Origin: Mycobacteriales bacterium
GTDB taxonomy: Bacteria; Actinomycetota; Actinomycetes; Mycobacteriales; QHCA01
Length of the DNA stretch: 64,000 nucleotides
Assembly (NCBI GenBank): GCA_038276285.1
Contig: JBBPZR010000002.1
Span: forward strand, 23,454-87,453
Direction of reading: 5' to 3'
The translations under genes and the position numbers were made by a program. Below, piece by piece: positions 1 through 64,000 of this stretch. The notes under the pieces were generated by a model. The model was not told the DNA's origin. It did no database searches and worked only from the letters and a program-made list of their open reading frames with translations. Position 1 is the first letter of the stretch; the number at the start of each line of letters is the position of its first letter.

Positions 1-1110
1 ATGTTGCAGACGATCAGGGAGTACGCCGTCGAGGAACTCGCCCGCGCAGGAGAGACGGAGACGGCCAAGCGCCGGCACGCGGACTACTGCGCCGACTTCG
101 CCGAGCGGGCCGACGCCCAACTGCGAGGACTTTCCCAGCTGACCTGGCTGGACCGACTCGAGAGTGAGAATGACAATCTGCGGGCCGCGCTCGCGTGGTC
201 GCTCTCCCCGAATTCGACCGGTGGGGAGGCCCAGGCACGTACCGCCCTGGGGCTTCGGCTGGTCAACGCGCTGAGCTGGTTCTGGTACGGACACGGCCAC
301 GCCGCGGACGGTCGGCGCTGGCTGGAACGGGCCATCGATCTGGCATCCGATGCAGACGGGCCGGAGCTGGTTCGGGCCGTGCACGGGCTCGGAGTGCTGC
401 TCCTGCAGCAAGGTGAGCCCGAACGTGCTCGCGCGGCCCTCCAACAGAACCTGGCCGGGTGGCGCCGGCTCGGTGATCGCACCGGCCTGGCCAAGGGGCT
501 GAACAGCCTCGGCGTGACCTATCGGATGTTGAAGAGGTTCGACCTGGCTCGGGACGCGCTCGAGGAAAGCGTCGCACTCGCCCGCGAGATAGCCGACCAA
601 GGGCGGCTCAGCATCGCCCTGTCGAATCTGGGCATCGTCGAGGTGGACAGCGGCGATCCGAAGCGGGCCATGTCCGTCCTGCGGGAGTCGCTCGCCATCG
701 ACAGGCGGCTCGGCAACGCCTGGGCGGTCGCCACGGTTCAGTGCAACCTCGCCAGTGCGATGATCCGCGCCGGCCGGGCGGCCGACGCGCGGCCGCTGTT
801 GTGCTCCGTGGTCGATGAGGTCGTCGGCTACGGCGATATCGAGCTCACGGCGGACATCCTGGAGCGGTTCGCGACGGCCGCCGCGGACTTGGGCGCTGAG
901 TCGAAGGCCGCGCAGTTGGCCGCCGCCGCCGAACGCCTTCGGCGCGAGGCCGGCATCCCGCTGGCCGCGCCGGACGCCGACATCCTGGAGCGGTCCTTGG
1001 GTCCCGCCCGGGACGGGATCGGTAACGAGGCGTGGGAGCACGCCTGGGCCCTCGGCCTGGCGCTCGACGAGCCCGGCGCGGTTGACCTCGCCAAGCAGCC
1101 ACTGGGCTAA
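1..1110 (+). CDS. C-terminal TPR-repeat region of a large STAND/AfsR/LuxR-type regulator (5' end outside the window)
   Basis: The frame is open from base 1 to TAA at 1108-1110. It contains repeated ~40-aa Ala/Leu-rich helical units (e.g. LGVTYRMLKRFDLARDALEESVALAREI, LSNLGIVEVDSGDPKRAMSVLRESLAI) typical of TPR tails of these regulators. Confidence 0.55.
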   Translation: MLQTIREYAVEELARAGETETAKRRHADYCADFAERADAQLRGLSQLTWLDRLESENDNLRAALAWSLSPNSTGGEAQARTALGLRLVNALSWFWYGHGHAADGRRWLERAIDLASDADGPELVRAVHGLGVLLLQQGEPERARAALQQNLAGWRRLGDRTGLAKGLNSLGVTYRMLKRFDLARDALEESVALAREIADQGRLSIALSNLGIVEVDSGDPKRAMSVLRESLAIDRRLGNAWAVATVQCNLASAMIRAGRAADARPLLCSVVDEVVGYGDIELTADILERFATAAADLGAESKAAQLAAAAERLRREAGIPLAAPDADILERSLGPARDGIGNEAWEHAWALGLALDEPGAVDLAKQPLG

Positions 1111-1112
1111 AG

Positions 1113-1204
1113 CGGAGGCGGACGGGAATCGAACCCGCCAGGCCGAGATCCTCGGTCTCGTCGGTGTTGAAGACCGCGCCGCCCACCAGGACGGGTACGC
1201 CTCC
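1113..1204 (-). tRNA. selC: tRNA-Sec (anticodon UCA)
   Basis: The reverse complement reads GGAGGCGT-AC-CCGTCC-TGGT-GGGCGG-...GGT-CTTCAAC-ACC...CCGAG-GAT-CTCGG...GCGGG-TTCGATT-CCCGT-CCGCCTCC-G. It has a 6-bp D-stem with a 4-nt loop, anticodon loop CUUCAAC (UCA), a long extra arm, a canonical T-loop and a G discriminator. It lies directly upstream of selD. Ends are uncertain by 2-3 nt and the anticodon stem has mismatches. Confidence 0.8.
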
Positions 1205-1269
1205 GCGGGGCACTGTACCCAGGAGGCCTGCGCAGCGGGGCAGCACGGCTAGATCTGTACCTTGCCTGA

Positions 1270-2274
1270 ATGACCACCAGCGACGGGATCCGGCTCACCC
1301 AGTACGGACACGGTGGCGGCTGTGCCTGCAAGATCCCGCCCGGTGAGCTGGAGGACATGGTGGCCGGCCTCTTCGGCTCGCTGCCACCGGCGGCTTCCTC
1401 CGGCGAATTGCTCGTCGGCCTTGACGACGGTGATGACGCCGCTGTGGTGCGGATCGACGGGGATACGGCGATCGTGGCCACCGCGGACTTCTTCTCACCC
1501 GTCGTCGACGACGCCTACGACTGGGGCCGGATCGCGGCGGCGAACGCGCTGTCCGACGTGTACGCCATGGGCGGGCGGCCGGTGGTCGCGGTCAACCTAC
1601 TGGGATGGCCGCGCGGCATGCTCCCGATGGAGCTTGCCGGCGAGGTGCTCCGCGGCGGCCTGACCGTCGCCGCAGCCGCCGGGTGCCACGTGGCGGGCGG
1701 GCACAGCATCGACGATCCGGAGCCGAAGTACGGCATGGCCGTGACCGGGCTCGCGCATCCCGATCGACTGCTGCGCAACGACGCGGGCAGGGCCGGCCTT
1801 CCGCTCAGCCTGACCAAGCCGCTGGGGATCGGCGTGCTGAACAGCCGGCACAAGGCCACCGGCGAGGTCTTCGCCGAGGCGATCGAGGTGATGACGGCGC
1901 TGAACCGGGAGGCGGCAGAGGCCGCGCTGGCAGCCGGGATCACCTGCGCTACCGATGTAACCGGCTTCGGCCTGCTCGGCCACCTGCTCAAGCTGGCCAG
2001 GGCATCGGGGCTGACGGCCGTGGTGGACTCCACCGCCGTGCCCTGCCTCGCCGGCGCGCGGGAGGCGCTGCGCGATGGATACGTCAGCGGCGGGACCCGC
2101 CGCAACCTCGACTGGGTCCACCCGCATCTGACGTCGTCGGTCGACACCGACGAGTTGCTGCTGCTCGCCGACGCGCAGACCTCAGGCGGGCTGCTGGTCG
2201 CCGGCGAGATCCCGGGCGCACCGGTGATCGGCGAGCTGCGACCGCGCGGCGACCGGCCCCTCGTGGTGCGCTGA
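1270..2274 (+). CDS. selD: selenide, water dikinase (Cys-type, not Sec-type)
   Basis: N-terminus is LTQYGHGGGCACKIPPGELEDMV (Cys/Lys active-site loop encoded by TGT/TGC, no in-frame TGA). The AIR-synthase-like fold motifs DDAAVV and GGHSIDD are present. Confidence 0.9.
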   Translation: MTTSDGIRLTQYGHGGGCACKIPPGELEDMVAGLFGSLPPAASSGELLVGLDDGDDAAVVRIDGDTAIVATADFFSPVVDDAYDWGRIAAANALSDVYAMGGRPVVAVNLLGWPRGMLPMELAGEVLRGGLTVAAAAGCHVAGGHSIDDPEPKYGMAVTGLAHPDRLLRNDAGRAGLPLSLTKPLGIGVLNSRHKATGEVFAEAIEVMTALNREAAEAALAAGITCATDVTGFGLLGHLLKLARASGLTAVVDSTAVPCLAGAREALRDGYVSGGTRRNLDWVHPHLTSSVDTDELLLLADAQTSGGLLVAGEIPGAPVIGELRPRGDRPLVVR

Positions 2275-2284
2275 CACCGCCGTC

Positions 2285-3130
2285 ATGGGAGTGATCTTGG
2301 GCTTGGCCGCGGCGCTGGCCTACGGCGCCTCCGACTTCATCGCTGGCGTCCTGTCGCGGCGGTTCAACGTGCTGCAGGTGGCCTCGGTGGGCCAGGTCTG
2401 CGCGGGGGTGTGCACGCTGGCGGCGCTGCCGTTCACCTCTCCGGCCGCACCGGGCGCCGCCGCCGTGGCGTGGGGCGTGGTGGCCGGTGTGGGCGTCGCC
2501 GTCGGCTCGCTCGCGCTGTACCGCGGGCTGGCCACCGGCCAGATGGCCGTGGCCGGGCCGCTGAGCGGGGTGGGTGCGGCGGCACTGCCGGCGCTCGCCG
2601 CGTTCGTGCTCGGCGAGCGGCCGTCGTACCTCGCCGTCGCCGGCGTCGTGCTGGCGCTGCCGGCGGTGTGGCTAGTGTCCACAGTGGATCGGCCGGCGGG
2701 AGGTCAGCGACCGAAGCGGGCCGCGGCCGGAGTCCGCGACGGCCTGCTGGCCGGCGTCGGCTTCGGCGTGCTGTTCTTCGGGCTCGACCGCGCGGGCGAC
2801 GCGGCCGGCCTGTGGCCGGTGGTCATCGCGCAGGGCACCTCAGCCCTGCTGCTGTGCGGCACCGCGCTGGCCCGGCGCACATCGCTGCGCTCCACCGCCC
2901 GGACCACCGCCGCGGCGGCCTCCGTGGGCCTGCTCGGCGGCACGGCGACGGTGCTGTTCTTCTTTGCCACGCACGCCGGGCTGCTCACCATCGCCGCCGT
3001 GCTGACCTCGTTGTACCCGGCGTTCACGGTGCTGCTGGCGCGGGTGGTGCTGGCCGAGAAGCTGGGCCGGATTCAGACGGTGGGCCTAGGTCTGGCCGCC
3101 GTCGCGGTCACTCTGATCGTGACGGGCTAG
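2285..3130 (+). CDS. EamA/DMT-family membrane transporter
   Basis: 281 aa, about 10 hydrophobic segments in two repeated halves, Gly/Ala/Leu rich. It starts 11 nt after the selD stop. Confidence 0.7.
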   Translation: MGVILGLAAALAYGASDFIAGVLSRRFNVLQVASVGQVCAGVCTLAALPFTSPAAPGAAAVAWGVVAGVGVAVGSLALYRGLATGQMAVAGPLSGVGAAALPALAAFVLGERPSYLAVAGVVLALPAVWLVSTVDRPAGGQRPKRAAAGVRDGLLAGVGFGVLFFGLDRAGDAAGLWPVVIAQGTSALLLCGTALARRTSLRSTARTTAAAASVGLLGGTATVLFFFATHAGLLTIAAVLTSLYPAFTVLLARVVLAEKLGRIQTVGLGLAAVAVTLIVTG

Positions 3131-3139
3131 CGGCGGCTC

Positions 3140-3292
3140 TCAGCCGCCGAACAGCGGCAGGATGGACCGGATTGTCTGGAAGATGCCGTAGGCCAGCGGG
3201 ATCCCGACGATCAGCCAGGACACCACCAGTCGCGGGGTCTGGGCCGCGGGCGGCCGGGCATCGGGTGTGATGGACGTCTGTGGGTTGGACAC
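3140..3292 (-). CDS. MFS transporter small subunit (50-aa single-TM peptide)
   Basis: Hand translation: GTG start at 3292, VSNPQTSITPDARPPAAQTPRLVVSWLIVGIPLAYGIFQTIRSILPLFGG, stop at 3140-3142. It begins 4 nt after the stop of the OFA antiporter gene. It is absent from the ORF track because it is under 60 aa. The sequence pattern matches small subunits found next to oxalate/formate-type MFS genes. Confidence 0.6.
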   Translation of the reverse strand: MSNPQTSITPDARPPAAQTPRLVVSWLIVGIPLAYGIFQTIRSILPLFGG

Positions 3293-3295
3293 CGC

Positions 3296-4714
3296 CTACC
3301 TCCTTCCTTCGGTCTGTGCCGAGCGAGCCTCAGCGAAGGCGTCGCTGCGGTCGCGCTCGTGAAAGCGCTCGGCCACCGGCCGGATCAGCAGGTTGGCGAT
3401 GAAACCGATCGCGAGGACGCCCACCATGGTGAACAGCGCCGTCCGGTAGTCCGCCGCGACCAGCTTTCCTGGCTTGCCTCGGGCGTCGAGAAAGCCGTTG
3501 ATGATGAGTGGTCCGGCGACGCCGGCCGCCGACCAGGCGGTCAGGAGCCGGCCATGGATTGCGCCGACCTGGAAGGTGCCGAACAGATCGCGTAGGTACG
3601 CCGGGACGGTCGCGAACCCGCCGCCGTAGAAGGAGATGATGATGGCCGCAAGCAGCACGAACAGCGCCGTCGCGTTGCTGCCGATGGTCGCCAGCAGGGC
3701 GTAGAGCACCATGCCGACACCTAGGTAGACCATGTACATCGGCTTGCGGCCGATGTAGTCCGACGTGGTCGACCAGACGAACCGGCCGCTCATATTGAAG
3801 ATCGACAGCAGCCCGACGAAGCCGGCCGCGGCCGTGGCGGCCACCGCGGACGTCGTGCCGCTGCGGAAGAAGTCCTGGATCATCGGGCTGGCCTGCTCCA
3901 GGATGCCGATGCCGGCGGTGACGTTGCAGAACAGCACCGTCCACAGCAGCCAGAACTGTGGGGTCTTGATCGCGTTGGCCGCGGACACGTTCGCCGTGGT
4001 GACCAGCGGCTTGGCGGCGACCCTGCTGACGTCGAAGCCGGCCGGGCTCCAGCCCGGGACGGGCACCCGGACGTTGAAGACGCCGAGCATCATGACGAGG
4101 AAGTAGACGATGCCCAGGGTGACGAACAGCTTTGCCACGGCGCTTCCGCCGGCCACCGAGGTGGCGACTGACGGGTCATAGCCGGCGTCGTAGAAGGACA
4201 GCAGCTGCCGGCTCAGGGGTGCGGCGATCAGCGCGCCACCACCGAAACCCATGATCGCCATGCCAGTGGCCAGTCCCGGCCGGTCCGGGAACCACTTGAG
4301 CAGCGTGGACACCGGGGAGATGTAGCCGATGCCCAGCCCGATGCCCCCGATGAAGCCGTAGCCGAGGTAGAGCAGCCACAGCTGGTTCGTGCTGATGCCC
4401 AGCGCCCCGATCAAGAAACCGGCGCCCCAGAAGCAGGCCGCGGTGAACATCGCCTTCCGAGGTCCCACTCGATCGACCCAGGTGCCCATCACCGCGGCGG
4501 ACACCCCGAGCATCACGATCGCGATCGAGAAGATGATGCCGATGGCGGTCAGGCTCGTGTGGAAGTGTTGGACGAGGGGAATCTTGTAGACGCTGGTGGC
4601 GTAGGCCTGACCGATGCACAGGTGCACGGCCAGCGCCGCCGGCGGGATGAGCCACCGGCTGTAGCCGGGCTTGGCCACGGTGTGTTCGCGATCGAGGAAG
4701 GACAAGAGTGCCAC
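3296..4714 (-). CDS. oxalate/formate antiporter (OFA) family MFS transporter
   Basis: 472 aa with 12 predicted TM segments. The N-terminus YSRWLIPPAALAVHLCIGQAYATSVYKIPL is typical of the OFA family. It is divergent from the formate dehydrogenase gene. Confidence 0.85.
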   Translation of the reverse strand: MALLSFLDREHTVAKPGYSRWLIPPAALAVHLCIGQAYATSVYKIPLVQHFHTSLTAIGIIFSIAIVMLGVSAAVMGTWVDRVGPRKAMFTAACFWGAGFLIGALGISTNQLWLLYLGYGFIGGIGLGIGYISPVSTLLKWFPDRPGLATGMAIMGFGGGALIAAPLSRQLLSFYDAGYDPSVATSVAGGSAVAKLFVTLGIVYFLVMMLGVFNVRVPVPGWSPAGFDVSRVAAKPLVTTANVSAANAIKTPQFWLLWTVLFCNVTAGIGILEQASPMIQDFFRSGTTSAVAATAAAGFVGLLSIFNMSGRFVWSTTSDYIGRKPMYMVYLGVGMVLYALLATIGSNATALFVLLAAIIISFYGGGFATVPAYLRDLFGTFQVGAIHGRLLTAWSAAGVAGPLIINGFLDARGKPGKLVAADYRTALFTMVGVLAIGFIANLLIRPVAERFHERDRSDAFAEARSAQTEGRR

Positions 4715-4790
4715 GGCGTGCCTCCGTCTGCGGACGAACTGCCGCCGGAGACCCGCGGCGGCGCCTGGAGTCTACCCATTCCCGGTGCGT

Positions 4791-4818
4791 GAAGGAGAAC
4801 GCGGCCGCGTTCTCCTTC
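4791..4818. promoter_or_regulatory. perfect 28-bp palindrome in the divergent OFA/fdh intergenic region (candidate operator or 5'-UTR hairpin)
   Basis: GAAGGAGAACGCGG|CCGCGTTCTCCTTC is exactly self-complementary. It lies between start codons at 4714 (-) and 4967 (+). Confidence 0.4.
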
Positions 4819-4966
4819 TCGCTGTGTACTGTGGGGCGAGTCCGCCGATCGTCCTGAGTTGGAGCCTTTCTGGACACCCCAGCCGGTGCCGCAACCGGGT
4901 GAGCGTCGGCGAGCCGGTGGGTAGGCAACCACCACGATCCAACTATCACGAATCGTAGGGAGAGAG

Positions 4967-6166
4967 ATGGCCAAGGTCGTTTGTGTCCTGTACGACGACG
5001 CTGTCCACGGGTACCCCCCCTCGTATGCACGCGACGACATCCCCCGACTGCAGCGCTACCCCGGCGGGCAGACCCTGCCGACCCCGCAAGATATTGACTT
5101 TGAGCCCGGCGAGCTGCTGGGCAGCGTGTCCGGGGAGCTTGGTCTGCGCCGGTTCCTGGAACAGCGCGGCCACACGCTGGTGGTGACATCGGACAAGGAC
5201 AGCGCCGACTCGGTGATGGACCGCGAGCTCTCCGACGCCGAGGTCGTCATCTCCCAGCCGTTCTGGCCCGCCTACCTCACGGCGGAGCGCATCGCCAAGG
5301 CACCAAACCTGAAACTGTCGATCACGGCCGGAGTCGGCTCCGATCATGTGGATCTGCAGGCCGCGATCGACCGCGGGCTCACCGTGACCGAGGTGACCTA
5401 TTGCAACAGCATCAGCGTGGCCGAACACGCCGTCATGCAGATCCTGGCGCTGGTGCGTAACTACATTCCTTCCCACCAGTGGATCTTGGACGGCGGCTGG
5501 AACATCGCCGACAGTGTGGAGCGCGCCTACGATGTCGAGGGCATGAACGTCGGTACCTTCGCCGCGGGGCGGATCGGCCTGGCGGTGCTACGACGAATGA
5601 AGCCGTTCGAGGTCAACCTGCACTACACGGACCGGCACCGGCTACCGGAAGACGTCGAGCGGGAACTGGAATTGACCTTCCACCCCGACGTTGAATCATT
5701 GGCTCGTTCCTGCGACGTGATCTCCATCCACGCGCCGTTGCACCCCGAAACCGAGGGCCTGTTCAACGAGGCCCTCATCGGGCAGATGAAACGTGGGTCC
5801 TACATCGTCAACACGGCTCGGGCCAAGATCTGTGACCGCGACGCCGTCGTACGGGCACTGGAGAGCGGACAGCTCGCGGGATACGCGGGCGATGTGTGGT
5901 TTCCGCAACCACCGGCGCGGGACCATCCCTGGCGGACGATGCCCCACCACGGCATGACCCCCCACACGTCGGGGTCGACGCTGTCGGCTCAGGCCCGCTA
6001 CGCGGCCGGCACCCGCGAGATCCTGGAGTGCTGGTTCGACAACCGCCCGATTCGGGACGAGTACCTGATCGTTGACCAAGGACAGCTGGCCGGTGCCGGG
6101 GCGCACTCCTACAGTGTCGGCGGCGCCGCCGGCGGTTCCGAACAGGCAGCACGCCCCACGTCCTAA
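4967..6166 (+). CDS. fdh: NAD-dependent formate dehydrogenase (metal-free, D-2-hydroxyacid dehydrogenase family)
   Basis: The N-terminus MAKVVCVLYDD...GYP...GELLGSVSGELGLRRFLE and the motifs PFWPAYLT, ITAGVGSDHVDL, GTFAAGRIGLAV (Rossmann) and MTPHTSGSTLSAQARY are hallmarks of NAD-FDH. An RBS GGGAGAG lies upstream. Confidence 0.9.
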   Translation: MAKVVCVLYDDAVHGYPPSYARDDIPRLQRYPGGQTLPTPQDIDFEPGELLGSVSGELGLRRFLEQRGHTLVVTSDKDSADSVMDRELSDAEVVISQPFWPAYLTAERIAKAPNLKLSITAGVGSDHVDLQAAIDRGLTVTEVTYCNSISVAEHAVMQILALVRNYIPSHQWILDGGWNIADSVERAYDVEGMNVGTFAAGRIGLAVLRRMKPFEVNLHYTDRHRLPEDVERELELTFHPDVESLARSCDVISIHAPLHPETEGLFNEALIGQMKRGSYIVNTARAKICDRDAVVRALESGQLAGYAGDVWFPQPPARDHPWRTMPHHGMTPHTSGSTLSAQARYAAGTREILECWFDNRPIRDEYLIVDQGQLAGAGAHSYSVGGAAGGSEQAARPTS

Positions 6167-6283
6167 CGGAAGTGTCCCTACCAGCCTTCGGAGGGCCTCG
6201 GCCCACCCGACCTGACGCTGATCGGCTTCCTGTGCGGAAAGACGATGAACATCTACGCTTCCGCTGACCGGGTTGAGCCTATA

Positions 6284-6302
6284 GACTAAGTCGGACTAAG
6301 TC
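6284..6302. promoter_or_regulatory. tandem GACTAAGTC half-palindromes upstream of the antitoxin gene (candidate TA operator)
   Basis: GACTAAGTC-G-GACTAAGTC. Each unit has GACT/AGTC inverted arms. The element ends 6-12 nt before the antitoxin start candidates. Confidence 0.3.
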
Positions 6303-6308
6303 TGGGGG

Positions 6309-6569
6309 TTGGTCGTGTCCGAGGGTTCGGCCCAGCAGGTGAACATGCACGAGGCCAAGACGCACCTGTCGCGGCTGGTTCAACGTGTTGAGAACGGCGA
6401 AGAATTTGTGATCAGCCGCGCGGGCCGCCCGGTGGCGCGTCTCGTTGGGCTGCCCAAGGCGTCGACTTCCCGGAGTCCGGGTGCGTGGCGGGGCCGCGTC
6501 GTCGTCGCCGATGACTTCGACATCCTCCCCGACGAGATACTCGACGCCTTCGACGGCATGCAGAGGTGA
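6309..6569 (+). CDS. type II antitoxin, Phd/YefM family
   Basis: The core HEAKTHLSRLVQRVENGEEFVISRAGRPVARLV is a typical Phd/YefM N-domain. The stop overlaps the start of the PIN toxin gene. The start is uncertain (TTG 6309, GTG 6315 or ATG 6342). Confidence 0.8.
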   Translation: MVVSEGSAQQVNMHEAKTHLSRLVQRVENGEEFVISRAGRPVARLVGLPKASTSRSPGAWRGRVVVADDFDILPDEILDAFDGMQR

Positions 6570-6940
6570 GGCTCCTGCTCGACGCCCATGTGCTGCTGTC
6601 GTGGTTGGCCGACGACGCGCAGCTACCGGACCAGATCCGCGCAGCGGTCGAAACCGAGCCCGACGTCTATGTGAGCGCCGCGACGGCCTGGGAGATCGCG
6701 GTCAAGCGAGCCCTTGGCAAGCTAGACGCTCCTGACGACCTGATCGGGCAACTGGATCAACAACGCTTCCGCCGGCTCCCGATCGAGTGGGAGCACGCGA
6801 CCATCGCTGGTGCGTTGCCGCAGCATCACCGCGACCCGTTCGACCGCATGCTTGTCGCGCAGGCCCAGGTAGAGGACCTCGTGCTCGTAACGACGGATCC
6901 GCAGATCTCGGCGTACGATGTGCGGCTCCTCAGCGGCTAG
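6566..6940 (+). CDS. vapC: type II toxin, VapC-like PIN-domain ribonuclease
   Basis: 124 aa with LLLDAHVLLSW (N-terminal acidic D), EIAVK, and DPFDRMLVAQA...LVTTD, giving the PIN acidic quartet pattern. A GTGA overlap joins it to the antitoxin gene. Confidence 0.85.
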   Translation: MRLLLDAHVLLSWLADDAQLPDQIRAAVETEPDVYVSAATAWEIAVKRALGKLDAPDDLIGQLDQQRFRRLPIEWEHATIAGALPQHHRDPFDRMLVAQAQVEDLVLVTTDPQISAYDVRLLSG

Positions 6941-7428
6941 CGGTCGCGCCGCTCGCTGTCGTCCTCGATCAGTTGATAGATCTGGCCCTGCACCCGCTCG
7001 ACCCTCGGCACATCGTCGAGCACGACCTGGCCGCGCTCGCCCGCCGACTCAACGAGCAGGGTGCCGCAGCCGAGCAGCCGCTCCCAGAAGGAGTGCTCGA
7101 AGGAGACGTCGTTGACGCGCGACAGCGGGACGTCACGGCCGGAGCGCGACAGGATTCCCCGGCGGATGAGGACGCGGTGCGTCGTGACCACGAAGTGCGT
7201 CGTGCGCCACCGCAGGAACGGGAGCACGGTGAACACGATGACGATCAGCAGTGCCGCTCCGATGATCGCGTACCTCAACGGGGTGGAGTCGGTCCGCGCC
7301 GCGCCGAAGGCCGCCGCGCCCACTGCGACCAAGAAAACGAGGACAGGGAGCACCAGCACCTTCCAGTGCGGATGCAGCCGGAGCACGGTTTCCTCGTCCT
7401 GGGCAAGTACACGATCGGGGTAGGGCAT
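6937..7428 (-). CDS. membrane-anchored bacterial PH-domain (bPH_2/YdbS-like) protein
   Basis: ETVLRLHPHWKVLVLPVLVFLV is followed by two TM segments and then VVTTHRVLIRRGILSRSGRDVPLSRVNDVSFE, matching the bPH_2 pattern. Confidence 0.75.
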   Translation of the reverse strand: MPYPDRVLAQDEETVLRLHPHWKVLVLPVLVFLVAVGAAAFGAARTDSTPLRYAIIGAALLIVIVFTVLPFLRWRTTHFVVTTHRVLIRRGILSRSGRDVPLSRVNDVSFEHSFWERLLGCGTLLVESAGERGQVVLDDVPRVERVQGQIYQLIEDDSERRDR

Positions 7429-7441
7429 TGGACCACCCTAG

Positions 7442-8590
7442 TCAGCGCAGGGCCCGCGCCAGGTCGGCCAGCAGGTCCTCCACGGACTCGATGCCGACCG
7501 ACAGTCGGACCAGGTCTCCCGGCACCTCCAAGGGAGACCCCGCCACGCTCGCGTGTGTCATCCGGCCCGGATGCTCGATCAGCGACTCCACGCCGCCGAG
7601 GGATTCTGCCAGCGTGAAGACCCGCGTCCGGTTGCACACATCGAGCGACGCCGACTCGCCCTCGCGCATGCGGAACGACACCATCCCGCCGTACCCACGC
7701 ATCTGCTTGGCCGCCAGCTCGTGGCCGGGATGCTCGGAGAGGCCGGGGTAGTAGACCTGGCCGACCCGCGGATGGCCGACCAGGAGGCCGGCGATCCGCT
7801 CGGCGTTGGCGCAGTGCCGGTCCATCCGTACTCCGAGTGTGCGGACTCCGCGCAACACCAGCCACGCGTCGAACGGGCCGCTCACCGCACCGGTGGAGTT
7901 CCGCAGGACGGCCATTCGGTCGCCGAGGTCCGCGTCGGACACCACGAGCGCGCCACCGATCACGTCGGAGTGCCCGCCGAGGTACTTGGTGGTGGAGTGC
8001 ACGACGACATCGGCGCCGAGGGGCAGCGGCTGCTGCAGGTACGGCGAGGCGAAGGTGTTGTCGACCACGAGCAGCGATGCGGCCTCGTGGGCGATGGCGG
8101 CCAGACCGGCGATGTCGGCGATCCGCAGGTACGGATTGGTGGGTGTCTCGCACCAGATCGCGCGGGTCTCGGGACGGATGGCGGCCCGCACCGCGGCGAG
8201 GTCGGACAGAGGCGCGGGTGTGTAGGTCAGCCCCCATTGGCTCAACACGGTGGCGAACAGCCGATAGGTGCCGCCGTAGGCGTCGTCCGGAATGACGACA
8301 TGATCGCCCGGTCGGCAGACCGTACGCAGCAGGCAATCCTCGGCCGCCATGCCGGAGGCGAAGGCCAGCCCGCGGCTGCCGGCCTCGAGCGCAGCCAGAC
8401 ACTCCTCGAGGGCGGTCCGGGTCGGGTTGGCGCTGCGGCTGTACTCGTATCCGCCGCGCAGCCCGCCCACCCCGTCCTGCTTGAAGGTCGAGGTCGCATA
8501 GATCGGCGGCACGACCGCACCGGTGGCCGGATCGGGCTCCTGCCCGGCGTGGATGGCCATTGTCTCGAACCCGTACCCGTCGCTGCTCAT
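7442..8590 (-). CDS. metB: cystathionine gamma-synthase/gamma-lyase (PLP-dependent, Cys/Met metabolism family)
   Basis: The ORF-track frame 7442..8866 is trimmed to ATG 8590 (MSSDGYGFETMAIHAGQEPDP...). Motifs YSRSANPTR and STTKYLGGHSD (PLP lysine) are present. The upstream 92 codons are Arg/Gly/Pro junk. Confidence 0.85.
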   Translation of the reverse strand: MSSDGYGFETMAIHAGQEPDPATGAVVPPIYATSTFKQDGVGGLRGGYEYSRSANPTRTALEECLAALEAGSRGLAFASGMAAEDCLLRTVCRPGDHVVIPDDAYGGTYRLFATVLSQWGLTYTPAPLSDLAAVRAAIRPETRAIWCETPTNPYLRIADIAGLAAIAHEAASLLVVDNTFASPYLQQPLPLGADVVVHSTTKYLGGHSDVIGGALVVSDADLGDRMAVLRNSTGAVSGPFDAWLVLRGVRTLGVRMDRHCANAERIAGLLVGHPRVGQVYYPGLSEHPGHELAAKQMRGYGGMVSFRMREGESASLDVCNRTRVFTLAESLGGVESLIEHPGRMTHASVAGSPLEVPGDLVRLSVGIESVEDLLADLARALR

Positions 8591-8600
8591 GCTCGCGAGG

Positions 8601-9215
8601 CTAATCGCTGCCGCATCCGATCGAGGACACGGGCCGAGACCGGGTCGTCGGCCAACCGCACCTGCGGCAGTCGCAGTCGTAGCCGAGCGCGTCGGAGCCC
8701 TCGCGCGGATCCGGCGGCCCGAACCCGTATTGCCGCCACCGGTCACTCCACCGGCGCCCACGACGCGTCGCCCAGCGGGTGAACCGCTCGAGCACCTCGT
8801 CGTCGGTGGGCAGAACGAGGTCCATAGCAGCCACCGGCACCGGCGCACCAAGCAGGGCCGCGGCACACAGCCCGGCCATCACGCACGGCGGGTCGCCGAT
8901 CGCGGCCAGCAGTTCCAGCGGCCGGACCCGCAGTTGACCGAGCCGCTCGTCGAGGGAGAGCGCCGCCGCCGCATCTATGGCCCTGTCGACGTCGGCCCAC
9001 AGGGGCTCGGTCTCGAGGCGCAGCTGCCGGCCCAGGCCGGCCAGGATGCGGCCGACCTGCTCGAGCCGGGGCACCCGGGTCCCGCGCTCGTAACCGGACA
9101 GGCTGCCTTGGCAAACGCCGCATCGGCGCGCCAACTCCTGCTGCGAGATCCCCGCGGCCTCACGCGCATCACGCAGGAGCCGACCTAACTGCCCAACGTC
9201 GGTGCCGGCCGTCAT
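8601..9215 (-). CDS. XRE-family HTH protein with an uncharacterised C-terminal domain
   Basis: The N-terminus LGRLLRDAREAAGISQQELARRCGVCQGSLSGYERGTRVPRLEQV is a classic HTH_XRE. The C-terminal half (…AAALLGAPVPVAAMDLVLPTDD…) looks like a minimal nucleotidyltransferase, but this is not certain. Confidence 0.55.
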   Translation of the reverse strand: MTAGTDVGQLGRLLRDAREAAGISQQELARRCGVCQGSLSGYERGTRVPRLEQVGRILAGLGRQLRLETEPLWADVDRAIDAAAALSLDERLGQLRVRPLELLAAIGDPPCVMAGLCAAALLGAPVPVAAMDLVLPTDDEVLERFTRWATRRGRRWSDRWRQYGFGPPDPREGSDALGYDCDCRRCGWPTTRSRPVSSIGCGSD

Positions 9216-9318
9216 GGCTCAACATCGTCGCTTCCCAGGGCAACTGACGCGAGGTCCATTCTCGCGCCTGTGGATAATCCGGCTGGGCGGCAACACTCTT
9301 CGCGAGGCGGATCGCGCA

Positions 9319-9336
9319 GCGTAGTAATTACTACGC
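9319..9336. promoter_or_regulatory. perfect 18-bp palindrome between the XRE gene and msrA (candidate operator)
   Basis: GCGTAGTAA|TTACTACGC is exactly self-complementary with an AT-rich core, in a 236-bp divergent intergenic region. Confidence 0.35.
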
Positions 9337-9451
9337 TCTGCAATGTGCGTGGGAGAGAGAAGCCCTGCGCAGATGACGAAAGTGTGACGAGGGCGCCGTG
9401 GCGGGAAGCAACGGAGCGGGCGCCCCGTTGTGGCAGCCAGGAGGTAACACC

Positions 9452-10102
9452 ATGGGACTGTTCGGACTGAAGAAGAGCACCCTGCCGGCACCCGGCGAAG
9501 CCCTGAGCGGTCGCCCGAATCCGCTACCGATCCCCGAGCGGCACGCGGTGCTCGGCACGCCGCTGCGCGAGGTGCCCGAGGGCTTCGGAGTCGCGGTCTT
9601 CGGGATGGGATGCTTCTGGGGAGCGGAGCGCATCTTCTGGCAACTTCCCGGCGTCTACTCCACGGCCGTCGGCTACGCCGGCGGTTCGACGCCCAATCCG
9701 ACGTACGAAGAGGTCTGCTCGGGGCGTACCGGGCACGCCGAGGCGGTCCGAGTGGTCTTCGACCCGGCCAAGGTCAGCTACCGCGACCTGCTCAAGGTGT
9801 TCTGGGAGTCGCACGACCCCACGCAGGGCATGCGGCAGGGCAACGACCGCGGCACGCAGTACCGTAGTGCCGTTTACACATCAGAGGAAGCGCAGGTCAG
9901 GGCGGTCGAGGAAACCCGGGCGGCGTTCGCGCCGAGTCTGAAGGCGGCCGGGTACGGCGAGATCAGCACCGAGATCGCACCGGCCGGGCCGTTCTACTTC
10001 GCCGAGGACTACCACCAGCAGTACCTGCACAAGGTGCCTGGCGGCTACTGCGGGATCGGCGGCACGGGCGTGTCCTGCCCGGTGGGTCTAGCGCGCGGCT
10101 AA
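9452..10102 (+). CDS. msrA: peptide-methionine (S)-S-oxide reductase
   Basis: The start is trimmed to ATG 9452, preceded by CCAGGAGG. The active-site motif GMGCFWGAE is present, followed by [21 protein letters not shown]. Confidence 0.9.
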
Positions 10103-11473
10103 GAAACCGAGCACGTCCTGTCGGGTGATCACGCCGCGCGGTTTGCCGTCGTCGAGGACCACCGCCGCATCGGCCTTCTCCAGCGCCACCATGGCGGCAC
10201 TGACCGGCTCTCCGGCACCGACCAGCGGCAGCGGCGGCGACATGTGCCGCTCGAGTGAGTCGGCGAGCTGAGCCCGACCGGCGAACAGCGCGTCGAGCAG
10301 GTCACGCTCGCTGATCGAACCGACCACCTCGGCGGCCATCACCGGTGGCTCCTCCTTGACCACCGGCATCTGCGAGATGCCGTACTCGCGGAGGATGTCG
10401 ATCGCCTCACGCACGGTCTCGGTCGGATGTACGTGCACCAACTCCGGCATCACGGCGCCCTTGCGGCTCAGCACATCACCGACGAGCAGGTCACCGGGCG
10501 CGGTGAGGAACCCGTAGTCGGCCATCCAGTCGTCATTGAAGATCTTCGACAGGTAGCCGCGACCGGAGTCGGGCAGGAGTACGACGACGACGTCATCAGG
10601 GCCGCAGCCGTCGGCCACCCGCAGGGCCGCCACGGCCGCCATCCCGCACGAGCCGCCCACGAGGAGCCCCTCCTCGCGGGCCAGGCGCCTGGTCATGGCG
10701 AACGAGTCGCGGTCGGAGACCGCGAGGATCTCATCGCAGATGCCCCGGTCGTAGGTCTCGGGCCAGAAGTCCTCACCGACGCCCTCGACGAGATACGGCC
10801 GACCGCTGCCCCCGGAGTACACCGACCCCTCAGGATCGGCACCGATGACCTTGACCCGGCCGTCGGAGGCTTCCTTCAGATAGCGACCGGTGCCGCTGAT
10901 CGTGCCGCCAGTGCCGACGCCGGCGACGAAGTGCGTGATCCGGCCAGCGGTCTGCTTCCACAGCTCAGGCCCCGTGGAGAAATAGTGCGACAGCGGGTTG
11001 TTCACGTTGGCGTACTGGTTGGGCTTCCACGCGCCGTCGATCTCGCGGGTCAGCCGATCGGACACGCTGTAATAGGAATCAGGGTGCTCCGGTGCGACCG
11101 CGGTCGGGCAGACCACCACCTCGGCGCCGTAGGCCCGCAGGACACTGATCTTGTCACCGGCCACCTTGTCCGGGCAGACGAAGACGCAGGTGTAGCCCTT
11201 GCGCTGAGCGACGAGAGCCAACCCGACGCCGGTGTTGCCCGAGGTGGGCTCGACGATGGTGCCGCCCGGGCGCAGCTCTCCGGACTTCTCGGCGGCCTCG
11301 ACCATCCGTACCGCGATCCGGTCCTTGACCGACCCGCCCGGGTTGAAGTACTCCACCTTTGCCAGCACCAGTGGCGATAGGCCTTGCCTCAGGTGTGAGG
11401 TGACCGCATTGAGCTTGACCAGCGGGGTGTTTCCGACGAGGTCGATGAGCGACTCGTAGTAGTCCACTGGCAA
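10088..11473 (-). CDS. cbs: cystathionine beta-synthase (PLP domain plus C-terminal CBS pair)
   Basis: [10 protein letters not shown] and NPGGSVKDR (PLP lysine), GTGGTISG, and a C-terminal ~120 aa with two CBS-like repeats. Its 3' end overlaps the msrA 3' end convergently by 15 nt. Confidence 0.9.
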
Positions 11474-11547
11474 AGCCTAGCCGCGCTCGCTCGACTAGCC
11501 TCCGGGGAAGGCCGGTCGGGTGGCGACATGGGGAAGGAGCCGCGGGG

Positions 11548-12573
11548 ATGAGTCGGGCAAGCCGTGCACGCCGGGTGGCGCTGGTTGCGGCCTACAGCGC
11601 GGCGGCCGTCGGGGCATCCGGCGCGATACTGCTGGGCGTCCTGATCGGCCAGGCCCGGCTGGCCCGCCGTGCCGTGGGCGAGCCCAAGTCCCAGCCACCC
11701 TCGGCCGACGGCTGGTACGGCGACAACGCCGGGGCTCCCTCCGAGGGCACGCCGCTTGTGCTCGCCCTTCTCGGCGACTCAGGCGCCGCGGGCTTCGGCG
11801 TGGAACTGCCGTACGAGACACCGGGCGCGCTGATCGCCGTGGGCCTCTCGGAGGTGACCGGGCGGCCGGTACGACTGGTCAACGCCGCCGTGGTCGGGGC
11901 CCGCTCCGCGCAACTGGGCCAGCAGGTCGCCGCGGTCGTGCCGCACGCCCCCGAGGTGGCGGTGATCATGGTCGGGGCCAACGACGTGACCCACCGGGTC
12001 CGGCCCACGACGGCGGTGCGGCACCTCTCGCGGGCCGTGGCCACACTTCGCGATGCCGGCGTGCAGGTCGTGGTCGGCACCTGCCCCGACCTGGGGACCG
12101 TCGAGCCGATCGCCCAGCCGCTGCGCCTCGTGGCACGGCGGTGGAGCCGCACACTGGCCGCGGCACAGACGATTGCCGTCGTCGAGGCCGGCGGCCGCTC
12201 GGTGTCCTTAGGTGACCTGCTCGGGCCCGAGTTCCTGGCCGCCCGGCGTGAAATGTTCAGCGCCGACCGGTTCCACCCGTCGGCGTCGGGGTACGCGAGG
12301 GTGGCCGCGACCCTGCTGCCCTCAGTGGCCGCGACGCTGGCCATGCCACTTGGTGACGACCTCGAGGAGTCAAGCATCACCGGTACGGAAGCCGTCAGTT
12401 CCCTGCTGGAGGCCGCGATCCAGGCCGCCGAGGAACCCGGCACCGAGGTGGCCGGCATCGAGGTGGCCGGTCGTGAGCGCGGCCCGTGGGGCCGCTGGGT
12501 CGTGCTGCGGCACCGGATTCGGCGGGCGACCCGCCGCCCGGCGGGCCCGCAGCCGGAGGAGTTGGTCAGATGA
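11548..12573 (+). CDS. SGNH/GDSL-family hydrolase (secreted or membrane-anchored)
   Basis: An N-terminal hydrophobic anchor, then block I LALLGDSGAAGFG, block III MVGANDV and block V DRFHPSASGY. Confidence 0.75.
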   Translation: MSRASRARRVALVAAYSAAAVGASGAILLGVLIGQARLARRAVGEPKSQPPSADGWYGDNAGAPSEGTPLVLALLGDSGAAGFGVELPYETPGALIAVGLSEVTGRPVRLVNAAVVGARSAQLGQQVAAVVPHAPEVAVIMVGANDVTHRVRPTTAVRHLSRAVATLRDAGVQVVVGTCPDLGTVEPIAQPLRLVARRWSRTLAAAQTIAVVEAGGRSVSLGDLLGPEFLAARREMFSADRFHPSASGYARVAATLLPSVAATLAMPLGDDLEESSITGTEAVSSLLEAAIQAAEEPGTEVAGIEVAGRERGPWGRWVVLRHRIRRATRRPAGPQPEELVR

Positions 12574-13352
12574 CGTTTCCGCGATCGCTCTGGAAGGCCG
12601 GCGGGCGACTGCTCGCGGCGACCGCCGCGCTCGGCGCGGGTGTCCTCGCCGTCGAGGCGGTGGCGGCATCCCTGCGCAGCGGCCTCGCGGCCGAATCCGC
12701 GCCGCCGATCAGCGACGTGCTCGGCCCCGACGATGCGCCACCGTTGCGCCTGGCGGTGATGGGCGACTCGACCGCGTCCGGCGTCGGAGTCAGCGAGCGA
12801 TCCGACACGGTCGCCGGCCGGCTGGCCGCCGCGCTGGCCGAGGACGGGTATCGGGTCACCGTCGATGGATTGGCCGTCGCGGGCTCACGGGCGGCCGATC
12901 TCGCCCCTCAGGTTTCCCGCGCGCTCTCGCACGGCTCGCCCGACATCGCCGTCATCCTGATCGGCGCCAACGACGCCACCCACTTCACCGGGCGCGGGTC
13001 GGTCACCGACGACCTGGCCACCGCTGTGCGCCGGCTGCGCACGGCGGAGGTACCCGTGATCGTCGGCAGCTGTCCGGATCTCGGCGCGGTGCGCGCCTAC
13101 CTGCAACCACTGCGTCTGCTGGCCGCCTGGCAGGGCCGCCGGATCGCCCAGGCACAGTCCCGAGGAGCTCGAGACGAAGGCGCCGTTGTCGTCGACCTGG
13201 CGGCCGAAACCGGGCCGGTGTTCCGTGCCGACCCCGGGACGCTCTCAGAGGACCTTTTCCACCCGTCCGCCGACGGGTATCGATTGTGGGCCGCGGCCCT
13301 GCTGCCCGCCGTTCGCGAGGCAGCCGCTCTAGTGGGAGGAACCCGGTCATGA
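12570..13352 (+). CDS. SGNH/GDSL-family hydrolase (paralogue of the upstream gene)
   Basis: The start is trimmed to ATG 12570 (ATGA overlap with the upstream stop). Motifs are LAVMGDSTASGVG, LIGANDAT and DLFHPSADGY. Confidence 0.75.
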   Translation: MTFPRSLWKAGGRLLAATAALGAGVLAVEAVAASLRSGLAAESAPPISDVLGPDDAPPLRLAVMGDSTASGVGVSERSDTVAGRLAAALAEDGYRVTVDGLAVAGSRAADLAPQVSRALSHGSPDIAVILIGANDATHFTGRGSVTDDLATAVRRLRTAEVPVIVGSCPDLGAVRAYLQPLRLLAAWQGRRIAQAQSRGARDEGAVVVDLAAETGPVFRADPGTLSEDLFHPSADGYRLWAAALLPAVREAAALVGGTRS

Positions 13353-14608
13353 CTGTGCCAGCCGACAGAGATGCCGTCATCGTCGCGACGGCGCGCTCAC
13401 CGATCGGCCGGGCCTTCAAAGGCTCGCTACGGGAGCTGCGTCCCGACGACCTCGCCGCCACCATCGTGCGGGCCGCCCTCGACAAGGTGCCCCAGCTCGA
13501 CCCGCACGACATCGACGACCTCATGCTCGGCTGCGGTCTGCCGGGCGGGGAACAGGGCTTCAACATGGCCCGCGTGGTGGCGATCCTGCTCGGCTACGAC
13601 GATCTCCCCGGCGTCACCGTGACCCGCTACTGCTCCTCGTCGCTGCAGACGACCCGGATGGCCTTCCACGCCATCAGGGCCGGTGAGGGCGACGTCTTCA
13701 TCAGTGCTGGTGTGGAGATGGTCAGCCGGTTCGTCCACGGCGGCTCCGACGCGCTGCCCCCCGACGCGCAGGCTCTGGTCGGCGGGCCCTGGACCAACCC
13801 GGTGTTCGGCGAGGCGCAGCAGCGCTCGAAGCAGACCGCACAGGGTGGTCACACCTGGCACGACCCGCGGCAGGACGGCGATATCCCCGACATCTACCTC
13901 GCGATGGGCCAGACGGCCGAGAATCTCGCCCAGATCAAGGGCATCACGCGCGAGATGCAGGACGAGTTCGGCGTACGCAGCCAGAACCTCGCCGAGAAGG
14001 CGATCGTCAACGGCTTCTGGGAACGCGAGATCACGCCGGTGACCACCCCCGCCGGTGCGGTCGTCGATCGCGACGACGGCCCGCGCCCCGGCGTCACCGT
14101 CGAGGGCGTCCGTGAGCTGAAGCCGGTGTTCCGGCCCGACGGCACGATCACGGCCGGCAACTGCTGCCCGCTCAACGACGGCGCTGCCGCCGTGGTGATC
14201 ATGAGCGCCGTCAAGGCGCGCGAACTCGGCGTCACGCCGCTGGCCCGGATCGTGTCGACCGGGGTGTCCGCCCTGTCGCCGGAGATCATGGGGCTCGGTC
14301 CGGTGGAGTCCTCCAAGCGGGCGCTGGCGCGGGCCGGCATGACGATCGGCGACATGGACCTGGTGGAGATCAACGAGGCATTCGCTGCCCAGGTGATCCC
14401 GAGCTATTCCGAGCTCGGCGTCGACATCGACCGGCTCAACGTCAACGGCGGCTCGATCGCCGTCGGCCACCCGTTCGGGATGACCGGCGCCCGGATCACC
14501 GGCACCCTGCTCAACGGCCTGCAGTTCTACGACGCGACGTTCGGCCTGGAGACGATGTGCGTCGGCGGCGGCCAGGGCATGGCGATGGTGCTGGAGAGGC
14601 TGAGCTAG
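13349..14608 (+). CDS. acetyl-CoA C-acetyltransferase (thiolase)
   Basis: The start is trimmed to ATG 13349 (ATGA overlap). Motifs are [29 protein letters not shown] (active Cys), [26 protein letters not shown] and CVGGGQGMA. Confidence 0.9.
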
Positions 14609-14725
14609 ACGGCGGGGCAGGCGGCCTGGCTCGGGCAGGCCTCTGTGCAGACCGTTCGTCCCACACAGTCCCCGTCTGCGCGATGTCGGTTTGTTGCTTG
14701 GGTGGAGCAAACCGACAGCGAGCTC

Positions 14726-14817
14726 GGGGCAGTCGGCCGCGCGCGGAGTCGGGCGCGCGCGGAGTCGGGCGCGGGCGGCGTCGGGCGCGCGCGGAGTCGG
14801 GCGCGAGGGAGTCGGCC
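14726..14817. repeat. intergenic 16-bp tandem repeat (about 5-6 copies of GCGCGGAGTCGGGCGC)
   Basis: Units lie at 14741-56, 14757-72, 14773-88 (variant GGGCGGCGTCGGGCGC) and 14789-804, with degenerate flanking copies. They sit between convergent genes ending at 14608 (+) and 14851 (-). Confidence 0.85.
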
Positions 14818-14850
14818 TTGGTGGGGCTCGTAGCGCCCTCGCAGCGCTGC

Positions 14851-15258
14851 CTAGACCCGCTGGCGTGCGGGACAATCGGCCGCGGCCTGGCGTAGCAGGT
14901 CGGGCGGCGACCGGGCGCCGTCGATCTCGGCCCGATGCAACAACACCTCGGCCAGAGCGGCCCGCACGACGCCGTCGGGTGGCTCGGCCAGCACCAGATC
15001 GTAGGCGGTGACCGCGATCTGGTCGGGCAGGGAGAGATCGGATGCCAGCCGCGGGACCCGCTGCCGGGGCCGGCCCTCCGCGTCGGCGCCCAGGTCGGCC
15101 AGCACCTGCACCAGGTGGTGGGCCACGCCGGCGCAGGTGGTCGACGTCGACAGGAGATCCGGCAGTGGCCGGGGGGCCGCGGCCCACCGCGATGCCGGCC
15201 ACCCGGCCACCGCCGCGCGCAGACGTCCGGTGTGCCGCAGCAGCAGTTCCGTCGACAT
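14851..15258 (-). CDS. hypothetical protein (about 135 aa)
   Basis: The ORF is trimmed to ATG 15258 (MSTELLLRHTGRL...). I recognise no motif. It is called coding only from length and codon bias. Confidence 0.4.
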   Translation of the reverse strand: MSTELLLRHTGRLRAAVAGWPASRWAAAPRPLPDLLSTSTTCAGVAHHLVQVLADLGADAEGRPRQRVPRLASDLSLPDQIAVTAYDLVLAEPPDGVVRAALAEVLLHRAEIDGARSPPDLLRQAAADCPARQRV

Positions 15259-15275
15259 GCCACGATCGTGGCATG
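15256..15275. promoter_or_regulatory. perfect 20-bp palindrome containing both divergent start codons
   Basis: CATGCCACGA|TCGTGGCATG. CAT at 15256-58 is the ATG of the minus-strand gene, and ATG at 15273-75 is the start of the PPOX-like gene. Confidence 0.4.
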
Positions 15276-15686
15276 GACCTTGAAGAAGCCCGGACAATCG
15301 TCCGTAGCCAGCATCACGCCGTGCTTGCCACCAGCCGCCGCGACGGCACCCCGCAGATGTCTCCGGTCGCCGCCACGGTGGACCCCGAGGGGCGGGTGGT
15401 CGTCAGCAGCCGCGAGGCGGCGTACAAGGTGCGCAACCTGCGCCGCGACCCGCGGGCCTGGCTATGCGTCCTGCCCGACGGGTTCTTCGGCGGGCAGTGG
15501 ATCCAGGTCGAGGGGCTGGCGGAGATCGTGTCGCTGCCGGAGGCGATGGAACCGTTGATGGACTACTACCGCTCGGTGGCCGGCGAGCATCCGGACTGGG
15601 CCGACTATCGGGCTGCAATGGAGCGGGAGCAGCGGGTGGTCATCCGGATTTCGCCCACCCGGGCCGGGCCGGACCACAGCGGCTAG
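15273..15686 (+). CDS. PPOX-class (pyridoxamine 5'-phosphate oxidase-like) probable F420-dependent enzyme
   Basis: Trimmed to MDLEEARTIVRSQHHAVLATSRRDGTPQMSPV..., which is the typical N-terminus of the actinobacterial PPOX class. 137 aa. Confidence 0.75.
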   Translation: MDLEEARTIVRSQHHAVLATSRRDGTPQMSPVAATVDPEGRVVVSSREAAYKVRNLRRDPRAWLCVLPDGFFGGQWIQVEGLAEIVSLPEAMEPLMDYYRSVAGEHPDWADYRAAMEREQRVVIRISPTRAGPDHSG

Positions 15687-15698
15687 CCCGGTCCGTGG

Positions 15699-16490
15699 TC
15701 AGTTCCGGAGGTATCCCAGCAGCCGCAGGATCTCCAGGTAGAGCCAGACGAGGCCCACGACGATCCCGAAGGACGCGTACCACGCGTAGCGCTCCGGAGC
15801 GCCCGCCCGCACGCCCTTCTCGATGGCGTCGAAGTCGAGCACGAAGGTCAGCGCCGCGACCGCGATGCACACCAGGCTGAAGCCGATCGCGAGCGGCCCA
15901 CCGGCCCGAAGGCCGAGCCCGTCGCCGCCACCGATCCAGCTAGCGAGCAGGTTGACCACCATGAGGACCACGACGCCGATCAGGGCGCCCATCAGCCACC
16001 GGGTGAAGCGCGGCGTCGCCCGGACCCAGCGAGCGCGGTAGGCGATCACCATACCGCCGAACACCCCCGCCGTGCCGAGCACCGCCTGCATCACGATGCC
16101 GTGATAGGCGGTTTCGTACAGCCGGCTGATCCCGCCGAGAGCGACACCCTCGACGGCGGCGTAGGCAAGGATCAGCGCCGGGTTGGTGGACTGGCGGAAG
16201 ATGACCACCAGGGCGAGCACGAGGCCCACGATCGCGGCCGTCAGGACCAGGGCATACCCGGCATCGCGCAGCCCGAACCAGGTGGCCGCGCCGGTCAGCG
16301 CGACCATGCCGAGCAAGGCCAGCGTGCGCACCACGACGTCGTCGACGGTCATCGTGCGCTCGTGCGGCGGCGCGTAGGCCGGCTGGTCGTAGGACTGCTG
16401 CAGCTCCGCCGGGGTCATGTCGCGGAAGGTCGCGAGCCGCTGTCCTCGGCCCCACTCGCTGCGGTTCAGCGCGGGATTGTTGCTCTTCAC
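15699..16490 (-). CDS. Bax inhibitor-1/YccA family membrane protein
   Basis: 263 aa. The N-terminus is MKSNNPALNR, followed by 7 TM segments and a C-terminal charged tail (EILRLLGYLRN) typical of the BI-1 family. Confidence 0.85.
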   Translation of the reverse strand: MKSNNPALNRSEWGRGQRLATFRDMTPAELQQSYDQPAYAPPHERTMTVDDVVVRTLALLGMVALTGAATWFGLRDAGYALVLTAAIVGLVLALVVIFRQSTNPALILAYAAVEGVALGGISRLYETAYHGIVMQAVLGTAGVFGGMVIAYRARWVRATPRFTRWLMGALIGVVVLMVVNLLASWIGGGDGLGLRAGGPLAIGFSLVCIAVAALTFVLDFDAIEKGVRAGAPERYAWYASFGIVVGLVWLYLEILRLLGYLRN

Positions 16491-16539
16491 GAAATCTCCC
16501 TATACCGATGTATCGTCCCAGCGATTACAACGCCGGCGC

Positions 16540-18033
16540 TCACCGTACCGTTCCGCGAGCGGTGAAGGCGGCCGCCAGCCGCGGCCACAGCTCGGGCGGC
16601 GCAAGCGCCAGGACCTCGTCGCCGGCTCGAAGCACGGTGTCCCCTCGTACGGGAAGCAGCTTCCCGTCGCGGATAACGAAGCTCACCCGGACGTCGTCCC
16701 AGAGGTCGGTGAGGTCGGTGAGGTCGGTGAGGTCGGCCAGGGTGCTGCCGTCGGCCGGCGCGGCGGCATCGATGGTGAACCGGTGGACTCCGTGCGGCTC
16801 GTCGCGCAGGCGCACGCCGAGCGCCCACGGTTCGGGTTCGACGGTGCGCATCGGCACCCGCAGGAGGCGCGCGACGGTCGGGACGGTGCTGCCCTGCACG
16901 AGTACGGAGAAGGCGACGACGACCACCACGATGCCGTACAGCCGCTGCGCACCGGGCACTCCCGCGCCGAGCAGGAAACCGCCGAGCAGGATCGGCACCG
17001 CGCCCTTCAGCCCGGCCCACAGGATGAAGGCACGCTCGTTGCGGGCCAGGCCGAAGGGCAGCAGGCAGGCCCCGACCACGAGTGGCCGCACGACGAAGGC
17101 CAGCGCCGCACCGAGCACCAGGCCGGGCACCCACACCTGCGCCCGAGTGAGCACGCCGAGGTCGACGGTCAGGCCGAGGACGAGGAAGGCGACGATCTCG
17201 CCCAGGCTGGCCAGCGCCGAGTGAAACCGCTCGATCTCCCGCTTGTACGGCGAAGGGCCGTCTCCGAGCAGGATGCCGGCGATGAACACCGCCAGGAAGC
17301 CCGACCCGTGGGCCACCGTGGCCGCGCCGAAGATCAGCATGGCCCCGGCCAGCGTGCGCAGCGGGTAGAGGCCCTCGCTCGGCAGCGCGGTGTGCCGCAT
17401 GAACCACCGCAGCGCCCACCCGCCGGCCAGCCCGACCGCGCCGCCGACCGCCATCTGCAGGGCGAACACACCGCCCACGTCTAACAGCGGCCCGGCGCCG
17501 ACGGCCCCCGCGCCGATGAGGCCGGCCATGAGCGCAATGCCGACCGGGTCGTTGGCGCCGGACTCCCCCTCGAGAATGGTGCCGCTGCGGCCGGAGACCT
17601 CACGCTTTCCCAGTACGGCGAACACGACCGCTGGATCGGTCGGCGCGATCGCCGTACCGATCAGCAGCGCGACCCACCAGTTGAAGCCGAACACCAAATG
17701 GGCCAGCAACCCGAGCGCCGCGGCGGTCACGAATGTGCCGGCCACCCCGGCCAGCGCAACCGGCCCGGTCGCCGCCCGCAACCGCGACCAGCCGATGTGC
17801 ATCCCGCCGTTGAACAGGATGACGACCAGGGCAACGGTGACCAGCCGCTCGACGGTCCGGTGCGGCACCTCGTGCAGCGTCGGGACGACATGGGCGGCGA
17901 CCGCCGACCCCGCGAGGAAGAACATCGGCGCGGGCACCCGCAGATGCTCGCTGAGCCGGTTGGAGAGCACCGCGAGTAGTCCGGCGGCGGCAACCACGAG
18001 GACCAGCAGGCCGAACGGCTCGACGTCACTCAT
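16540..18033 (-). CDS. cation:proton antiporter (CPA1, Na+/K+-H+ exchanger) with a C-terminal TrkA-C-like domain
   Basis: About 400 aa of TM domain with the APTDPAVV motif, then a soluble tail RLRDEPHGVHRFTIDAAAP.DGSTLADL...DGKLLPVRGDTVLRAGDEVLAL. Confidence 0.85.
   Translation of the reverse strand: MSDVEPFGLLVLVVAAAGLLAVLSNRLSEHLRVPAPMFFLAGSAVAAHVVPTLHEVPHRTVERLVTVALVVILFNGGMHIGWSRLRAATGPVALAGVAGTFVTAAALGLLAHLVFGFNWWVALLIGTAIAPTDPAVVFAVLGKREVSGRSGTILEGESGANDPVGIALMAGLIGAGAVGAGPLLDVGGVFALQMAVGGAVGLAGGWALRWFMRHTALPSEGLYPLRTLAGAMLIFGAATVAHGSGFLAVFIAGILLGDGPSPYKREIERFHSALASLGEIVAFLVLGLTVDLGVLTRAQVWVPGLVLGAALAFVVRPLVVGACLLPFGLARNERAFILWAGLKGAVPILLGGFLLGAGVPGAQRLYGIVVVVVAFSVLVQGSTVPTVARLLRVPMRTVEPEPWALGVRLRDEPHGVHRFTIDAAAPADGSTLADLTDLTDLTDLWDDVRVSFVIRDGKLLPVRGDTVLRAGDEVLALAPPELWPRLAAAFTARGTVR
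16702..16737. repeat. in-frame 9-bp tandem repeat (4 copies) inside the antiporter gene
   Basis: GAGGTCGGT occurs four times and encodes (LTD)n: ...ADLTDLTDLTDLWDD. Confidence 0.9.
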
Positions 18034-18076
18034 GCTGGGTCACACATGGGTCGAGCCCGCTCCGCTCTGCCGGGAG

Positions 18077-18150
18077 TGCCCCCGGTCGGGCTCGAACCGA
18101 CACTGACATCACTTTTAAGGCGATGGCCTCTGCCATTGGGCTACGGGGGC
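18077..18150 (-). tRNA. class-I tRNA with anticodon UAA (nominally Leu by anticodon; isotype uncertain)
   Basis: The reverse complement reads GCCCCCG-UA-GCCC-AAUGGCAG-AGGC-C-AUCGC-CUUAAAA-GUGAU-GUCAGU-GUCGG-UUCGAGC-CCGAC-CGGGGGC-A. It has a 7-bp acceptor stem, a canonical T-arm, a 5-bp anticodon stem and loop CUUAAAA (U33, UAA, A37). The variable region is only 5-6 nt. Confidence 0.7.
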
Positions 18151-18160
18151 GCCGTCCAGC

Positions 18161-19519
18161 CTACGAGGTCGGCGGCCGCTCGGCCTGCACGGCGACCGGC
18201 ATTGAGACCGGCATTGAGACCGGCGTGGCGGCGCGCTCGAAGGCCGCCCGAGGGGTCTGCAACTCGCCCAGGGAGACGATCTCCCGGCGGAAGAACAGCG
18301 CGAGCGTCCAGTCGAGCACGACCCGGAACTTCCGGTTGAGCGTCGGCACCCGGCTGAGGTGGTAGGTGCGGTGCATGAACCACGCGGGGTAGCCACGCAG
18401 CTTGATGCCGTAGACCTCGGCCACACCCTTGTGCAGGCCCAGGCTGGCCACCGATCCGACGTAACGATGCCGATAGGCCTTGAGCGGGCGGCCGCGCAGG
18501 GTCGCCACCAGGTTGTCACCGAGCCGGCGGGCCTGGCGTACCGCATGCTGAGCGCTCGGCCCGCACAGCTCGCCGGGCTGGGTCAGATCCGGCACGGCGG
18601 CGCAGTCGCCGGCGCTCCACACGGCCTCGACGCCCTGCACCCGCAGTTCGACGCTGCACGGCAGCCGCCCCTTGTCGTCCAGCGGCAGGTCGGTGCTCGC
18701 GAGCACCGGATTGGCACGGACGCCAGCGGTCCACACGATCGTGTCGGCGTCGAACTCCGTACCGTCGTCGAGCACCACGTGATCGTCGACGCAGGACACC
18801 AGCCGGGTGTTGAGCCGCACTTCCAGGCCCCGCTCGGTGAGCCGCCCGGCGGTGTAGGCACTCAGCGAGGTACTGACCTCCGGCAGGATCCGCCCGGTCG
18901 CCTCGACCAGCACCCAGCGCATGTCCTCTGGGGTGATTCCGTCGTAATAGCGGGTGGCGCTGCGGGCCATATCCTCGAGCTCGGCGAACACCTCGATGCC
19001 GGCATAGCCGCCGCCGATCACCACGAAGCTCAGGGCGCGCCGCCGCACCCCTGGGTCCTCGGTGGTGGCCGCGATGTCGAGCCGGCCGAGCACCGCGTTG
19101 CGGAGGTAGATCGCCTCCTCGATCGTCTTGAACCCCACGCCCACGTCGCCCAGCCCCGGGATGGGCAGTGTGCGGACGATGGACCCCGGTGCCATCACGA
19201 CATGGTCGTACGCCAGCTCGCGGGGCGGGCCCTCCATCGGCATCACGGTCACCCGCCGGCGGGTGTGGTCGAGACCGGTGAGGGTTCCGGTGAGCACGGT
19301 GCACTTGCGCAGAACGCGGCGCAACGGCACGACGACGTGGCGCGGTTCGAGGCTGCCGGCCGCGGCCTCGGGCAGGAACGGCTGATAGGTCATGTACGAC
19401 TGGGGGTCGATCAGGGTGATCCTCGCGTGGCCGGCCCGCAGCTTCCGCTGCAGTCGCAGGGCGGTGTACATGCCGACGTATCCGCCGCCCACGATCACGA
19501 TGTGCGGGGATGTGGCCAC
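18161..19519 (-). CDS. ndh: type II NADH dehydrogenase (NDH-2)
   Basis: HIVIVGGGYVGMYTA (FAD Rossmann) and a second GG motif FVVIGGGYAGIE, then WSAGDCAAVPD. The C-terminal tail contains a 12-bp tandem duplication. Confidence 0.9.
   Translation of the reverse strand: MATSPHIVIVGGGYVGMYTALRLQRKLRAGHARITLIDPQSYMTYQPFLPEAAAGSLEPRHVVVPLRRVLRKCTVLTGTLTGLDHTRRRVTVMPMEGPPRELAYDHVVMAPGSIVRTLPIPGLGDVGVGFKTIEEAIYLRNAVLGRLDIAATTEDPGVRRRALSFVVIGGGYAGIEVFAELEDMARSATRYYDGITPEDMRWVLVEATGRILPEVSTSLSAYTAGRLTERGLEVRLNTRLVSCVDDHVVLDDGTEFDADTIVWTAGVRANPVLASTDLPLDDKGRLPCSVELRVQGVEAVWSAGDCAAVPDLTQPGELCGPSAQHAVRQARRLGDNLVATLRGRPLKAYRHRYVGSVASLGLHKGVAEVYGIKLRGYPAWFMHRTYHLSRVPTLNRKFRVVLDWTLALFFRREIVSLGELQTPRAAFERAATPVSMPVSMPVAVQAERPPTS
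18194..18226. repeat. in-frame 12-bp tandem repeat in the ndh 3' end
   Basis: GACCGGCATTGA occurs twice plus a partial copy and encodes PVSMPVSMPV. Confidence 0.85.
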
Positions 19520-19630
19520 GCTTTCCAGCCTATCTACCGACCACCTCGACGGCGCGGGCGAGCACGGTGTCCAGCATGGGCTCGGTGAGGAGTGCTACCT
19601 CGGCGGGATCCCGCGCGACCGGGATGTCGG

Positions 19631-20317
19631 TCAAGCGGTGGTCGCGCGGAACAGGTTGAGCGTGCGCGACCACGCGTCGGTGGCCGCCGTCTCGTCGTAA
19701 ACCTCGGCTCGCTCGTCGTTGAAGAAGGCGTGTGAGGTGCCCGGATAGTCGAACAGATCCACCTCTCCACCGGCCGCCTCGATGGCCTGCTTCGCGATCT
19801 GGACGCCTTCCGGTGCGTTTGGAGCGTCGTGCTCGGCGCTGTGAATCATCGCCCGTTTTCCCTCGTACCTCGACCAGGTCGGGCTCATCCGCTGCCACGG
19901 GATCGCCGGGTAGAAGCCGACGGCGGCAACGATGTCGTCGGACAGCGTGGCCGACCACAAGGCGAGGCTGCCGCCCATGCAGAAGCCCACGCAGCCGATG
20001 CCGCCACCGGTGTGCTCGGGCCGGCCGGCCAGATAGCTCGCCGCGCCCGCGATGTCCTTGCCGGCCTGGTCCATCGCCAGCCCCATCATCAGCTTCTGGG
20101 CCTCGTCGGGCTCCTGGGCCTTGGCACCGTGGTAGAGGTCGGGCGCCAGCGCGAGGAACCCCTCGCCGGCGAACCGGTCAGCCAGCGACGTGACGTGGCC
20201 GACGAGCCCCCACAACTCCTGGATCACGATGACGCCGGGGCCGCCGCCTGATTCGGGTATCGCGAGATAGCCCTCCGCGGTGCCGCCGTTGCTCTGAAAG
20301 GACACCATGTCGCCCAT
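19631..20317 (-). CDS. dienelactone hydrolase family protein
   Basis: GYLAIPESGGGPGVIVIQELWG, the nucleophile elbow GCVGFCMGG, and a C-terminal GTSHAF. Confidence 0.85.
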   Translation of the reverse strand: MGDMVSFQSNGGTAEGYLAIPESGGGPGVIVIQELWGLVGHVTSLADRFAGEGFLALAPDLYHGAKAQEPDEAQKLMMGLAMDQAGKDIAGAASYLAGRPEHTGGGIGCVGFCMGGSLALWSATLSDDIVAAVGFYPAIPWQRMSPTWSRYEGKRAMIHSAEHDAPNAPEGVQIAKQAIEAAGGEVDLFDYPGTSHAFFNDERAEVYDETAATDAWSRTLNLFRATTA

Positions 20318-20442
20318 CGACCACTCCTTAGCCGGCAGGCCCTCTACCCTGCCCCGCCCTACCCGCGGTGATCAAGGACTTCACGTTGCCCAATCACGAC
20401 ATCAGGGTACGAAAGTCGACGCAAACTCCTTGATCACCGGCA

Positions 20443-20522
20443 CGGGGTGGGGTGGGGTGGGGTGGGGTGGGGTGGGTCATCGGCACGGGGTGGGGTGGGT
20501 CATCGGCACGGGGTGGGGTGGG
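20443..20522. repeat. G-rich tandem repeats: (GGGGT)n tract plus a 23-bp unit in about 3 copies
   Basis: CACGGGGTGGGGTGGGGTGGGGTGGGGTGGG is followed by two copies of TCATCGGCACGGGGTGGGGTGGG. The array ends exactly at the stop codon (20523-25) of the minus-strand gene. Confidence 0.9.
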
Positions 20523-21536
20523 TCAGCGGTGTCCGGGGGATGGCGACGGCGCACCGGAGGGGGTCGAGCTGGCGGCGGCCGACGGGGCCGGCGAAGGTGT
20601 CGCCGAGGGTGCGAGATGCGGCGCGGTGAACGGCCCCGGCGGCGCCACACCGGTCACCGGCTCGCGGGGGAACACGTTGTCCACCGGCCGGCCGTCGGCG
20701 TCGTAACGCTGCCGGATCTGCTGGCCCCCGAACCGGTCGGACTGGTCGGACTGGTCGACCACGGACAGCGCCCGACCGTCCTGGTCGAACAACTGGACGT
20801 TGGTGAGCGGCCGCCCCTGGGAGTCATAGACGAAGATGTTCGTCACCGGGGAGCCGTCGACGGACAGCCCGGACGGCACCGGTTGGTAGCCCTGGTTGTT
20901 GAAGACGCGATTGTGGGCGTCCTCGGTGATCCGCGAGACCGCGATGACGTAGACCACGATCAGCAGCAAGTTGGCGACCACGAACCACGCCTTGGCCTTG
21001 GGCCGGCGCAGCGCGTACCTTCCCAGCCGCACAGAAGCCCAGACGGCAAGGAGCGTGACCAGCAACCCGAACAGGTAGTTGCCGGCAAACCGCGGCAGCA
21101 GGCCCGGCGTACCGCCGCCGCTGGACGACGCGGCGAGCACCCAGCCAAGGAGATAGCCGCGCAGCACCCACCAGCCAGGCCGCAGGTCGGGCAGGAAGGC
21201 TCGCAGCGCTCCGTATCGAGAGCTCCGGGTGATGCCGTCGATCGAGCGCCCGAGTGTGGAGCCGGCGAGCGCCGCGCTGAGCCGGGCCGAGAACGATCGC
21301 CGAGCAGGGTCGGCGCCCACGGGCAGGCCGGCCGACGTCCGCAACTCGGCGGCGTAGTCCGCCGGCGGCCCGAGCCGGCCCTCCAGCGAGCCGCTTTGCT
21401 CGGCGGCGACCTCGGCCAGATGCGGTTCCACGTCCTCCATCAGGTCGTCACGGTCCTCGGCCGAGAGATCCGCGAGGGCGGCCCGCACCGCCTCGGTGTA
21501 GCGGGTGATCTCCGGTGTCGTCGTCGGAGCGGTCAC
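20523..21536 (-). CDS. PadR-associated membrane protein (DUF1700/HAAS-like N-domain, TM region, Pro/Ser/Ala-rich tail)
   Basis: Trimmed to GTG 21536 (GTGA overlap with the padR stop). The N-terminus ITRYTEAVRAALADLSAEDRDDLMEDVEPHLAEV is typical of the sensor partner of PadR regulators. It has 3-4 TM segments. Confidence 0.6.
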   Translation of the reverse strand: MTAPTTTPEITRYTEAVRAALADLSAEDRDDLMEDVEPHLAEVAAEQSGSLEGRLGPPADYAAELRTSAGLPVGADPARRSFSARLSAALAGSTLGRSIDGITRSSRYGALRAFLPDLRPGWWVLRGYLLGWVLAASSSGGGTPGLLPRFAGNYLFGLLVTLLAVWASVRLGRYALRRPKAKAWFVVANLLLIVVYVIAVSRITEDAHNRVFNNQGYQPVPSGLSVDGSPVTNIFVYDSQGRPLTNVQLFDQDGRALSVVDQSDQSDRFGGQQIRQRYDADGRPVDNVFPREPVTGVAPPGPFTAPHLAPSATPSPAPSAAASSTPSGAPSPSPGHR

Positions 21537-21877
21537 TTCACGGCCTCCCGGTCGAGGTGGAGCAGGTGGTCCATCGTCTGTTCGAACGACATCCAGGTCT
21601 TCGACTGGTCGGCCAGGGCCGCCCGGCCCGCGGCATTGAGCGCGTAGTACTTGCGATGCGGCCCCTCCTCGGAGGGCACGACGTATGAGCTGAGATGGCC
21701 GCCGGTGAACAGCCGGCGCAGCGTGCCGTAGACCGATGCGTCGCCGACATCGTCGAGCCCCTCGGCGCGCAGCCGGCGTACCACGTCGTAGCCGTAGCCG
21801 TCCTCGCCGGCCAGCACGGCCAGCACCGCGAGATCGAGCACACCCTTGAGCAGCTGAGTCGTATCCACCCTGCCCAC
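21533..21877 (-). CDS. PadR-family transcriptional regulator
   Basis: LLKGVLDLAVLAVLAGEDGYGYDVVRRLR...SVYGTLRRL...GPHRKYYALNAAG is the canonical PadR winged helix. Confidence 0.9.
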   Translation of the reverse strand: MGRVDTTQLLKGVLDLAVLAVLAGEDGYGYDVVRRLRAEGLDDVGDASVYGTLRRLFTGGHLSSYVVPSEEGPHRKYYALNAAGRAALADQSKTWMSFEQTMDHLLHLDREAVK

Positions 21878-21905
21878 CTCCTCTCCCTCTCATGTGGAGA
21901 GCACA

Positions 21906-21926
21906 CTACTACGGTGTACGCAGTAG
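21906..21926. promoter_or_regulatory. imperfect inverted repeat upstream of padR (candidate autoregulatory operator)
   Basis: CTACTACG-gtgta-CGCAGTAG (7 of 8 positions complementary), 29-49 nt upstream of the padR start. Confidence 0.25.
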
Positions 21927-21961
21927 CGGAAGGGGCGACGCGCCGGCGAATCAGCGCCGAG

Positions 21962-22909
21962 TCAGCCGACGGAGTGGGCGATTCCGTCGAGGATGTCGTG
22001 CTCACTGACCAGCACGGAGTCGGCGTGCACGGCTTCCATCACCGTACGAAGGATCAGCGCGCCGGCGCCGATCACGTCCACCCGGCCCGGATGCATCACC
22101 GGCAGGGCGGCCCGCTCCCGCCGGGTTGCGCGCAGCAGCATGCCGGTCACCGTCGCCACGTCAGCGAAGCCGATCCGGGCATGGTGGATCCGGTCGGGGC
22201 AGTACTCCGGGAGCCCGAGCGCGAGCGCTCCGACCGTGGTGACCGAGCCGGCCAGCCCGACGAGGGTGCCGGCCTGGGCCAAGGGGACGGTGCGGCCGGC
22301 CCGCGCAATCGCGGACCGGATGTCGGCAATCGCCGCCGCGATCTGCGCCGGCGTCGGCGGGTCGTCGCGCAGGTGCCGCTCGGTCAGCCGGACGCAGCCG
22401 ATGTCCACCGACGCCGCGGAGTCCACTGTGGACGATCCGAGCACGAGTTCGGTCGACCCGCCGCCGATGTCCACGACGAGGTACGGCGTGGCCACACCGG
22501 AAAGCTCGCGGGTCGCGCCGACAAAAGACAGCCGGGCCTCTTCATCACCGGTGATGACCTCCGGCTCGATGCCCAGGGTCCGCACGACCATGGCCCGGAA
22601 GTCCTCCCGGTTGCTGACGTCGCGGCTGGCCGAGGTGGCCACCATCCGCACCCGCTCGGCGCCAAGGTCGCGCACCTCGCCGGTGTACGCCGCGAGCACG
22701 ACCCGGGTGCGCTCGATCGCCACGGGTGAGAACTCCCCCGTCCGGTCCACACCCTCCCCCAGCCGGACGATCTCCATCCGGCGTACCACTTCGGTCAGCC
22801 CGGCCGGCGTCACGTCCGCGACGAGCAGCCGGATCGAGTTGGTGCCGCAGTCGATCGCGGCGACCCGCGTCACGCCCGCGTCACGCCGGCGGCTCGACGC
22901 ACGGGCCAC
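21962..22909 (-). CDS. ppx: Ppx/GppA-family exopolyphosphatase
   Basis: VAAIDCGTNSIRLLVADV, VVDIGGGSTELV and conserved eno-ftsB-DUF501-ppx synteny. The start may lie a few codons downstream. Confidence 0.85.
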   Translation of the reverse strand: MARASSRRRDAGVTRVAAIDCGTNSIRLLVADVTPAGLTEVVRRMEIVRLGEGVDRTGEFSPVAIERTRVVLAAYTGEVRDLGAERVRMVATSASRDVSNREDFRAMVVRTLGIEPEVITGDEEARLSFVGATRELSGVATPYLVVDIGGGSTELVLGSSTVDSAASVDIGCVRLTERHLRDDPPTPAQIAAAIADIRSAIARAGRTVPLAQAGTLVGLAGSVTTVGALALGLPEYCPDRIHHARIGFADVATVTGMLLRATRRERAALPVMHPGRVDVIGAGALILRTVMEAVHADSVLVSEHDILDGIAHSVG

Positions 22910-23366
22910 CGACCCACCACCGCCCCACCGCCGCTAGCACCTCGTCACCCAGCGTATTGACGCCCGGGCCCGCGGCCAGCGCGTGGGCGGCGAGCGCATG
23001 CAGGCACTTGACGCGCCCGGGCATGCCACCGGCGGAGATGTCCGCGATCTCGGGCACCGCGCCGAGCCGGCTCCGCCGCCTCAGGTAGTCCTCGTGTGCG
23101 CGGCGGTAGGCGGCCGCCAGTGCCGGCTCGGCCGTCAGTCGGGCGCTCATCGTGCGCATCAGCCCGGCTGCCTCCAGACTCGACACGGCTCCGGCCGCCC
23201 TGGGGCAAGTCAGGTAGTACGTGGTCGGGAACGGCGTGCCGTCGTCGAGGCGCGGTGCCGTCTCGACTACGTCGGGCAGCCCGCACGGGCAGCGATGCCC
23301 GACTGTGGGCCGGCCTCGCGGCGGGCGGCCGAGCTGCGCCGTGACGGCCTCGAGGTCGCCGGTCAC
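22881..23366 (-). CDS. DUF501 domain-containing protein
   Basis: VGHRCPCGLPDVVETAPRLDDGTPFPTTYYLTCP...VKCLHA is the typical DUF501 Cys pattern, in the conserved position. Confidence 0.8.
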   Translation of the reverse strand: MTGDLEAVTAQLGRPPRGRPTVGHRCPCGLPDVVETAPRLDDGTPFPTTYYLTCPRAAGAVSSLEAAGLMRTMSARLTAEPALAAAYRRAHEDYLRRRSRLGAVPEIADISAGGMPGRVKCLHALAAHALAAGPGVNTLGDEVLAAVGRWWVGGPCVEPPA

Positions 23367-23376
23367 GGTCGCCCCG

Positions 23377-23958
23377 TCAATGTGCCGAGTCGGCGACCCG
23401 CACGGTGCCCCAGAGCTGCGAGTACCACGGTGACCGCGCCGTCGAGCCGGTCGGCACCACGGTCACCGAGGTCGCCCCCGGCTTGGCGGCCGGCTTGCGG
23501 CCCGGATCGATGACGACGTAGCCGACCTCGCCGGGCATGACGTACTGCAGGCGCTGGCGGGCCTGTGCCTTGACGAACGCCGGATCGTCCCACTGCTGGC
23601 GGCGGTTCTCCAGGGCGGAGACCCGAGCGCGCTGGTCGGTCTGCTGGTGCCCGAGGTGCGAGATCTGGTTGCGCTGGGCGAGGTACTCGCGCATCGGGTA
23701 CGCGAGGGTGAGCACGACGGCGCACACCGCGAGGCCGAGCACGGCGGCCCGGCTGGTGAGCCGCCTCGACCGGCGCTTTGCCCCGGTGCCCTCGGCGGCC
23801 GGTGCCGCCCCGAGCCGGCGCACCCCGGCGGGAGCCGGCCGGCGGCGCTGCGGGGCCGGCCGGGTGGCTCCCCGGCGGGTAGCCCCCGGTCGCTGGGACC
23901 GGGGCTGGCGGAGCCCCGGCTGGCGGCTCAGAGCGCGACGTGGGGAAGGCAGCCGCAC
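23377..23958 (-). CDS. ftsB: septum formation initiator (FtsB/DivIC family)
   Basis: An Arg/Pro-rich N-terminus, one TM segment (AAVLGLAVCAVVLTLAY), then the coiled coil MREYLAQRNQISHLGHQQTDQRARVSALENRRQQWDDPAFV. It lies directly downstream of eno. Confidence 0.8.
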   Translation of the reverse strand: MRLPSPRRALSRQPGLRQPRSQRPGATRRGATRPAPQRRRPAPAGVRRLGAAPAAEGTGAKRRSRRLTSRAAVLGLAVCAVVLTLAYPMREYLAQRNQISHLGHQQTDQRARVSALENRRQQWDDPAFVKAQARQRLQYVMPGEVGYVVIDPGRKPAAKPGATSVTVVPTGSTARSPWYSQLWGTVRVADSAH

Positions 23959-23961
23959 CGG

Positions 23962-25290
<1,329 letters not shown>

Positions 25291-25439
25291 CTAGTCGGGG
25301 GTACCGCCCACATCCGGACACCTCGCCGTGGTCGAGCCAAGCGTTGCCTGCGGCATGAGTCACGCCGCCGGGTTTACCCGGGGATCACGTCCCTATTCTC
25401 CACCCGGAAACAGCCACAAGTACGGGTAAACCGAGCGAG

Positions 25440-27041
25440 CTAACCGGCCAGCAGCCGGCGGACGTGCCGGGGTGCGATGGAGCCGTGCGACAGCATCGCG
25501 TCGTGCCAGTCGTGCAGCGACGTACCCTCCGGCCGCGACCGGCCGAGCTGCGCCACCTCGGTGTATCCGACGAAGTACGTCGAGAGTTGCGTCGAGGTGA
25601 GCAGCGCCCGGCGCCACTTGCCGCTGGCTTCGCCCTCCTCCTGAAAGCCGCGCTCCGTCATCAGCGCCATGCCCTCGGTCTCAGTCATCGACTCGCAGTG
25701 CACCATCTGGTCGAGGATCGCGTTGATGATCATGCGGAGTTGCATCTTGAGCTGCTGCATCCGTACCGGAAGGGCCCCGAAGCCGTGCTCGACCATCACC
25801 TCCTCGGAGTAGACCGCCCAACCTTCGATGAACGAACCGCTCTGGCAGACGGCACGCACCCGCGTGTTTCCGCGGTAGCGCCGGGCGTGGGCGAGTTGCA
25901 GGAAGTGGCCGGGCATCGCCTCGTGCGCGGTGAGGTTGGCGAGCATGTGGTTGTTGTACTCGCGGTAGAACGACTCGACCCGCTCCGCCGGCCAGTCGGC
26001 CGGGGTCGGCGAGATGGCAAAGAACGTGGGTGCCACCCGCGTCTCGAGCGGGCCCGGCGCGTCACAGTAGGCCACCGCCACGCCGCGGGCGTGCTCGGGC
26101 ATCGTCATGATCTCAAGCGGATCGTCCAGAACGGTCACGAGCTGGTGCCGCTGGACGAAGTCGGAGGCGTCGGCGAGCGCGTGTTGCGCGCCGAACACGA
26201 TCGTGTCGTCGTCGGGGTGATCGCGAGCCAGCTGTGCCAGCGCGGCGGGCACGTCGGCCGTGCCCGTCAGCTCGACCGCCGCTTCGGTGATCTCCGCTGT
26301 CAGCCGATCCAGACCGCTCCGGGCGCGGGTGAGCACATCAGCGGGGGCGAGATCGCTGTCCAAGGCGTGCCGGAGCTGGGCATTCCACAGCGGGCGGCCC
26401 AGCCGCGGGTCGCGGTGCGCCCGTGGCAGCAGGGCGGTCAAGAAGTCGCGATGCCGTGCCAGTGCGACAAGCGCCGCGTCACGGGCCGGCTCGACGGCGC
26501 CGCGTAAGCCCGGCGCCCGGTTGAGGAGCTGGGGTACCTCGTCGCGTACGAGCGCGGTCGTCCCCTCGAGCCGGGTCAGGGCGGTCTCGACGTGCACCCG
26601 TGGGCAATCGCGGAGCACCCGTGCCGCGGTGGCCAGCGCCTCCGGCATGGCCGCCAGCCGGCCGGCGAGCGACGTGAGGCGCTCGTCTGGCTCTCCGATC
26701 TCGCGCGCCAGCAGGCCGTAGATCAGGTCGCCGGGGTTGTGCAGCAGCGGGTTCCAGGTGCGCTCTTCAAGCTCGGTGAGCACAAAGCGGCGCGCCGCGA
26801 TGCCGGTGGTGAGCAGTTGGCGGTCGACCTCGTCGTCGGCCCCGAGCCCGTCGGAATTGATCTCCGCCAGCTCCTTGGCCCGGCGGGCCAGGAGGTCGGC
26901 CTCGCGGCGTACGGCGTCGTCGGAGAGGTCGGGCAGCCGGTCGTCGGATCTGTGGTCACCGGACCAGTAGGCAAGGGTGGGCGAAGCGGCGAGCAGGTCG
27001 TCGACCACCTGCTCGGCGAGTTGCACGAAGTCTTGCGGCAC
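25440..27041 (-). CDS. DUF885 domain-containing protein
   Basis: 533 aa, with a C-terminal HEAMPGHFLQ (HExxH-like) motif and an overall helical repeat layout typical of DUF885. Confidence 0.75.
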   Translation of the reverse strand: MPQDFVQLAEQVVDDLLAASPTLAYWSGDHRSDDRLPDLSDDAVRREADLLARRAKELAEINSDGLGADDEVDRQLLTTGIAARRFVLTELEERTWNPLLHNPGDLIYGLLAREIGEPDERLTSLAGRLAAMPEALATAARVLRDCPRVHVETALTRLEGTTALVRDEVPQLLNRAPGLRGAVEPARDAALVALARHRDFLTALLPRAHRDPRLGRPLWNAQLRHALDSDLAPADVLTRARSGLDRLTAEITEAAVELTGTADVPAALAQLARDHPDDDTIVFGAQHALADASDFVQRHQLVTVLDDPLEIMTMPEHARGVAVAYCDAPGPLETRVAPTFFAISPTPADWPAERVESFYREYNNHMLANLTAHEAMPGHFLQLAHARRYRGNTRVRAVCQSGSFIEGWAVYSEEVMVEHGFGALPVRMQQLKMQLRMIINAILDQMVHCESMTETEGMALMTERGFQEEGEASGKWRRALLTSTQLSTYFVGYTEVAQLGRSRPEGTSLHDWHDAMLSHGSIAPRHVRRLLAG

Positions 27042-27051
27042 GACACCTTCC

Positions 27052-28014
27052 CTATTCGCGCTCGGCGGCCAGGATGCGATCGCGCAGGTCGCGCGCCACC
27101 CGGCGAAGCTCGACCTCGGGATCCCGGCCCGTACGCAGCGCTTCGGCGACCAGCGCCAGTAGCCGCTGACCGAGATCAGCGCCGTCGGCTGAGCCCTCGA
27201 CCGCGATCCGCGCCTTCTCCGCCCGTCGAAGCAGCATCGCCGCCAGCGTGAGCGCCGGCTGGCTGAGCGGCACGCCGTCGGTCACCGAGGTGCGCGACTT
27301 CTCCGCCGCCTTGATCGCATCCCAGTTGGCGAGCACCTCCGCCGCCCCACTCACCGTGGTCTCGGCGAACACGTGCGGGTGCCGGCGTACCAACTTGTCC
27401 ACCAGGTCTCCAGCCACGTCGTCGACGCTCCAGCGCGCGTCCTCGTCCTGCTCCTCTGCTAGCCGGGAGTGGAACAACACCTGCAGCAGGACATCGCCCA
27501 GCTCCTCGCGCAGCGCGTCGAGGTCGTCGTCCTCCAGCGCGCCGTAAGCCTCGTAGGCCTCCTCCAGCAGGTACGGCATCAGCGACTCGTGGGTCTGCTC
27601 CGCGTCCCACGGGCAGCCGCCCGGCGAGCGCAGCCGGTCCATCACCGCCACCGCGTCGAGCAGCCGGGCACCCGGCGGGTCCCACGATCCGTACACCACC
27701 TCCAGCTCAGCGGCGAGCTCGCTGCGGGCGACGAGATCGCCGAGCCCTCGCGCAAACTGCGGGTCGCCGTCGGGGCCGGCCAGCCAGACCGCGATGCCGT
27801 CACGACCAGCCTCGGCCCGGAAGGCCTCGACCTGCTGCGCGGTCGTACCGGGAAGCACGCGCACGTCGATACCACTGGCCCGGACGGCACTCACCTGCGC
27901 CCATTCGGTGCCCGCGAACACCGGCCCGGCCCGCAACGCGGTCCAGCCGTGCCAGGACAGCAGCCCGGCCGGCAGGCGCGGGGAGGTGGCCAGCAGCAGC
28001 AGCCGGTCGGTCAC
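27052..28014 (-). CDS. mazG: nucleoside triphosphate pyrophosphohydrolase MazG
   Basis: CPWDAEQTHESLMPYLLEEAYE, ELGDVLLQVLFH and RRHPHVF are the MazG EExxE/D repeats. Confidence 0.85.
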   Translation of the reverse strand: MTDRLLLLATSPRLPAGLLSWHGWTALRAGPVFAGTEWAQVSAVRASGIDVRVLPGTTAQQVEAFRAEAGRDGIAVWLAGPDGDPQFARGLGDLVARSELAAELEVVYGSWDPPGARLLDAVAVMDRLRSPGGCPWDAEQTHESLMPYLLEEAYEAYGALEDDDLDALREELGDVLLQVLFHSRLAEEQDEDARWSVDDVAGDLVDKLVRRHPHVFAETTVSGAAEVLANWDAIKAAEKSRTSVTDGVPLSQPALTLAAMLLRRAEKARIAVEGSADGADLGQRLLALVAEALRTGRDPEVELRRVARDLRDRILAAERE

Positions 28015-28748
28015 GACCCGGGAGCGGGCGACTGCGCGGGTGCGGCCGTCGAGTCTCGTACCAGCTTGTCTGTTTCAGGTACGACGGACACCGACGACGC
28101 GTTGAATCGGCCGTACCGCGGATTCACACTCACCTTGAGCTTGCCTACGTAGCTGGCCAGATACTTGCTGGCCGCGGCTGAGGCGGCCCGCTGCTTCACC
28201 TGCTCGAGCGCCGTGGGCTTGTACTGCTCGAATGTCAGGCTCGCCTGGTCGGCCGAACGCTGGTCGAAGGCCTGCTTCAGGTCGGCGTCGCTGAACGTCA
28301 GATTCTCGCTGAGCGTGGCGCCGATGGCCCGGAACATGACGAGATCGCGCACGGCGCCCTCGATCTGGTCCGGCGCGATGGCGAGGTTCTGCGCGTAGTT
28401 CTGCTCCAGCTGCGCCTTGCCCTGGTACTGGGCAACGAGCTCACTCATCGCCTTTTGCAGGGCGCCCTCGGTCGTGCGCACGCCGAGCTTGCGGCCGGCA
28501 CCGGTCAGCAACTCGTGCTGGATGAGGCGGCTCAGCACAGCCTGGCGGTACAGCGCGGGTTGGCCACCGGCCACCTTCCGCACGGCCGGGGCGCGCAGGC
28601 CGTCCGCGGTCGCGTCCTGCAGCTGGGTTTCGGTTATCCGCGCGCTGCCCACGAGGGCGGCGACACCCACCCGGGTCTGGCACCCGGTCACCAGGAGCGG
28701 TGCGACGAGGGCGAGCGCGGCGAGGCGACGCCAGGGAGTGCGACTCAC
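28011..28748 (-). CDS. SurA N-terminal-domain lipoprotein
   Basis: Lipobox LLVTGC at residues 18-23. Helical chaperone-like body. A 4-nt overlap joins it to mazG. It sits in the conserved position between mfd and mazG. Confidence 0.7.
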   Translation of the reverse strand: MSRTPWRRLAALALVAPLLVTGCQTRVGVAALVGSARITETQLQDATADGLRAPAVRKVAGGQPALYRQAVLSRLIQHELLTGAGRKLGVRTTEGALQKAMSELVAQYQGKAQLEQNYAQNLAIAPDQIEGAVRDLVMFRAIGATLSENLTFSDADLKQAFDQRSADQASLTFEQYKPTALEQVKQRAASAAASKYLASYVGKLKVSVNPRYGRFNASSVSVVPETDKLVRDSTAAPAQSPAPGS

Positions 28749-28761
28749 GGCGCCTACCTTC

Positions 28762-31700
28762 TCACGAGGCGACCGCGGGCTGGCCCAGCACCCCGTCGAG
28801 CAGGTTGCGGCACCAGTCGAGCAGCTCCGTGTCCCGCACGCCAGGGCGGGGGGCGGAGATCGTGCGTACCGCGGTCTTGTACGTCGAGCGCGGATACAGC
28901 CGCTGCAGCCGCATCACCTTGGAGTCCGGGAGTTGTACGGGGGTGAACCGCACCGTGTTGCCCTGCAGGGACACCTCGGTGATGCCGTGCCGACGGGCGT
29001 ACAGGCGGAAGGCGGCCACCGCGGCGAGGTTCCGCACCGGCTCGGGCGGCGGCCCGTAGCGGTCGGCGATCTCCTCACGTACGGCGGCCAGGTCGTCGTC
29101 TGAGTTGACCGCCGCCAGCTTGCGGTAGAGCTCGAGGCGCAGCCGCTCGCCCGGCACGTAGTCGTGCGGCAGGTTGGCATCGACCGGCAGGTCCACCTTG
29201 ACATCGAGCACCTGATCGGGCCCGGCGTCGCCCTTGAACTCGGCGACCGCTTCGCCCACCAGCCGGACGTAGAGGTCGAAGCCCACCCCCGCGATGTGCC
29301 CGGACTGCTCGCCGCCGAGCAGGTTGCCGGCTCCGCGGATCTCGAGGTCTTTCATCGCCACGGCCATCCCCGCACCCAGGTCGGTGTTCTGCGCGATGGT
29401 CACGAGGCGGTCGTGAGCCGTCTCGGTGAGCGGCTTCTCCGGCGGATACAGGAAGTAGGCGTAGGCCCGCTCGCGGCCGCGCCCGACCCGGCCGCGGATC
29501 TGGTGCAGCTGCGACAGGCCGAAGGCATCGGCCCGGTCGACGACCAGCGTGTTGGCGTTGGGGATGTCCAGACCGGACTCCACGATCGTCGTACACATAA
29601 GCACGTCGTACTCGCGCTCCCAGAAGGCGAGCATGACCCGCTCGAGCTCGGTCTCGTTCATCTGGCCGTGCCCGACCGCGACCCGAGCCTCGGGGATCAG
29701 CTCGCGCACCCGCCGGGCCGCCCGCTCGATCGATTCCACTCTGTTGTGTACGTAGAACACCTGCCCCTCGCGGAGCAACTCCCTGCGCACGGCCGCCGTG
29801 ATCTGTCGTTCGTCGTGTGCGCCGACGTAGGTGAGGACCGGGTGGCGCTCCTCGGGCGGCGTGAGGATGGTCGACATCTCGCGGATGCCGGTCAGCGACA
29901 TCTCCAGGGTCCGCGGGATCGGCGTCGCCGACATCGACAGCACGTCGACCGCGGTACGCAGACCCTTGAGGTACTCCTTGTGCTCCACGCCGAAACGCTG
30001 CTCCTCGTCGACGACGACGAGTCCGAGGTCGTGGAAGCGGGTGCTCGGCTGGAGCAGCCGGTGGGTGCCGATCACGATGTCGACCGAGCCGTTGGCCACG
30101 CCGGTGAGCACCTCGGCCTGCTCGCGCGCGGTATTGAACCGGCTGACGACCTTGACGTTGACCGGGAACTGCGCCATCCGCTCGCAGAACGTGCCGAGGT
30201 GCTGCTGCGCCAGCAGTGTGGTCGGCACGAGCACGGCGACCTGCTTGCCGTCCTGCACCGCCTTGAAGGCCGCCCGCACCGCGATCTCGGTCTTGCCGTA
30301 ACCCACGTCGCCGCACACCACCCGGTCCATCGGCACCGGCTTCTCCATGTCGGCCTTGACCTCGTCGATGGCGAACTGCTGGTCGGGCGTTTCGACGTAC
30401 GGGAAGGCATCCTCGAGCTCGCGCTGCCACGGGGTGTCGGGCCCGAATGCGAAGCCGGGGCTGGCCATCCGCGCGGAGTAGAGCCGGATGAGCTGCGCCG
30501 CGATCTCCTTGACCGCTTTGCGGGCGCGGCCCTTGCGCTTGGCCCAGTCACCGCCGCCGAGCCGGTCGAGGGTGGGCGCCTCGCCGCCGACGTAGCGGGT
30601 GACCTGCTCGAGGGAGTCCGTGGGTACGAAAAGCCTGTCGGGCTGACGGTGCTTTCCTCGCCCGGACGGTGCGTACTCGATGATCAGGTACTCGCGCTCG
30701 CCGCCGTTGACGGTGCGCCGCACCATCTCCACATAACGGCCCACGCCGTGCGCCTCGTGGACCACCAGGTCGCCGGGCTGCAGCTGGAGCGGGTCGACAG
30801 CATTGCGCCGCCGCGAGGGCAGCCGCCTCATGTCCTTTGTGGACTGACCTCTCTGGCCGGTCATGTCGGTCTCGCTGATCACCGCTAGGCGGAGTGAATC
30901 GCAGACGAAGCCGTGTTCGAGCCGGCCGGTGGTCACGTGCACGATCCCTGGCTCGGGCAGCGTCGCGATCGCCAGTTCCAGCCGGGCCGCCACCTCGGCC
31001 TCGCCGAGCACCTCGACCGCCCGTTGCGCCGGGCCATGCCCTTCGAAGACCAGCGCCACCCGCCAGCCGTCACGCGCCCACTCGCGCAGCTCGCCGACGG
31101 CCCGGCCGGTCTCACCGTGGTAGGCCGGGGCCGGCCGCGCCGCCACCTCGATCGTGCCGGGCGCCAACTCGGCATCGGCGGTGAACGGCGTCACGGTCCA
31201 CCACGGCAGGCCCAGCTCGCCGGCCGCATCCCGTACGTCGGCCAGATCCCGATAGGCCGCGGCGCCGAGGTCGACCGGCGCCTGCCCGCCGACCGCCGCC
31301 GTCGACCACGACGCCGCCAGGAACTCCTGGCTGGTCCGGACCAGCTCCGCGGCGCGGGTGCGTACCCGCTCGGGGCTGCACACGACGACGTGCGTGCCGG
31401 CCGGCATCTCGTGCAGCAGCAGCCGCAGGTCATCGGCCAGGACGGGGGTGAGCGCCTCCATCCCCTCCACCGCCGTGCCGTCCGCGATCCGGTCGAGCAT
31501 CTCGGCCAATTCCGGATGCTCCTGCGCGAGCGCCTTCGCCCGCTCGCGCACCTCGGGCGTGAGCAGCAGCTCGCGGCACGGCGGCGCCCACAGCCCGTGC
31601 TCGGCTACCTCGAGCGAACGCTGGTCGGCCACCCTGAAGTAGCGGATCTCCTCGACCGTGTCACCCCAGAACTCCAGCCGGAGTGGGTGCTCCTCGGTCG

Positions 31701-32289
31701 GCGGGAAGACGTCTACGATCCCCCCGCGCACCGCGAACTCGCCGCGCTTGTCCACCAGCTCGACGCGCGTATAGGCGACGTCGACCAGCCGGACGGCCAG
31801 CTCGTCGAGGTCCTGGGTGTCCCCGGCGTGGAGCGTGACCGGTACGAGCTCGCCGAGGCCCGCGACCTGTGGCTGCAGCACCGAGCGGACCGGCGCGACC
31901 ACCACCGACAGCCGTCCGCTGGCCGGATCGTCGGTGCTCGGGTGCGCCAACCGCCGCAGCACCGCCAACCGGCGGCCGACCGTGTCGGCGCGGGGCGAGA
32001 GCCGCTCGTGCGGCAGCGTCTCCCAGGAGGGGTAGGTCGCGACCTCCTCCGCTGGCAGCAGGCACTGCAGGGCCGCCGCCAGGTCCTCGGCCTCGCGGGT
32101 GGTCGCGGTGACCGCGAGCACCGGCCGGCCGGCGCCGCCCCGCTCGGTCGGCGCGGCCAGCGCCGCGACCGCGAAGGGCTGCAGGGCCGGAGGGGCGGAG
32201 ATGTCCAGGGCCGGTGTCCCCGCCGCCGCGACGGCGCCGGCCAACGCGGCGTCGGCGAGTACGGCATCGAGCAGGCCGGACATCGTCAT
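28762..32289 (-). CDS. mfd: transcription-repair coupling factor
   Basis: Trimmed to ATG 32289 (MTMSGLLD...). It has a UvrB-homology N-terminus, the CarD-like HEAHGVGRY, helicase motifs [26 protein letters not shown] and [11 protein letters not shown], and a TRG motif region. Confidence 0.97.
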
Positions 32290-32572
32290 TTCAGGGGCCT
32301 CCGGGGGCAGCACGAACGACCCCAAACGGCCGCGTGCCGGGGGTTTCGGCCTAGCGTACGGCCCCAGCCGCCATCCTCCGGGGCGAGGTGGCGGCCGTCG
32401 TGGCATACTTGTCGGTCAGCCTGCGGCAATTCCCTGTCCCGGAGTGGCAGAAGCCACGGACGTGGTACGGGCGGATACGGCCCAAGGGCAAGGAGGGTAC
32501 GACGCCACGTTTGCCAGTTAGGCGCCCAATACCGCATATGCCGGCGTGGTAATCTGACAGGCGTCCTTAGCG

Positions 32573-33448
32573 TTGGCCGATGGAGGACGCTTGGTGCCGA
32601 TTCTCCCCGACCGCCTCATCGCTGAGGTACGCCGACATGTCGCACGCCAACTTGGTCCCCGTAGCCTCGTCGCCGCCAACCTGGTGACCAGCCCGGCCGG
32701 ATGGCACATCGGCCCGCCCGACTTCGTCGGCATCGGCGTCCAGAAGGCGGGCACGTCATGGTGGCACAAGCTCATCATCGACCATCCCGGCGTCGTCGGG
32801 ATGGTCGACCGTCGCAAGGAACTGCACTACTTCGACGATTTCAACCGCGGCGCTTTCACCCCTGCCGACGCCGAACGCTACCACCTCTTCTTTCCACGCC
32901 CGCCCGGCCGCATATCCGGTGAGTGGACCCCGCGCTACCTCTCCGACTTCTGGTCGCATCAGCAGCTGCGCATGGCCGCGCCCGACACCAAGCTCCTGCT
33001 GCTGCTGCGTGACCCAGTGGAACGGTATCGGTCCGGGTTGACGCATGAGCTCAACCTAGGTGCCCGCCCCCGCCCGATCCTGGCGGTTGAGGCGATGTAC
33101 CGCGGGCTCTACCACTTGCAGCTGAGGTCGTTGCTTCACCACTTCCCCCGTCGGCAGCTGCTGGTGCTGCAATACGAGAAGTGTCGGCGTGATCCCCTTT
33201 CCCAGCTCGCCCGCACCTACGAGTTTCTTGAGCTCGACGACGTGCACTTCCGGCCGCCGAGCCTCGACATGCAGGTCAACGCGACGCCCGCCCAGAAGGT
33301 CCAACTCCCTAGCCAGTTACGCGACGAGCTCTCGGTGCTGTACGAGCCCGACGTATCCGCGTTGCTCGATGATTTTCCTGACATCGACCTCACGCTGTGG
33401 CCGAACTTCCGCTACATGGCAAGACGAGGCATCGCCGCCTCCGGCTAG
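32573..33448 (+). CDS. PAPS-dependent sulfotransferase (Sulfotransfer_1-like)
   Basis: 5'-PSB loop GIGVQKAGTSWW and 3'-PB LLLLRDPVERYRSG. The start is uncertain (TTG 32573; GTG 32594 has the better GGAGGA spacing). Confidence 0.8.
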   Translation: MADGGRLVPILPDRLIAEVRRHVARQLGPRSLVAANLVTSPAGWHIGPPDFVGIGVQKAGTSWWHKLIIDHPGVVGMVDRRKELHYFDDFNRGAFTPADAERYHLFFPRPPGRISGEWTPRYLSDFWSHQQLRMAAPDTKLLLLLRDPVERYRSGLTHELNLGARPRPILAVEAMYRGLYHLQLRSLLHHFPRRQLLVLQYEKCRRDPLSQLARTYEFLELDDVHFRPPSLDMQVNATPAQKVQLPSQLRDELSVLYEPDVSALLDDFPDIDLTLWPNFRYMARRGIAASG

Positions 33449-33463
33449 CCAGCCGCGCCAGTG

Positions 33464-33736
33464 GCCAACCCTGACCTCTGAATCCCCCGCCGTCGTGCTC
33501 AGCACCCGCGGCCGGTGCCCGATGTGCTGTGCCAGCCGGGTCTCGGACCGCTCATGCGGCCCGGCGCCGATCACCGACGTGAGTTCGACCTCGATCAACG
33601 CCTGATAGATCGTCGCCGCCGCCGCCCGGATCCGATCATCAACATCGGCGGCGTTCAACGCCTCCAGCAGTTCGAGCAGAGCACGCTGGTTCAAGGCATG
33701 TGCACACCTTTGCTGTTCCATGGCGGGTTCACGCAA
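33464..33736 (-). pseudogene. IS256/mutator-family transposase N-terminal fragment
   Basis: IYQALIEVELTSVIGAGPHERSETRLAQHIGHRPRVLSTTAGDSEVRV matches the conserved (A/G)xPxERSxxRxxxRNGxRxRxLxTxxGxLxLxIPK region. The frame then degenerates and no catalytic DDE part follows. Confidence 0.7.
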
Positions 33737-33811
33737 GGACTCAAGCGATGGCCCCCCCTATCGAGCCGGCGCGCCGAGCCCGCTAGTTACACCACTCGAC
33801 GGGACGCAACT

Positions 33812-34150
33812 CGGGAAACCGTCGACGATCCCCCCGCACAGCGAACTCGCCGCGCCTTGCCACACCCACGCGCGTACAGACGATATCGACAAGCCGGACG
33901 ACCAGCTCATCGAAGTGCTGGGTGTCCCCGTGGGACGGTGACCGGCGCGAACGACCCACACGGCCGGGGGCCGGGGCACGCCCCCAGGGTACGGCTCAGG
34001 GAGACACCCCGAGTCGCTCGGTGGGCCTGCACCGGGAAGCGGGTCGATGGCAGCACGCGCAATCGCAAGAACTCCACAGGTAGCCCTGCCCGGCTCCCCA
34101 CCCGAGGTAGCGCAGGATGGCGCGCTGCTCACGTTCTCCCAGGCATCAGG
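33812..34150 (-). pseudogene. ghost copy of the mfd 5' region (residues about 86-192), degenerate
   Basis: 33812-33976 aligns by eye at about 75-80% with mfd 31705-31915. Compare GTCGACGATCCCCCCGCACAGCGAACTCGCCGCGCC... with GTCTACGATCCCCCCGCGCACCGCGAACTCGCCGCGCT.... The copy has a ~45-nt deletion between two GACCGG repeats. It translates to ...[31 protein letters not shown] against mfd ...[37 protein letters not shown]. Confidence 0.6.
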
Positions 34151-34312
34151 TTTGGAGCTGCCATGCGGCTTCCCCTATTGCCCGTGTCACAGCACAGCGT
34201 AGCCGCAGGTACACGCCGTCGCACTCATCATCGGTGCGCCGTCAGAGGGCTCCGGAACCCGCCCGGAGACGGCGGGGTGAGACCGACATATGCGGGACGG
34301 CAGGATGGAGCG

Positions 34313-35844
34313 GTGTTGTTCGCCGATCTGGTCGCCGCCTCCGAGGCCGTGCGCTCCACGGCGTCCCGGCGCGCCAAGTCGGCGGCGCTGGCGGCGGCGC
34401 TGCGCGCGCTCGGCCCCGACGAGGTGGCGGCCGCGGTGGCCTACCTGTCCGGCGAGGCACGGCAGCGGCCCCTCGGCGTGGGCTGGGCCGCCCTGCGCGT
34501 CATGCCGCCGCCCGCCGGCGAGCCCGAGCTCACAATCCGGGCCGTCGATAGCGCGCTGGAGGAAATCGCAGTCACCGCCGGCGCTGGGTCGCAGGCACGG
34601 CGCAAGGCGCTGCTCGCCGACCTGGCCGGCCGGGCCACCGCCGACGAGCAGCGCTTCCTGCGTGGTCTGCTGACAGGTGAGCTTCGCCAGGGTGCGCTCG
34701 AGTCGATCGTGGCCGACAGCGTGGCCGCGGCGAGCGACCTCGCGGTCAGCGATGTCCGCCGGGCGATGATGCTCTCCGGCGATCTGGGTCTGGTGGCCGG
34801 CCTCGCCCTGCACCAGGGCGCCGCTGGCCTGGCCGGAATTCGGCTCCGGGTGGGCACCCCGGTGCAGCCGATGCTGGCCTCGCCGATAACCGACCTCTCC
34901 GCCGCGATGGCCCAGACGGGCGAGGCGGCCGTCGAGTCCAAGATCGATGGGGTACGGGTGCAGGTGCACCGCGACGGCACGGACGTCCGGGTGTTCACGC
35001 GCAGCCTCGACGACATCACCGACCGGGTGCCCGAGATCGTCGAGGCGGCGCTCGCGCTGCCGGTGCGCTCGGTGGTCCTCGACGGCGAGGCCATCGCATT
35101 GCGCCCCGACGGCCGGCCCGAGCCGTTCCAGCGCACCGCCAGCCGGATCGGCAGTCGCGGCGGCGGCCAGGGTGGCATCGATAAGATGCGCGCCGCCGTG
35201 CCGCTGACCACGTACCTCTTCGACGTCCTGCACCTCGACGGCACCGACCTGCTCGACGAGCCGGGCACTGAACGGTTCGCCGCGCTGGCCGCGACCGTGC
35301 CGCCGGGGGGACGGGTGCCGCGCATCGTCACCGCGGACACCGCCGAGGCGACCGCGTTCCTCGAGCGGACGCTGGCCGGTGGCCACGAGGGCGTCGTGGT
35401 GAAGTCGCTCGCCGTGCCCTATCAGGCCGGCCGGCGTGGCAGCGGCTGGCTCAAGGTCAAGCCCCGGCACACCCTCGACCTGGTGGTGCTGGCCGCCGAG
35501 TGGGGACACGGGCGGCGGCGCGGCTGGCTGTCCAACCTGCACCTGGGGGCGCGCGACCCCGAGGGCGGCGGCTTCGTCATGCTCGGCAAGACCTTCAAGG
35601 GGCTGACCGACGAGACGCTGGCCTGGCAGACGGCCCGGCTGCTCGAGCTGGAGGTTTCCCGCAACGATAGGCAGGTGTTCGTCTCACCAGACCTGGTGGT
35701 CGAGATCGCCTTCGACGGGGTGCAGACCAGCCCTCGCTACCCCGGAGGGGTGGCGTTGCGCTTCGCCCGGGTGCTCCGGTACCGCTCTGACAAGCGCGCC
35801 GCCGACGCCGACACGATCGACACCGTACGGGAGATCCACGCCCC

Positions 35845-35848
<4 letters not shown>
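34313..35848 (+). CDS. lig: ATP-dependent DNA ligase
   Basis: Trimmed to GTG 34313 (RBS GGATGGAG upstream). It has the adenylation motif [13 protein letters not shown], then LDGEAI, EGVVVKS and WLKVKP. Confidence 0.85.
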
Positions 35849-38553
<2,705 letters not shown>

Positions 38554-38579
38554 CGGGCCAAGCCGATCGGGGAGGGAAC

Positions 38580-39944
38580 GTGGACCAGCCCAGCTGGACG
38601 CCGAGCCCTGACGAGCGGGCCGACCTGGAACTGCTGCTCGCCGGCGGGTATCCGCCGCTGACCGGCTTCATGGGGTCCGCCGATGTGGCGTCCGTGCGGG
38701 CTGGTGGGCGGCTGGCCGACGGCACGCCCTGGCCGGTGCCGGTAATCCTGGAGGTCCCGCCCGACGTAGCGGCCTCGGTGGTTCGCGGGCGCGTCACCTT
38801 GACCGATCCCGAGGGTGCCCCGGTGGCCACGATGGACGTCACCGAGATCTGGGACGCCGCCGACGGCCGGCAGTTCGTCGCCGGCCCGGTGCGGCCACTG
38901 GCCCCGCCGGCCTACGGCGCCTTTCGCCGGCTGCACCTGACCGCGGCCGAGGTACGCGAGCACCTCGGCGGCGCGCCGGCGCTCGCCGTCATCACCGGAG
39001 GGCCACTGCACTGCCGCGAGATCGCCGCCGTCCGCGCGGGCGCCGAAGCCCTGCCCGCCGATGCACGGATCCTGCTGCTGGTGCCCACGGCGGCGCCCGG
39101 CAGCGAGGCGTTGATCCGGTTGGTGCTGGCCGCCGCCGGCGACCTGCCACGGTCGATGGTGGTTGCCGTGCCACTGCCGCGGCCCGACGGGTCGGTCGCC
39201 GAGAGGCAGCGGGTCGCCCATGTTGCGGCGGCCTACGGCGCCACGCAGGTCTTCGCGGCCGCGGACCCCCCGGCCCTTCCCGACGGCGAGCTCGGGGCGC
39301 TGCTGGACGCCGGCGCCCCCTTGCCCGCCGGGTTCACACCACCCGCGGTGGAGCGCGAGCTGCGCCGGGCCCGGCGCACGCTGACCCAGCGCGGCCTCGT
39401 CGTGCTGTTCACCGGGTTGTCCGGGTCGGGCAAGTCGACGCTCGCCCGCGGGCTGCACGACGCCGTGGCCGAACGCGGCGATCGTACGGTGACCCTGCTC
39501 GACGGCGATGTCGTACGCCGGATGCTCTCGGCCGGCCTGAGCTTCAGCCGCGCCGACCGCGACCTCAACGTCGCCCGCATCGGGTTCGTGGCCGCCGAGG
39601 TGGGCCGGCACGGCGGAATCGCCATCTGCGCGCCGATCGCACCGTACGCGCGGACCCGGGCCGAGGTCCGCGCCATGGCTGAGGCAGTGGGGAGCTTCGT
39701 GCTGGTCTGGGTGGCGACGCCGTTGGCGCGCTGCGAGGAGCGCGATCGCAAGGGCTTGTACGCCCGGGCCCGGGCCGGTCAGTTGACCGGTTTCACCGGC
39801 ATCGACGACCCGTATGAGGAACCATCGGATGCTGACCTGGTGATCGATACGTCGACCAGGGGTGTGGATGATTGCGTACGCGAGGTGGTCGAACTGTTGC
39901 AACGTGGTGGCTGGCTGGCAGCCGAACCGGGACCGACGCCGTGA
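38580..39944 (+). CDS. cysC: adenylyl-sulfate (APS) kinase fused to an N-terminal ATP-sulfurylase-like domain that looks catalytically degenerate
   Basis: The C-terminal domain has the P-loop FTGLSGSGKST, LDGDVVR, NVARIGFVAAEV and APIAPY. The N-terminal ~270 aa resembles the PUA-like plus sulfurylase fold (LELLLAGGYPPLTGFM). In place of QxRNPxHRxH it has VITGGPLHCREI, and I see no GRDHAG motif. Confidence 0.85.
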   Translation: MDQPSWTPSPDERADLELLLAGGYPPLTGFMGSADVASVRAGGRLADGTPWPVPVILEVPPDVAASVVRGRVTLTDPEGAPVATMDVTEIWDAADGRQFVAGPVRPLAPPAYGAFRRLHLTAAEVREHLGGAPALAVITGGPLHCREIAAVRAGAEALPADARILLLVPTAAPGSEALIRLVLAAAGDLPRSMVVAVPLPRPDGSVAERQRVAHVAAAYGATQVFAAADPPALPDGELGALLDAGAPLPAGFTPPAVERELRRARRTLTQRGLVVLFTGLSGSGKSTLARGLHDAVAERGDRTVTLLDGDVVRRMLSAGLSFSRADRDLNVARIGFVAAEVGRHGGIAICAPIAPYARTRAEVRAMAEAVGSFVLVWVATPLARCEERDRKGLYARARAGQLTGFTGIDDPYEEPSDADLVIDTSTRGVDDCVREVVELLQRGGWLAAEPGPTP

Positions 39945-40888
39945 GTCTCGGGCTGACTGCCGTCAGCTTCTTCATCGGGATCATCGTCGGGCTCACCGGC
40001 ATGGGCGGTGGCGCGCTCATGACTCCCGTGCTCGTGCTTTTCTTCGGCATCCAGCCGCTGGCCGCCGTGTCCAGCGACCTGGTCGCCGCGGCGATCATGA
40101 AGCCCTTCGGCAGTGCCGTGCACTTGCGCCGCGGCACGGTGCATCTCGGGCTGGTCAAGTGGCTGTGTCTCGGCTCGATTCCGAGTGCCTTCTGCGGCGT
40201 CCTGGTCACCAGAGCACTGGGTCACGGCGACCGCTTGCAGGCGGTCGTGAAGACCTCGCTGGGCGTCGTACTGGTGATCGCCGCCTTCTCGCTGATCATC
40301 AAGGCCTACCTCGGCATGGTGCAGCGGGCGCGCAAACGCACCACCGGAGCCACTCAGCCGCGCGACACGGCGTCGGAGACGCTGCGGATCAGGCCGCTGC
40401 CAACCGTACTCATCGGCGTGGTCGGCGGGCTGGTCGTGGGCATGACCTCCGTCGGCTCCGGATCGCTCATCATCATCGCGCTGATCGTGCTCTATCCCCG
40501 GCTGCAGGCCTCCCAACTGGTCGGCACCGACCTGCTCCAGGCGGTGCCCCTGGTGTGTTCCGCGGCGCTGGGCCACATCCTCTTCGGCGACTTCAAGCTC
40601 GGGCTGACGACATCGCTGGTCATCGGCGCGGTCCCCGGCGTCCTGCTCGGGGCCACCATGTCGGCCCGTGCCTCCGGCGGGCTGGTCCGCCGGGCGCTGG
40701 CCCTCGTACTGCTGGCCTCCGGACTCAAACTGCTCGGCGTGAACAACGTCGCCATGGCGGCCATCCTGATCGGGATCGGGTTGGTGGGCCCACCACTGTG
40801 GATGTGGGCACGTAAGCGGCATGGCTTCTCGGCCCTGGCGCGTGGGCCGATCGGGCGGCGGCGTCCCCGTGAACCAGCGGGGCAATAG
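39941..40888 (+). CDS. TauE/SafE-family anion permease (sulfite exporter or putative sulfate importer type)
   Basis: Trimmed to GTG 39941 (GTGA overlap with cysC). It has FFIGIIVGLTGMGGGALMTP and a repeated second half GLVVGMTSVGSGSLII, with 8 TM segments. Confidence 0.8.
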   Translation: MSLGLTAVSFFIGIIVGLTGMGGGALMTPVLVLFFGIQPLAAVSSDLVAAAIMKPFGSAVHLRRGTVHLGLVKWLCLGSIPSAFCGVLVTRALGHGDRLQAVVKTSLGVVLVIAAFSLIIKAYLGMVQRARKRTTGATQPRDTASETLRIRPLPTVLIGVVGGLVVGMTSVGSGSLIIIALIVLYPRLQASQLVGTDLLQAVPLVCSAALGHILFGDFKLGLTTSLVIGAVPGVLLGATMSARASGGLVRRALALVLLASGLKLLGVNNVAMAAILIGIGLVGPPLWMWARKRHGFSALARGPIGRRRPREPAGQ

Positions 40889-40981
40889 CGCTGCGCCGGG
40901 TGAGCGAGCGCTATGCTCGCATCGGCAAAATGAGTCAAGACCCATCTTGGCGCGCATCTTTGAGTCAGTCGACGCGGGGAC

Positions 40982-41011
40982 TTGCCGCGTATGCTCACGA
41001 ACCGCTATGGT
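40982..41011 (+). promoter_or_regulatory. candidate promoter for riboswitch A and GH gene A
   Basis: TTGCCG, an 18-nt spacer, then TATGGT (TANNNT). The -10 ends 6 nt before the block GACCGCGCGGCCAC, which is conserved in both copies. Confidence 0.3.
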
Positions 41012-41058
41012 CGCGCCGACCGCGCGGCCACACGCTGCCATCCGGGCGCCCGGGCGAT

Positions 41059-41193
41059 CACCGCCGAATTTCGACCGCCTGGCCGAGGCGACTCGAGAGC
41101 CTGGGACCCAACAAGCCCCGGGGGTGAATCGGTGCCTCCGGGCCCCGTAGAGAGTTCTTCCCACCCGAATCCTTAGCTAACTCGGTAGGCGGC
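41059..41193 (+). promoter_or_regulatory. c-di-AMP riboswitch (ydaO/yuaA class), copy A
   Basis: It contains CCGCCGAAUU...GAGCCUGGGACCCA...CGGGGGUGAAUC...CACCCGAAUCCUUAGCUAACUCGGUAGGCGG. P1 is CCGCC/GGCGG. The blocks match conserved ydaO blocks (CGCUUAAUC, GGGGACCCA, GGGGUGAAUC, CCCGAAUCC..AGCUAACCUCGUAAGCG). It ends 5 nt before the RBS GGAAGAGGAG. Confidence 0.85.
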
Positions 41194-41211
41194 CACCGGA
41201 AGAGGAGTCTG

Positions 41212-42321
41212 TTGAGCATGGCAAGGCGCTCAACCCACGCCGCGGCTCCTGTTCGGCGCACTCGACGGCGCGATCTGGTTCACCTCACGGCGATTGCCGC
41301 CGTCCTTATCCTGCTTGTTAGCGCCGAAGATCAGCGGTCCGCCGCGAATATCAAGCACGTGCCACGACACGTCGCGCGAGACGTCTTGGCCCAGGATCAA
41401 CTTGGCGACGTCCCGTCGCGCGGCACGATCAATCGCCCCGTGTCAGTGCTCGCGGGGAAAGCTCGGGCGCCCGCCATCCGCTCGTCACGCTCGAAGCTGG
41501 CGGTCTCCAACCGGGGCGCGAGCGGTTTCCTCTATCTCGGCGCGGCGGGCGACTCCGTGGGGCTATCTCGCAGTGTCGGGGTGTCCCTGTCAGACCACGC
41601 GTACGCGCACTTCAACGGCGGCGTCCCAGCGGGTCGGATGATCACCGTGGAGGCCGGCGGAACATGGCGCAGCGTGGCCACCGCCGGGCCGGGGTCCGCC
41701 ACGTACAACGACATCGTCCGGTGGGCCAACACGATCAGGACCCGCCCAGGGCCGGTTCTGTTTGCCTACCACCACGAGCCAGAGGCCAGTTTCGACACCG
41801 GCCTCGGCGCGTCCACCGACTTTATCAACGCCTGGCGCCGGGTGGTCACCATCTTCCGGGCACAGGGGGTGCACAACGTCATCTACACCTGGCAGATGAC
41901 GGCGTGGTCGTTCCGCACCTCACCGAGCGACCGGCAGTACGCAGCGAAGTGGTACCCCGGCGACGACTACGTCGACGACGTCGGTGCAGACGCCTACAAC
42001 TGGGCCTCCTGTGGGCAGGGTCGCGGCGTGTGGCAGTCATTTAGCGCTCTGGCCGATCCGGTCGTCGCGTTCGCCCGGGCGCACCACAAGCAGGCCGCCT
42101 TTCCGGAGTTCGCCAGCCAGGCCGGATCGAGCCGAGCCCAATGGGTCCGGGATGCTTTGGGCTATCTCGAGACTCACCGCGGTAGCGTCCGGTCAGCCTT
42201 CTACTTCCAGCGCCCACCCACGACGGCCGGCGGAGCTGACTGCCACTGGCCGCTGGTCACCGCCGGTGAGTTCTCCGCCTTCGGCGCGCTCGCCCGCAAC
42301 CGGACGTATTTCTCGCCGTAG
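41212..42321 (+). CDS. secreted or membrane-anchored clan GH-A glycoside hydrolase (GH26/GH5-like), paralogue 1
   Basis: An N-terminal TM anchor (LTAIAAVLILLVSA), acid/base block LFAYHHEPE, then YTWQMTAW, GADAYNW, and the nucleophile block AAFPEFAS. TTG start at 41212, or ATG at 41218. Confidence 0.7.
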   Translation: MSMARRSTHAAAPVRRTRRRDLVHLTAIAAVLILLVSAEDQRSAANIKHVPRHVARDVLAQDQLGDVPSRGTINRPVSVLAGKARAPAIRSSRSKLAVSNRGASGFLYLGAAGDSVGLSRSVGVSLSDHAYAHFNGGVPAGRMITVEAGGTWRSVATAGPGSATYNDIVRWANTIRTRPGPVLFAYHHEPEASFDTGLGASTDFINAWRRVVTIFRAQGVHNVIYTWQMTAWSFRTSPSDRQYAAKWYPGDDYVDDVGADAYNWASCGQGRGVWQSFSALADPVVAFARAHHKQAAFPEFASQAGSSRAQWVRDALGYLETHRGSVRSAFYFQRPPTTAGGADCHWPLVTAGEFSAFGALARNRTYFSP

Positions 42322-42362
42322 GACATGCCACCCTTGGCATCCACGAGACGCCCGGTTGCCGC

Positions 42363-42390
42363 TTGTGACCGGCGAAAACGGTGCTAACCT
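42363..42390 (+). promoter_or_regulatory. candidate promoter for riboswitch B and GH gene B
   Basis: TTGTGA, a 16-nt spacer, then TAACCT (TANNNT). The -10 again ends exactly 6 nt before GACCGCGCGGCCAC. Confidence 0.3.
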
Positions 42391-42438
42391 GCCGAGGACC
42401 GCGCGGCCACGTTCGCCCTCCCGGGCGCCCGAGCGGTC

Positions 42439-42572
42439 ACCGCCGAATCTAGGGTGCACATCGGCAAACGTGCACCCGAGCCGGGGACCCACAGTTCCTG
42501 GGGTGAGTCGGTGCTTCGGCACCGTAGGGCATCTCTTCCCGCCCGAACCCGTCAGCTAACTCGGTAGGCGGT
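42439..42572 (+). promoter_or_regulatory. c-di-AMP riboswitch (ydaO/yuaA class), copy B
   Basis: CCGCCGAAUCU...GAGCCGGGGACCCA...UGGGGUGAGUC...CCGCCCGAACCCGUCAGCUAACUCGGUAGGCGG. The architecture matches copy A, with compensatory differences in the variable hairpins. The RBS GGAAGAGGAG lies 6 nt downstream. Confidence 0.85.
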
Positions 42573-42596
42573 TTTAGGAAGAGGAGTCACGTCCTG

Positions 42597-43604
42597 ATGC
42601 CCTATCCGTCGTCCCGGCAGGGACTCCATCGCGCGTTGCCCGCCCCCGGCGCCCACCGGGCCGCTTGGGGCGCGTCGGCTGCGCGCGCAAGTATGCTCGA
42701 TTTCCACCGTCCACGCCGCCGCAGGTTGGCCAAGCCGTCGATCCTGGGCAGCCTGCTGGCCCTGGTCGTCGGCTTTATCCTCGTGGCGCCAAACGCCAAT
42801 GCCACCACGCTCACCTACATCGGCGCGGCCGGTGACGAGACGGGCCTGTCCCAGAAGATCAACGCGCCGCTGGCGCGGCACTCCTATGCGCACTTCAGCA
42901 GCGGCGTGCCCGCCGGCCAGATGATCACGGTGGAGGCCAGCGGTTCGTGGGCGAGCGTCGCGTCCGCCGGACCGGGCACCGCGGTGTACAACGACATCGT
43001 GCGCTGGGCGGACACGATCAAGACCCGCCCAGGTCAGGTGCTGCTTGCCTACCACCACGAGCCGGAGGCCAGCTACGACACGAAGCTCGGCACGTCCGCC
43101 GACTTCATCCGTGCCTTCCGCCACGTGGTGACCATCTTCCGCAATCGCGGGGTGAAGAACGTCGTCTACACCTGGCAGATGACCGCGTGGTCGTTCAGGA
43201 CGTCACCCTCCGATTCGCGCTACGCCCCCAAGTGGTACCCGGGGGACGCTTACGTCAACACCGTCGGGGCCGATGCCTATAACTGGTACACCTGTGGGCA
43301 CGGCAAGGGTCGCTGGCAGGAGCTCAGCTACCTCGGTGATCCGGTGTTGGCCTTCGCCCGGGCGCACGCCAAGAAAGCATCGTTCCCGGAGTTCGCCAGC
43401 ACGGCGGCCTCGGCGCGGGCCCAGTGGCTGATCAACGCTCACAAATACCTCGTCGCGAGCCGCGGCACCGTGCAGGCCGCGTTCTACTTCCAGCGGGGAC
43501 CCACGGTGTCGGCGAACAGCGACTGCAAGTGGCCACTCACCACATCGGCCGAGTTCAAGGCCTACGGAGACATCGCACGGGACACCAGCTATTTCCGGAC
43601 CTGA
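42597..43604 (+). CDS. secreted clan GH-A glycoside hydrolase (GH26/GH5-like), paralogue 2
   Basis: A signal-like N-terminus (SILGSLLALVVGFILVAPNANA), then LLAYHHEPE, YTWQMTAW, GADAYNW and ASFPEFAS. It is highly similar to paralogue 1. Confidence 0.7.
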   Translation: MPYPSSRQGLHRALPAPGAHRAAWGASAARASMLDFHRPRRRRLAKPSILGSLLALVVGFILVAPNANATTLTYIGAAGDETGLSQKINAPLARHSYAHFSSGVPAGQMITVEASGSWASVASAGPGTAVYNDIVRWADTIKTRPGQVLLAYHHEPEASYDTKLGTSADFIRAFRHVVTIFRNRGVKNVVYTWQMTAWSFRTSPSDSRYAPKWYPGDAYVNTVGADAYNWYTCGHGKGRWQELSYLGDPVLAFARAHAKKASFPEFASTAASARAQWLINAHKYLVASRGTVQAAFYFQRGPTVSANSDCKWPLTTSAEFKAYGDIARDTSYFRT

Positions 43605-43654
43605 GCCCGCCTAAGTATTGGTTTAAATATGGCGTGGGTCTCAGAGGCTTTACC

Positions 43655-43870
43655 GTTGTGTCATGGCTGACAGCGCGCACGTTCCGTGGCCTCCGAGTTG
43701 GGTCGCGGTGGGATCAACGCGGTCGCGGAGGCGACGGGCACGCATCCGGACACCGTCGCGCGGGGTGTCCGGGAGGTAGCAGATCCGGCAGGGCGGCGAC
43801 CGCGGGTGCGGACCCCGGGTGGCGGTCGCAAGAAGCTGACCGAGACCGACCCGCAGTTGTCAAGCGGTGT
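43655..43870 (+). pseudogene. ISAzo13-like transposase N-terminal fragment (frameshifted, truncated)
   Basis: ASELGRGGINAVAEATGTHPDTVARGVREV...RVRTPGGGRKKLTETDPQL resembles the HTH N-terminus of ISAzo13-type transposases. It is preceded by an unusually AT-rich junction (TAAGTATTGGTTTAAATATGG, 43611-43631) and cut off by the next relic. Confidence 0.5.
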
Positions 43871-43904
43871 TGTTGATCTCTGTGGGTTCCTCCACCGCCG
43901 CCTC

Positions 43905-44430
43905 CCTGCCGGAGGGCAGGGTTGAGGAGGTAATAGACCTCCCGAGCGAGATAGCGCTTCAGGCAGCGGATGGGCTCGAGTTTGGAGTGGCCTTCGGCGG
44001 TCTTCTTCGCGACCCAGGCCTGGGTGCGTTCGTCGACGCGCATGCAGGTGATGACGGACCAGATGCAGCGTGGAGTTGGCTTGCCGGTCTCCGCCACGGT
44101 TGAGCCGGTGGCGTTGGGTCGTGCCTGAGATTGCCGGGAGTGGGGCGACACCACAGAGCATCGCGAACGCGGCCTCGGTGCGCATCCGTTGCCGGTTGTC
44201 GCCGGCGGTGACCAGTAACTGTCCGGCCACCTCAGCGCCCATGCCCCCAGGCGAGCAGTTGCGGGGCGAGCGCGATGACGATCGGCTCGATCAGCCCGTC
44301 GAGGGTGGCGATCTCATCGCCGAGTTCGAGGATGCGCCGGGCTAGGGACTTCAACGCGATCCGGTTGGCACTGACCGGCGCACCGGCCGGGCTGCTCGTA
44401 AACGTCACGAACCGGTCGATGCCACCCGAC
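43905..44430 (-). pseudogene. IS110-family transposase C-terminal fragment (frameshifted)
   Basis: Two frames read: ...ARRILELGDEIATLDGLIEPIVIALAPQLLA..GAEVAGQLLVTAGDNRQRMRTEAAFAMLCGVAPLPAISGTTQRHRLNRGGDRQANSTLH, then (shifted) VITCMRVDERTQAWVAKKTAEGHSKLEPIRCLKRYLAREVYYLLNP. The N-terminal DEDD domain is missing. Confidence 0.65.
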
Positions 44431-44504
44431 CCGCGACGCGTCTTGGCGGCGGTTGTTATGGCGGAGGGCTTCAGTCGGACGCCCTTGGGCCCGATCCCTC
44501 ATCA

Positions 44505-45989
44505 ATGAGAAGACACCCCTCCCTCGTCCTTGCGTCGTGGCAACCGACCCCACGAATGCTGCTCGACCGGATGCACAGCATCTCCCGCCGCGGCCCCGCC
44601 GCGGCCGCCGTGATCGCGTGCGGTGCAGCGTTCGCGCTGACCGTCGGCGGTGGGTCGCCGGCCGCGCTCGCCGCAACGGCCGGCACGCTCGACCTCTCCG
44701 CCGCGGGTGACACCTACGTGTCCTCGGCCTATCCGAACACCAACTACGGCACGAGCGGTGTGCTCACCGCGGGTAGTGCCGCCGCCAACCGGCAGATCGC
44801 GTACCTGAAATTCCCCGTGTCCGGGATCCCTGTCGGCGCAACGGGGGTCACCGTACAGCTGCAACTGAGCAGGACCACCCATCACCTGCCCTCGTCGCTG
44901 AGCCTCTCGGCGGTCGCGAGCACGACATGGTCGGAGACCGCGCTCACCTACAACACACGGCCGGCGCTGGGTGCGACGCTGGGCACGGTGTCCCCGACCT
45001 CGACGACGAATACGGTCACCTTCCCGACCAACGTCACCGGCAACGGTGCGTACGCCTTCGCCGTGACGGCGCCGACGACCACCACCACCGCGCGGTTCAA
45101 CTCCAGCACCGGCAGCACCCCGACACCGACACTCAAGGTCAGCTACACCAAGCCGCCGCCGGCGATCTGGATCGGCGCCGCGCACAACACCCCCGACACC
45201 TCGATCACAGCCTTCGATTCAGCGAACGCCACAATCGGCCCGCTGAAGGTCCACCGTTCCTTCGACAGCACGTTGCCTGCGACATTCGCGAAGTCCAGCG
45301 GCAAGGACGACGCCGCGCACGGCTATGCGTCCTTCGTGTCGTGGAAACCACCGGGCGGTGACTTCGTGGGTGCAGCGAACGGCGCATACGACGCTGCCAT
45401 CACGGCTTGGGCCAAAAGCGTCCCCACGACCGGGGTGTTCGCGACCTCCTACCACGAGCCCGAGGACAACATGACCGGCCCGCAGTTCGTCGCCCTGCAG
45501 CGACACCTCTACACGGTGGTCAAGGCCGCCAACCCGACGATCCAATGGGGCCCGGTCCACATGAGCTACTGGTGGAAGAACCCCTCCGCCATCGGCAAGG
45601 TCAGCCCGTCGAGCCAGGACTCCTGGGACGTCGGGGACGCCTACCGCGACTTCACCGCCGTCGACAACTACAGCCGCACCCCACTTTCCTTGCAGACCGA
45701 TCCGCAGTTCCACAGCTGGTATGACTTCTTTCTCGCGAAGTCGACCAAGCCGCTATTCATCACCGAGTACGGGCAGTACGTCGTCCCGCCCGGCGGCACC
45801 GCCGACCCGAACATGCAAGCCGCGCGCGCAGCCGTGATCAAGACCGATGCCACATGGCTGGCCACCCAGCCGCGAATCCAAATGTGGCTCTACTGGGACG
45901 GCACCGGCTCCGCCGGCGACTGGACCCTCACCGACACGGCCTCGCAGACCGCTTGGAAGGCTGCCGCGCTCGTGGGACGGACCAGCTAG
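44505..45989 (+). CDS. secreted two-domain protein: N-terminal DNRLRE-type beta-sandwich domain plus clan GH-A glycoside hydrolase, paralogue 3
   Basis: A signal-like N-terminus, then AAGDTYVSSAYPNTNYG...ANRQIAYLKF...WSETALTYNTRP (DNRLRE/CBM-like pattern). The catalytic part has SYHEPED, MSYWW, and the nucleophile block FITEYGQ. Confidence 0.7.
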   Translation: MRRHPSLVLASWQPTPRMLLDRMHSISRRGPAAAAVIACGAAFALTVGGGSPAALAATAGTLDLSAAGDTYVSSAYPNTNYGTSGVLTAGSAAANRQIAYLKFPVSGIPVGATGVTVQLQLSRTTHHLPSSLSLSAVASTTWSETALTYNTRPALGATLGTVSPTSTTNTVTFPTNVTGNGAYAFAVTAPTTTTTARFNSSTGSTPTPTLKVSYTKPPPAIWIGAAHNTPDTSITAFDSANATIGPLKVHRSFDSTLPATFAKSSGKDDAAHGYASFVSWKPPGGDFVGAANGAYDAAITAWAKSVPTTGVFATSYHEPEDNMTGPQFVALQRHLYTVVKAANPTIQWGPVHMSYWWKNPSAIGKVSPSSQDSWDVGDAYRDFTAVDNYSRTPLSLQTDPQFHSWYDFFLAKSTKPLFITEYGQYVVPPGGTADPNMQAARAAVIKTDATWLATQPRIQMWLYWDGTGSAGDWTLTDTASQTAWKAAALVGRTS

Positions 45990-46018
45990 CGGCTTTGTAC
46001 GCGGCACCTTGTCGACGA

Positions 46019-46050
46019 GACCGGTGCTCGGGCTACTCCGAGCGCCGGTC
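46019..46050 (+). terminator. strong hairpin downstream of paralogue 3 (candidate intrinsic terminator, no clear U-tract)
   Basis: GACCGGTGCTCGG-GCTACT-CCGAGCGCCGGTC is a 13-bp stem (one G.U pair) with a 6-nt loop, 30 nt after the stop codon. Confidence 0.45.
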
Positions 46051-46074
46051 TGTCACCTGAGCGGGCAGCGAGAC

Positions 46075-46380
46075 GTGGCGTACACGCGAGAGTGCGAGAT
46101 CCCGCCCCGATGGGTCAAGGCGGTCCAGAAGCTGTCCCGGCTCAACTGCATGGCCCCCGGCAAGGACTACACATACGTGCTCGACTTCGCCAATGAAGTC
46201 GAGGCCTTCCGGGTCGCGCTCAAGCCGTTCTATGAGGTTCCTGACCGAACCGACCGACCCGAACGTGCCATTCAACCTGCGTACCCGGATCATGAGCCAC
46301 GCGGTCATCGACACCGAGGAGGTGCGGGAGGTGGTCGGCGCGCTGCCCAACATGCGGGAGAAGGCGCCCGCCGCCGTGCG
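46075..46380 (+). pseudogene. type I restriction enzyme R-subunit (HsdR) C-terminal fragment, frameshifted
   Basis: VKAVQKLSRLNCMAPGKDYTYVLDFANEVEAFRVALKPFYE, then (+1 frame) LTEPTDPNVPFNLRTRIMSHAVIDTEEVREVV. This matches the conserved HsdR region ...QTLSRLNR..PGK..TFVLDF.N....I..AF.PYYE....E.TDPN.L..L. No helicase part is present. Confidence 0.6.
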
Positions 46381-46895
46381 AATACCGACCCGGGCCGATC
46401 ATCGATCACGGGCCGCGGGTCAAGGCCCTCGACATGCCGGTACGGGTGGAACAGCGCCGGGCGAAGCTCGTACGACTCGACGCGCTCACGAAACACCGTG
46501 ATGAGCATCGATCAACTGGACGCCGCAATTGTTGACTCGCAGCCGCCCTTGGTGAGTCCGGCGACCGGATTCTTGCTGAGACTGGGTATCGCCCGCGGCA
46601 GAGGGCCAAGCTCACGGAACGCCGCCAGTATTCCAGGGCCCAGAGATGAGACTGCCGCACCTCGGTCTGAGGGCGCTTCGTAGCCGAGCTGACTGCTGGC
46701 GAGCGCAGGCGGTGAGGTCGAGCAGAGTTTCCTCCTGAGGCACCTGCGGTCTTCCGGGTACGGCAGTTCCTGCGGCAGCGCTCAGTGACATTGAGCAGGA
46801 GCAGGGTGGGAGGGCACTCGGATGGCCTGCTGCTGCTCAGCGGTCGGCTGCACTATTTCATTTTGTCGCGCATCCTCACTCAGCGTTTTCAGCGC

Positions 46896-47855
46896 TCAGG
46901 CGGCGTTGACAGCAGCTTTCCACGCGACCGTGGCATTTGAGGTGTTCGAGGTGGAGGGAATCGGCGGGTTGCTATAGCGCAACTCCCAGTCGGCCCGACC
47001 GCCTAGGGAGTCCCAGTACTCGCACATCACGGCACCCTTGGATTTGGCGTAGCTCACGACGGCGGTAATGGCATTGGCCTTGCGCATGGGGTCGTTGATG
47101 TCCGCGAGGTAGCCGAACTCCGAGATACCCCAGGCCGTGTTATGTGCGACGGCGAATTTGTACGACGGGCCGAGCAGCGTCGATGCGCTCAGCCAGGCGC
47201 CGCCATCGGTGTAGCCAATCGGGCAACAGGTGGTACCGGTATTGTGCGGCTGGGAGTAGGCGTCGACAGAGATCAGGTCAGCGGTGTTGGCGCCGGCGGC
47301 ATCGGTGGGCCAGTAGTTGGCCGGGTCGCGCGACTTGAAGCCAATGAAGGTGACCCTCATCAGGATCACGGAGACCCGGCGGGTGCCGCCGTCGGCGGCG
47401 TTCTGCGCGTGCACCAGACCAGCCAGATGGGTGATCGAGTCCCGGAACTGTTGCGCGGTGAACATGCCGGCGTCGATTTCCTGCTCCGGCTCGTGATAGT
47501 TGGTCAGAATGATGTTCTTCGGCGTCGAGGCGATGAAGGTCCGCAGGAGGCCGTCAACGGTGCCGGCGGCCACGTCAGCCGGCGGCAGATTGAACGAGTA
47601 GTCGTTGGCCGGCGAGCGTGGATGTGCTCTGTATGAGTCGGTGTCCTGCCAGGTCGCGAAATGCCACCCGGTGTCGTAGCCGCGATAGATCTGGACCGGG
47701 CCAACACTGGCGTCGTACCACGACCAATTCTTCGACCATCCGCCGAGCAGCGTCGGGCTGGTGGCACCCGCGGGTGGCGCGGCAAGCGTTAGGGCCGCGG
47801 TCAGCGCCGCAGCCAGTACCGCGCCGAGCGTGGTCGTGCTATGACGCCAGCGCAT
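46896..47855 (-). CDS. secreted clan GH-A glycoside hydrolase, divergent paralogue 4
   Basis: Trimmed to ATG 47855 (RBS AAGGGGGAG). It has the signal peptide MRWRHSTTTLGAVLAAALTAALTLAAPPAGA, acid/base TNYHEPE and nucleophile GISEFGY. Confidence 0.65.
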   Translation of the reverse strand: MRWRHSTTTLGAVLAAALTAALTLAAPPAGATSPTLLGGWSKNWSWYDASVGPVQIYRGYDTGWHFATWQDTDSYRAHPRSPANDYSFNLPPADVAAGTVDGLLRTFIASTPKNIILTNYHEPEQEIDAGMFTAQQFRDSITHLAGLVHAQNAADGGTRRVSVILMRVTFIGFKSRDPANYWPTDAAGANTADLISVDAYSQPHNTGTTCCPIGYTDGGAWLSASTLLGPSYKFAVAHNTAWGISEFGYLADINDPMRKANAITAVVSYAKSKGAVMCEYWDSLGGRADWELRYSNPPIPSTSNTSNATVAWKAAVNAA

Positions 47856-48476
47856 GTGCTGACTCCCCCTTGTTGTGGTTGCCTTGCCGCCAAACGTCCC
47901 GAGAATCGTGCTCATCCAAGCTATCGAGGCAGGGCAGCGGACGTTATGGGCTAACCTGTCGACGTTCATGGTTCTTTATGACTACCTCCTGTCGTCACTC
48001 ATACCCGACTTCCGCAGTTGGTAGGCAGATTCGGCCATGTTCAAGAGGCATCGTCGAAGGTCATCCCTGAAGGAGTGTGGGGCCGGTCATGGGGGTGGTC
48101 TTCGTTGTATTTGCGTTTCTCCACCGACTTGTCGGCGCGCCGGGCTAAGGCGTCGGGGTCAAGGTGCGGCCGGAGGCCGCCCGCGTAGCGGCCGAAGGGC
48201 CTTGACGCCAGCGCCGACCGGCGCAGCATTCAGGTGGAGGAACGGTGGTCCGGAGCGCCTCCGCGGTTGGGTGTTCCGATGTGGGCTGTTGGCTTCACGG
48301 CCGGGTCCCGGCCACTGACGGTCCTGGGTGGGGCGTCGAGTCATCCCTTCGCCGCGCGGTGGGCGGCATGAAGCGCTTCGACGTGCATGCGGTCGGCGGG
48401 GTCAATCAGAGGGGGCGACCTCGCCGTGGACGGGGGTCATGACCTGCACGGCCCGCGCCGACCGCGGTCGAGCGGC

Positions 48477-48995
48477 TCATCCGGTCGGGCTCAGGCAACG
48501 CAGCTGCCCGTCGCGCAGCGCGTAGAAGACCAGCGTCAGCTGTTCACGGGCCGCGGCGACGATCCCGATGTTGCGGCCGCGACGGGCCGTCACGCGCTCG
48601 CGGACGGCACCGATCCGGCTGGTTTGGGGCAGCATCTGCACCGACTCCACCGCCGCCCAGCGGACCAGCCGGGAACCCTGCTTGGTGATCCGTCCGCGGC
48701 GCACGTGGGTGTCGGACTCGTGATGCTTGGGGGTCAGCCCGGCCCAGGACGACAGCTGTGCCGGGCCGCCGAAGCGGTGCACGTCGCCGATCTCGGCGCA
48801 GAACACCGCGGCCAGCGTCGGCCCGATCCCGCCGATGGTCTGAACCGCCCGGTAGCCGGGGTCATTGGCCAGCCGGGCCGGCAGCATGCCCGCGAACAGG
48901 TCGATCTCGAAGTCGACGGCGGCGATCAGCCGGCGCGCCGAGTCCACCCGACTGCGGTAGGGCTCGGGCAGCGCGACCCGGTCGAGCAGCTCACT
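48477..48995 (-). pseudogene. IS110-family transposase C-terminal fragment (N-terminal catalytic domain missing)
   Basis: PGYRAVQTIGGIGPTLAAVFCAEIGDVHRFGGPAQLSSWAGLTPKHHESDTHVRRGRITKQGSRLVRWAAVE is the conserved IS110 C-domain. The upstream part of the ORF is non-homologous junk. Confidence 0.7.
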
Positions 48996-49480
48996 GCCTC
49001 CCGCGGGGCTTTGTCGCGGGAGGAGTCGTAGCGCTGCTGAAGGCGTTGGCATGGACTCCGACAAAGAGCCGCGGAGTCGGCGGCAGGAATCTTCTCGCCA
49101 CATCCACGGGGCGCTGGGTCGTGAGCGACAGAGAGTAGTTCGACCACAAGTACCTCTGGGGCATTGCCTTCTGGTCGCTGCCGACGTGGCGGCTTCCCGC
49201 GGCACAGGCTCGGTCCGCTGACAGCGGCCCTTCCAGGTTCGCCGCGACCGAACGTCGCCCAGCCGGAGGTCGAGTGGACCGTCTCTGCAGAGTATCGAAG
49301 AGCGCACGGTCCGCAGTCACATCCAAAGCAAGTGCGCGGAGGCTGCGGCCTCGGCCAGGCGGTGGTGTCGCCGGCTAGCTGAGATGTCGTTGAACATGCA
49401 GGCCGGTCGCCGTACAACAGCTGATCGTTCTACCGGCGTGGCGCACGCCGGACCAGCCGGAACGCGTCGGACCAAATGGC

Positions 49481-49514
49481 GGACCGGCGGACGGGATTCT
49501 CCGACCGCCGGTCC
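49481..49514 (-). terminator. strong hairpin downstream of paralogue 5 (candidate terminator)
   Basis: GGACCGGCGG...CCGCCGGTCC has 10-bp perfect arms, extendable to about 13 bp. It lies 23 nt after the stop at 49537. On the minus strand it is followed by GCCAUUUGG. Confidence 0.45.
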
Positions 49515-49536
49515 TGAGACCACTCGAGCACAGCGA

Positions 49537-51021
49537 CTAGCTGACCCGACCTGTCACCGCGATGTTCCGCCACGCCTTCTGCGACGCGGCGTCGGTCAGG
49601 CTCCAGTTGCCCTGCGCGCCGGTGCCGTCCCAGTAGAGCCACATCTTGATCCGGCCCTGCGACTTGATCCAGGCCGCGTCGGTGGCGATCACCTGGGCGC
49701 GCTTGGCCTGCATGGTGGGGTTGGCGACGGTGCCCGGCTTCACGACGTACTGCCCGTACTCCGCGATGAGCATCGGCACGCTCTTGTCGAGCATAAAATT
49801 GTACCAGCTCATGAACTCGGGGTCGACGTTAAGCGCGAGGACCGTGGCCGAGTAGGTGTCGACCGCCGTGAAGTCGGCGTACCCGCTCCCGACCCACCAG
49901 GCCTGGGCGCCGCCCTTGCCGGCCAGCCGGGTCGGCTGCCACCAGTAGCTCATGTAGACCGGACCCCAGTGAATGGTCGGGTTGGCCCTCTTCACCACCG
50001 TGTACAGGTGCCGCTGCATGGCCACGAACTGCGGCCCGGTCATGTCGTTTTCCGGCTCGTGGTACGCGGTCGCGTAGACGCCCGTGGCCGGCACCGTCTT
50101 AGCCCACGCCGTCACCGCGGTGTCGTACTTGCCGGCCGCGGCACCGACGAAGTCGCCGCCAGGGGGCTTCCAGGAGACGAACGACCCGTGGCCTTGCGTG
50201 GCGTCGTCCTTGGCGCTCGACGTGGCGAAGCTGGCCGGCAGCGTCGAGTTGAACGAGCGCCGCATCTGCAGGGGCCCGATGGACGAGTTCGCCGCGTCGA
50301 AGCTGCTGATGCTGGCGTTCGGCACGTTGACTGCGGCGCCTACCCACATCGACTTCAGCGGAGGCGGCGTGTAGCTGACCGTCAGCGTCGGGCGCGGGGT
50401 GGCTCCGTCCTTCGCGTCGAAGCGGGCGGTGTCCGTCGTCGTGGCGGCGGTCACGGCGAAGGCGTACGTCCCATTGCCGCTTACTTTCGCGGCGAAGGCG
50501 ATGGAGCCTGTAGCCGAGGTGGGATACGCCGTGCCGAGGGACGTGCCCACCGGCGGCGCGTTGCGCATCGTGAGCGTGGATTCCGACCACGCCGTGATGG
50601 GCACCGTGGCTGCGCTCACCTGAGGGGGAAGGTGATGCGCAGTCCGGCTCAGCTGGAGCCTGGCGCTGATGCCAGTCGCGCCGGTCGGCACGCCCGCCAC
50701 GGTGAACTTCAGGTAACTCAGCCGCCGGTCGCGGTTGGCGCTGCCGGCGATCAGAATGCTCGAGGCGCCATAGTTCGCGTTCGGGTGGGCTGCGGAGACG
50801 TAGGAGTCCGCGACGGCGCCGAAGACCAGGCTCGGGGTCGAGGCCATCGCCGGCGACGGGCCGCCGGCGATCGTGGTGCCGACGGCGGTGGCGCATGCGA
50901 CCGCGGTGAGCACCGCTATCCGACGCCGGGCATAGCGTCGCAGCGAGGCGGCGGCAGACTGGCTGGGTGACCCGACGCGAGACTGTGCGGCGGCCCGGGA
51001 AGGGTTCGGGAGTGTGTGCAT
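49537..51021 (-). CDS. secreted DNRLRE-type domain plus clan GH-A glycoside hydrolase, paralogue 5 (inverted partner of 44505..45989)
   Basis: Also 494 aa and about 60% identical by eye to paralogue 3. Motifs are VADSYVSAAHPNANYG...NRDRRLSYLKF, AYHEPEN, MSYWW and LIAEYGQ. Confidence 0.7.
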   Translation of the reverse strand: MHTLPNPSRAAAQSRVGSPSQSAAASLRRYARRRIAVLTAVACATAVGTTIAGGPSPAMASTPSLVFGAVADSYVSAAHPNANYGASSILIAGSANRDRRLSYLKFTVAGVPTGATGISARLQLSRTAHHLPPQVSAATVPITAWSESTLTMRNAPPVGTSLGTAYPTSATGSIAFAAKVSGNGTYAFAVTAATTTDTARFDAKDGATPRPTLTVSYTPPPLKSMWVGAAVNVPNASISSFDAANSSIGPLQMRRSFNSTLPASFATSSAKDDATQGHGSFVSWKPPGGDFVGAAAGKYDTAVTAWAKTVPATGVYATAYHEPENDMTGPQFVAMQRHLYTVVKRANPTIHWGPVYMSYWWQPTRLAGKGGAQAWWVGSGYADFTAVDTYSATVLALNVDPEFMSWYNFMLDKSVPMLIAEYGQYVVKPGTVANPTMQAKRAQVIATDAAWIKSQGRIKMWLYWDGTGAQGNWSLTDAASQKAWRNIAVTGRVS

Positions 51022-51161
51022 GCGAATGGTGTCGGCCCTTCGAGTGACAGGCTTGAGAAAATCCGCTGGCGCCTCGGCCGGCGGATGGCTCGACCGGACG
51101 GCTCGGTCCGGCGATCAGGTACGGTCCACGGTTCGACGGGTCGCACTAGCCAGGGAGGGTC

Positions 51162-51992
51162 ATGGCCGGGTTGCTGCTGATGCTCGCCGGCGGCGTGCTG
51201 GCTGTCTGCGCCGTCGGCGGCCTTGTCCTGACGCATCCCGTCCGACCGACGACGTGGCGCCGGGGCGGCGCGGCGCGGCGCCTGGTCGCCGCCCGCCACG
51301 AGCTGGTCGCGGCACTCGGCGCATCAACCGCCGCGGTCGTGGTGCTCCTCGCCGGCGTGGCCGCCACGGTCATCGTGTGCTGGCCGCTGGGCCGCCTTGC
51401 CGGCGGGCTGGAGCGGTCGGTCGACCTGCCGGTCTTCCGCTGGGGCGCCAGGCACCACTATCACGGCTGGATCCGGGTCAACGAGCTACTGACCCTGATG
51501 GGCAACCGGCCGCAGGTGAAGGCGGTCTGTCTCGTCTCGGCGGTGGTGCTGGCCTTGCTATGGCGGCGTCGCGGGTGGTGGGTGCCGCCGGTCGTCATCG
51601 CTTCGGCGTTCGGCTTCGAGAAGTACGGGCAGAAGCTGCTCGCGCTGGTCGTCCACCGCGGCCATCCGCCGACAACGCGGGGCACGTACCCCTCAGGCGG
51701 GGTTGCCCGGCTCGTGGCGATATACGGCGTCATCCTGTTCCTGGTGCTATTCACCTATCCCGGGGTCGGCCGCCGGTGGCGGGTGGCGCTGTGGACCATG
51801 TTCGGCATCGCCGCTTTCGTCGAGGGCTACACCCGGATCTACCTGCTCAAGCACTGGTTCACCGACGTCGTGGGGGGTTGGGTGTACGGCTCGCTGCTGC
51901 TGGCCACGCTGATCGCCGCGGCTTCGACGCTCGTGGAGCGCAACCGCGAGGAAGGACCCACGGCTGGATCGGCCTGGCGCGGGCGACGTTAA
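51162..51992 (+). CDS. PAP2-like membrane phosphatase family protein (variant motifs)
   Basis: About 6 TM segments. YPSGGVAR stands in place of PSGH, and TRIYLLKHWFTDVVGG fits SRxxxxxHxxxD. The family assignment is tentative. Confidence 0.5.
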   Translation: MAGLLLMLAGGVLAVCAVGGLVLTHPVRPTTWRRGGAARRLVAARHELVAALGASTAAVVVLLAGVAATVIVCWPLGRLAGGLERSVDLPVFRWGARHHYHGWIRVNELLTLMGNRPQVKAVCLVSAVVLALLWRRRGWWVPPVVIASAFGFEKYGQKLLALVVHRGHPPTTRGTYPSGGVARLVAIYGVILFLVLFTYPGVGRRWRVALWTMFGIAAFVEGYTRIYLLKHWFTDVVGGWVYGSLLLATLIAAASTLVERNREEGPTAGSAWRGRR

Positions 51993-52182
51993 GCAAGCCA
52001 CTGACTACGGAGCGCTGCGAAACCGGCCGCAGTGGTGACCGCTCGCGGCCGTGGTTCGGCCGTTCGGGTTGAGTGCGCGGCGAGTACGTGCATGCATCGG
52101 CGGCGCCGAAATGCGCGCGGTAGGCTGGCTGGGTGCCACGGTGGCGCTCCCTCGGGAGCGAGCGAGGGAAGAGCAGAGGTGA

Positions 52183-53892
52183 GTGGTGGTCGCTATCACG
52201 CACAGTCCGGCAACGTACGAGGGGCGGGACTACGGCGACGTCATGCGGCGCCGCTGGTGGATCGTGGTCGCGGGGGCTGTGCTCGGTCTGCTCGTCGCGA
52301 TGGTCGCGACCAAGCTGCTGCCCAAGTCCTACACCTCGCCGACGTCGGTGCTCGTACTGTCTACGCCGGTGCCCGACGCCCAGATCGCGAACAGCCGCAC
52401 GTCGAGCGACATCAACCTCGACACCGAGTCGCAGCTCGTGCTTTCGATGGACGTTGCCGCGGCGGCCGGCAAGCTCCTGCACAGCTCGCAGTCGCCGAGA
52501 GACCTGGCGACCAACGTCACGGTGACCGTGCCACCGAACACCCAGGTCCTGCAGATCAGCTACTCCGACAACACGGCGCGCAAGGCGCAGCAAGGCTCAC
52601 ACGCCTTCGCGCTGGCGTACCTCGCCAACCGGCAGGCCCTATCCAAGGCCGCGTTGGACGCACAGATCAAAGGACAACAGGCGCAGGTGGTAGACCTGAC
52701 CAAGCGGCTGCAGGACGCCACCGGCAAGCTCGCGACCCTGCCGACGAACTCCCCCGACCGCGCCTTCGCGCAGGCTCAGGTCCAGGAACTGATCAACCAG
52801 GTGGGCGCGCTCGAGCAGAAGGTCAGCAGCCTGACGACGACGCCAGTCACGCCGGGGCGGATCATCTCCGACGCCGAGCTGCCAACCGGGCCGGGCAGCC
52901 CGAACACGCTGATCCTGCTGTCCGGCGGGCTGATGACCGGCCTGTTGCTCGGCTTTAGCGTGGCCGTCCTGCGCGAGCGGACCGACAAGAGGATCCGCCG
53001 GGGCTCCGATGTCGAGCGGCTGATCGACGTCCCGCTGCTCACCGCGCTGCCCGGACGCGCCTTGAGTGCGACGACCGCCGCCGGAATCGTCGACCAGTCC
53101 GGCGCGGCGGGCGCGGCCATCGCCCATCTGCGCAACACGGTCATCGCGGACCTCGGCCCGCACCGGCACGTCCTGCTCGTGGTGGGCGCGTCGACTGGGC
53201 CAGCCAGCCAGTTCCTCGCGACCAACCTCACAGCGTCGCTGGCCCGCGCCGGCCTGATCGCCACGCTGATGGCAGCGAACCTGCGCGACGCGGCCGCCGG
53301 TCCCACCGGCTCGCAGCAGCTCGGCGTGTCCGATTTCATGCTGCGCGAGCTCAGGGCGCAGGAGCTCACCACGCCTAGCGCCGACGTGCAGAGCATGAAC
53401 ATCGTCGGCCCGGGCACCCAGCCCGGGCTCGGGGCGGACCGGATGCAGACCGACAGGGCGCGCGAGCTGGTCGCCGACCTGCTGGCGAACGCCAACTACG
53501 TGGTGATCCTGGCGTCGTCCACGGCGATCAGCGCCGACGCGCAGACGCTAGCCCACCTGGCCGACGGCGTGATCGTCGTGGCCGAGCTGGGCCGGACCCG
53601 CAAGGACCAGCTGCTCGACGCCGGGCAGCAACTCGAGCGAGTCGGCGCCCGGGTGCTCGGCGCCGCCGTCGTGCCGCCCATCGGCCGACGCCGCGGCCAA
53701 CCAGGCACCGGGGGCAACGCCGCCACTCTTGGCCGCGCCGGCCGCCAACAGCAACTGGCCCAAAGCCGCCTCGACGCCGTGCAGCGCGACACCCACGGAG
53801 CCGGCGAACCCACGCCGGGCGGCGACGACGCTTCCACCACCCGCCGGCCGGCCCCGTTCAAGCAGGAGGCTAACTCCTGGCGCCGCGAGTGA
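52183..53892 (+). CDS. polysaccharide co-polymerase (Wzz domain) fused to a BY-kinase-like domain with degenerate Walker motifs
   Basis: N-terminus RDYGDVMRRRWWIVVAGAVLGLLVA...YTSPTSVLV (Wzz), a coiled-coil periplasmic part and a second TM segment (LILLSGGLMTGLLLGF). The C-domain aligns to BY-kinases but reads VVGASTGPASQF, not GxGKS/T. Walker A' reads LMAANLRD, not DxDxR, and Walker B reads VVILASST. There is no C-terminal Tyr cluster. Confidence 0.7.
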   Translation: MVVAITHSPATYEGRDYGDVMRRRWWIVVAGAVLGLLVAMVATKLLPKSYTSPTSVLVLSTPVPDAQIANSRTSSDINLDTESQLVLSMDVAAAAGKLLHSSQSPRDLATNVTVTVPPNTQVLQISYSDNTARKAQQGSHAFALAYLANRQALSKAALDAQIKGQQAQVVDLTKRLQDATGKLATLPTNSPDRAFAQAQVQELINQVGALEQKVSSLTTTPVTPGRIISDAELPTGPGSPNTLILLSGGLMTGLLLGFSVAVLRERTDKRIRRGSDVERLIDVPLLTALPGRALSATTAAGIVDQSGAAGAAIAHLRNTVIADLGPHRHVLLVVGASTGPASQFLATNLTASLARAGLIATLMAANLRDAAAGPTGSQQLGVSDFMLRELRAQELTTPSADVQSMNIVGPGTQPGLGADRMQTDRARELVADLLANANYVVILASSTAISADAQTLAHLADGVIVVAELGRTRKDQLLDAGQQLERVGARVLGAAVVPPIGRRRGQPGTGGNAATLGRAGRQQQLAQSRLDAVQRDTHGAGEPTPGGDDASTTRRPAPFKQEANSWRRE

Positions 53893-54920
53893 CCGTGCCG
53901 GCGGCGGCCCGGTCGCGCGTTGCGGCCGCCGTACCGGTCGTCGCCTGCCTGGTCCTAGCGGCCTGTTCCGTGTCGACCGACGTCGACCGGTCGACCGGCT
54001 TTCCGTCCACGCCTGCCACTACCCCACCGGCAGACGCGACCCCACCGCCGGCGGTCCGACCGATCCTCGCGCCCCTCACGGGGGTGCCCACCACCGCCGC
54101 CACGGCGGCGCGCCCGGCAGTGGCGGTGCCGATCACCGCGGGCAGCGTGGGACCGCCCTCCGGCCTCGGCCACGCCGACATCGTGTATGCGGTGTGGGAC
54201 GGTGCGGCCGGGGTCCGCTTGGCTGCGCTATTCCAGTCACAGGACGACGTTGCGGTCGGCCCGGTGGCCGGGCTGCGCCCGGAGGACGCCAAGCTGCTTC
54301 CGGTCGCCCATCCGGTGGTGGCGGCGGCGTCCAGCTACGACAAGTTCCTGCGCATGGGACAAGCCGCGGGCTTGAACATCGCGACGACGTACGCGCACCC
54401 CGAGGCCTACCGGCAGTCGACGACCGGCGCGGCGTACGCCTCGACGCCGGGGCTGCGCGCCCTCGCCGCCAGCGGTACGCTGCCGCCGCCGAATCTCTTC
54501 CCACTGGCCGCCCCCGACCAACCGCTGGCCCAGGTCGGACTGCACCCGGTGAGCCGGCTGAGCGTGCCGAGCGCGAGCCACCCGGTCTTCATCTGGACCT
54601 GGGACGCGACGGTCAAGCGGTGGCGGGCCACGGTCGGCGGCGCCACCGTCACGGCGGCGAACGTGGTGGTGCTCGCGATGCCGTTCAGGACGGTGCTCGC
54701 ACACTACCCGCAGGGCCCCCCGTTACCGACCGCGGATGTGTTCGGTGCCGGCAACGCCTACGCGATCTCGGCCGGGCACGGCGCGGCTGGCCGGTGGGCC
54801 CGGTCCGGGCCGCTGAAGTTGACCACGGTCGCGACCGCCGACGGCGTGCCGATGCGGTTTACCGCCGGCCCGACGTGGGTCATCATCATTCCGGTCGGCA
54901 ACGCCTGGTCGGTGAGCTGA
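53889..54920 (+). CDS. DUF3048-domain lipoprotein
   Basis: Lipobox LVLAACS, then APLTGVP....RPAVAVPI...PPSGLGHADIVYAV...G.RLAALF, the typical DUF3048 N-domain. A GTGA overlap joins it to the upstream gene. Confidence 0.7.
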   Translation: MTVPAAARSRVAAAVPVVACLVLAACSVSTDVDRSTGFPSTPATTPPADATPPPAVRPILAPLTGVPTTAATAARPAVAVPITAGSVGPPSGLGHADIVYAVWDGAAGVRLAALFQSQDDVAVGPVAGLRPEDAKLLPVAHPVVAAASSYDKFLRMGQAAGLNIATTYAHPEAYRQSTTGAAYASTPGLRALAASGTLPPPNLFPLAAPDQPLAQVGLHPVSRLSVPSASHPVFIWTWDATVKRWRATVGGATVTAANVVVLAMPFRTVLAHYPQGPPLPTADVFGAGNAYAISAGHGAAGRWARSGPLKLTTVATADGVPMRFTAGPTWVIIIPVGNAWSVS

Positions 54921-54924
54921 CTCA

Positions 54925-56358
54925 ATGACCATCGCGATCCTTCCCGCTGCACGCGCCCCCCGGCCGGCCTTCGGACGGTCCGCTCCAGGCCCGACCTCCC
55001 GGTGGTCGCTGGCGACCGGATGGCCGATGGCCGCCCTGCTTGTCGCGTACCCGCTGTGGTGGGCGCTGGGCCTCGGCGTCTTCATCTTCATCATCCTCGC
55101 TGTCCCCATGGCCTGGCACCTGATCCGGCTGCCCCGTGTGCGGATGCCACCCGGCTTCATCATCTGGGTGCTGTTCCTCGTCTGGTCCGTGGCCAGCCTC
55201 GTCATGCTGGGAACGAACCCGGTCGGCACCCAGCCGAACACCGCCAGCTCGCGGCTGCTGCCGACGGGGCTGCGCCTGCTGGAATACGCGGCGGTGACCG
55301 TCCTGCTGCTCTTCCTCGGCAACGTCTCGCTGGAGCGGCTATCGCAGCAGCGCCTGGTCCGCTACCTCGGCGTGATTTTCTTCTGGACGGTGACCGGCGG
55401 CGTCCTGGCGGTGCTCCTGCCGACCTTCCAGTTCACCTCGCCGCTGGAGTTGGTGCTGCCGTCCCACCTGCGCAACAACCTGTTCGTGCAGAGCCTGGTG
55501 CATCCCGCCCTCGCCCAGCTGCACGACGTGCTCGGCTACACCTCGCCCCGCCCGGCGGCCCCCTTCGGCTACACCAACATGTGGGGCAACAACCTTGCGA
55601 TCCTACTGATCTGGTTCGTCGTCGGCGCAGTGGCGCTGCGATCGCTGCGGCTGCGTCTGGTCGCGCTGGCGGTGGTCGTCGCGAGCTTGGTGCCCACCGT
55701 CTACTCGCTCAACCGGGGGCTGTGGATCGCGCTGTTGCTCTCCGGCCTCTACCTCGCGTTCCGGCTGATCGCTCAGGGCCGGCTGTGGGTGATCGGCGTG
55801 CTGACCGGCGTGGTGGTGGTGACGTACGCGGTCGTCGCGCTGTCCCCGCTGCAGCAGCTCATCGCCGCGCGGCTGGAGCACGGCAAGAGCAACGACACGC
55901 GAACGTTCACCACGGTTGAGGTGCTGCGGATCGCCAGGGACTCACCGATCCTCGGCTACGGTGACACCCGCAACGCGCTGGGCAGTTACCAGTCGGTCGC
56001 GGTGGGGAAGAACGCGAACTGCCCGCGCTGCGGCAACATCGCGCTCGGCAGCAACGGGCAGCTGTGGCTGGTGCTCGTTTCGAGCGGGTTCGTCGGCGTG
56101 GCGCTGTACGTGGGCTTCTTCCTGCATGCGGTCTGGCACTACCGACGGGACCGCACCGCGATTGGGGTCGGCGGCCTGCTCGCGGTTGGCCTGCCCCTGT
56201 TCTTCATGTTCGTGTACAACGCGATGGTGTCGCCGTTGGCGCTCTACATGATCTCGGTTGTGCTGCTGTGGCGGAACGAACAGCTGCACGACGCCGCGAG
56301 GGCGGAGGACACCGGTCAGGGAGGCGAGCGGCGGCCGCCCGCGCCGCTCCGCCGATGA
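54925..56358 (+). CDS. O-antigen ligase/polymerase-like (Wzy_C) membrane protein
   Basis: At least 10 TM segments. SLNRGLWIALLLSGLYLAF is followed by a large loop with GYGD.RNALG, the typical Wzy_C/O-antigen ligase layout. Confidence 0.7.
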   Translation: MTIAILPAARAPRPAFGRSAPGPTSRWSLATGWPMAALLVAYPLWWALGLGVFIFIILAVPMAWHLIRLPRVRMPPGFIIWVLFLVWSVASLVMLGTNPVGTQPNTASSRLLPTGLRLLEYAAVTVLLLFLGNVSLERLSQQRLVRYLGVIFFWTVTGGVLAVLLPTFQFTSPLELVLPSHLRNNLFVQSLVHPALAQLHDVLGYTSPRPAAPFGYTNMWGNNLAILLIWFVVGAVALRSLRLRLVALAVVVASLVPTVYSLNRGLWIALLLSGLYLAFRLIAQGRLWVIGVLTGVVVVTYAVVALSPLQQLIAARLEHGKSNDTRTFTTVEVLRIARDSPILGYGDTRNALGSYQSVAVGKNANCPRCGNIALGSNGQLWLVLVSSGFVGVALYVGFFLHAVWHYRRDRTAIGVGGLLAVGLPLFFMFVYNAMVSPLALYMISVVLLWRNEQLHDAARAEDTGQGGERRPPAPLRR

Positions 56359-57581
56359 GCCGACCGGAGCAGGCTGCTGGGCGCCTCCTGCCGGCGTCCA
56401 GCGTCACGCTGTTCGGCCTTGCCGAGCTGCTCTGGCCCAGCCCCGCCTCGATCACCACGAGCCGCGGCGGCGACCGCACGGTGGCCCAATACCTGCCCGT
56501 CCCGAGCACCGCAGACCCGCGGCTGCTCCTGCCGGCACGCCCTTGGCGCGCGGCCGCGGCAGCCGTACGTCACCAGCCGGCCGCGTCCACGAAGGCTCGG
56601 GTACGCCGCGAACTCGCCGCACTCGGGCTCGCCGCCGGTCTGGGCGAGCTGGTGCCGCGGCACCGGATCCGGGTTCACGCCGACCACCCCGTCGAAACGA
56701 TCGAGGTTTTCTTCGCTCGGCACTGGGATCGCCCGATCGTGCTGAGCATCCACCTCGGCAAGCCGCGCGCCAACCGCAAGCCGGTCGTCGGAATCCTGAG
56801 TCCGGCCGGTGCCGCCCTGGGCTTCGCAAAGATCGGCGTCAACGAGCTGACCCGCTCACTGGTGCGTACCGAGGCCAATGCGCTGGCCGTCGTCGCCCGC
56901 GCGAATCCACGGCAGCTGACCGCGGCGCGGGTGCTTCTGCAGGAGCGCTGGAACACGCTGGACGTAGTGGCGACGAGCCTGCTGCCGGTGTGGGAGGGCC
57001 GGCGACCGGTGCCGGTCGAATCCCTCCGGCGTGCCACGCAGGAGGTCCACGGCCTGGTGCCCACCGGCGAGCTCACCGTGTCGGACTGGCTCGCGGCGTC
57101 AGGGCTCCGCGACCGGCTGGCCGGACTGCCCGAGAGCCCGGCCAGCGCGGGTGTCCGTGGCGCGGTCGGCACGCTGGTCGACCGGGCCGGCGGGGTGAGG
57201 CTCGCCTGCGGAGCGTGGCACGGAGACTGGACCCCGTGGAACATGGCCTTCGTCGGCGGGCGGCTGCTGGTCTGGGACTGGGAGCGGTTCAGCGCGCCGG
57301 CTCCGGTCGGCTTCGACGCCCTGCATCACCGGCTGCAGGGAGCTTTGGTCTCGCAGCGGCGGCCGCCCCGGCAAGCGGTCCGGGAGCTCGGCGGCCAGGC
57401 CTACCAGCTGCTCGCCCCCTACGACGTAGGCCCGGCGGTCGTCCCGGTCATGGTCGTCGCGTACCTCGTCGAACTGGCGGGGCGCTACCTGCACGACGGG
57501 CAGGAAGCGGCCGGCGCCCGCCTCGGTCGGGTCGGCGACTGGCTCGTGCCGATGCTCGCTCAACTGGCGGGGCGGCTATGA
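56355..57581 (+). CDS. APH-like phosphotransferase (kinase-fold) protein
   Basis: Trimmed to ATG 56355 (ATGA overlap). The catalytic loop is AWHGDWTPWNM (HGDxxxxN), followed by LVWDWERF (DxE metal-binding equivalent). Confidence 0.6.
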   Translation: MSRPEQAAGRLLPASSVTLFGLAELLWPSPASITTSRGGDRTVAQYLPVPSTADPRLLLPARPWRAAAAAVRHQPAASTKARVRRELAALGLAAGLGELVPRHRIRVHADHPVETIEVFFARHWDRPIVLSIHLGKPRANRKPVVGILSPAGAALGFAKIGVNELTRSLVRTEANALAVVARANPRQLTAARVLLQERWNTLDVVATSLLPVWEGRRPVPVESLRRATQEVHGLVPTGELTVSDWLAASGLRDRLAGLPESPASAGVRGAVGTLVDRAGGVRLACGAWHGDWTPWNMAFVGGRLLVWDWERFSAPAPVGFDALHHRLQGALVSQRRPPRQAVRELGGQAYQLLAPYDVGPAVVPVMVVAYLVELAGRYLHDGQEAAGARLGRVGDWLVPMLAQLAGRL

Positions 57582-58480
57582 CACGGCAGGCCGGGGCCGG
57601 CCGGGCCGGCTTGCCGACCACCCGCCGGGTCCCCCGGCGGGTGAAGCCGGTGCTCCTCGCCGCGTCGCGCACGCTGGGGCGGGCCACCAGCCATGCGCGA
57701 GTGCTGCCGGGGTTCCTCGTCGTCGGGGCGCAGCGCTGCGGCACCACGTCGATGTACCGCACCCTGGCACAGCATCCAGCCACACTGAAGCCGGTGCGCC
57801 AGAAGGGCGTCCATTACTTCGACACCGGCTACGACAAGGGCCTGAGTTGGTACCGCGCGCACTTCCCGCTGCAGCGTACGGCGCTCGCCGTCGAGCGGCG
57901 CACCGGCGTGCGGCCGCTCGCCTTCGAGTCCAGCCCGTACTACATGTTCCACCCGTGGGCCCCGCAGCGGATCCAGGCGGACCTGCCGCAGCTCCGGCTG
58001 CTGGTGCTGCTGCGCGACCCGGTCGAGCGCGCCTATTCCGCGCACGCGCACGAGCTGGCACGCGGCTACGAGACCGAGCCGTTCGAGGCTGCCCTGGAGC
58101 TGGAACCTCAGCGGCTGCGCGGCGAGGTGGAGCGTATACTCGCCGACCCCGGCTATCGCAGCCACGCCCACCAGCACAACGCATACGTGCTGCGCGGCCA
58201 GTACATCGAGCAGCTCGAGCCGCTGGCCGGTCTGTTCGGCCGGGAGCGCATCCACGTCGTCGACAGCCACGACCTCTTCACCGCGCCGGAGGGCGCGTAC
58301 GCCGGCGTGCTGGAGTTCCTGGATCTGCCGCCGATGGGCGAGCCGGTGTTCGAGCGGCACAACGCGCGGCCCCGGTCGGCGCTGGCGGGCTCGGTGCGGG
58401 CGCGGCTCGAGGAGCACTTCCGGCCGTACGACGACCGCCTGGCGACCTGGCTGGACCGCGTCCCCTCCTGGCGCAGATGA
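57578..58480 (+). CDS. PAPS-dependent sulfotransferase (Sulfotransfer_1-like; same type as 32573..33448)
   Basis: Trimmed to ATG 57578 (ATGA overlap). 5'-PSB is FLVVGAQRCGTTSMY and 3'-PB is LVLLRDPVERAYSAH. Confidence 0.85.
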   Translation: MTRQAGAGRAGLPTTRRVPRRVKPVLLAASRTLGRATSHARVLPGFLVVGAQRCGTTSMYRTLAQHPATLKPVRQKGVHYFDTGYDKGLSWYRAHFPLQRTALAVERRTGVRPLAFESSPYYMFHPWAPQRIQADLPQLRLLVLLRDPVERAYSAHAHELARGYETEPFEAALELEPQRLRGEVERILADPGYRSHAHQHNAYVLRGQYIEQLEPLAGLFGRERIHVVDSHDLFTAPEGAYAGVLEFLDLPPMGEPVFERHNARPRSALAGSVRARLEEHFRPYDDRLATWLDRVPSWRR

Positions 58481-60057
58481 TGACGGCGTCCGACGAGGTT
58501 GCGTCGGCGGCAGTCGAGTCGCCGCTAGCCGAGGGCGACGTACGCCGGCTCGCCTCCGGCGCAGTGCTCAACCTCGCCGGCGCCGCAGTTTCCAGCGTGG
58601 TGAACATCGCGCTGGTCGTCACGATCACCCGCGGCGTGCCGAAAGCCGAGGCTGGCGTGTTCTTCGCCGCCACCTCGCTCTTCCTCATCCTCGCCATGGT
58701 GGCCAAGCTCGGCGCCAACACCGGCCTGGTCTACTTCGTGCCGCGGCTGCGCGTGTTGGGCCGACCCGACCTCATCGGGCGCCGCCTGCGCAACGCTCTT
58801 ATGGCGGTGCTGGCGGCTGCGGTGCTGCTCGGCGCGCTGCTCTGGACCTTTGCCGACCCCGCCGGCGACCTGGTCACTCGTGCGCACGGTGAGCAGGCGA
58901 CCGCGTACCTGCGGATTCTCGCGGTTTTGTTGCCGGCGGCGGTGCTGGCCGATGTCGCCCTCGCGGGCACCCGCGGCTTCCGGCACATGCGGCCGACGGT
59001 GCTGCTCGACCTGGCCGCTCGACCGATCCTGCAGCTGGCCTCGACGGTCCTCGTGGTGGCGCTCGACGCACCGCTCGCCTGGCTCGCGGTCGCCTGGGCC
59101 GCGCCGTACCTCCCCGAGATGCTCGCCGCGCTGGTCTGGCTCAGCCGGGTCCCGGAGCGGCGCGCCACGACCGCCACCACGGCGAACGTCGACGGGCTCG
59201 GGACCAGCGACTTCTGGCGCTTCACCGCGCCGCGGGCGCTCAACGCCGTCGTGCAGCTGGCGCTGCAGCGCCTCGACATCATCCTCATCGCGGTCCTGCG
59301 CGGCCCCCGCGAGGCGGCCATCTACACCGCGGCCACCCGGTTCCTCGTGGTCGGCCAACTCATCAGCCAGTCCATCTCCACGGTCGTCCAGCCCCGGCTC
59401 GCGGAGCTGCTTGCCCTGCGCGACCAGCACGGCGCCAGGATGGTCTACCAGGTGGCCACCTGCTGGGGGGTGCTAGTTAGCTGGCCGCTGTACCTGCTGG
59501 CCGTCGTGTTCTCGACCCAGCTGCTGGCTATCTTCGGCCGGGGGTACGCGGCCGGCGCCGGCGTCATCCTGCTGCTGGCAGCCTCGATGTTGGTCGCGAC
59601 GCTATGCGGCATGGTCAACGTCGTGCTCAACATGGCGGGGCGCACGACCTGGACGCTGGCCGACGGGCTGCTGGCGCTGGCCGTGATGGTCGGGATCGAT
59701 CTGGTGCTCATCCCGCAGCACGGCATCTTCGGGGCGGCGGTCGGCTGGGCGGCCGCGATCCTGGCCAACAACCTGATCCCCCTGGGTCAAGTCGCGACGT
59801 CGCTGCGGCTGCACCCCTTCGGCCCCGGCTCCTGGCGGGCAGCGCTGCTGGCCGGCGTCTGCTTCGGCGCGGTGCCCCTCGCGGTACGGGCGGTGGCCGG
59901 ATCCTCGCCGCGGGATATCGTGGTGGCGGTGGTCGGCGGTGCGCTCCTCTTCGCGGTCGGCTGCCACCGGCTGCAGCGGCAGCTGGCGCTGGACACCCTG
60001 CGAGGGCTGTGGCGTCGGCGCGCTCGCGGGCCAGCACTGGTCGGGGGGCCGGCGTGA
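58477..60057 (+). CDS. wzx: polysaccharide/oligosaccharide flippase (Wzx, MOP superfamily)
   Basis: Trimmed to ATG 58477 (ATGA overlap). It has about 12-14 TM segments, and the N-terminus RLASGAVLNLAGAAVSSVVNIALVVTITRG is typical of the polysaccharide biosynthesis protein family. Confidence 0.8.
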   Translation: MMTASDEVASAAVESPLAEGDVRRLASGAVLNLAGAAVSSVVNIALVVTITRGVPKAEAGVFFAATSLFLILAMVAKLGANTGLVYFVPRLRVLGRPDLIGRRLRNALMAVLAAAVLLGALLWTFADPAGDLVTRAHGEQATAYLRILAVLLPAAVLADVALAGTRGFRHMRPTVLLDLAARPILQLASTVLVVALDAPLAWLAVAWAAPYLPEMLAALVWLSRVPERRATTATTANVDGLGTSDFWRFTAPRALNAVVQLALQRLDIILIAVLRGPREAAIYTAATRFLVVGQLISQSISTVVQPRLAELLALRDQHGARMVYQVATCWGVLVSWPLYLLAVVFSTQLLAIFGRGYAAGAGVILLLAASMLVATLCGMVNVVLNMAGRTTWTLADGLLALAVMVGIDLVLIPQHGIFGAAVGWAAAILANNLIPLGQVATSLRLHPFGPGSWRAALLAGVCFGAVPLAVRAVAGSSPRDIVVAVVGGALLFAVGCHRLQRQLALDTLRGLWRRRARGPALVGGPA

Positions 60058-61010
60058 CCGCCACCGGCAACCGGCGGTCCGCACCGCGGCACGTGGAGTT
60101 GACTTGGTCCCAGGTGGCGCGGCTCGGCCTGGTGGGGCTGGCCTCCGACGTGCGGGACCGGCGCCGCGACGGGCCCGTCGGCGGCCCGCGGGTGGCCGTG
60201 CCGCTGCGTCGCCGCCTCGACCCGCGGGTCCGCGCGCCGATCTTCGTGATCGGTGCGCCCCGATCCGGGACGACGTTCCTGGGCCGCTGCGTCGGTCGGC
60301 TGCCGGAGGTCTCGTACCACTTCGAGCCGCGGCTGACCAAGGCGGCCGCTCGCTGCGTGTATGACGGCTCGTGGTCGGCGCAGCGGGCGGCTCGGGTGTT
60401 CCGCGGCTTCTACGGCGCGCTGCTGATCGCCGGCGGTGACGGTGGCCTGCGGTTCGCCGAGAAGAACCCGGAGAACTGCTTCATCGTGCCGTTCTTGTTC
60501 CGGACGTTCCCGGCCGCGCAGTTCGTACACATCGTCCGAGACGGCCGCGACGCGACCGTCTCGCATGCCCAGAAACCGTGGCTGAAAGCCGAGTCGGCGG
60601 CGTCGGGCCAGCGCGGCAGGGGCGGGGCCGCATGGGGGCCCCAGCCGCGCTTCTGGGTGGAGCCCGACCGGCACGAGGAGTTCCGATCGGTCTCCGACCT
60701 CGAACGCTCGGCGTGGTGCTGGCGCCGCTTCACCGAAGCGGCATTCGTTGGGCTCAGCACTCTACCGGCAGACCGGCTCCTCAGGGTGCGCTACGAGTCG
60801 ATGGTGCGCGATCCACGGGCCACTGCGGTGTCCCTCGGGGAGTTCCTGGGTCAGCCGGCCGGGGCCGGCCAGGACGCGCTGCGTACGGCGCTGGATGAGG
60901 CCAGCCCGTCGTCGGTCGGGCGCTGGCGGCCGGCACTGGACGAGCACGAGGCCGAGCTGGTCGCCCGACAATGCGGCAGCCTGCTGAATGAGCTTGGGTA
61001 CGACGACTGA
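60054..61010 (+). CDS. PAPS-dependent sulfotransferase (Sulfotransfer_3-like)
   Basis: GTG 60054 (GTGA overlap). 5'-PSB is IFVIGAPRSGTTFLG and 3'-PB is VHIVRDGRDATVS. Confidence 0.8.
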   Translation: MTATGNRRSAPRHVELTWSQVARLGLVGLASDVRDRRRDGPVGGPRVAVPLRRRLDPRVRAPIFVIGAPRSGTTFLGRCVGRLPEVSYHFEPRLTKAAARCVYDGSWSAQRAARVFRGFYGALLIAGGDGGLRFAEKNPENCFIVPFLFRTFPAAQFVHIVRDGRDATVSHAQKPWLKAESAASGQRGRGGAAWGPQPRFWVEPDRHEEFRSVSDLERSAWCWRRFTEAAFVGLSTLPADRLLRVRYESMVRDPRATAVSLGEFLGQPAGAGQDALRTALDEASPSSVGRWRPALDEHEAELVARQCGSLLNELGYDD

Positions 61011-61954
61011 TGGCCGGGCCGCCGCTGCTCGTCACCGGGTTGCCCCGGACCGGTACCAGCTGGGTCGGCAAGACGTTGGAGGCCAGCGGCCAGGTCGTCT
61101 ACATCAACGAGCCGCTGAATCCGCAGCACCCACCGGGTGGCTCGCCTGGTGTGCTCAACGCTTCGGTGGCGCATCGCTACCAGTACATCTGCGCGGACAA
61201 CGACGACGGCTGGCGGCCGGCGTTTTCCGACACCCTCCGCCTGCGTTACCACCCGGTGGCCGAGCTCCGGCGCAACAGGGGCGCCTACGACCTGGCCCGA
61301 ATGGCCAAGTACTCCACGTCGTTCACGGCGGGGCGGCTGCGGGGCCGGCGGGCGATGCTGGACGACCCCTGGGCAATCGTCTCGATCCCGTGGCTGGTCG
61401 AGCAGATGGGCTGCCAGCCGGTCGTGCTGGTCCGCCGGCCGCAGTCCTTCGCCGGTAGCTGGCGCAGGCTCGGCTGGCGGGTGGACTTCCACGACCTGCT
61501 CACGCAGCCGCAACTCCTACGTGACGTCCTCGGCCCCTACGAGCAGGAGATGCGGACGCTGTCCGGGTCGGCCGACTGGGTTGCCCAGATCAGCCTGCTC
61601 TGGACCGCCATGTATGCCGCCGTAGCGGATCTCGCCGACCGGATGCCCGAGATCACGGTGGTGCGCTACGAGGATCTCGCGGCCGAGCCGGTGCCCCGAT
61701 TTCGCGAGCTGTACGACGCCCTCGGGCTTCCCTGGACCGCCGATGTCGAGGCCGAGGTGACGAGGGCAACGACGGCCAAGGGCATCGCACCCGCCTTCCG
61801 CTGGAACCTGCGCGGTGGGCTCTCGCGCACCGGCTACCGGCCGATGGACAGCCGCAAGGCGCTCACGTCGTATCAGGAGGTCCTCACCGACGAGGAGGTC
61901 GACCGGATCTGCGCTCTCACGGCCGGTGTGACCAAGCGGTTCTACGACGGCTAG
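61010..61954 (+). CDS. sulfotransferase-family protein (divergent)
   Basis: TGATG junction with the upstream gene. The N-terminal P-loop-like element LLVTGLPRTGTSWVGK is present, and VVLVRRPQSFAGSW lies at the expected 3'-PB position. Confidence 0.7.
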   Translation: MAGPPLLVTGLPRTGTSWVGKTLEASGQVVYINEPLNPQHPPGGSPGVLNASVAHRYQYICADNDDGWRPAFSDTLRLRYHPVAELRRNRGAYDLARMAKYSTSFTAGRLRGRRAMLDDPWAIVSIPWLVEQMGCQPVVLVRRPQSFAGSWRRLGWRVDFHDLLTQPQLLRDVLGPYEQEMRTLSGSADWVAQISLLWTAMYAAVADLADRMPEITVVRYEDLAAEPVPRFRELYDALGLPWTADVEAEVTRATTAKGIAPAFRWNLRGGLSRTGYRPMDSRKALTSYQEVLTDEEVDRICALTAGVTKRFYDG

Positions 61955-61965
61955 ACGCCCAGCTG

Positions 61966-62919
61966 TCAGACGCCCCGGCCGTACCGGTGCAGCACCTTCA
62001 GCACCGTCTCCCCCGATACCAGGCGAGTTGTTACCAGCAGGGCCACGACGCCCCGCCATTCCCGCCAGTGCCGGCGCAGCGCGCGCACGGCCCATCGGCG
62101 AGCGTTTCGGCCGTCGCCCAGGCAGGCGTAGGCGAATCCCAGCTGGCCATAGACCCGGGCCGCGCCGACCCGGTGCCGACCGATGCCGGCATGCCGGCGG
62201 AGCATCCACTCGAGGGACTCGATCTTGCTCTCCCACTGCCGGGAGAAGAAGGAGGTGCGTCCCCACCGCACCCGGACCAGCGGCCGGTCCACATGCACGA
62301 TCGGGAGCTCGGCGGAGGCCCGCAGCAGCAGGTCCCAGTCCTCGTTCTGCCCCCCTGGGATCTCCTCGTCGACGAACCCGATGTCCTCGAGCAATGACCG
62401 CCGGAACAGGAACGTCGAGGAATGCAGCATCGCCATCCGGGAGCGCAGCAGCTGCTCCTGCGGGACGGTGTCGGTACCGGCCAGCCGGGGGCTGGTGTGC
62501 CCGTCGAAGGCCACCATGATGCTGCAGGTGCAGAACCGTGCTCCGGGCTTGGCCTGCAGGGCATCGACCTGGGCGGCCAGCTTGCCCGGCAGCCACTGGT
62601 CGTCGTCGTCGCAGAAGGCAACTAGCGCGTTGCCCGCGTTCTCCGCGTTGTCCGGCGCGGCGTTCTCCCCGAGGATGCGATCCAGGGCGGCGATGCCAGT
62701 GTTGCGCGCCCCGGCCAGGCCGGGACGGCGGGAGTTGGTCATGACCTCCACGGCGCTACTGGCGAGGCTCTGATCGGGCGTGGTTCCGTCGTACACGATC
62801 ACCACCCTGATCGGCCCGTCGTAGTCTTGCGACAGCACGCCGTCAATGGCCGCACGGAGCAATTCGGGGCGGTCCCGAGTGGGGATCACGACGCCGATCG
62901 AGGGCGGGGCGCCGCTCAT
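61966..62919 (-). CDS. family 2 glycosyltransferase
   Basis: IGVVIPTRDRPELLRAAIDGVLSQ, a DxD-type FCDDDDQW and the GT-A fold order. Confidence 0.85.
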   Translation of the reverse strand: MSGAPPSIGVVIPTRDRPELLRAAIDGVLSQDYDGPIRVVIVYDGTTPDQSLASSAVEVMTNSRRPGLAGARNTGIAALDRILGENAAPDNAENAGNALVAFCDDDDQWLPGKLAAQVDALQAKPGARFCTCSIMVAFDGHTSPRLAGTDTVPQEQLLRSRMAMLHSSTFLFRRSLLEDIGFVDEEIPGGQNEDWDLLLRASAELPIVHVDRPLVRVRWGRTSFFSRQWESKIESLEWMLRRHAGIGRHRVGAARVYGQLGFAYACLGDGRNARRWAVRALRRHWREWRGVVALLVTTRLVSGETVLKVLHRYGRGV

Positions 62920-63857
62920 GGCGAGCTCGGCCGGCGCCCGAGGTAGCCGTAGCGAGCCAGCATCGGCAGTGTCAGCGCGGTGACGGAGCGCCGGTACGTC
63001 GGCCGCAGGGCCGCCCGCCAGGCATCGTCGGGACGGATCGGCACGACGCCGGTACGAAAGCGCATCGGGTTGCCCGACGTGGTGTGCCCGGGTGACAGCT
63101 CGACCTGCCGGTCACCGACGAAGCCCAGAGCCCGATCATTGGTGGCGATGCCGGCAAACCCGGCGATGGCGCGGATGCTGGACCGCGGCTGGGCCACGAA
63201 GTCTTCGTACCGCACCCGCAGGATCGGTGTGCCCAGCCGGCCCAGCAGCGCGAAGACCGCATTGTGGCTGTCCCAGAGCAGAGCCGACTTCGCTGGCGAA
63301 TACCGGGTCATCATTTCCCCGGGGTCACCGGCCTCGGGCCGCGGCACCTGCTTTGTCCAGGAGTACGCGACCGCCCGGCTGTCGCGCACGCAGTGCACGA
63401 CCCGCAGGCCGATGTCCGGCGATCCGCGCAGGCAGAAGGCCAGCGATGGGTGCTTGCTTGAGTCGATGACAACGCTGGCGCCAGAGACCTCGGCGGCCGC
63501 GGCGTAGACCTTGCGGTAGTAGCCGAGATACTCCTCGAGCGGACCGCCCCGGTCGCCCCCGGCCGGTTGACGCGCCAGCCGGGGGATGAACCGCGTGCGG
63601 TCCACTGCGGCCCGCAGGTGCCCGATCCTCACGGGGTCGACCGCCGACCAGCCGCCGAAGGCCACCTCGCCCACCTGGCACCAGAACGGACAGCGGCTGA
63701 ACGCCTCGCCGCACCCGCACGACTCGTCCAGCACCAGGCTGCGCTCCCACAGATGCACGATCTCGCCCAGTGCGACCGCACCGGGAAGCTCCCCGAGCAC
63801 GCGCTCCAGTAGTGTCGTACCGCTGCGGCCCAACCCACCTAGGAAAAGCACTCTCAC
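62916..63857 (-). CDS. sulfotransferase-family protein (Stf0-like, with Cys-rich insert)
   Basis: MRVLFLGGLGRSGTTLLERVLG (5'-PSB) and VVHCVRDSRAVAYSW (3'-PB). A 4-nt overlap joins it to the downstream GT2 gene. Confidence 0.8.
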   Translation of the reverse strand: MRVLFLGGLGRSGTTLLERVLGELPGAVALGEIVHLWERSLVLDESCGCGEAFSRCPFWCQVGEVAFGGWSAVDPVRIGHLRAAVDRTRFIPRLARQPAGGDRGGPLEEYLGYYRKVYAAAAEVSGASVVIDSSKHPSLAFCLRGSPDIGLRVVHCVRDSRAVAYSWTKQVPRPEAGDPGEMMTRYSPAKSALLWDSHNAVFALLGRLGTPILRVRYEDFVAQPRSSIRAIAGFAGIATNDRALGFVGDRQVELSPGHTTSGNPMRFRTGVVPIRPDDAWRAALRPTYRRSVTALTLPMLARYGYLGRRPSSP

Positions 63858-63863
63858 GGGCGG

Positions 63864-64000
63864 TCAGCCAACCCGGAGCCGTTGCGGATTGAAGTACGGA
63901 TCACCGGCCAGGCCGCCGAACTGTTTGATCGCAGCCGGATCGTCGGTCAGCTGGTAGGCGCGCTTCGCCGCATGGCCGGCCGGATTGGAGTCGAAATAGC
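63864..64000 (-). CDS. 3' end of an unidentified gene (partial, continues beyond the window)
   Basis: Hand translation of the minus strand gives ...YFDSNPAGHAAKRAYQLTDDPAAIKQFGGLAGDPYFNPQRLRVG with a stop at 63864-66. It has coding-like codon bias, and I recognise no family. Confidence 0.3.
   Translation of the reverse strand, partial: YFDSNPAGHAAKRAYQLTDDPAAIKQFGGLAGDPYFNPQRLRVG

What the first reader, a model, noticed from the sequence alone, without database searches (positions are those of the whole stretch)
41059..41193. ydaO-type c-di-AMP riboswitch controlling a glycoside hydrolase gene (copy A)
Seen: all the blocks I know from the ydaO/yuaA class occur in order: CGCCGAAUU, GAGCCUGGGACCCA, GGGGGUGAAUC and CACCCGAAUCCUUAGCUAACUCGGUAGGCGG. 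The closing helix CCGCC/GGCGG ends 5 nt before the RBS GGAAGAGGAG. Known: this class binds two c-di-AMP molecules. In Actinobacteria it is best known upstream of peptidoglycan-remodelling genes (rpf, NlpC/P60) and elsewhere upstream of K+ and osmolyte transporters. Inference: here it controls a clan GH-A polysaccharide hydrolase, which would extend c-di-AMP control to glycan or EPS turnover. I see no terminator hairpin. The aptamer segment UUCUUCC (41155-41161) can pair with the GGAAGA of the SD, which suggests translational control.
Basis: partly seen in the sequence, partly recalled or inferred. Interest (0 to 1): 0.7.

Follow-up and report, generated by a model that had tools for sequence, protein, structure and literature searches.

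The report
Eroded c-di-AMP riboswitch before GH26 gene
This is a genuine but mutationally damaged copy of the well-known c-di-AMP riboswitch in front of a secreted GH26-type sugar-cleaving enzyme gene; an intact twin lies 1.4 kb downstream, and the riboswitch-enzyme pairing recurs across many actinobacteria.

Summary
Rfam RF00379 matches 41052-41206 at 40.4 bits (gathering score 38, E 6e-6), so the call passes only narrowly.

A second copy at 42431-42585 scores 85.6 bits. Each copy precedes a paralogous secreted GH26 (lichenase-like) gene. The two proteins are 65% identical.

The pairing is conserved. In 43 homologous loci from GTDB genomes, 35 carry RF00379 directly 5' of the gene, at 60-97 bits.

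Copy A is the outlier. It departs at 7 of 58 near-invariant aptamer positions, whereas 29 of 39 relatives depart at none. Helix P7 is broken (GGGC/GCCC has become GAGA/ACCC), P3 has a mismatch, and the P5-P3 linker has lost a G and carries C>U.

P1, P2, P5, P6 and the pairing between the P7 loop and the Shine-Dalgarno sequence (UUCUUCC with GGAAGAG) survive. That pairing is the known translational OFF pseudoknot of this class.

Gene A is intact and constrained (dN/dS 0.16). There is no terminator.

Verdict: a real c-di-AMP riboswitch homologue with a translational platform, but an eroded copy whose ligand response is doubtful. It is a new member of a known kind and of modest interest.

The parts
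40982..41011 (+). Predicted promoter of module A: -35 TTGCCG at 40982-40987 and -10 TATGGT at 41006-41011, 18 nt apart. The inferred transcription start is near 41018.
   Evidence: TTG and TAnnGT/TAnnCT blocks are conserved at the same spacing in 11 aligned leaders. The generic sigma-70 consensus scan found nothing. This is an inference from conservation and has not been mapped.
41018..41058 (+). 5' accessory hairpin 'P0' between the predicted start and P1. The outer stem is GACCG 41018-41022 with CGAUC 41054-41058. It carries a C41020/A41056 mismatch in copy A.
   Evidence: fold_alignment finds compensatory changes in the outer stem. In 31 of 36 leaders the hairpin ends 0-3 nt before P1.
41052..41206 (+). 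RF00379 (c-di-AMP / ydaO) match, copy A.
   Evidence: 40.4 bits against a gathering score of 38, E 6.1e-6, model 1-134; the same in L044.
41061..41065 (+). P1 5' strand CCGCC, which pairs with GGCGG at 41188-41192. The helix is intact.
41071..41096 (+). P2 hairpin: UCGA-C-CGCCU, loop GGCCG, AGGCG-AC-UCGA. Its sequence is unrelated to P2 of copy B, but it is still a stable hairpin.
   Evidence: read directly from the sequence
41099..41104 (+). P3 5' strand GCCUGG, which pairs with CUCGGU at 41181-41186. U41102/C41183 is a mismatch; the other 40 aptamers have G here.
   Evidence: At pair 55/156 the only unpaired cell is winA.
41122..41124 (+). P5 5' strand GGG, which pairs with UCC at 41170-41172. 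C>U at 41170 gives a G-U pair, the only one among the 40 aptamers with letters at that pair.
41130..41147 (+). P6 hairpin CGGUGCC-UCCG-GGCCCCG, with one U/C mismatch.
   Evidence: read directly from the sequence
41150..41166 (+). P7 region. The 5' strand is GAGA (41150-41153; consensus GGGC), the loop is GUUCUUCCC (41154-41162), and the 3' strand is ACCC (41163-41166; consensus GCCC). Only 2 of 4 pairs can form.
   Evidence: At P7 pairs 120/137 and 122/135 the only broken cells among 41 aptamers are winA.
41173..41180 (+). P5-P3 linker UUAGCUAA. The consensus is GUCAGCUAA: the G is deleted between 41172 and 41173, and 41174 is C>U.
   Evidence: The linker lies at binding site 1 in the Thermoanaerobacter RNA (PMC11963983).
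41155..41161 (+). Pseudoknot 5' strand UUCUUCC in the P7 loop, which pairs with GGAAGAG at 41198-41204.
   Evidence: duplexfold gives -9.0 kcal/mol for 7 pairs. The mechanism is taken from PMC11963983.
41198..41207 (+). Purine tract GGAAGAGGAG: the pseudoknot 3' strand plus the Shine-Dalgarno core AGGAG at 41203-41207.
41218..42321 (+). Gene A: a secreted or membrane-anchored GH26-like hydrolase of 367 aa starting at ATG 41218 (a TTG lies at 41212 in the same frame).
   Evidence: PF02156. It equals P0001. The catalytic Glu are conserved. dN/dS is 0.16 against the closest homologue.
42431..42585 (+). Copy B: the intact c-di-AMP riboswitch of the neighbouring module.
   Evidence: RF00379 at 85.6 bits; 0 departures at the 58 conserved columns.
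42597..43604 (+). Gene B: the paralogous GH26-like hydrolase of 335 aa, 65% identical to gene A.

Best explanation
Copy A is a true evolutionary copy of the c-di-AMP (ydaO-class) riboswitch. It belongs to a conserved module made of a promoter, a 5' hairpin (P0), the aptamer, a pseudoknot that occludes the SD, and a secreted GH26 lichenase-like hydrolase gene.

The module is built as a translational OFF switch. Ligand binding to the two pockets (P3/P5 and P1/P7) stabilises pairing of the P7 loop (UUCUUCC) with GGAAGAG. That tract overlaps the Shine-Dalgarno sequence, which lies 5 nt after P1 and 10 nt before the ATG, so the pairing blocks the ribosome.

In this genome, copy A has been eroded in its own lineage. 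P7 has lost 2 of 4 invariant pairs, P3 has a mismatch, P5 has a G-U pair, and the linker at site 1 has lost a G and carries C>U. P0 also has a mismatch. The most likely consequence is a weakened or lost c-di-AMP response for gene A, while the pseudoknot and SD pairing may persist as a ligand-independent damper. The intact copy B keeps normal control of gene B.

Shown: homology, architecture, conservation of the module, and the specific defects. Inferred: the mechanism (by analogy to the Thermoanaerobacter and C. glutamicum switches) and the functional consequence of the defects.
For: - RF00379 hits: copy A 40.4 bits, copy B 85.6 bits.
- 35 of 43 GTDB homologue loci carry RF00379 immediately 5' of the gene at 60-97 bits.
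- Gene A clusters with an 'A-type' clade (NJ tree). The members with 5' sequence (L001, L045, L046, L048) have 73-88-bit riboswitches, so the erosion is specific to this lineage.
- Copy A departs at 7 of 58 columns that are conserved in at least 37 of 39 relatives. 29 of 39 relatives depart at 0, and the maximum among hits above the gathering score is 5.
- The broken cells at P7 pairs 120/137 and 122/135 and at P3 pair 55/156 belong to winA alone among 41 sequences.
- 6 of the 7 changes lie in the P7/P5'/linker stretch (Fisher p = 0.04).
- The copy-A-specific junction was not found in any riboswitch in the metagenome collection: 26 hits, all unrelated.
- Pseudoknot: each loop pairs better with its own tail than with other tails (-9.65 vs -8.51 kcal/mol, permutation p about 5e-5). 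Copy A keeps 7 pairs.
- No terminator.
- A pseudoknot that sequesters the SD has been demonstrated for this class (PMC11963983). Translational control has been reported in C. glutamicum (PMC9960051).
- Gene A is intact, with dN/dS 0.16.
Against: - Copy A still passes the Rfam gathering score and keeps 51 of 58 near-invariant positions, P1, P2, P5, P6 and the pseudoknot. dS to the nearest known homologue is saturated (about 1.3). Such retention argues for continuing selection on at least part of the RNA.
- Single-site disruptions of the Thermoanaerobacter riboswitch raise the EC50 but do not abolish the response (PMC11963983), so a lower-affinity switch remains possible.
- I could not map the mutated positions onto ligand contacts, because the primary structure papers were not available.
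- No close relative with a 5' region is available to show whether the changes are fixed or conserved.
Confidence: 0.6

Rival explanations
1. Copy A is a fully functional c-di-AMP riboswitch. It represses translation of gene A when c-di-AMP rises, and its deviations are tolerated.
For: It passes the Rfam gathering score. P1, P2, P5, P6, most junction nucleotides and the SD pseudoknot are intact. It has its own conserved promoter, and gene A is under purifying selection.
Against: Its score is 20-57 bits below every homologue that reaches the gathering score. Three of the eight P7 nucleotides are changed without compensation, although they never vary in the other 39 relatives that pass the gathering score. 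The site-1 linker has a deletion. The variant junction recurs nowhere else.
Confidence: 0.25
2. Copy A is an adapted variant: a one-site or low-affinity c-di-AMP sensor, or a sensor of a different ligand. The two tandem GH26 paralogues would then switch at different thresholds.
For: The changes cluster in one sub-domain (P7, P5 3' strand and linker), while the rest of the RNA is kept. Engineered riboswitches with one site disabled still respond, over a shifted and broader range (PMC11963983). Tandem modules recur in other genomes: L014 and L052.
Against: No second example of this variant was found. The changes are uncompensated mismatches rather than covarying pairs. Both pockets, not just one, carry altered invariant nucleotides. 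P0 is also mismatched.
Confidence: 0.12
3. The match is a chance resemblance, or an assembly artefact of copy B.
For: The score is only 2.4 bits above the gathering threshold.
Against: The E-value is 6e-6 in the window. The position and orientation match those of 35 homologous modules. The promoter and P0 leader are shared with copy B and with orthologues. P2 and P6 differ from copy B, so it is not a misassembled duplicate. An identical sequence occurs in a second assembly.
Confidence: 0.02

Closest known systems
c-di-AMP riboswitch (ydaO/yuaA, Rfam RF00379), translational type: the Thermoanaerobacter pseudethanolicus 'riboCdA' (PMC11963983)
   Same: Same order of helices P1-P3 and P5-P7 and same junction motifs (GAAU, GGGGACCC, GGGGUGAAUC, CCCGAA, AGCUAAC). 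The P7 loop pairs with the 3' tail that contains the SD. There is no terminator. An OFF switch acting on translation is expected.
   Different: Copy A has a broken P7, a P3 mismatch and a shortened, mutated P5-P3 linker, and scores 40 bits. It and its relatives carry an extra 5' hairpin (P0) that is not in the Rfam model. Ligand binding is untested.
Actinobacterial ydaO riboswitches before cell-wall hydrolase genes: S. coelicolor rpfA, C. glutamicum nlpC, and the S. lividans secreted peptidases and transglycosylase (PMC9960051, PMC10117811, PMC8079986)
   Same: High-GC actinobacterial host, a secreted hydrolase as the regulated gene, no canonical terminator, and translational control suspected or shown through pairing of a CUCC-like tract with the RBS.
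   Different: The regulated enzyme here is a GH26 lichenase-like glycoside hydrolase, not a peptidoglycan peptidase or lytic transglycosylase. I found no paper in the searchable library describing this gene class under ydaO control.
Copy B of the same window (42431-42585) and the 35 orthologous or paralogous leaders in L001-L048
   Same: Same promoter, P0 leader, aptamer, pseudoknot/SD and GH26 gene. The SD tract GGAAGAGGAGUC is identical.
   Different: Those copies have 0-5 departures at the 58 conserved columns and score 60-97 bits. Copy A has 7 departures and scores 40.4 bits.
GH26 lichenase Lic26A (CelH) of Clostridium thermocellum (PDB 2bv9 and related entries)
   Same: A profile of the gene A/B family matches it at E 5e-19. 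The HE(P/A) acid/base Glu and the (P/A)EFAS nucleophile Glu are aligned.
   Different: The similarity is low. The actinobacterial family has an N-terminal signal peptide or anchor and no CBM. Its substrate is unknown.

Membership tests
Rfam RF00379 c-di-AMP riboswitch | Covariance-model score at or above the curated gathering score (38 bits) | tested here: met
   40.4 bits, E 6.1e-6, full-length match. The result is marginal: relatives score 60-97 bits.
Rfam RF00379 c-di-AMP riboswitch | Both three-way junctions present with helices P1, P2, P3 and P5, P6, P7 | tested here: inconclusive
   P1, P2, P5 and P6 can form. P3 has one U/C mismatch. P7 keeps only 2 of 4 pairs (GAGA/ACCC). WinA alone accounts for the broken cells at pairs 120/137, 122/135 and 55/156 among 41 aptamers.
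Rfam RF00379 c-di-AMP riboswitch | Invariant junction and pocket nucleotides (GAAU, GGGGACCC, GGGUGAAUC, GUAGGGC, GCCCGAACCCGUCAGCUAAC) | tested here: not met
   51 of 58 near-invariant columns are kept. The 7 changes are at 41102, 41151, 41153, 41163, 41170 and 41174, plus a deleted G after 41172. The 5' half is intact and the 3' half is altered.
Rfam RF00379 c-di-AMP riboswitch | Binds two c-di-AMP molecules | not testable with these tools
   This needs in-line probing or ITC. The structure papers needed to map ligand contacts were not available.
Translational c-di-AMP riboswitch (pseudoknot type) | The P7 loop is complementary to the 3' tail that overlaps the SD, and there is no intrinsic terminator | tested here: met
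   UUCUUCC 41155-41161 pairs with GGAAGAG 41198-41204, -9.0 kcal/mol. Across the family, own-tail duplexes average -9.65 kcal/mol and cross-tail duplexes -8.51, p about 5e-5. No terminator.
Translational c-di-AMP riboswitch (pseudoknot type) | cis position: same strand, immediately 5' of the regulated ORF, with the association conserved in homologues | tested here: met
   P1 ends 5 nt before the SD tract, and the ATG is 10 nt after AGGAG. 35 of 43 homologous loci have RF00379 in the same place.
Glycoside hydrolase family 26 (clan GH-A) | Pfam PF02156 match above the curated cut-off | tested here: met
   Gene A 38.4 bits and gene B 27.4 bits against a cut-off of 20.2; both matches are partial.
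Glycoside hydrolase family 26 (clan GH-A) | Two catalytic glutamates (acid/base and nucleophile) | tested here: met
   E187 (in HEPE) and E297 (in PEFAS) of P0001 are invariant in 20 homologues. They align with E109 and E222 of Lic26A. The catalytic roles of those two residues are recalled from my own knowledge of Lic26A.
Glycoside hydrolase family 26 (clan GH-A) | Hydrolytic activity and substrate | not testable with these tools
   No biochemical data were found for this actinobacterial subfamily.

The most novel reading that the evidence does not exclude
c-di-AMP may control a widespread, uncharacterised family of secreted GH26 lichenase-like enzymes in Actinomycetota, through a riboswitch subclass with an extra 5' hairpin (P0). 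That would extend the messenger's reach from peptidoglycan hydrolases to a non-peptidoglycan envelope glycan or exopolysaccharide. In this window the genes sit inside what looks like a sulfated-polysaccharide locus. Copy A could then be a natural low-affinity or one-site derivative that gives the two tandem paralogues different c-di-AMP thresholds.
Probability: 0.2. Interest if true: 0.55.

Novelty: new member of a known kind. Interest (0 to 1): 0.35.

Why it matters
The riboswitch class and its translational pseudoknot mechanism are already known, so the element itself is not new. Three points add modest value.

1. The tight association of RF00379 with a GH26 lichenase-like family (35 of 43 loci). 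The loci are labelled Mycobacteriales, Modestobacter/Blastococcus, Nocardioidaceae, Propionibacteriales, Terrabacter/Intrasporangium and Frankiaceae. This association does not appear in the literature I could search, where the actinobacterial regulon is described as peptidoglycan hydrolases. It points to an unstudied glycan-remodelling enzyme under c-di-AMP control.

2. Copy A is a natural example of a riboswitch decaying, or being re-tuned, while its gene stays under selection, and an intact paralogue sits next door as a built-in control.

3. A covarying 5' hairpin abutting P1 is not part of the Rfam model.

The result also warns annotators that a hit just above the gathering score can be a damaged copy.

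Tried and rejected
- I tried to read the primary papers to map ligand contacts and gene lists: Nelson 2013 (PMC3830699), Block 2010 (PMC2916388), Ren & Patel 2014 (PMC4217635) and Jones & Ferre-D'Amare 2014 (PMC4282576). None is held. Site assignments therefore rest on PMC11963983 only.
- I folded copies A and B by MFE. Neither reproduces the native pseudoknotted fold, so this says nothing about function, although both MFE structures contain the loop-SD pairing.
- I scanned the metagenome collection for the copy-A-specific junction CCGAATCCTTAGCTAAC. It gave 26 hits, all unrelated sequence. There is therefore no evidence for a conserved variant class, but also no closer relatives.
- I looked for the 5' region of the closest homologue (P0002, 75% identity). 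The contig L052 starts inside the gene, so it gives no orthologous leader; it shows only that a second riboswitch follows the gene.
- The Rfam P4 mini-helix (CA/UG) was not supported in my MAFFT alignment: 8.5% of cells paired, which is probably misalignment. I did not use it.
- An E-value-level Rfam scan of 38000-47000 found no third riboswitch before the CBM96/GH-like gene at 44505.
The source organism is an unnamed high-GC actinomycete, and the nearest named relatives are Mycobacteriales MAGs.
- I rejected the chance-match and misassembly explanations (see rival explanations).

Full report
**Observation**

- CGCCGAAUU at 41062-41070
- GAGCCUGGGACCCA at 41097-41110
- GGGGGUGAAUC at 41120-41130
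- CACCCGAAUCCUUAGCUAACUCGGUAGGCGG at 41162-41192

CCGCC 41061-41065 closes with GGCGG 41188-41192. Five nucleotides later comes GGAAGAGGAG at 41198-41207. The ATG at 41218 lies 10 nt after AGGAG. UUCUUCC at 41155-41161 is complementary to GGAAGAG at 41198-41204.

cmscan of the whole window against Rfam 15 gives RF00379 at 41052-41206 on the + strand. The score is 40.4 bits against a gathering score of 38, with E 6.1e-6 and the full model matched. A second and much stronger hit lies at 42431-42585, at 85.6 bits. No terminator-like site lies on the + strand here.

**What is around it**

Each aptamer sits directly before a paralogous ORF. Gene A runs 41218-42321 (367 aa) and gene B runs 42597-43604 (335 aa). 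The two proteins are 65% identical over the catalytic domain.

Both match Pfam GH26 (PF02156), though only partially. A profile of 20 homologues finds the C. thermocellum lichenase Lic26A (CelH) as the closest solved relative, at E 5e-19. The HE(P/A) glutamate and the (P/A)EFAS glutamate are aligned. Both proteins begin with Arg-rich N-termini followed by a hydrophobic segment, so they are probably exported (read from the translations).

The two leaders share a block that also aligns with nine homologous leaders:
- a -35-like TTGnnn and a -10-like TAnnGT/TAnnCT. For copy A these are 40982-40987 and 41006-41011; for copy B, 42363-42368 and 42385-42390.
- a 5' leader of about 40 nt.
- the aptamer core and the SD tract.

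P2 and P6 are entirely different between the two copies. The copies are therefore old paralogues and not an assembly duplication. A Logan assembly of the same locus (L044) reproduces both.

**Is the module conserved?**

A scan of GTDB species representatives with a profile of the protein returned 43 loci. Their record titles name Mycobacteriales, Modestobacter, Blastococcus, Nocardioidaceae, Propionibacteriales, Terrabacter, Intrasporangium, Phycicoccus, Nostocoides, Microbacterium, Frankiaceae, Sporichthyaceae and Jatrophihabitantaceae.

Rfam finds RF00379 at or above the gathering score immediately 5' of the gene in 35 of the 43 loci, at 59.7-96.8 bits. One further locus (L041) scores 36.7 bits, and seven have none. 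Additional metagenomic contigs (L045, L046, L047, L048, L053) give 78-88 bits.

Tandem modules like the one in this window also occur elsewhere. L014 has two riboswitches, each before a GH26-like gene. L052 has another riboswitch after the closest homologue of gene A.

The association between the riboswitch and this GH family is thus a conserved regulatory unit. The literature I could search describes the actinobacterial ydaO regulon as peptidoglycan hydrolases: Rpf, NlpC/P60, peptidases and transglycosylases (PMC9960051, PMC10117811, PMC8079986). It does not mention GH26.

**Copy A is the odd one out**

I aligned 41 aptamers (A3). In 58 columns, at least 37 of the 39 reference sequences carry the same residue. 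Copy A departs at 7 of these columns:

| Window position | Change | Structural element |
|---|---|---|
| 41102 | G>U | P3 |
| 41151 | G>A | P7 5' strand |
| 41153 | C>A | P7 5' strand |
| 41163 | G>A | P7 3' strand |
| 41170 | C>U | P5 3' strand |
| after 41172 | G deleted | P5-P3 linker |
| 41174 | C>U | P5-P3 linker |

By comparison, 29 of the 39 references depart at 0 columns, and the worst hit above the gathering score departs at 5. L041, which is below the gathering score, departs at 12.

Pair counting on a named structure shows where copy A breaks:
- P7 (GGGC/GCCC) is nearly invariant. Pairs 120/137 and 122/135 each have a single broken cell among 41 sequences, and both belong to copy A. 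Copy A reads GAGA/ACCC, so only 2 of 4 pairs can form.
- The single broken cell at P3 pair 55/156 also belongs to copy A.
- The single G-U in P5 is also copy A's.

Six of the seven changes fall in the P7/P5'/linker stretch (Fisher p = 0.04).

Two further results bear on how the changes arose. A neighbour-joining tree places gene A, together with P0002, in an 'A-type' clade. The members of that clade with known 5' regions (L001, L045, L046, L048) have 73-88-bit riboswitches, so the damage arose in copy A's own lineage. A scan of the metagenome collection for the copy-A-specific junction CCGAAUCCUUAGCUAAC found 26 matches, and none is a riboswitch. There is therefore no sign of a conserved variant class.

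Gene A itself is not decaying. Its dN/dS against the closest homologue is 0.16, with dS about 1.3, and it keeps all residues that are invariant in the family.

**How it most likely works**

The architecture leaves no room for a terminator. P1 ends 5 nt before the purine tract, and the start codon follows 10 nt after AGGAG.

In the T. pseudethanolicus c-di-AMP riboswitch, a long-range pseudoknot forms between nucleotides 83-88 and 125-130 in the 3' tail. It sequesters the SD, and the bound state is a translational OFF state. In that RNA, site 1 lies between P3 and P5 with the P3-P5 linker at the pocket, and site 2 lies between P1 and P7, capped by the pseudoknot (PMC11963983). The C. glutamicum nlpC riboswitch also acts on translation (PMC9960051).

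In the GH26-associated leaders, the P7 loop is complementary to the tract that overlaps the SD. The pairing partners change together across clades:
- CUCUUCC with GGAAGAG
- CUUCUUCC with GGAAGAAG
- CCUUUUCC with GGAAAAGG
- CCUUCUC with GAGGAGG
- UUUCUUCCG with CGGAAGAGA

Duplexes between a loop and its own tail average -9.65 kcal/mol, against -8.51 for loops paired with other tails (permutation p about 5e-5, not corrected for phylogeny).

Copy A keeps 7 of these pairs (-9.0 kcal/mol). Its output device is therefore intact, while both ligand pockets carry altered invariant nucleotides: P7 for site 2, and P3, P5 and the linker for site 1.

My best reading, at 0.6, is a weakened or lost c-di-AMP response, with copy B retaining normal control. 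The main rival, at 0.25, is full function. An adapted low-affinity variant, at 0.12, is supported only by the clustering of the changes and by the finding that single-site mutants of the Thermoanaerobacter RNA still respond with a higher EC50.

**Limits**

- I could not map the changed positions onto atomic ligand contacts, because the structure papers are not held.
- There is no close relative with a 5' region.
- MFE folding is uninformative for this pseudoknotted RNA.
- The promoter, the transcription start and the role of P0 are inferred from conservation only.

**Comparison and novelty**

Copy A works like, and descends from, the known translational c-di-AMP riboswitch. Membership by Rfam score is met marginally, and the invariant-nucleotide and P7 criteria are not fully met.

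The element is a new, damaged member of a known kind. The gene class it controls (GH26 lichenase-like) and the P0 leader are the modestly new aspects. Interest: 0.35.

Noticed in passing
window 41018-41058 and 42398-42437; also the leaders of L002, L010, L013, L020, L021, L039, L045, L046 and others: A conserved two-tiered hairpin ('P0') lies between the predicted transcription start and P1. It ends 0-3 nt before P1 in 31 of 36 leaders and shows compensatory changes: GACC/GGUC, GAUC/GAUC, GACUG/CAGUC and GAUCA/UGGUC. It is not part of the Rfam RF00379 model. In copy A it carries a C/A mismatch.
   Followed up: partly
window 38580-40888 and 44505-61954: The two riboswitch-GH26 modules sit inside what looks like a sulfated-polysaccharide locus. 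Upstream are an APS-kinase/PUA_2 protein (PAPS synthesis, 38580-39944) and TauE (39872-40888). Downstream are a CBM96/DNRLRE protein with a distant GH-A-like C-terminus (44505-45989), DUF3048 (53889-54920), a Wzy_C-like protein (54925-56358) and three sulfotransferases (56258-58480, 59604-61010, 61010-61954).
   Followed up: partly
window 43661-44242 (-) and 48477-49307 (-): IS110-family transposase fragments. The first lies between gene B and the CBM96 gene. Neither looks like a full-length transposase.
   Followed up: no
window 1114-1204 (-) and 18077-18150 (-): A tRNA-Sec gene (RF01852, 70.2 bits) and an ordinary tRNA. The organism therefore probably makes selenoproteins.
   Followed up: no
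L041 2079-2235 and 2495-3297: A second degenerate riboswitch: 36.7 bits, with 12 departures spread over the whole aptamer. It lies before a GH26-like gene whose tblastn match is split over two reading frames. This is either a pseudogenised module or a long-read frameshift error.
   Followed up: partly
L014 2127-2276 and 3535-3687; L045 2243-2397 and 3670-4884; L052 1009-1111: Tandem GH26 paralogues recur in other genomes. Sometimes each gene has its own riboswitch (L014, L052), and sometimes only the first does (L045).
   Followed up: partly
L045, L046, L048 (flanks): In the A-type clade the module lies after an ABC-2 type transporter pair (ABC_tran and ABC2_membrane). It also lies near an ECF sigma factor, DUF4245, a kynureninase-like gene, glpX and xseAB. 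This context differs from the one in the window.
   Followed up: no

Follow-up and report, generated by a model that had tools for sequence, protein, structure and literature searches.

A gene cluster for a surface polysaccharide predicted to be heavily sulfated in an uncultured actinomycete

Organization of the locus

The window analysed here is a 64-kb stretch of DNA from an uncultured actinomycete, in which a first-pass annotation had described ten genes for the assembly and sulfation of a repeat-unit glycan. Every open reading frame was found at the coordinates and in the order given there (Table 1), and Pfam/HMM assignment, which that annotation had proposed as a check, matched the functions that had been read by eye. 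These functions also agree with one structure model and with searches of solved structures; an NCBIfam cut-off was reached by no protein of the cluster. Seven nearly gapless junctions had been claimed on the plus strand, and each could be read directly in the sequence: GTGA at 53889 joins wzz to the DUF3048 gene, a 4-nt gap (54921-54924) precedes the wzy-like ATG at 54925, ATGA overlaps follow at 56355, 57578 and 58477, and GTGA at 60054 and TGATG at 61008-61012 complete the series. The stop/start overlaps indicate translational coupling. An independent gene caller placed the starts of three genes later (52186, 53895 and 55027), so two of the junctions, GTGA at 53889 and the 4-nt gap, hinge on which start codon is chosen. 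On the minus strand, the 4-nt overlap claimed for ST4 and GT2 is a TCAT at 62916, and this pair converges on the plus-strand genes with stop codons at 61954 and 61966, just 11 nt apart.

The cluster is larger than first reported, running from about 38.6 kb, where an APS kinase, a TauE permease and a block of secreted GH26-like proteins are added, to past 64 kb. Its suspected continuation beyond 64000 was seen in Logan contig L001/L002, which adds 1.3 kb and ends the view at about 65.3 kb: a third GH26-like gene (GH26c) lies there, followed by cysN. Across the 64 kb there is a single glycosyltransferase and no priming transferase, as had been stated, and the rest of the window holds housekeeping genes.

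Table 1. Features of the cluster and its surroundings, with the matches that support them
Feature	Coordinates	Strand	Evidence
ST5, heparan-sulfate-like sulfotransferase	32573..33448	+	Pfam Sulfotransfer_1 5e-13
PUA_2/degenerate ATP-sulfurylase N-terminus fused to APS kinase	38580..39944	+	APS_kinase 1e-53, PUA_2 9e-21
TauE/SafE-family anion permease	39872..40888	+	Pfam TauE 7e-40; ~11 TM; start codon uncertain
c-di-AMP (ydaO) riboswitch, upstream of GH26a	41052..41206	+	Rfam RF00379, 40.4 bits (gathering 38)
GH26-like hydrolase a, N-terminal membrane anchor or signal	41212..42321	+	Glyco_hydro_26 1e-9; one TM
c-di-AMP (ydaO) riboswitch, upstream of GH26b	42431..42585	+	RF00379, 85.6 bits, E 1.6e-18
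GH26-like hydrolase b	42597..43604	+	Pfam Glyco_hydro_26 3e-6
Secreted CBM96 protein, GH26-like C-terminal half	44505..45989	+	Pfam CBM96 1e-23
Hypothetical secreted protein, distant GH26-like paralogue	46896..47969	-	No Pfam match; BLASTP to GH26a, b, c 1e-4 to 2e-5
IS110-family transposase	48477..49307	-	Pfam Transposase_20 2e-20
Second secreted CBM96 + GH26-like-half protein	49537..51021	-	Pfam CBM96 1e-18
PAP2-family membrane phosphatase	51162..51992	+	Pfam PAP2 8e-9
Wzz/PCP-2-like co-polymerase, dead BY-kinase domain	52183..53892	+	Pfam Wzz 3e-5, GNVR 6e-5
DUF3048 lipoprotein	53889..54920	+	Pfam DUF3048 6e-9, DUF3048_C 3e-10; lipobox LAAC
Wzy-like polymerase, O-antigen-ligase-like domain	54925..56358	+	Pfam Wzy_C 5e-7; ~10-12 TM
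APH/fructosamine-kinase-fold kinase, WpsI-like	56355..57581	+	No Pfam match of its own; homologues carry PF01636 (APH)
ST1, heparan-sulfate-3-OST-like, core, WpsH-like	57578..58480	+	Sulfotransfer_1 7e-12, Sulfotransfer_3 1e-10
Wzx flippase, MOP superfamily	58477..60057	+	Pfam MatE 2.5e-13, Polysacc_synt 2.7e-7; ~13 TM
ST2, accessory	60054..61010	+	Pfam Sulfotransfer_3 6e-24
ST3, accessory	61010..61954	+	Pfam Sulfotransfer_3 1e-11
GT2 glycosyltransferase, WpsA-like	61966..62919	-	Pfam Glycos_transf_2 5e-16
ST4, core, WpsB-like	62916..63857	-	Pfam Sulfotransfer_3 6e-12
GH26c, third GH26-like gene, 3' end	63864..64000	-	Runs off window; cysN fragment next

Polymer assembly proteins

The Wzx, Wzy and Wzz set named earlier is present in full as a flippase, a Wzy-like protein and a co-polymerase (PCP). 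Scores for Wzz, GNVR and Wzy_C fall slightly under the Pfam gathering cut-offs, and NCBIfam chain-length-determinant and tyrosine-autokinase matches of the PCP fall far under theirs; these calls also rest on topology (the Wzz protein has two TM segments) and on synteny with the published wps-1 cluster, in which the Wzy-like protein corresponds to the WpsJ position. The C-terminal domain of the PCP is homologous to the BY-kinases BceF, CapB and Wzc (E 3e-7 to 2e-4) and, as in Wzc, CapAB, BceF and VpsO, a two-TM periplasmic coiled coil is followed by a cytoplasmic P-loop domain. Unlike these proteins, it has GASTGPASQF in place of the Walker A consensus GxxxxGK[ST], has no C-terminal Tyr cluster and, where Walker A' and Walker B align, has other residues instead of the acidic ones. 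None of the homologues checked has the Walker A Lys, and this family-wide loss marks the PCP as a pseudokinase rather than a BY-kinase, as the first reading had it.

Were the Wzy_C protein instead a ligase or O-oligosaccharyltransferase, it would move a short sulfated oligosaccharide to protein or lipid and no long polymer would be made. The family (PF04932), matched here below threshold, spans O-antigen ligases, PglL-type O-oligosaccharyltransferases and polymerases, and a lipoprotein gene (DUF3048), a possible acceptor type, lies between wzz and wzy. We nevertheless hold this to be very unlikely: among 61 related loci with full flanks, on which all such counts here are based, 58 retain the PCP/Wzz chain-length protein, a conservation that argues for polymerization, DUF3048 occurs in only six, and endo-acting hydrolases (GH26-like, with CBM96) imply that the substrate is a polymer.

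Among the GH26-like proteins of the window, GH26a and GH26b are 65% identical and the two CBM96 paralogues 59%; the C-terminal half of the first CBM96 protein aligns to GH26c (E 2e-7), which on the Logan contig is a WpsE-like protein of 372 aa (Glyco_hydro_26 2e-4). The IS110 element is an insertion in this accessory block and stands outside the pathway.

Sulfotransferases, kinase and sulfate supply

All of ST1-ST4 keep the 5'-PSB loop, and the 3'-PB motif reads RD...S in ST1, ST2 and ST4 and RR...S in ST3. Pairwise they are at most 31% identical, over short stretches only, and are nearly unalignable, so that their description as sulfotransferases of different types is fair. ST1, whose sulfotransferase motifs are strongly conserved among its orthologues, has heparan sulfate 3-OST and NDST among its relatives; it matches PDB 3bd9 (4e-16) and 3rnl (2e-17). 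Both ST1 and ST5 align with animal heparan sulfate 3-OSTs and the NDST sulfotransferase domain along the full length of the fold (E 4e-16 to 5e-11) and share the PSB loop, HxFD motif and RDP..R..S 3'-PB motif. However, the catalytic Glu of 3-O-sulfotransferases, retained in ST5, is replaced by Gly in ST1 and most of its orthologues, and in contrast to the animal enzymes both are bacterial cytoplasmic proteins whose substrate is presumably a lipid-linked unit. ST5, rightly recognized in the first-pass annotation as a fifth sulfotransferase, shares 32% identity with ST1 over 160 aa. It is set apart from the cluster by ppc and a DNA ligase gene, and its membership in the system is uncertain. The other four may not all act on one repeat unit.

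The protein previously called an APH-like kinase keeps the motifs HGDWTPWN and DWE, invariant among its homologues, and its AF2 model (pLDDT 88.4) has the APH/fructosamine-kinase fold, resembling sugar and small-molecule kinases in Foldseek searches (top matches 3jr1, 3w0m, 4r7b, 6hwk and 5jy7). It probably phosphorylates a sugar.

A PAPS module had been placed at 38580-40888. It consists of the APS kinase fusion, with an intact P-loop (GLSGSGKST), and the TauE/SafE permease after it, and the ATP sulfurylase gene, cysN, lies past the window end, where a fragment matches the CysN C-terminus (GTP-eEF1A_C 5e-29). The APS kinase fusion, the counterpart of AMIS_7390 beside wps-1, is the predicted supplier of PAPS and lies beside Wzz or beside ppc in 41/61 related loci; the permease probably moves sulfate or sulfite. 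This pair is also found directly upstream of the cluster in four relatives (L007, L009, L011 and L015), and in L007 a cysQ-like PAP phosphatase gene, cysD, cysN and a GT26 gene lie downstream.

Conservation and relation to wps-1

The first-pass annotation had suggested a survey of this gene order across Actinobacteria. The core, Wzz-Wzy-kinase-ST1-Wzx ... GH26 ... ST4-GT2 with an APS kinase adjoining ppc, is shared by at least 572 Actinomycetota genomes at species level, and its position beside ppc is vertically conserved on the chromosome. The kinase and, directly after it, ST1 are present in 61/61 loci, GH26c in 60, Wzx and Wzy in 59 each, the paired GT2 and ST4 in 52 and GT26 in 51, with PAP2 inside the cluster in 15. 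Orthologues of ST2 (62-66% identity) occur in six loci with full flanks, and one more lies in L016, a shorter locus; ST3 was assigned in six, at 54-58% identity in L007, L026, L045 and L066 and at only 25-28% in L047 and L060. The window cluster is an upper-tail variant, with four sulfotransferases against the usual two, plus DUF3048 and PAP2.

A cluster with this core has been studied in Actinoplanes missouriensis (wps-1; AMIS_7280-7380, WpsA-K, plus AMIS_7390), where a sulfated Wzx/Wzy polysaccharide was proposed from genetics (Tezuka & Ohnishi, Appl Environ Microbiol, June 2026; PMC13390465). Deletion of wpsA, C, G, H, I, J, K or the adjacent sulfurylase/APS-kinase gene gave squashed sporangia, suggesting a sporangium matrix substance; single knockouts of wpsH (sulfotransferase), the kinase gene and wzx/wzy shared this phenotype, and that of wpsB was milder (PMC13390465). 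The premise that described actinobacterial sulfated products are mainly other than Wzy-type polymers is therefore outdated, as wps-1 has the same predicted product (PMC13390465). Both clusters contain Wzz (K), Wzy (J), the kinase-like protein (I), a heparan-sulfate-type sulfotransferase (H), Wzx (G), GH26 (E), a second sulfotransferase (B) overlapping GT2 (A) and a neighbouring sulfurylase/APS-kinase gene, and the core proteins keep the same neighbour relations. Window proteins are 37-62% identical to those of Actinoplanes spp. loci that have the exact published wps-1 order, including GT26, DUF4262 and the methyltransferase. By these comparisons the window cluster is an expanded version of wps-1, with four sulfotransferases against two. 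Unlike wps-1, it has a DUF3048 lipoprotein, a PAP2 phosphatase, a 10-kb extra GH26-like/CBM96 block with two c-di-AMP riboswitches and an IS110 element, and an ST4-GT2 pair inverted relative to the main operon, whereas GT26 (WpsC), the methyltransferase (WpsF) and DUF4262 (WpsD) are absent from its 65.3 kb. A sporangium role is not implied, since the host belongs to an uncultured lineage: its PEPC shares no more than 67% identity with that of any cultured genus among the matches listed.

This conservation bears on whether the kinase and the sulfotransferases might instead modify a glycolipid or small molecule, in the manner of mycobacterial Stf and glycopeptide Teg/StaL enzymes, with Wzx/Wzy merely adjacent. 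ST3 is weakly similar to Teg12/Teg14 (E ~1e-3), and ST2 and ST4 to the CurM sulfotransferase domain (PDB 4gox; E 4e-3 and 9e-4). Such a role is highly improbable: the shared knockout phenotypes in A. missouriensis (PMC13390465) speak against it, as do the translational coupling of the sulfotransferase and kinase genes with wzy and wzx and the adjacency of kinase, ST1 and Wzx across families of Actinomycetota. The first-pass annotation had itself allowed that flanking genes might reveal a small-molecule cluster; PKS, NRPS, lipid and glycopeptide genes occur nowhere in the 64 kb, and the flanks thus point to none.

The same loci raise the question of where the polymer ends up. It could, instead of a free exopolysaccharide or capsule, be a peptidoglycan-anchored secondary cell-wall glycopolymer, teichuronic-acid-like and with a GlcNAc-ManNAc-type linkage unit. 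TagA/WecG-family GT26 enzymes, frequent among the relatives, act on Und-PP-GlcNAc in the wall teichoic acid and ECA pathways, and ydaO riboswitches, which here precede GH26-like genes, usually control cell-wall hydrolases in actinomycetes; the conserved chromosomal site beside ppc points the same way. We regard this as unlikely, since neither an LCP-family ligase gene nor a GT26 gene is visible in the window and the A. missouriensis phenotype suggests a matrix substance (PMC13390465).

Proposed pathway

The gene cluster is real, and its sequence supports the interpretation as one for a surface polysaccharide predicted to be heavily sulfated. With fair confidence, we read it as a Wzx/Wzy assembly line, homologous to wps-1, for a short-repeat, strongly anionic surface or extracellular polysaccharide that would be sulfated and probably phosphorylated. 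Gene functions come from sequence and structure evidence; which substrates are used, and in what order the steps follow, we infer. A WecA/TagO-type priming transferase encoded elsewhere would start an undecaprenyl-PP-sugar, which GT2 would extend, together in most relatives with the GT26 enzyme. Soluble PAPS-dependent ST1-ST4 would add sulfate esters at the cytoplasmic face, and the soluble APH-fold kinase a phosphate, with PAPS made by the APS kinase at 38.6 kb and CysN (CysD presumed) past 64 kb and with a sulfur anion carried by TauE. The decorated unit would be flipped across the membrane by Wzx and polymerized by the Wzy-like protein under control of the PCP, whose BY-kinase domain could not bind ATP canonically; the PAP2 phosphatase, we infer, would recycle Und-PP. 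Membrane-anchored or secreted GH26-like hydrolases, two with alginate-type CBM96 and two behind c-di-AMP riboswitches, would trim or remodel the polymer.

Sulfation of the product, predicted here, has been demonstrated for the xss (synechan) cluster of Synechocystis sp. PCC 6803 (Maeda et al., eLife 2021; PMC8205485). In gene content, xss shares with the window a Wzx/Wzy/PCP pathway and sulfotransferases of distinct subfamilies inside the cluster; it differs in its smaller number of sulfotransferases (two), in its eight GTs, from which a long repeat unit results, in its plasmid location and XssQ/R/S regulators, and in its lack of an APH-type kinase and GH26 (PMC8205485). Sulfated capsular polysaccharides are also described for the marine Gammaproteobacteria Vibrio sp. 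KMM 8419 and Cobetia marina KMM 1449, where the gene clusters appear to combine Wzy-type assembly with sulfotransferases; these are Gram-negative capsules in phyla other than that of the window host (PMC11641403, PMC11766843).

Predicted topologies fit the model: the sulfotransferases, GT2 and kinase are of cytoplasmic type with no membrane-spanning segments, and the hydrolases carry N-terminal anchors.

Organization of the proposed sulfation locus

The ten open reading frames proposed in the first-pass annotation were all found in place when the window sequence was checked for ORFs: eight on the plus strand that encode, in order, a Wzz-type polysaccharide co-polymerase, a DUF3048 lipoprotein, a Wzy-like protein, a kinase, the sulfotransferase ST1, a Wzx flippase and the sulfotransferases ST2 and ST3, and two converging on them that encode a GT2 glycosyltransferase and a fourth sulfotransferase, ST4. 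Direct reading gave the very junctions that had been quoted (GTGA at 53889; TGA, four bases and ATG at 54925; ATGA at 56355, 57578 and 58477; GTGA at 60054; TGATG at 61008) along with the 4-nt overlap of ST4 and GT2 at 62916 on the minus strand, and only 11 nt separate the ends of the two convergent operons. Three genes are given somewhat later starts by a public gene caller, leaving the overall picture unaffected. Pfam bears out the family assignments, with Wzz and GNVR, both halves of DUF3048, Wzy_C, Sulfotransfer_1/_3 in four proteins, MatE/Polysacc_synt and Glycos_transf_2 all matched, the Wzz, GNVR and Wzy_C matches lying slightly under the gathering scores. No operon protein reaches a curated NCBIfam cut-off, indicating that the family is uncurated there.

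Features of the window and their coordinates
Feature	Position	Strand	Remarks
tRNA-Sec	1112-1204	-	anticodon tca, 70 bits
AIRS-domain protein	1270-2274	+	probably SelD (selenophosphate synthetase)
Cys/Met-metabolism PLP enzyme	7442-8866	-	
Cystathionine-beta-synthase-like protein	10088-11473	-	PALP and CBS domains
ST5	32573-33448	+	fifth sulfotransferase, near mfd
ppc and sulfurylase/APS kinase	35845-39944		ppc directly upstream
c-di-AMP (ydaO) riboswitch	41052-41206	+	40.4 bits
GH26/CBM96 block	41212-51021		between TauE and operon
GH26-like gene a	41212-42321	+	
c-di-AMP (ydaO) riboswitch	42431-42585	+	85.6 bits
GH26-like gene b	42597-43604	+	
Protein gene in block	46896-47969		homologue in related locus L050
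IS110 transposase	48477-49307		interrupts block
Eight-gene operon	52183-61954	+	
Co-polymerase	52183-53892	+	
Kinase	56355-57581	+	
GT2 and ST4	61966-63857	-	converge on operon
GH26-like gene c	from 63864	-	runs past window end

The expectation that the cluster runs past base 64000 proved correct. The sequence continues in a Logan contig of 16.6 kb, which matches the window exactly, reaches 1.3 kb further and ends inside cysN; upstream of ST4 it carries a GH26-like gene followed by the CysN C-terminal domain, both on the minus strand, which confirms the cluster beyond 64000. The system therefore starts at about 38.6 kb and continues past 65.3 kb. The “PAPS module” consists of a gene for an APS kinase, in which the P-loop is intact and the N-terminus is a fused PUA_2/degenerate sulfurylase part, and a following gene for a TauE/SafE permease. 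Pfam scans of the 64-kb window detected no second glycosyltransferase, priming transferase, PKS, NRPS or lipid genes, and no initiating phosphoglycosyl transferase of the WbaP or WecA type was present among the 50 window ORFs scanned or in the 1.3-kb extension. The priming transferase may be encoded outside the cluster, as in many O-antigen clusters. Across the window, G+C is 64-75%, and the cluster is surrounded by housekeeping genes throughout: eno, ppx, divIC, mazG, mfd and ppc, and those for an ATP-dependent ligase, transsulfuration enzymes and a thiolase. On the strength of these surroundings, the reading of the genes as a small-molecule tailoring cluster was ruled out; we regard it as extremely improbable.

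Relation to wps-1 and other systems

A full-text search turned up a single paper of direct relevance, in which Tezuka and Ohnishi describe a comparable cluster, wps-1 of Actinoplanes missouriensis (Appl Environ Microbiol, June 2026; PMC13390465). It encodes WpsA (GT2), WpsB (sulfotransferase), WpsC (GT26), WpsD (DUF4262), WpsE (GH26), WpsF (methyltransferase), WpsG (Wzx), WpsH (heparan-sulfate-type sulfotransferase), WpsI (kinase-like), WpsJ (Wzy) and WpsK (Wzz), and is adjoined by the sulfurylase/APS-kinase gene AMIS_7390 (PMC13390465). Deletion of wpsA, C, G, H, I, J or K or of AMIS_7390 resulted in squashed sporangia and blocked spore release, and deletion of wpsF in distorted, interconnected sporangia with less spore release; the wpsB and wpsE deletions were milder and that of wpsD was without effect (PMC13390465). 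The authors proposed that wps-1 specifies a sulfated polysaccharide, a proposal awaiting experimental verification, and did not survey its distribution (PMC13390465).

The core set of wps-1 is present in full in the window: Wzz, a Wzy-like protein, the kinase-like protein, the heparan-sulfate-type sulfotransferase, Wzx, GH26, a second sulfotransferase, GT2 and the adjacent sulfurylase/APS kinase. The window proteins are syntenic homologues, at 37-62% identity, of those in Actinoplanes loci that match wps-1 exactly in gene content and order, down to the GT26, DUF4262 and methyltransferase genes, and it is through this gene order that they were matched to the AMIS genes. The Actinoplanes GT26 (WpsC), methyltransferase (WpsF) and DUF4262 (WpsD) proteins found no tblastn match in the window or its 1.3-kb extension. 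Since wps-1 has been published, the system is not categorically new; the window represents a distinct variant, which departs from the usual form in having twice the sulfotransferases, an extra lipoprotein and PAP2 phosphatase, expanded hydrolases under c-di-AMP riboswitches, and an origin in an uncultured lineage. Among other systems, the xss (synechan) locus of Synechocystis, whose sulfated product has been demonstrated, combines two sulfotransferases with eight glycosyltransferases and Wzx/Wzy/PCP; marine Vibrio and Cobetia, with their sulfated capsules, provide further comparators.

Assembly proteins

Wzx matches MatE (50.5 bits) and Polysacc_synt (30.7 bits), both over the gathering scores, and with about 13 hydrophobic segments belongs to the MOP superfamily. 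The Wzy-like protein has about 10-12 transmembrane segments and scores 30.0 bits for Wzy_C against a gathering score of 31.7, and polymerases and ligases of this type are indistinguishable by sequence. Its gene sits at the WpsJ position, and a ligase/glycosylation role for the locus appears very unlikely to us. The lipobox of the DUF3048 protein is LAAC; searches of the literature and NCBIfam for a DUF3048 function yielded nothing.

In the co-polymerase, two hydrophobic segments flank about 200 residues, the Wzz and GNVR domains are accompanied by matches to TIGR01006 and TIGR01007 under the NCBIfam cut-off, and the C-terminal domain shows homology, at E 3e-7 to 2e-4, to BceF, CapB, VpsO, Wzc and Etk, which are BY-kinases. 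The BY-kinase motifs themselves (Walker A GxxxxGK[ST], A' DxD and B D) are absent from it, the corresponding stretches reading GASTGPASQF, MAANLRD and ILASST, so that ASQ replaces the Walker A GK[ST] and Ala or Asn stands at the acidic positions aligned to Walker A' and B. No tyrosine cluster was found at the C-terminus. An active BY-kinase was ruled out by this motif alignment. The Walker A lysine is missing in every homologue extracted from more than 60 other genomes, indicating that the pseudokinase state is a property of the family rather than the outcome of local decay.

Sulfotransferases and the APH-fold kinase

All five window sulfotransferases pass the gathering threshold of one or both of the sulfotransferase families PF00685 and PF13469 and keep the GxxR/KxGT[TS] PAPS loop (5'-PSB); the 3'-PB motif is RD...S in ST1, ST2, ST4 and ST5 and RR...S in ST3. 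By motif and domain score they are predicted to be PAPS-dependent. They are extremely divergent from one another, the only alignable pair being ST1 and ST5, at 32% over 160 residues. These two are similar both to heparan sulfate 3-O-sulfotransferases and to the sulfotransferase domain of NDST, while ST2, ST3 and ST4 give weak matches only, to tyrosylprotein, Teg and CurM sulfotransferases. In ST1 and nearly all its orthologues, the position of the 3-OST catalytic Glu is occupied by Gly within a highly conserved KGVHYFD; ST5, a distant ST1 paralogue, retains the Glu (KELHYFD).

The Pfam score of the kinase itself falls under the reporting level. Its homologues number more than 1,100, some of them annotated as PF01636, and HGDWTPWN and DWE are invariant in an alignment of 28 sequences. 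An AlphaFold (AF2) model built from this alignment (pLDDT 88.4, pTM 0.86) retrieved, with Foldseek, fructosamine-3-kinase (FN3K), APH(4)-Ia, the choline kinase LicA, an actinobacterial GlcN kinase and maltokinase, each at probability 1.0 and with TM-scores of 0.5-0.64 on the target. The protein shows the APH/choline-kinase/fructosamine-kinase fold (PF01636 clan): two lobes, an HxDxxxxN catalytic loop and a metal-binding D-x-E/G motif. As judged from the model, its structural neighbours act on sugars and other small molecules and are not Hanks-type protein kinases.

Distribution and conservation

Scanning the kinase alignment against one genome per GTDB species identified at least 572 confirmed relatives, and HMMER, run in full over 1.84 billion representative proteins, placed the kinase family in 696 clusters (50% identity, E <=1e-30). 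The window proteins were mapped by tblastn onto the best 80 of the at least 572 loci, 61 of which have full 10-kb flanks.

Conservation of cluster genes among the 61 loci with full 10-kb flanks
Gene	Loci
ST1, directly after kinase	61
WpsE-like GH26	60
Wzx	59
Wzy	59
Wzz	58
ST4 with GT2	52
GT26 (TagA/WecG family)	51
Sulfurylase/APS kinase	41
Methyltransferase	38
PAP2	15
DUF3048	6
ST2	6
ST3	6

Two sulfotransferases per locus is the usual state (46 loci), with one in six loci, three in another six, and four, five and six in single loci. The window, with four, thus belongs to the upper tail and is not unique, as the related loci L026, L045 and L059 have six, five and four, respectively. Carriers include Actinoplanes, Paractinoplanes, Dactylosporangium, Catellatospora, Hamadaea, Longispora, Rhizocola and Nocardioides, together with Streptosporangiaceae, Sporichthyaceae and Solirubrobacterales MAGs. 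As in the window, ppc lies directly upstream of the sulfurylase/APS kinase in at least ten of the loci (L007, L009, L011, L019, L036, L051, L054, L058, L067, L068), a shared linkage at a conserved chromosomal position which argues that the locus is old and vertically inherited. The window's own genome was not one of the species representatives retrieved. Its PEPC shares 78-84% identity with those of actinomycete MAGs, and among the matches listed no cultured genus exceeds 67%.

The closest full-length relative among the best 80 loci, L007 from an uncultured Actinomycetota MAG, has the order ppc-APSK-TauE-GH26-Wzz-DUF3048-Wzy-Kin-ST1-Wzx-ST3-GH26-ST4-GT2. Beside its cluster, at 17587-21139 on the minus strand of L007, reading of the translations by eye revealed a cysQ/inositol-monophosphatase-like gene (WIIDPLDGT), cysD, cysN and GT26 in series, neighbours that would provide PAPS synthesis and probably PAP removal. 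Synteny with L007 predicts GT26, cysD and cysQ past the window end, where the GT26 may lie beyond 65.3 kb.

GH26/CBM96 block and riboswitches

The roughly 10-kb block between TauE and the operon is lower in G+C (0.64-0.69). Five paralogous GH26-like domains are encoded there: two GH26-like genes with 65% mutual identity, two 494-aa paralogues in which a GH26-like half is fused to CBM96, and one more distant GH26-like paralogue. A PAP2 phosphatase is encoded in the same block, which is interrupted by an IS110 transposase. Alginate is the ligand of the founding CBM96 member (PMC9971899). Relatives have one GH26-like gene at this position, and the block thus looks like a local expansion.

Each of the two c-di-AMP riboswitches lies 5-11 nt upstream of a GH26-like gene, and a GH26-like hydrolase is an unusual cargo for a ydaO riboswitch. 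Rfam gave no match for this arrangement in any of seven related loci, and a home-made nhmmer profile found similar elements in only two of 80, L050 and L021, the element in L050 lying upstream of a homologue of the protein encoded at 46896-47969. The arrangement was therefore dropped as a conserved feature of the family and is treated as a trait of the window's genome.

Proposed pathway and significance

The gene functions are supported by sequence or structure evidence. Taken together, they probably specify a Wzx/Wzy-dependent line, in which a predicted short repeat unit is heavily decorated in the cytoplasm, the chemistry being the main uncertainty of this reading. A housekeeping WecA/TagO-type enzyme would act as the primer, as suggested by the lack of a priming transferase in the cluster and the TagA/WecG-type GT26 in most relatives. 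The sulfotransferases, GT2 and the kinase are without membrane segments, so that modification is expected in the cytoplasm ahead of flipping; from these predicted locations, sulfation and phosphorylation would come first and flipping after them. Family knowledge suggests that PAP2 may serve as the Und-PP phosphatase and that the GH26-like proteins may trim the polymer. The most serious alternative, in our view an unlikely one, has the product anchored to the wall rather than released as free polymer, and differs from the proposed Wzx/Wzy-dependent line solely in the fate of the product.

A more specific version is put forward tentatively, as a possibility that we hold to be rather doubtful as a whole. 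The product might be a glycosaminoglycan-like polymer with a di- or trisaccharide repeat, at least three distinct sulfate esters and a phosphate, and a heparin-like charge density. The cluster would then stand at the most heavily sulfated extreme of a ppc-linked locus, ancient and passed on vertically, that is carried by hundreds of soil Actinomycetota, the majority of which form no sporangia. With the BY-kinase domain universally dead in that family, the APH-fold kinase that is always adjacent might then take on a regulatory phosphorylation role, instead of or beside the phosphorylation of sugars.

Animals, algae and cyanobacteria are well known to produce sulfated polysaccharides. In actinomycetes, to our knowledge, such polymers exist just as a gene-based proposal for one sporangium-forming species. 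The window and the survey show the same machinery to be widespread, in at least 572 species-level genomes, chromosomally ancient, found far beyond the genus Actinoplanes, and graded in its number of sulfotransferases from one to six. An APH-fold kinase occurs in every system surveyed and the Walker A lysine of the co-polymerase in none of the 60 or more homologues checked. What is added to the published picture is thus the breadth and antiquity of the locus, its graded sulfotransferase number, and a co-polymerase that is a pseudokinase throughout the family, with an APH-fold kinase as its constant partner. Confirmation of the chemistry would establish a new, abundant class of anionic envelope or matrix polymers in soil bacteria and a source of enzymes for GAG-like materials, and the four-sulfotransferase variants would then be the natural place to seek position-specific bacterial carbohydrate sulfotransferases.

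Two further observations concern the left part of the window. Some 30 kb from the sulfation locus lie genes for a Cys/Met-metabolism PLP enzyme and for a cystathionine-beta-synthase-like protein; the closeness of these sulfur amino-acid genes to the locus is probably coincidental. A tRNA-Sec gene lies beside that of the probable SelD, suggesting that the organism probably uses selenocysteine.
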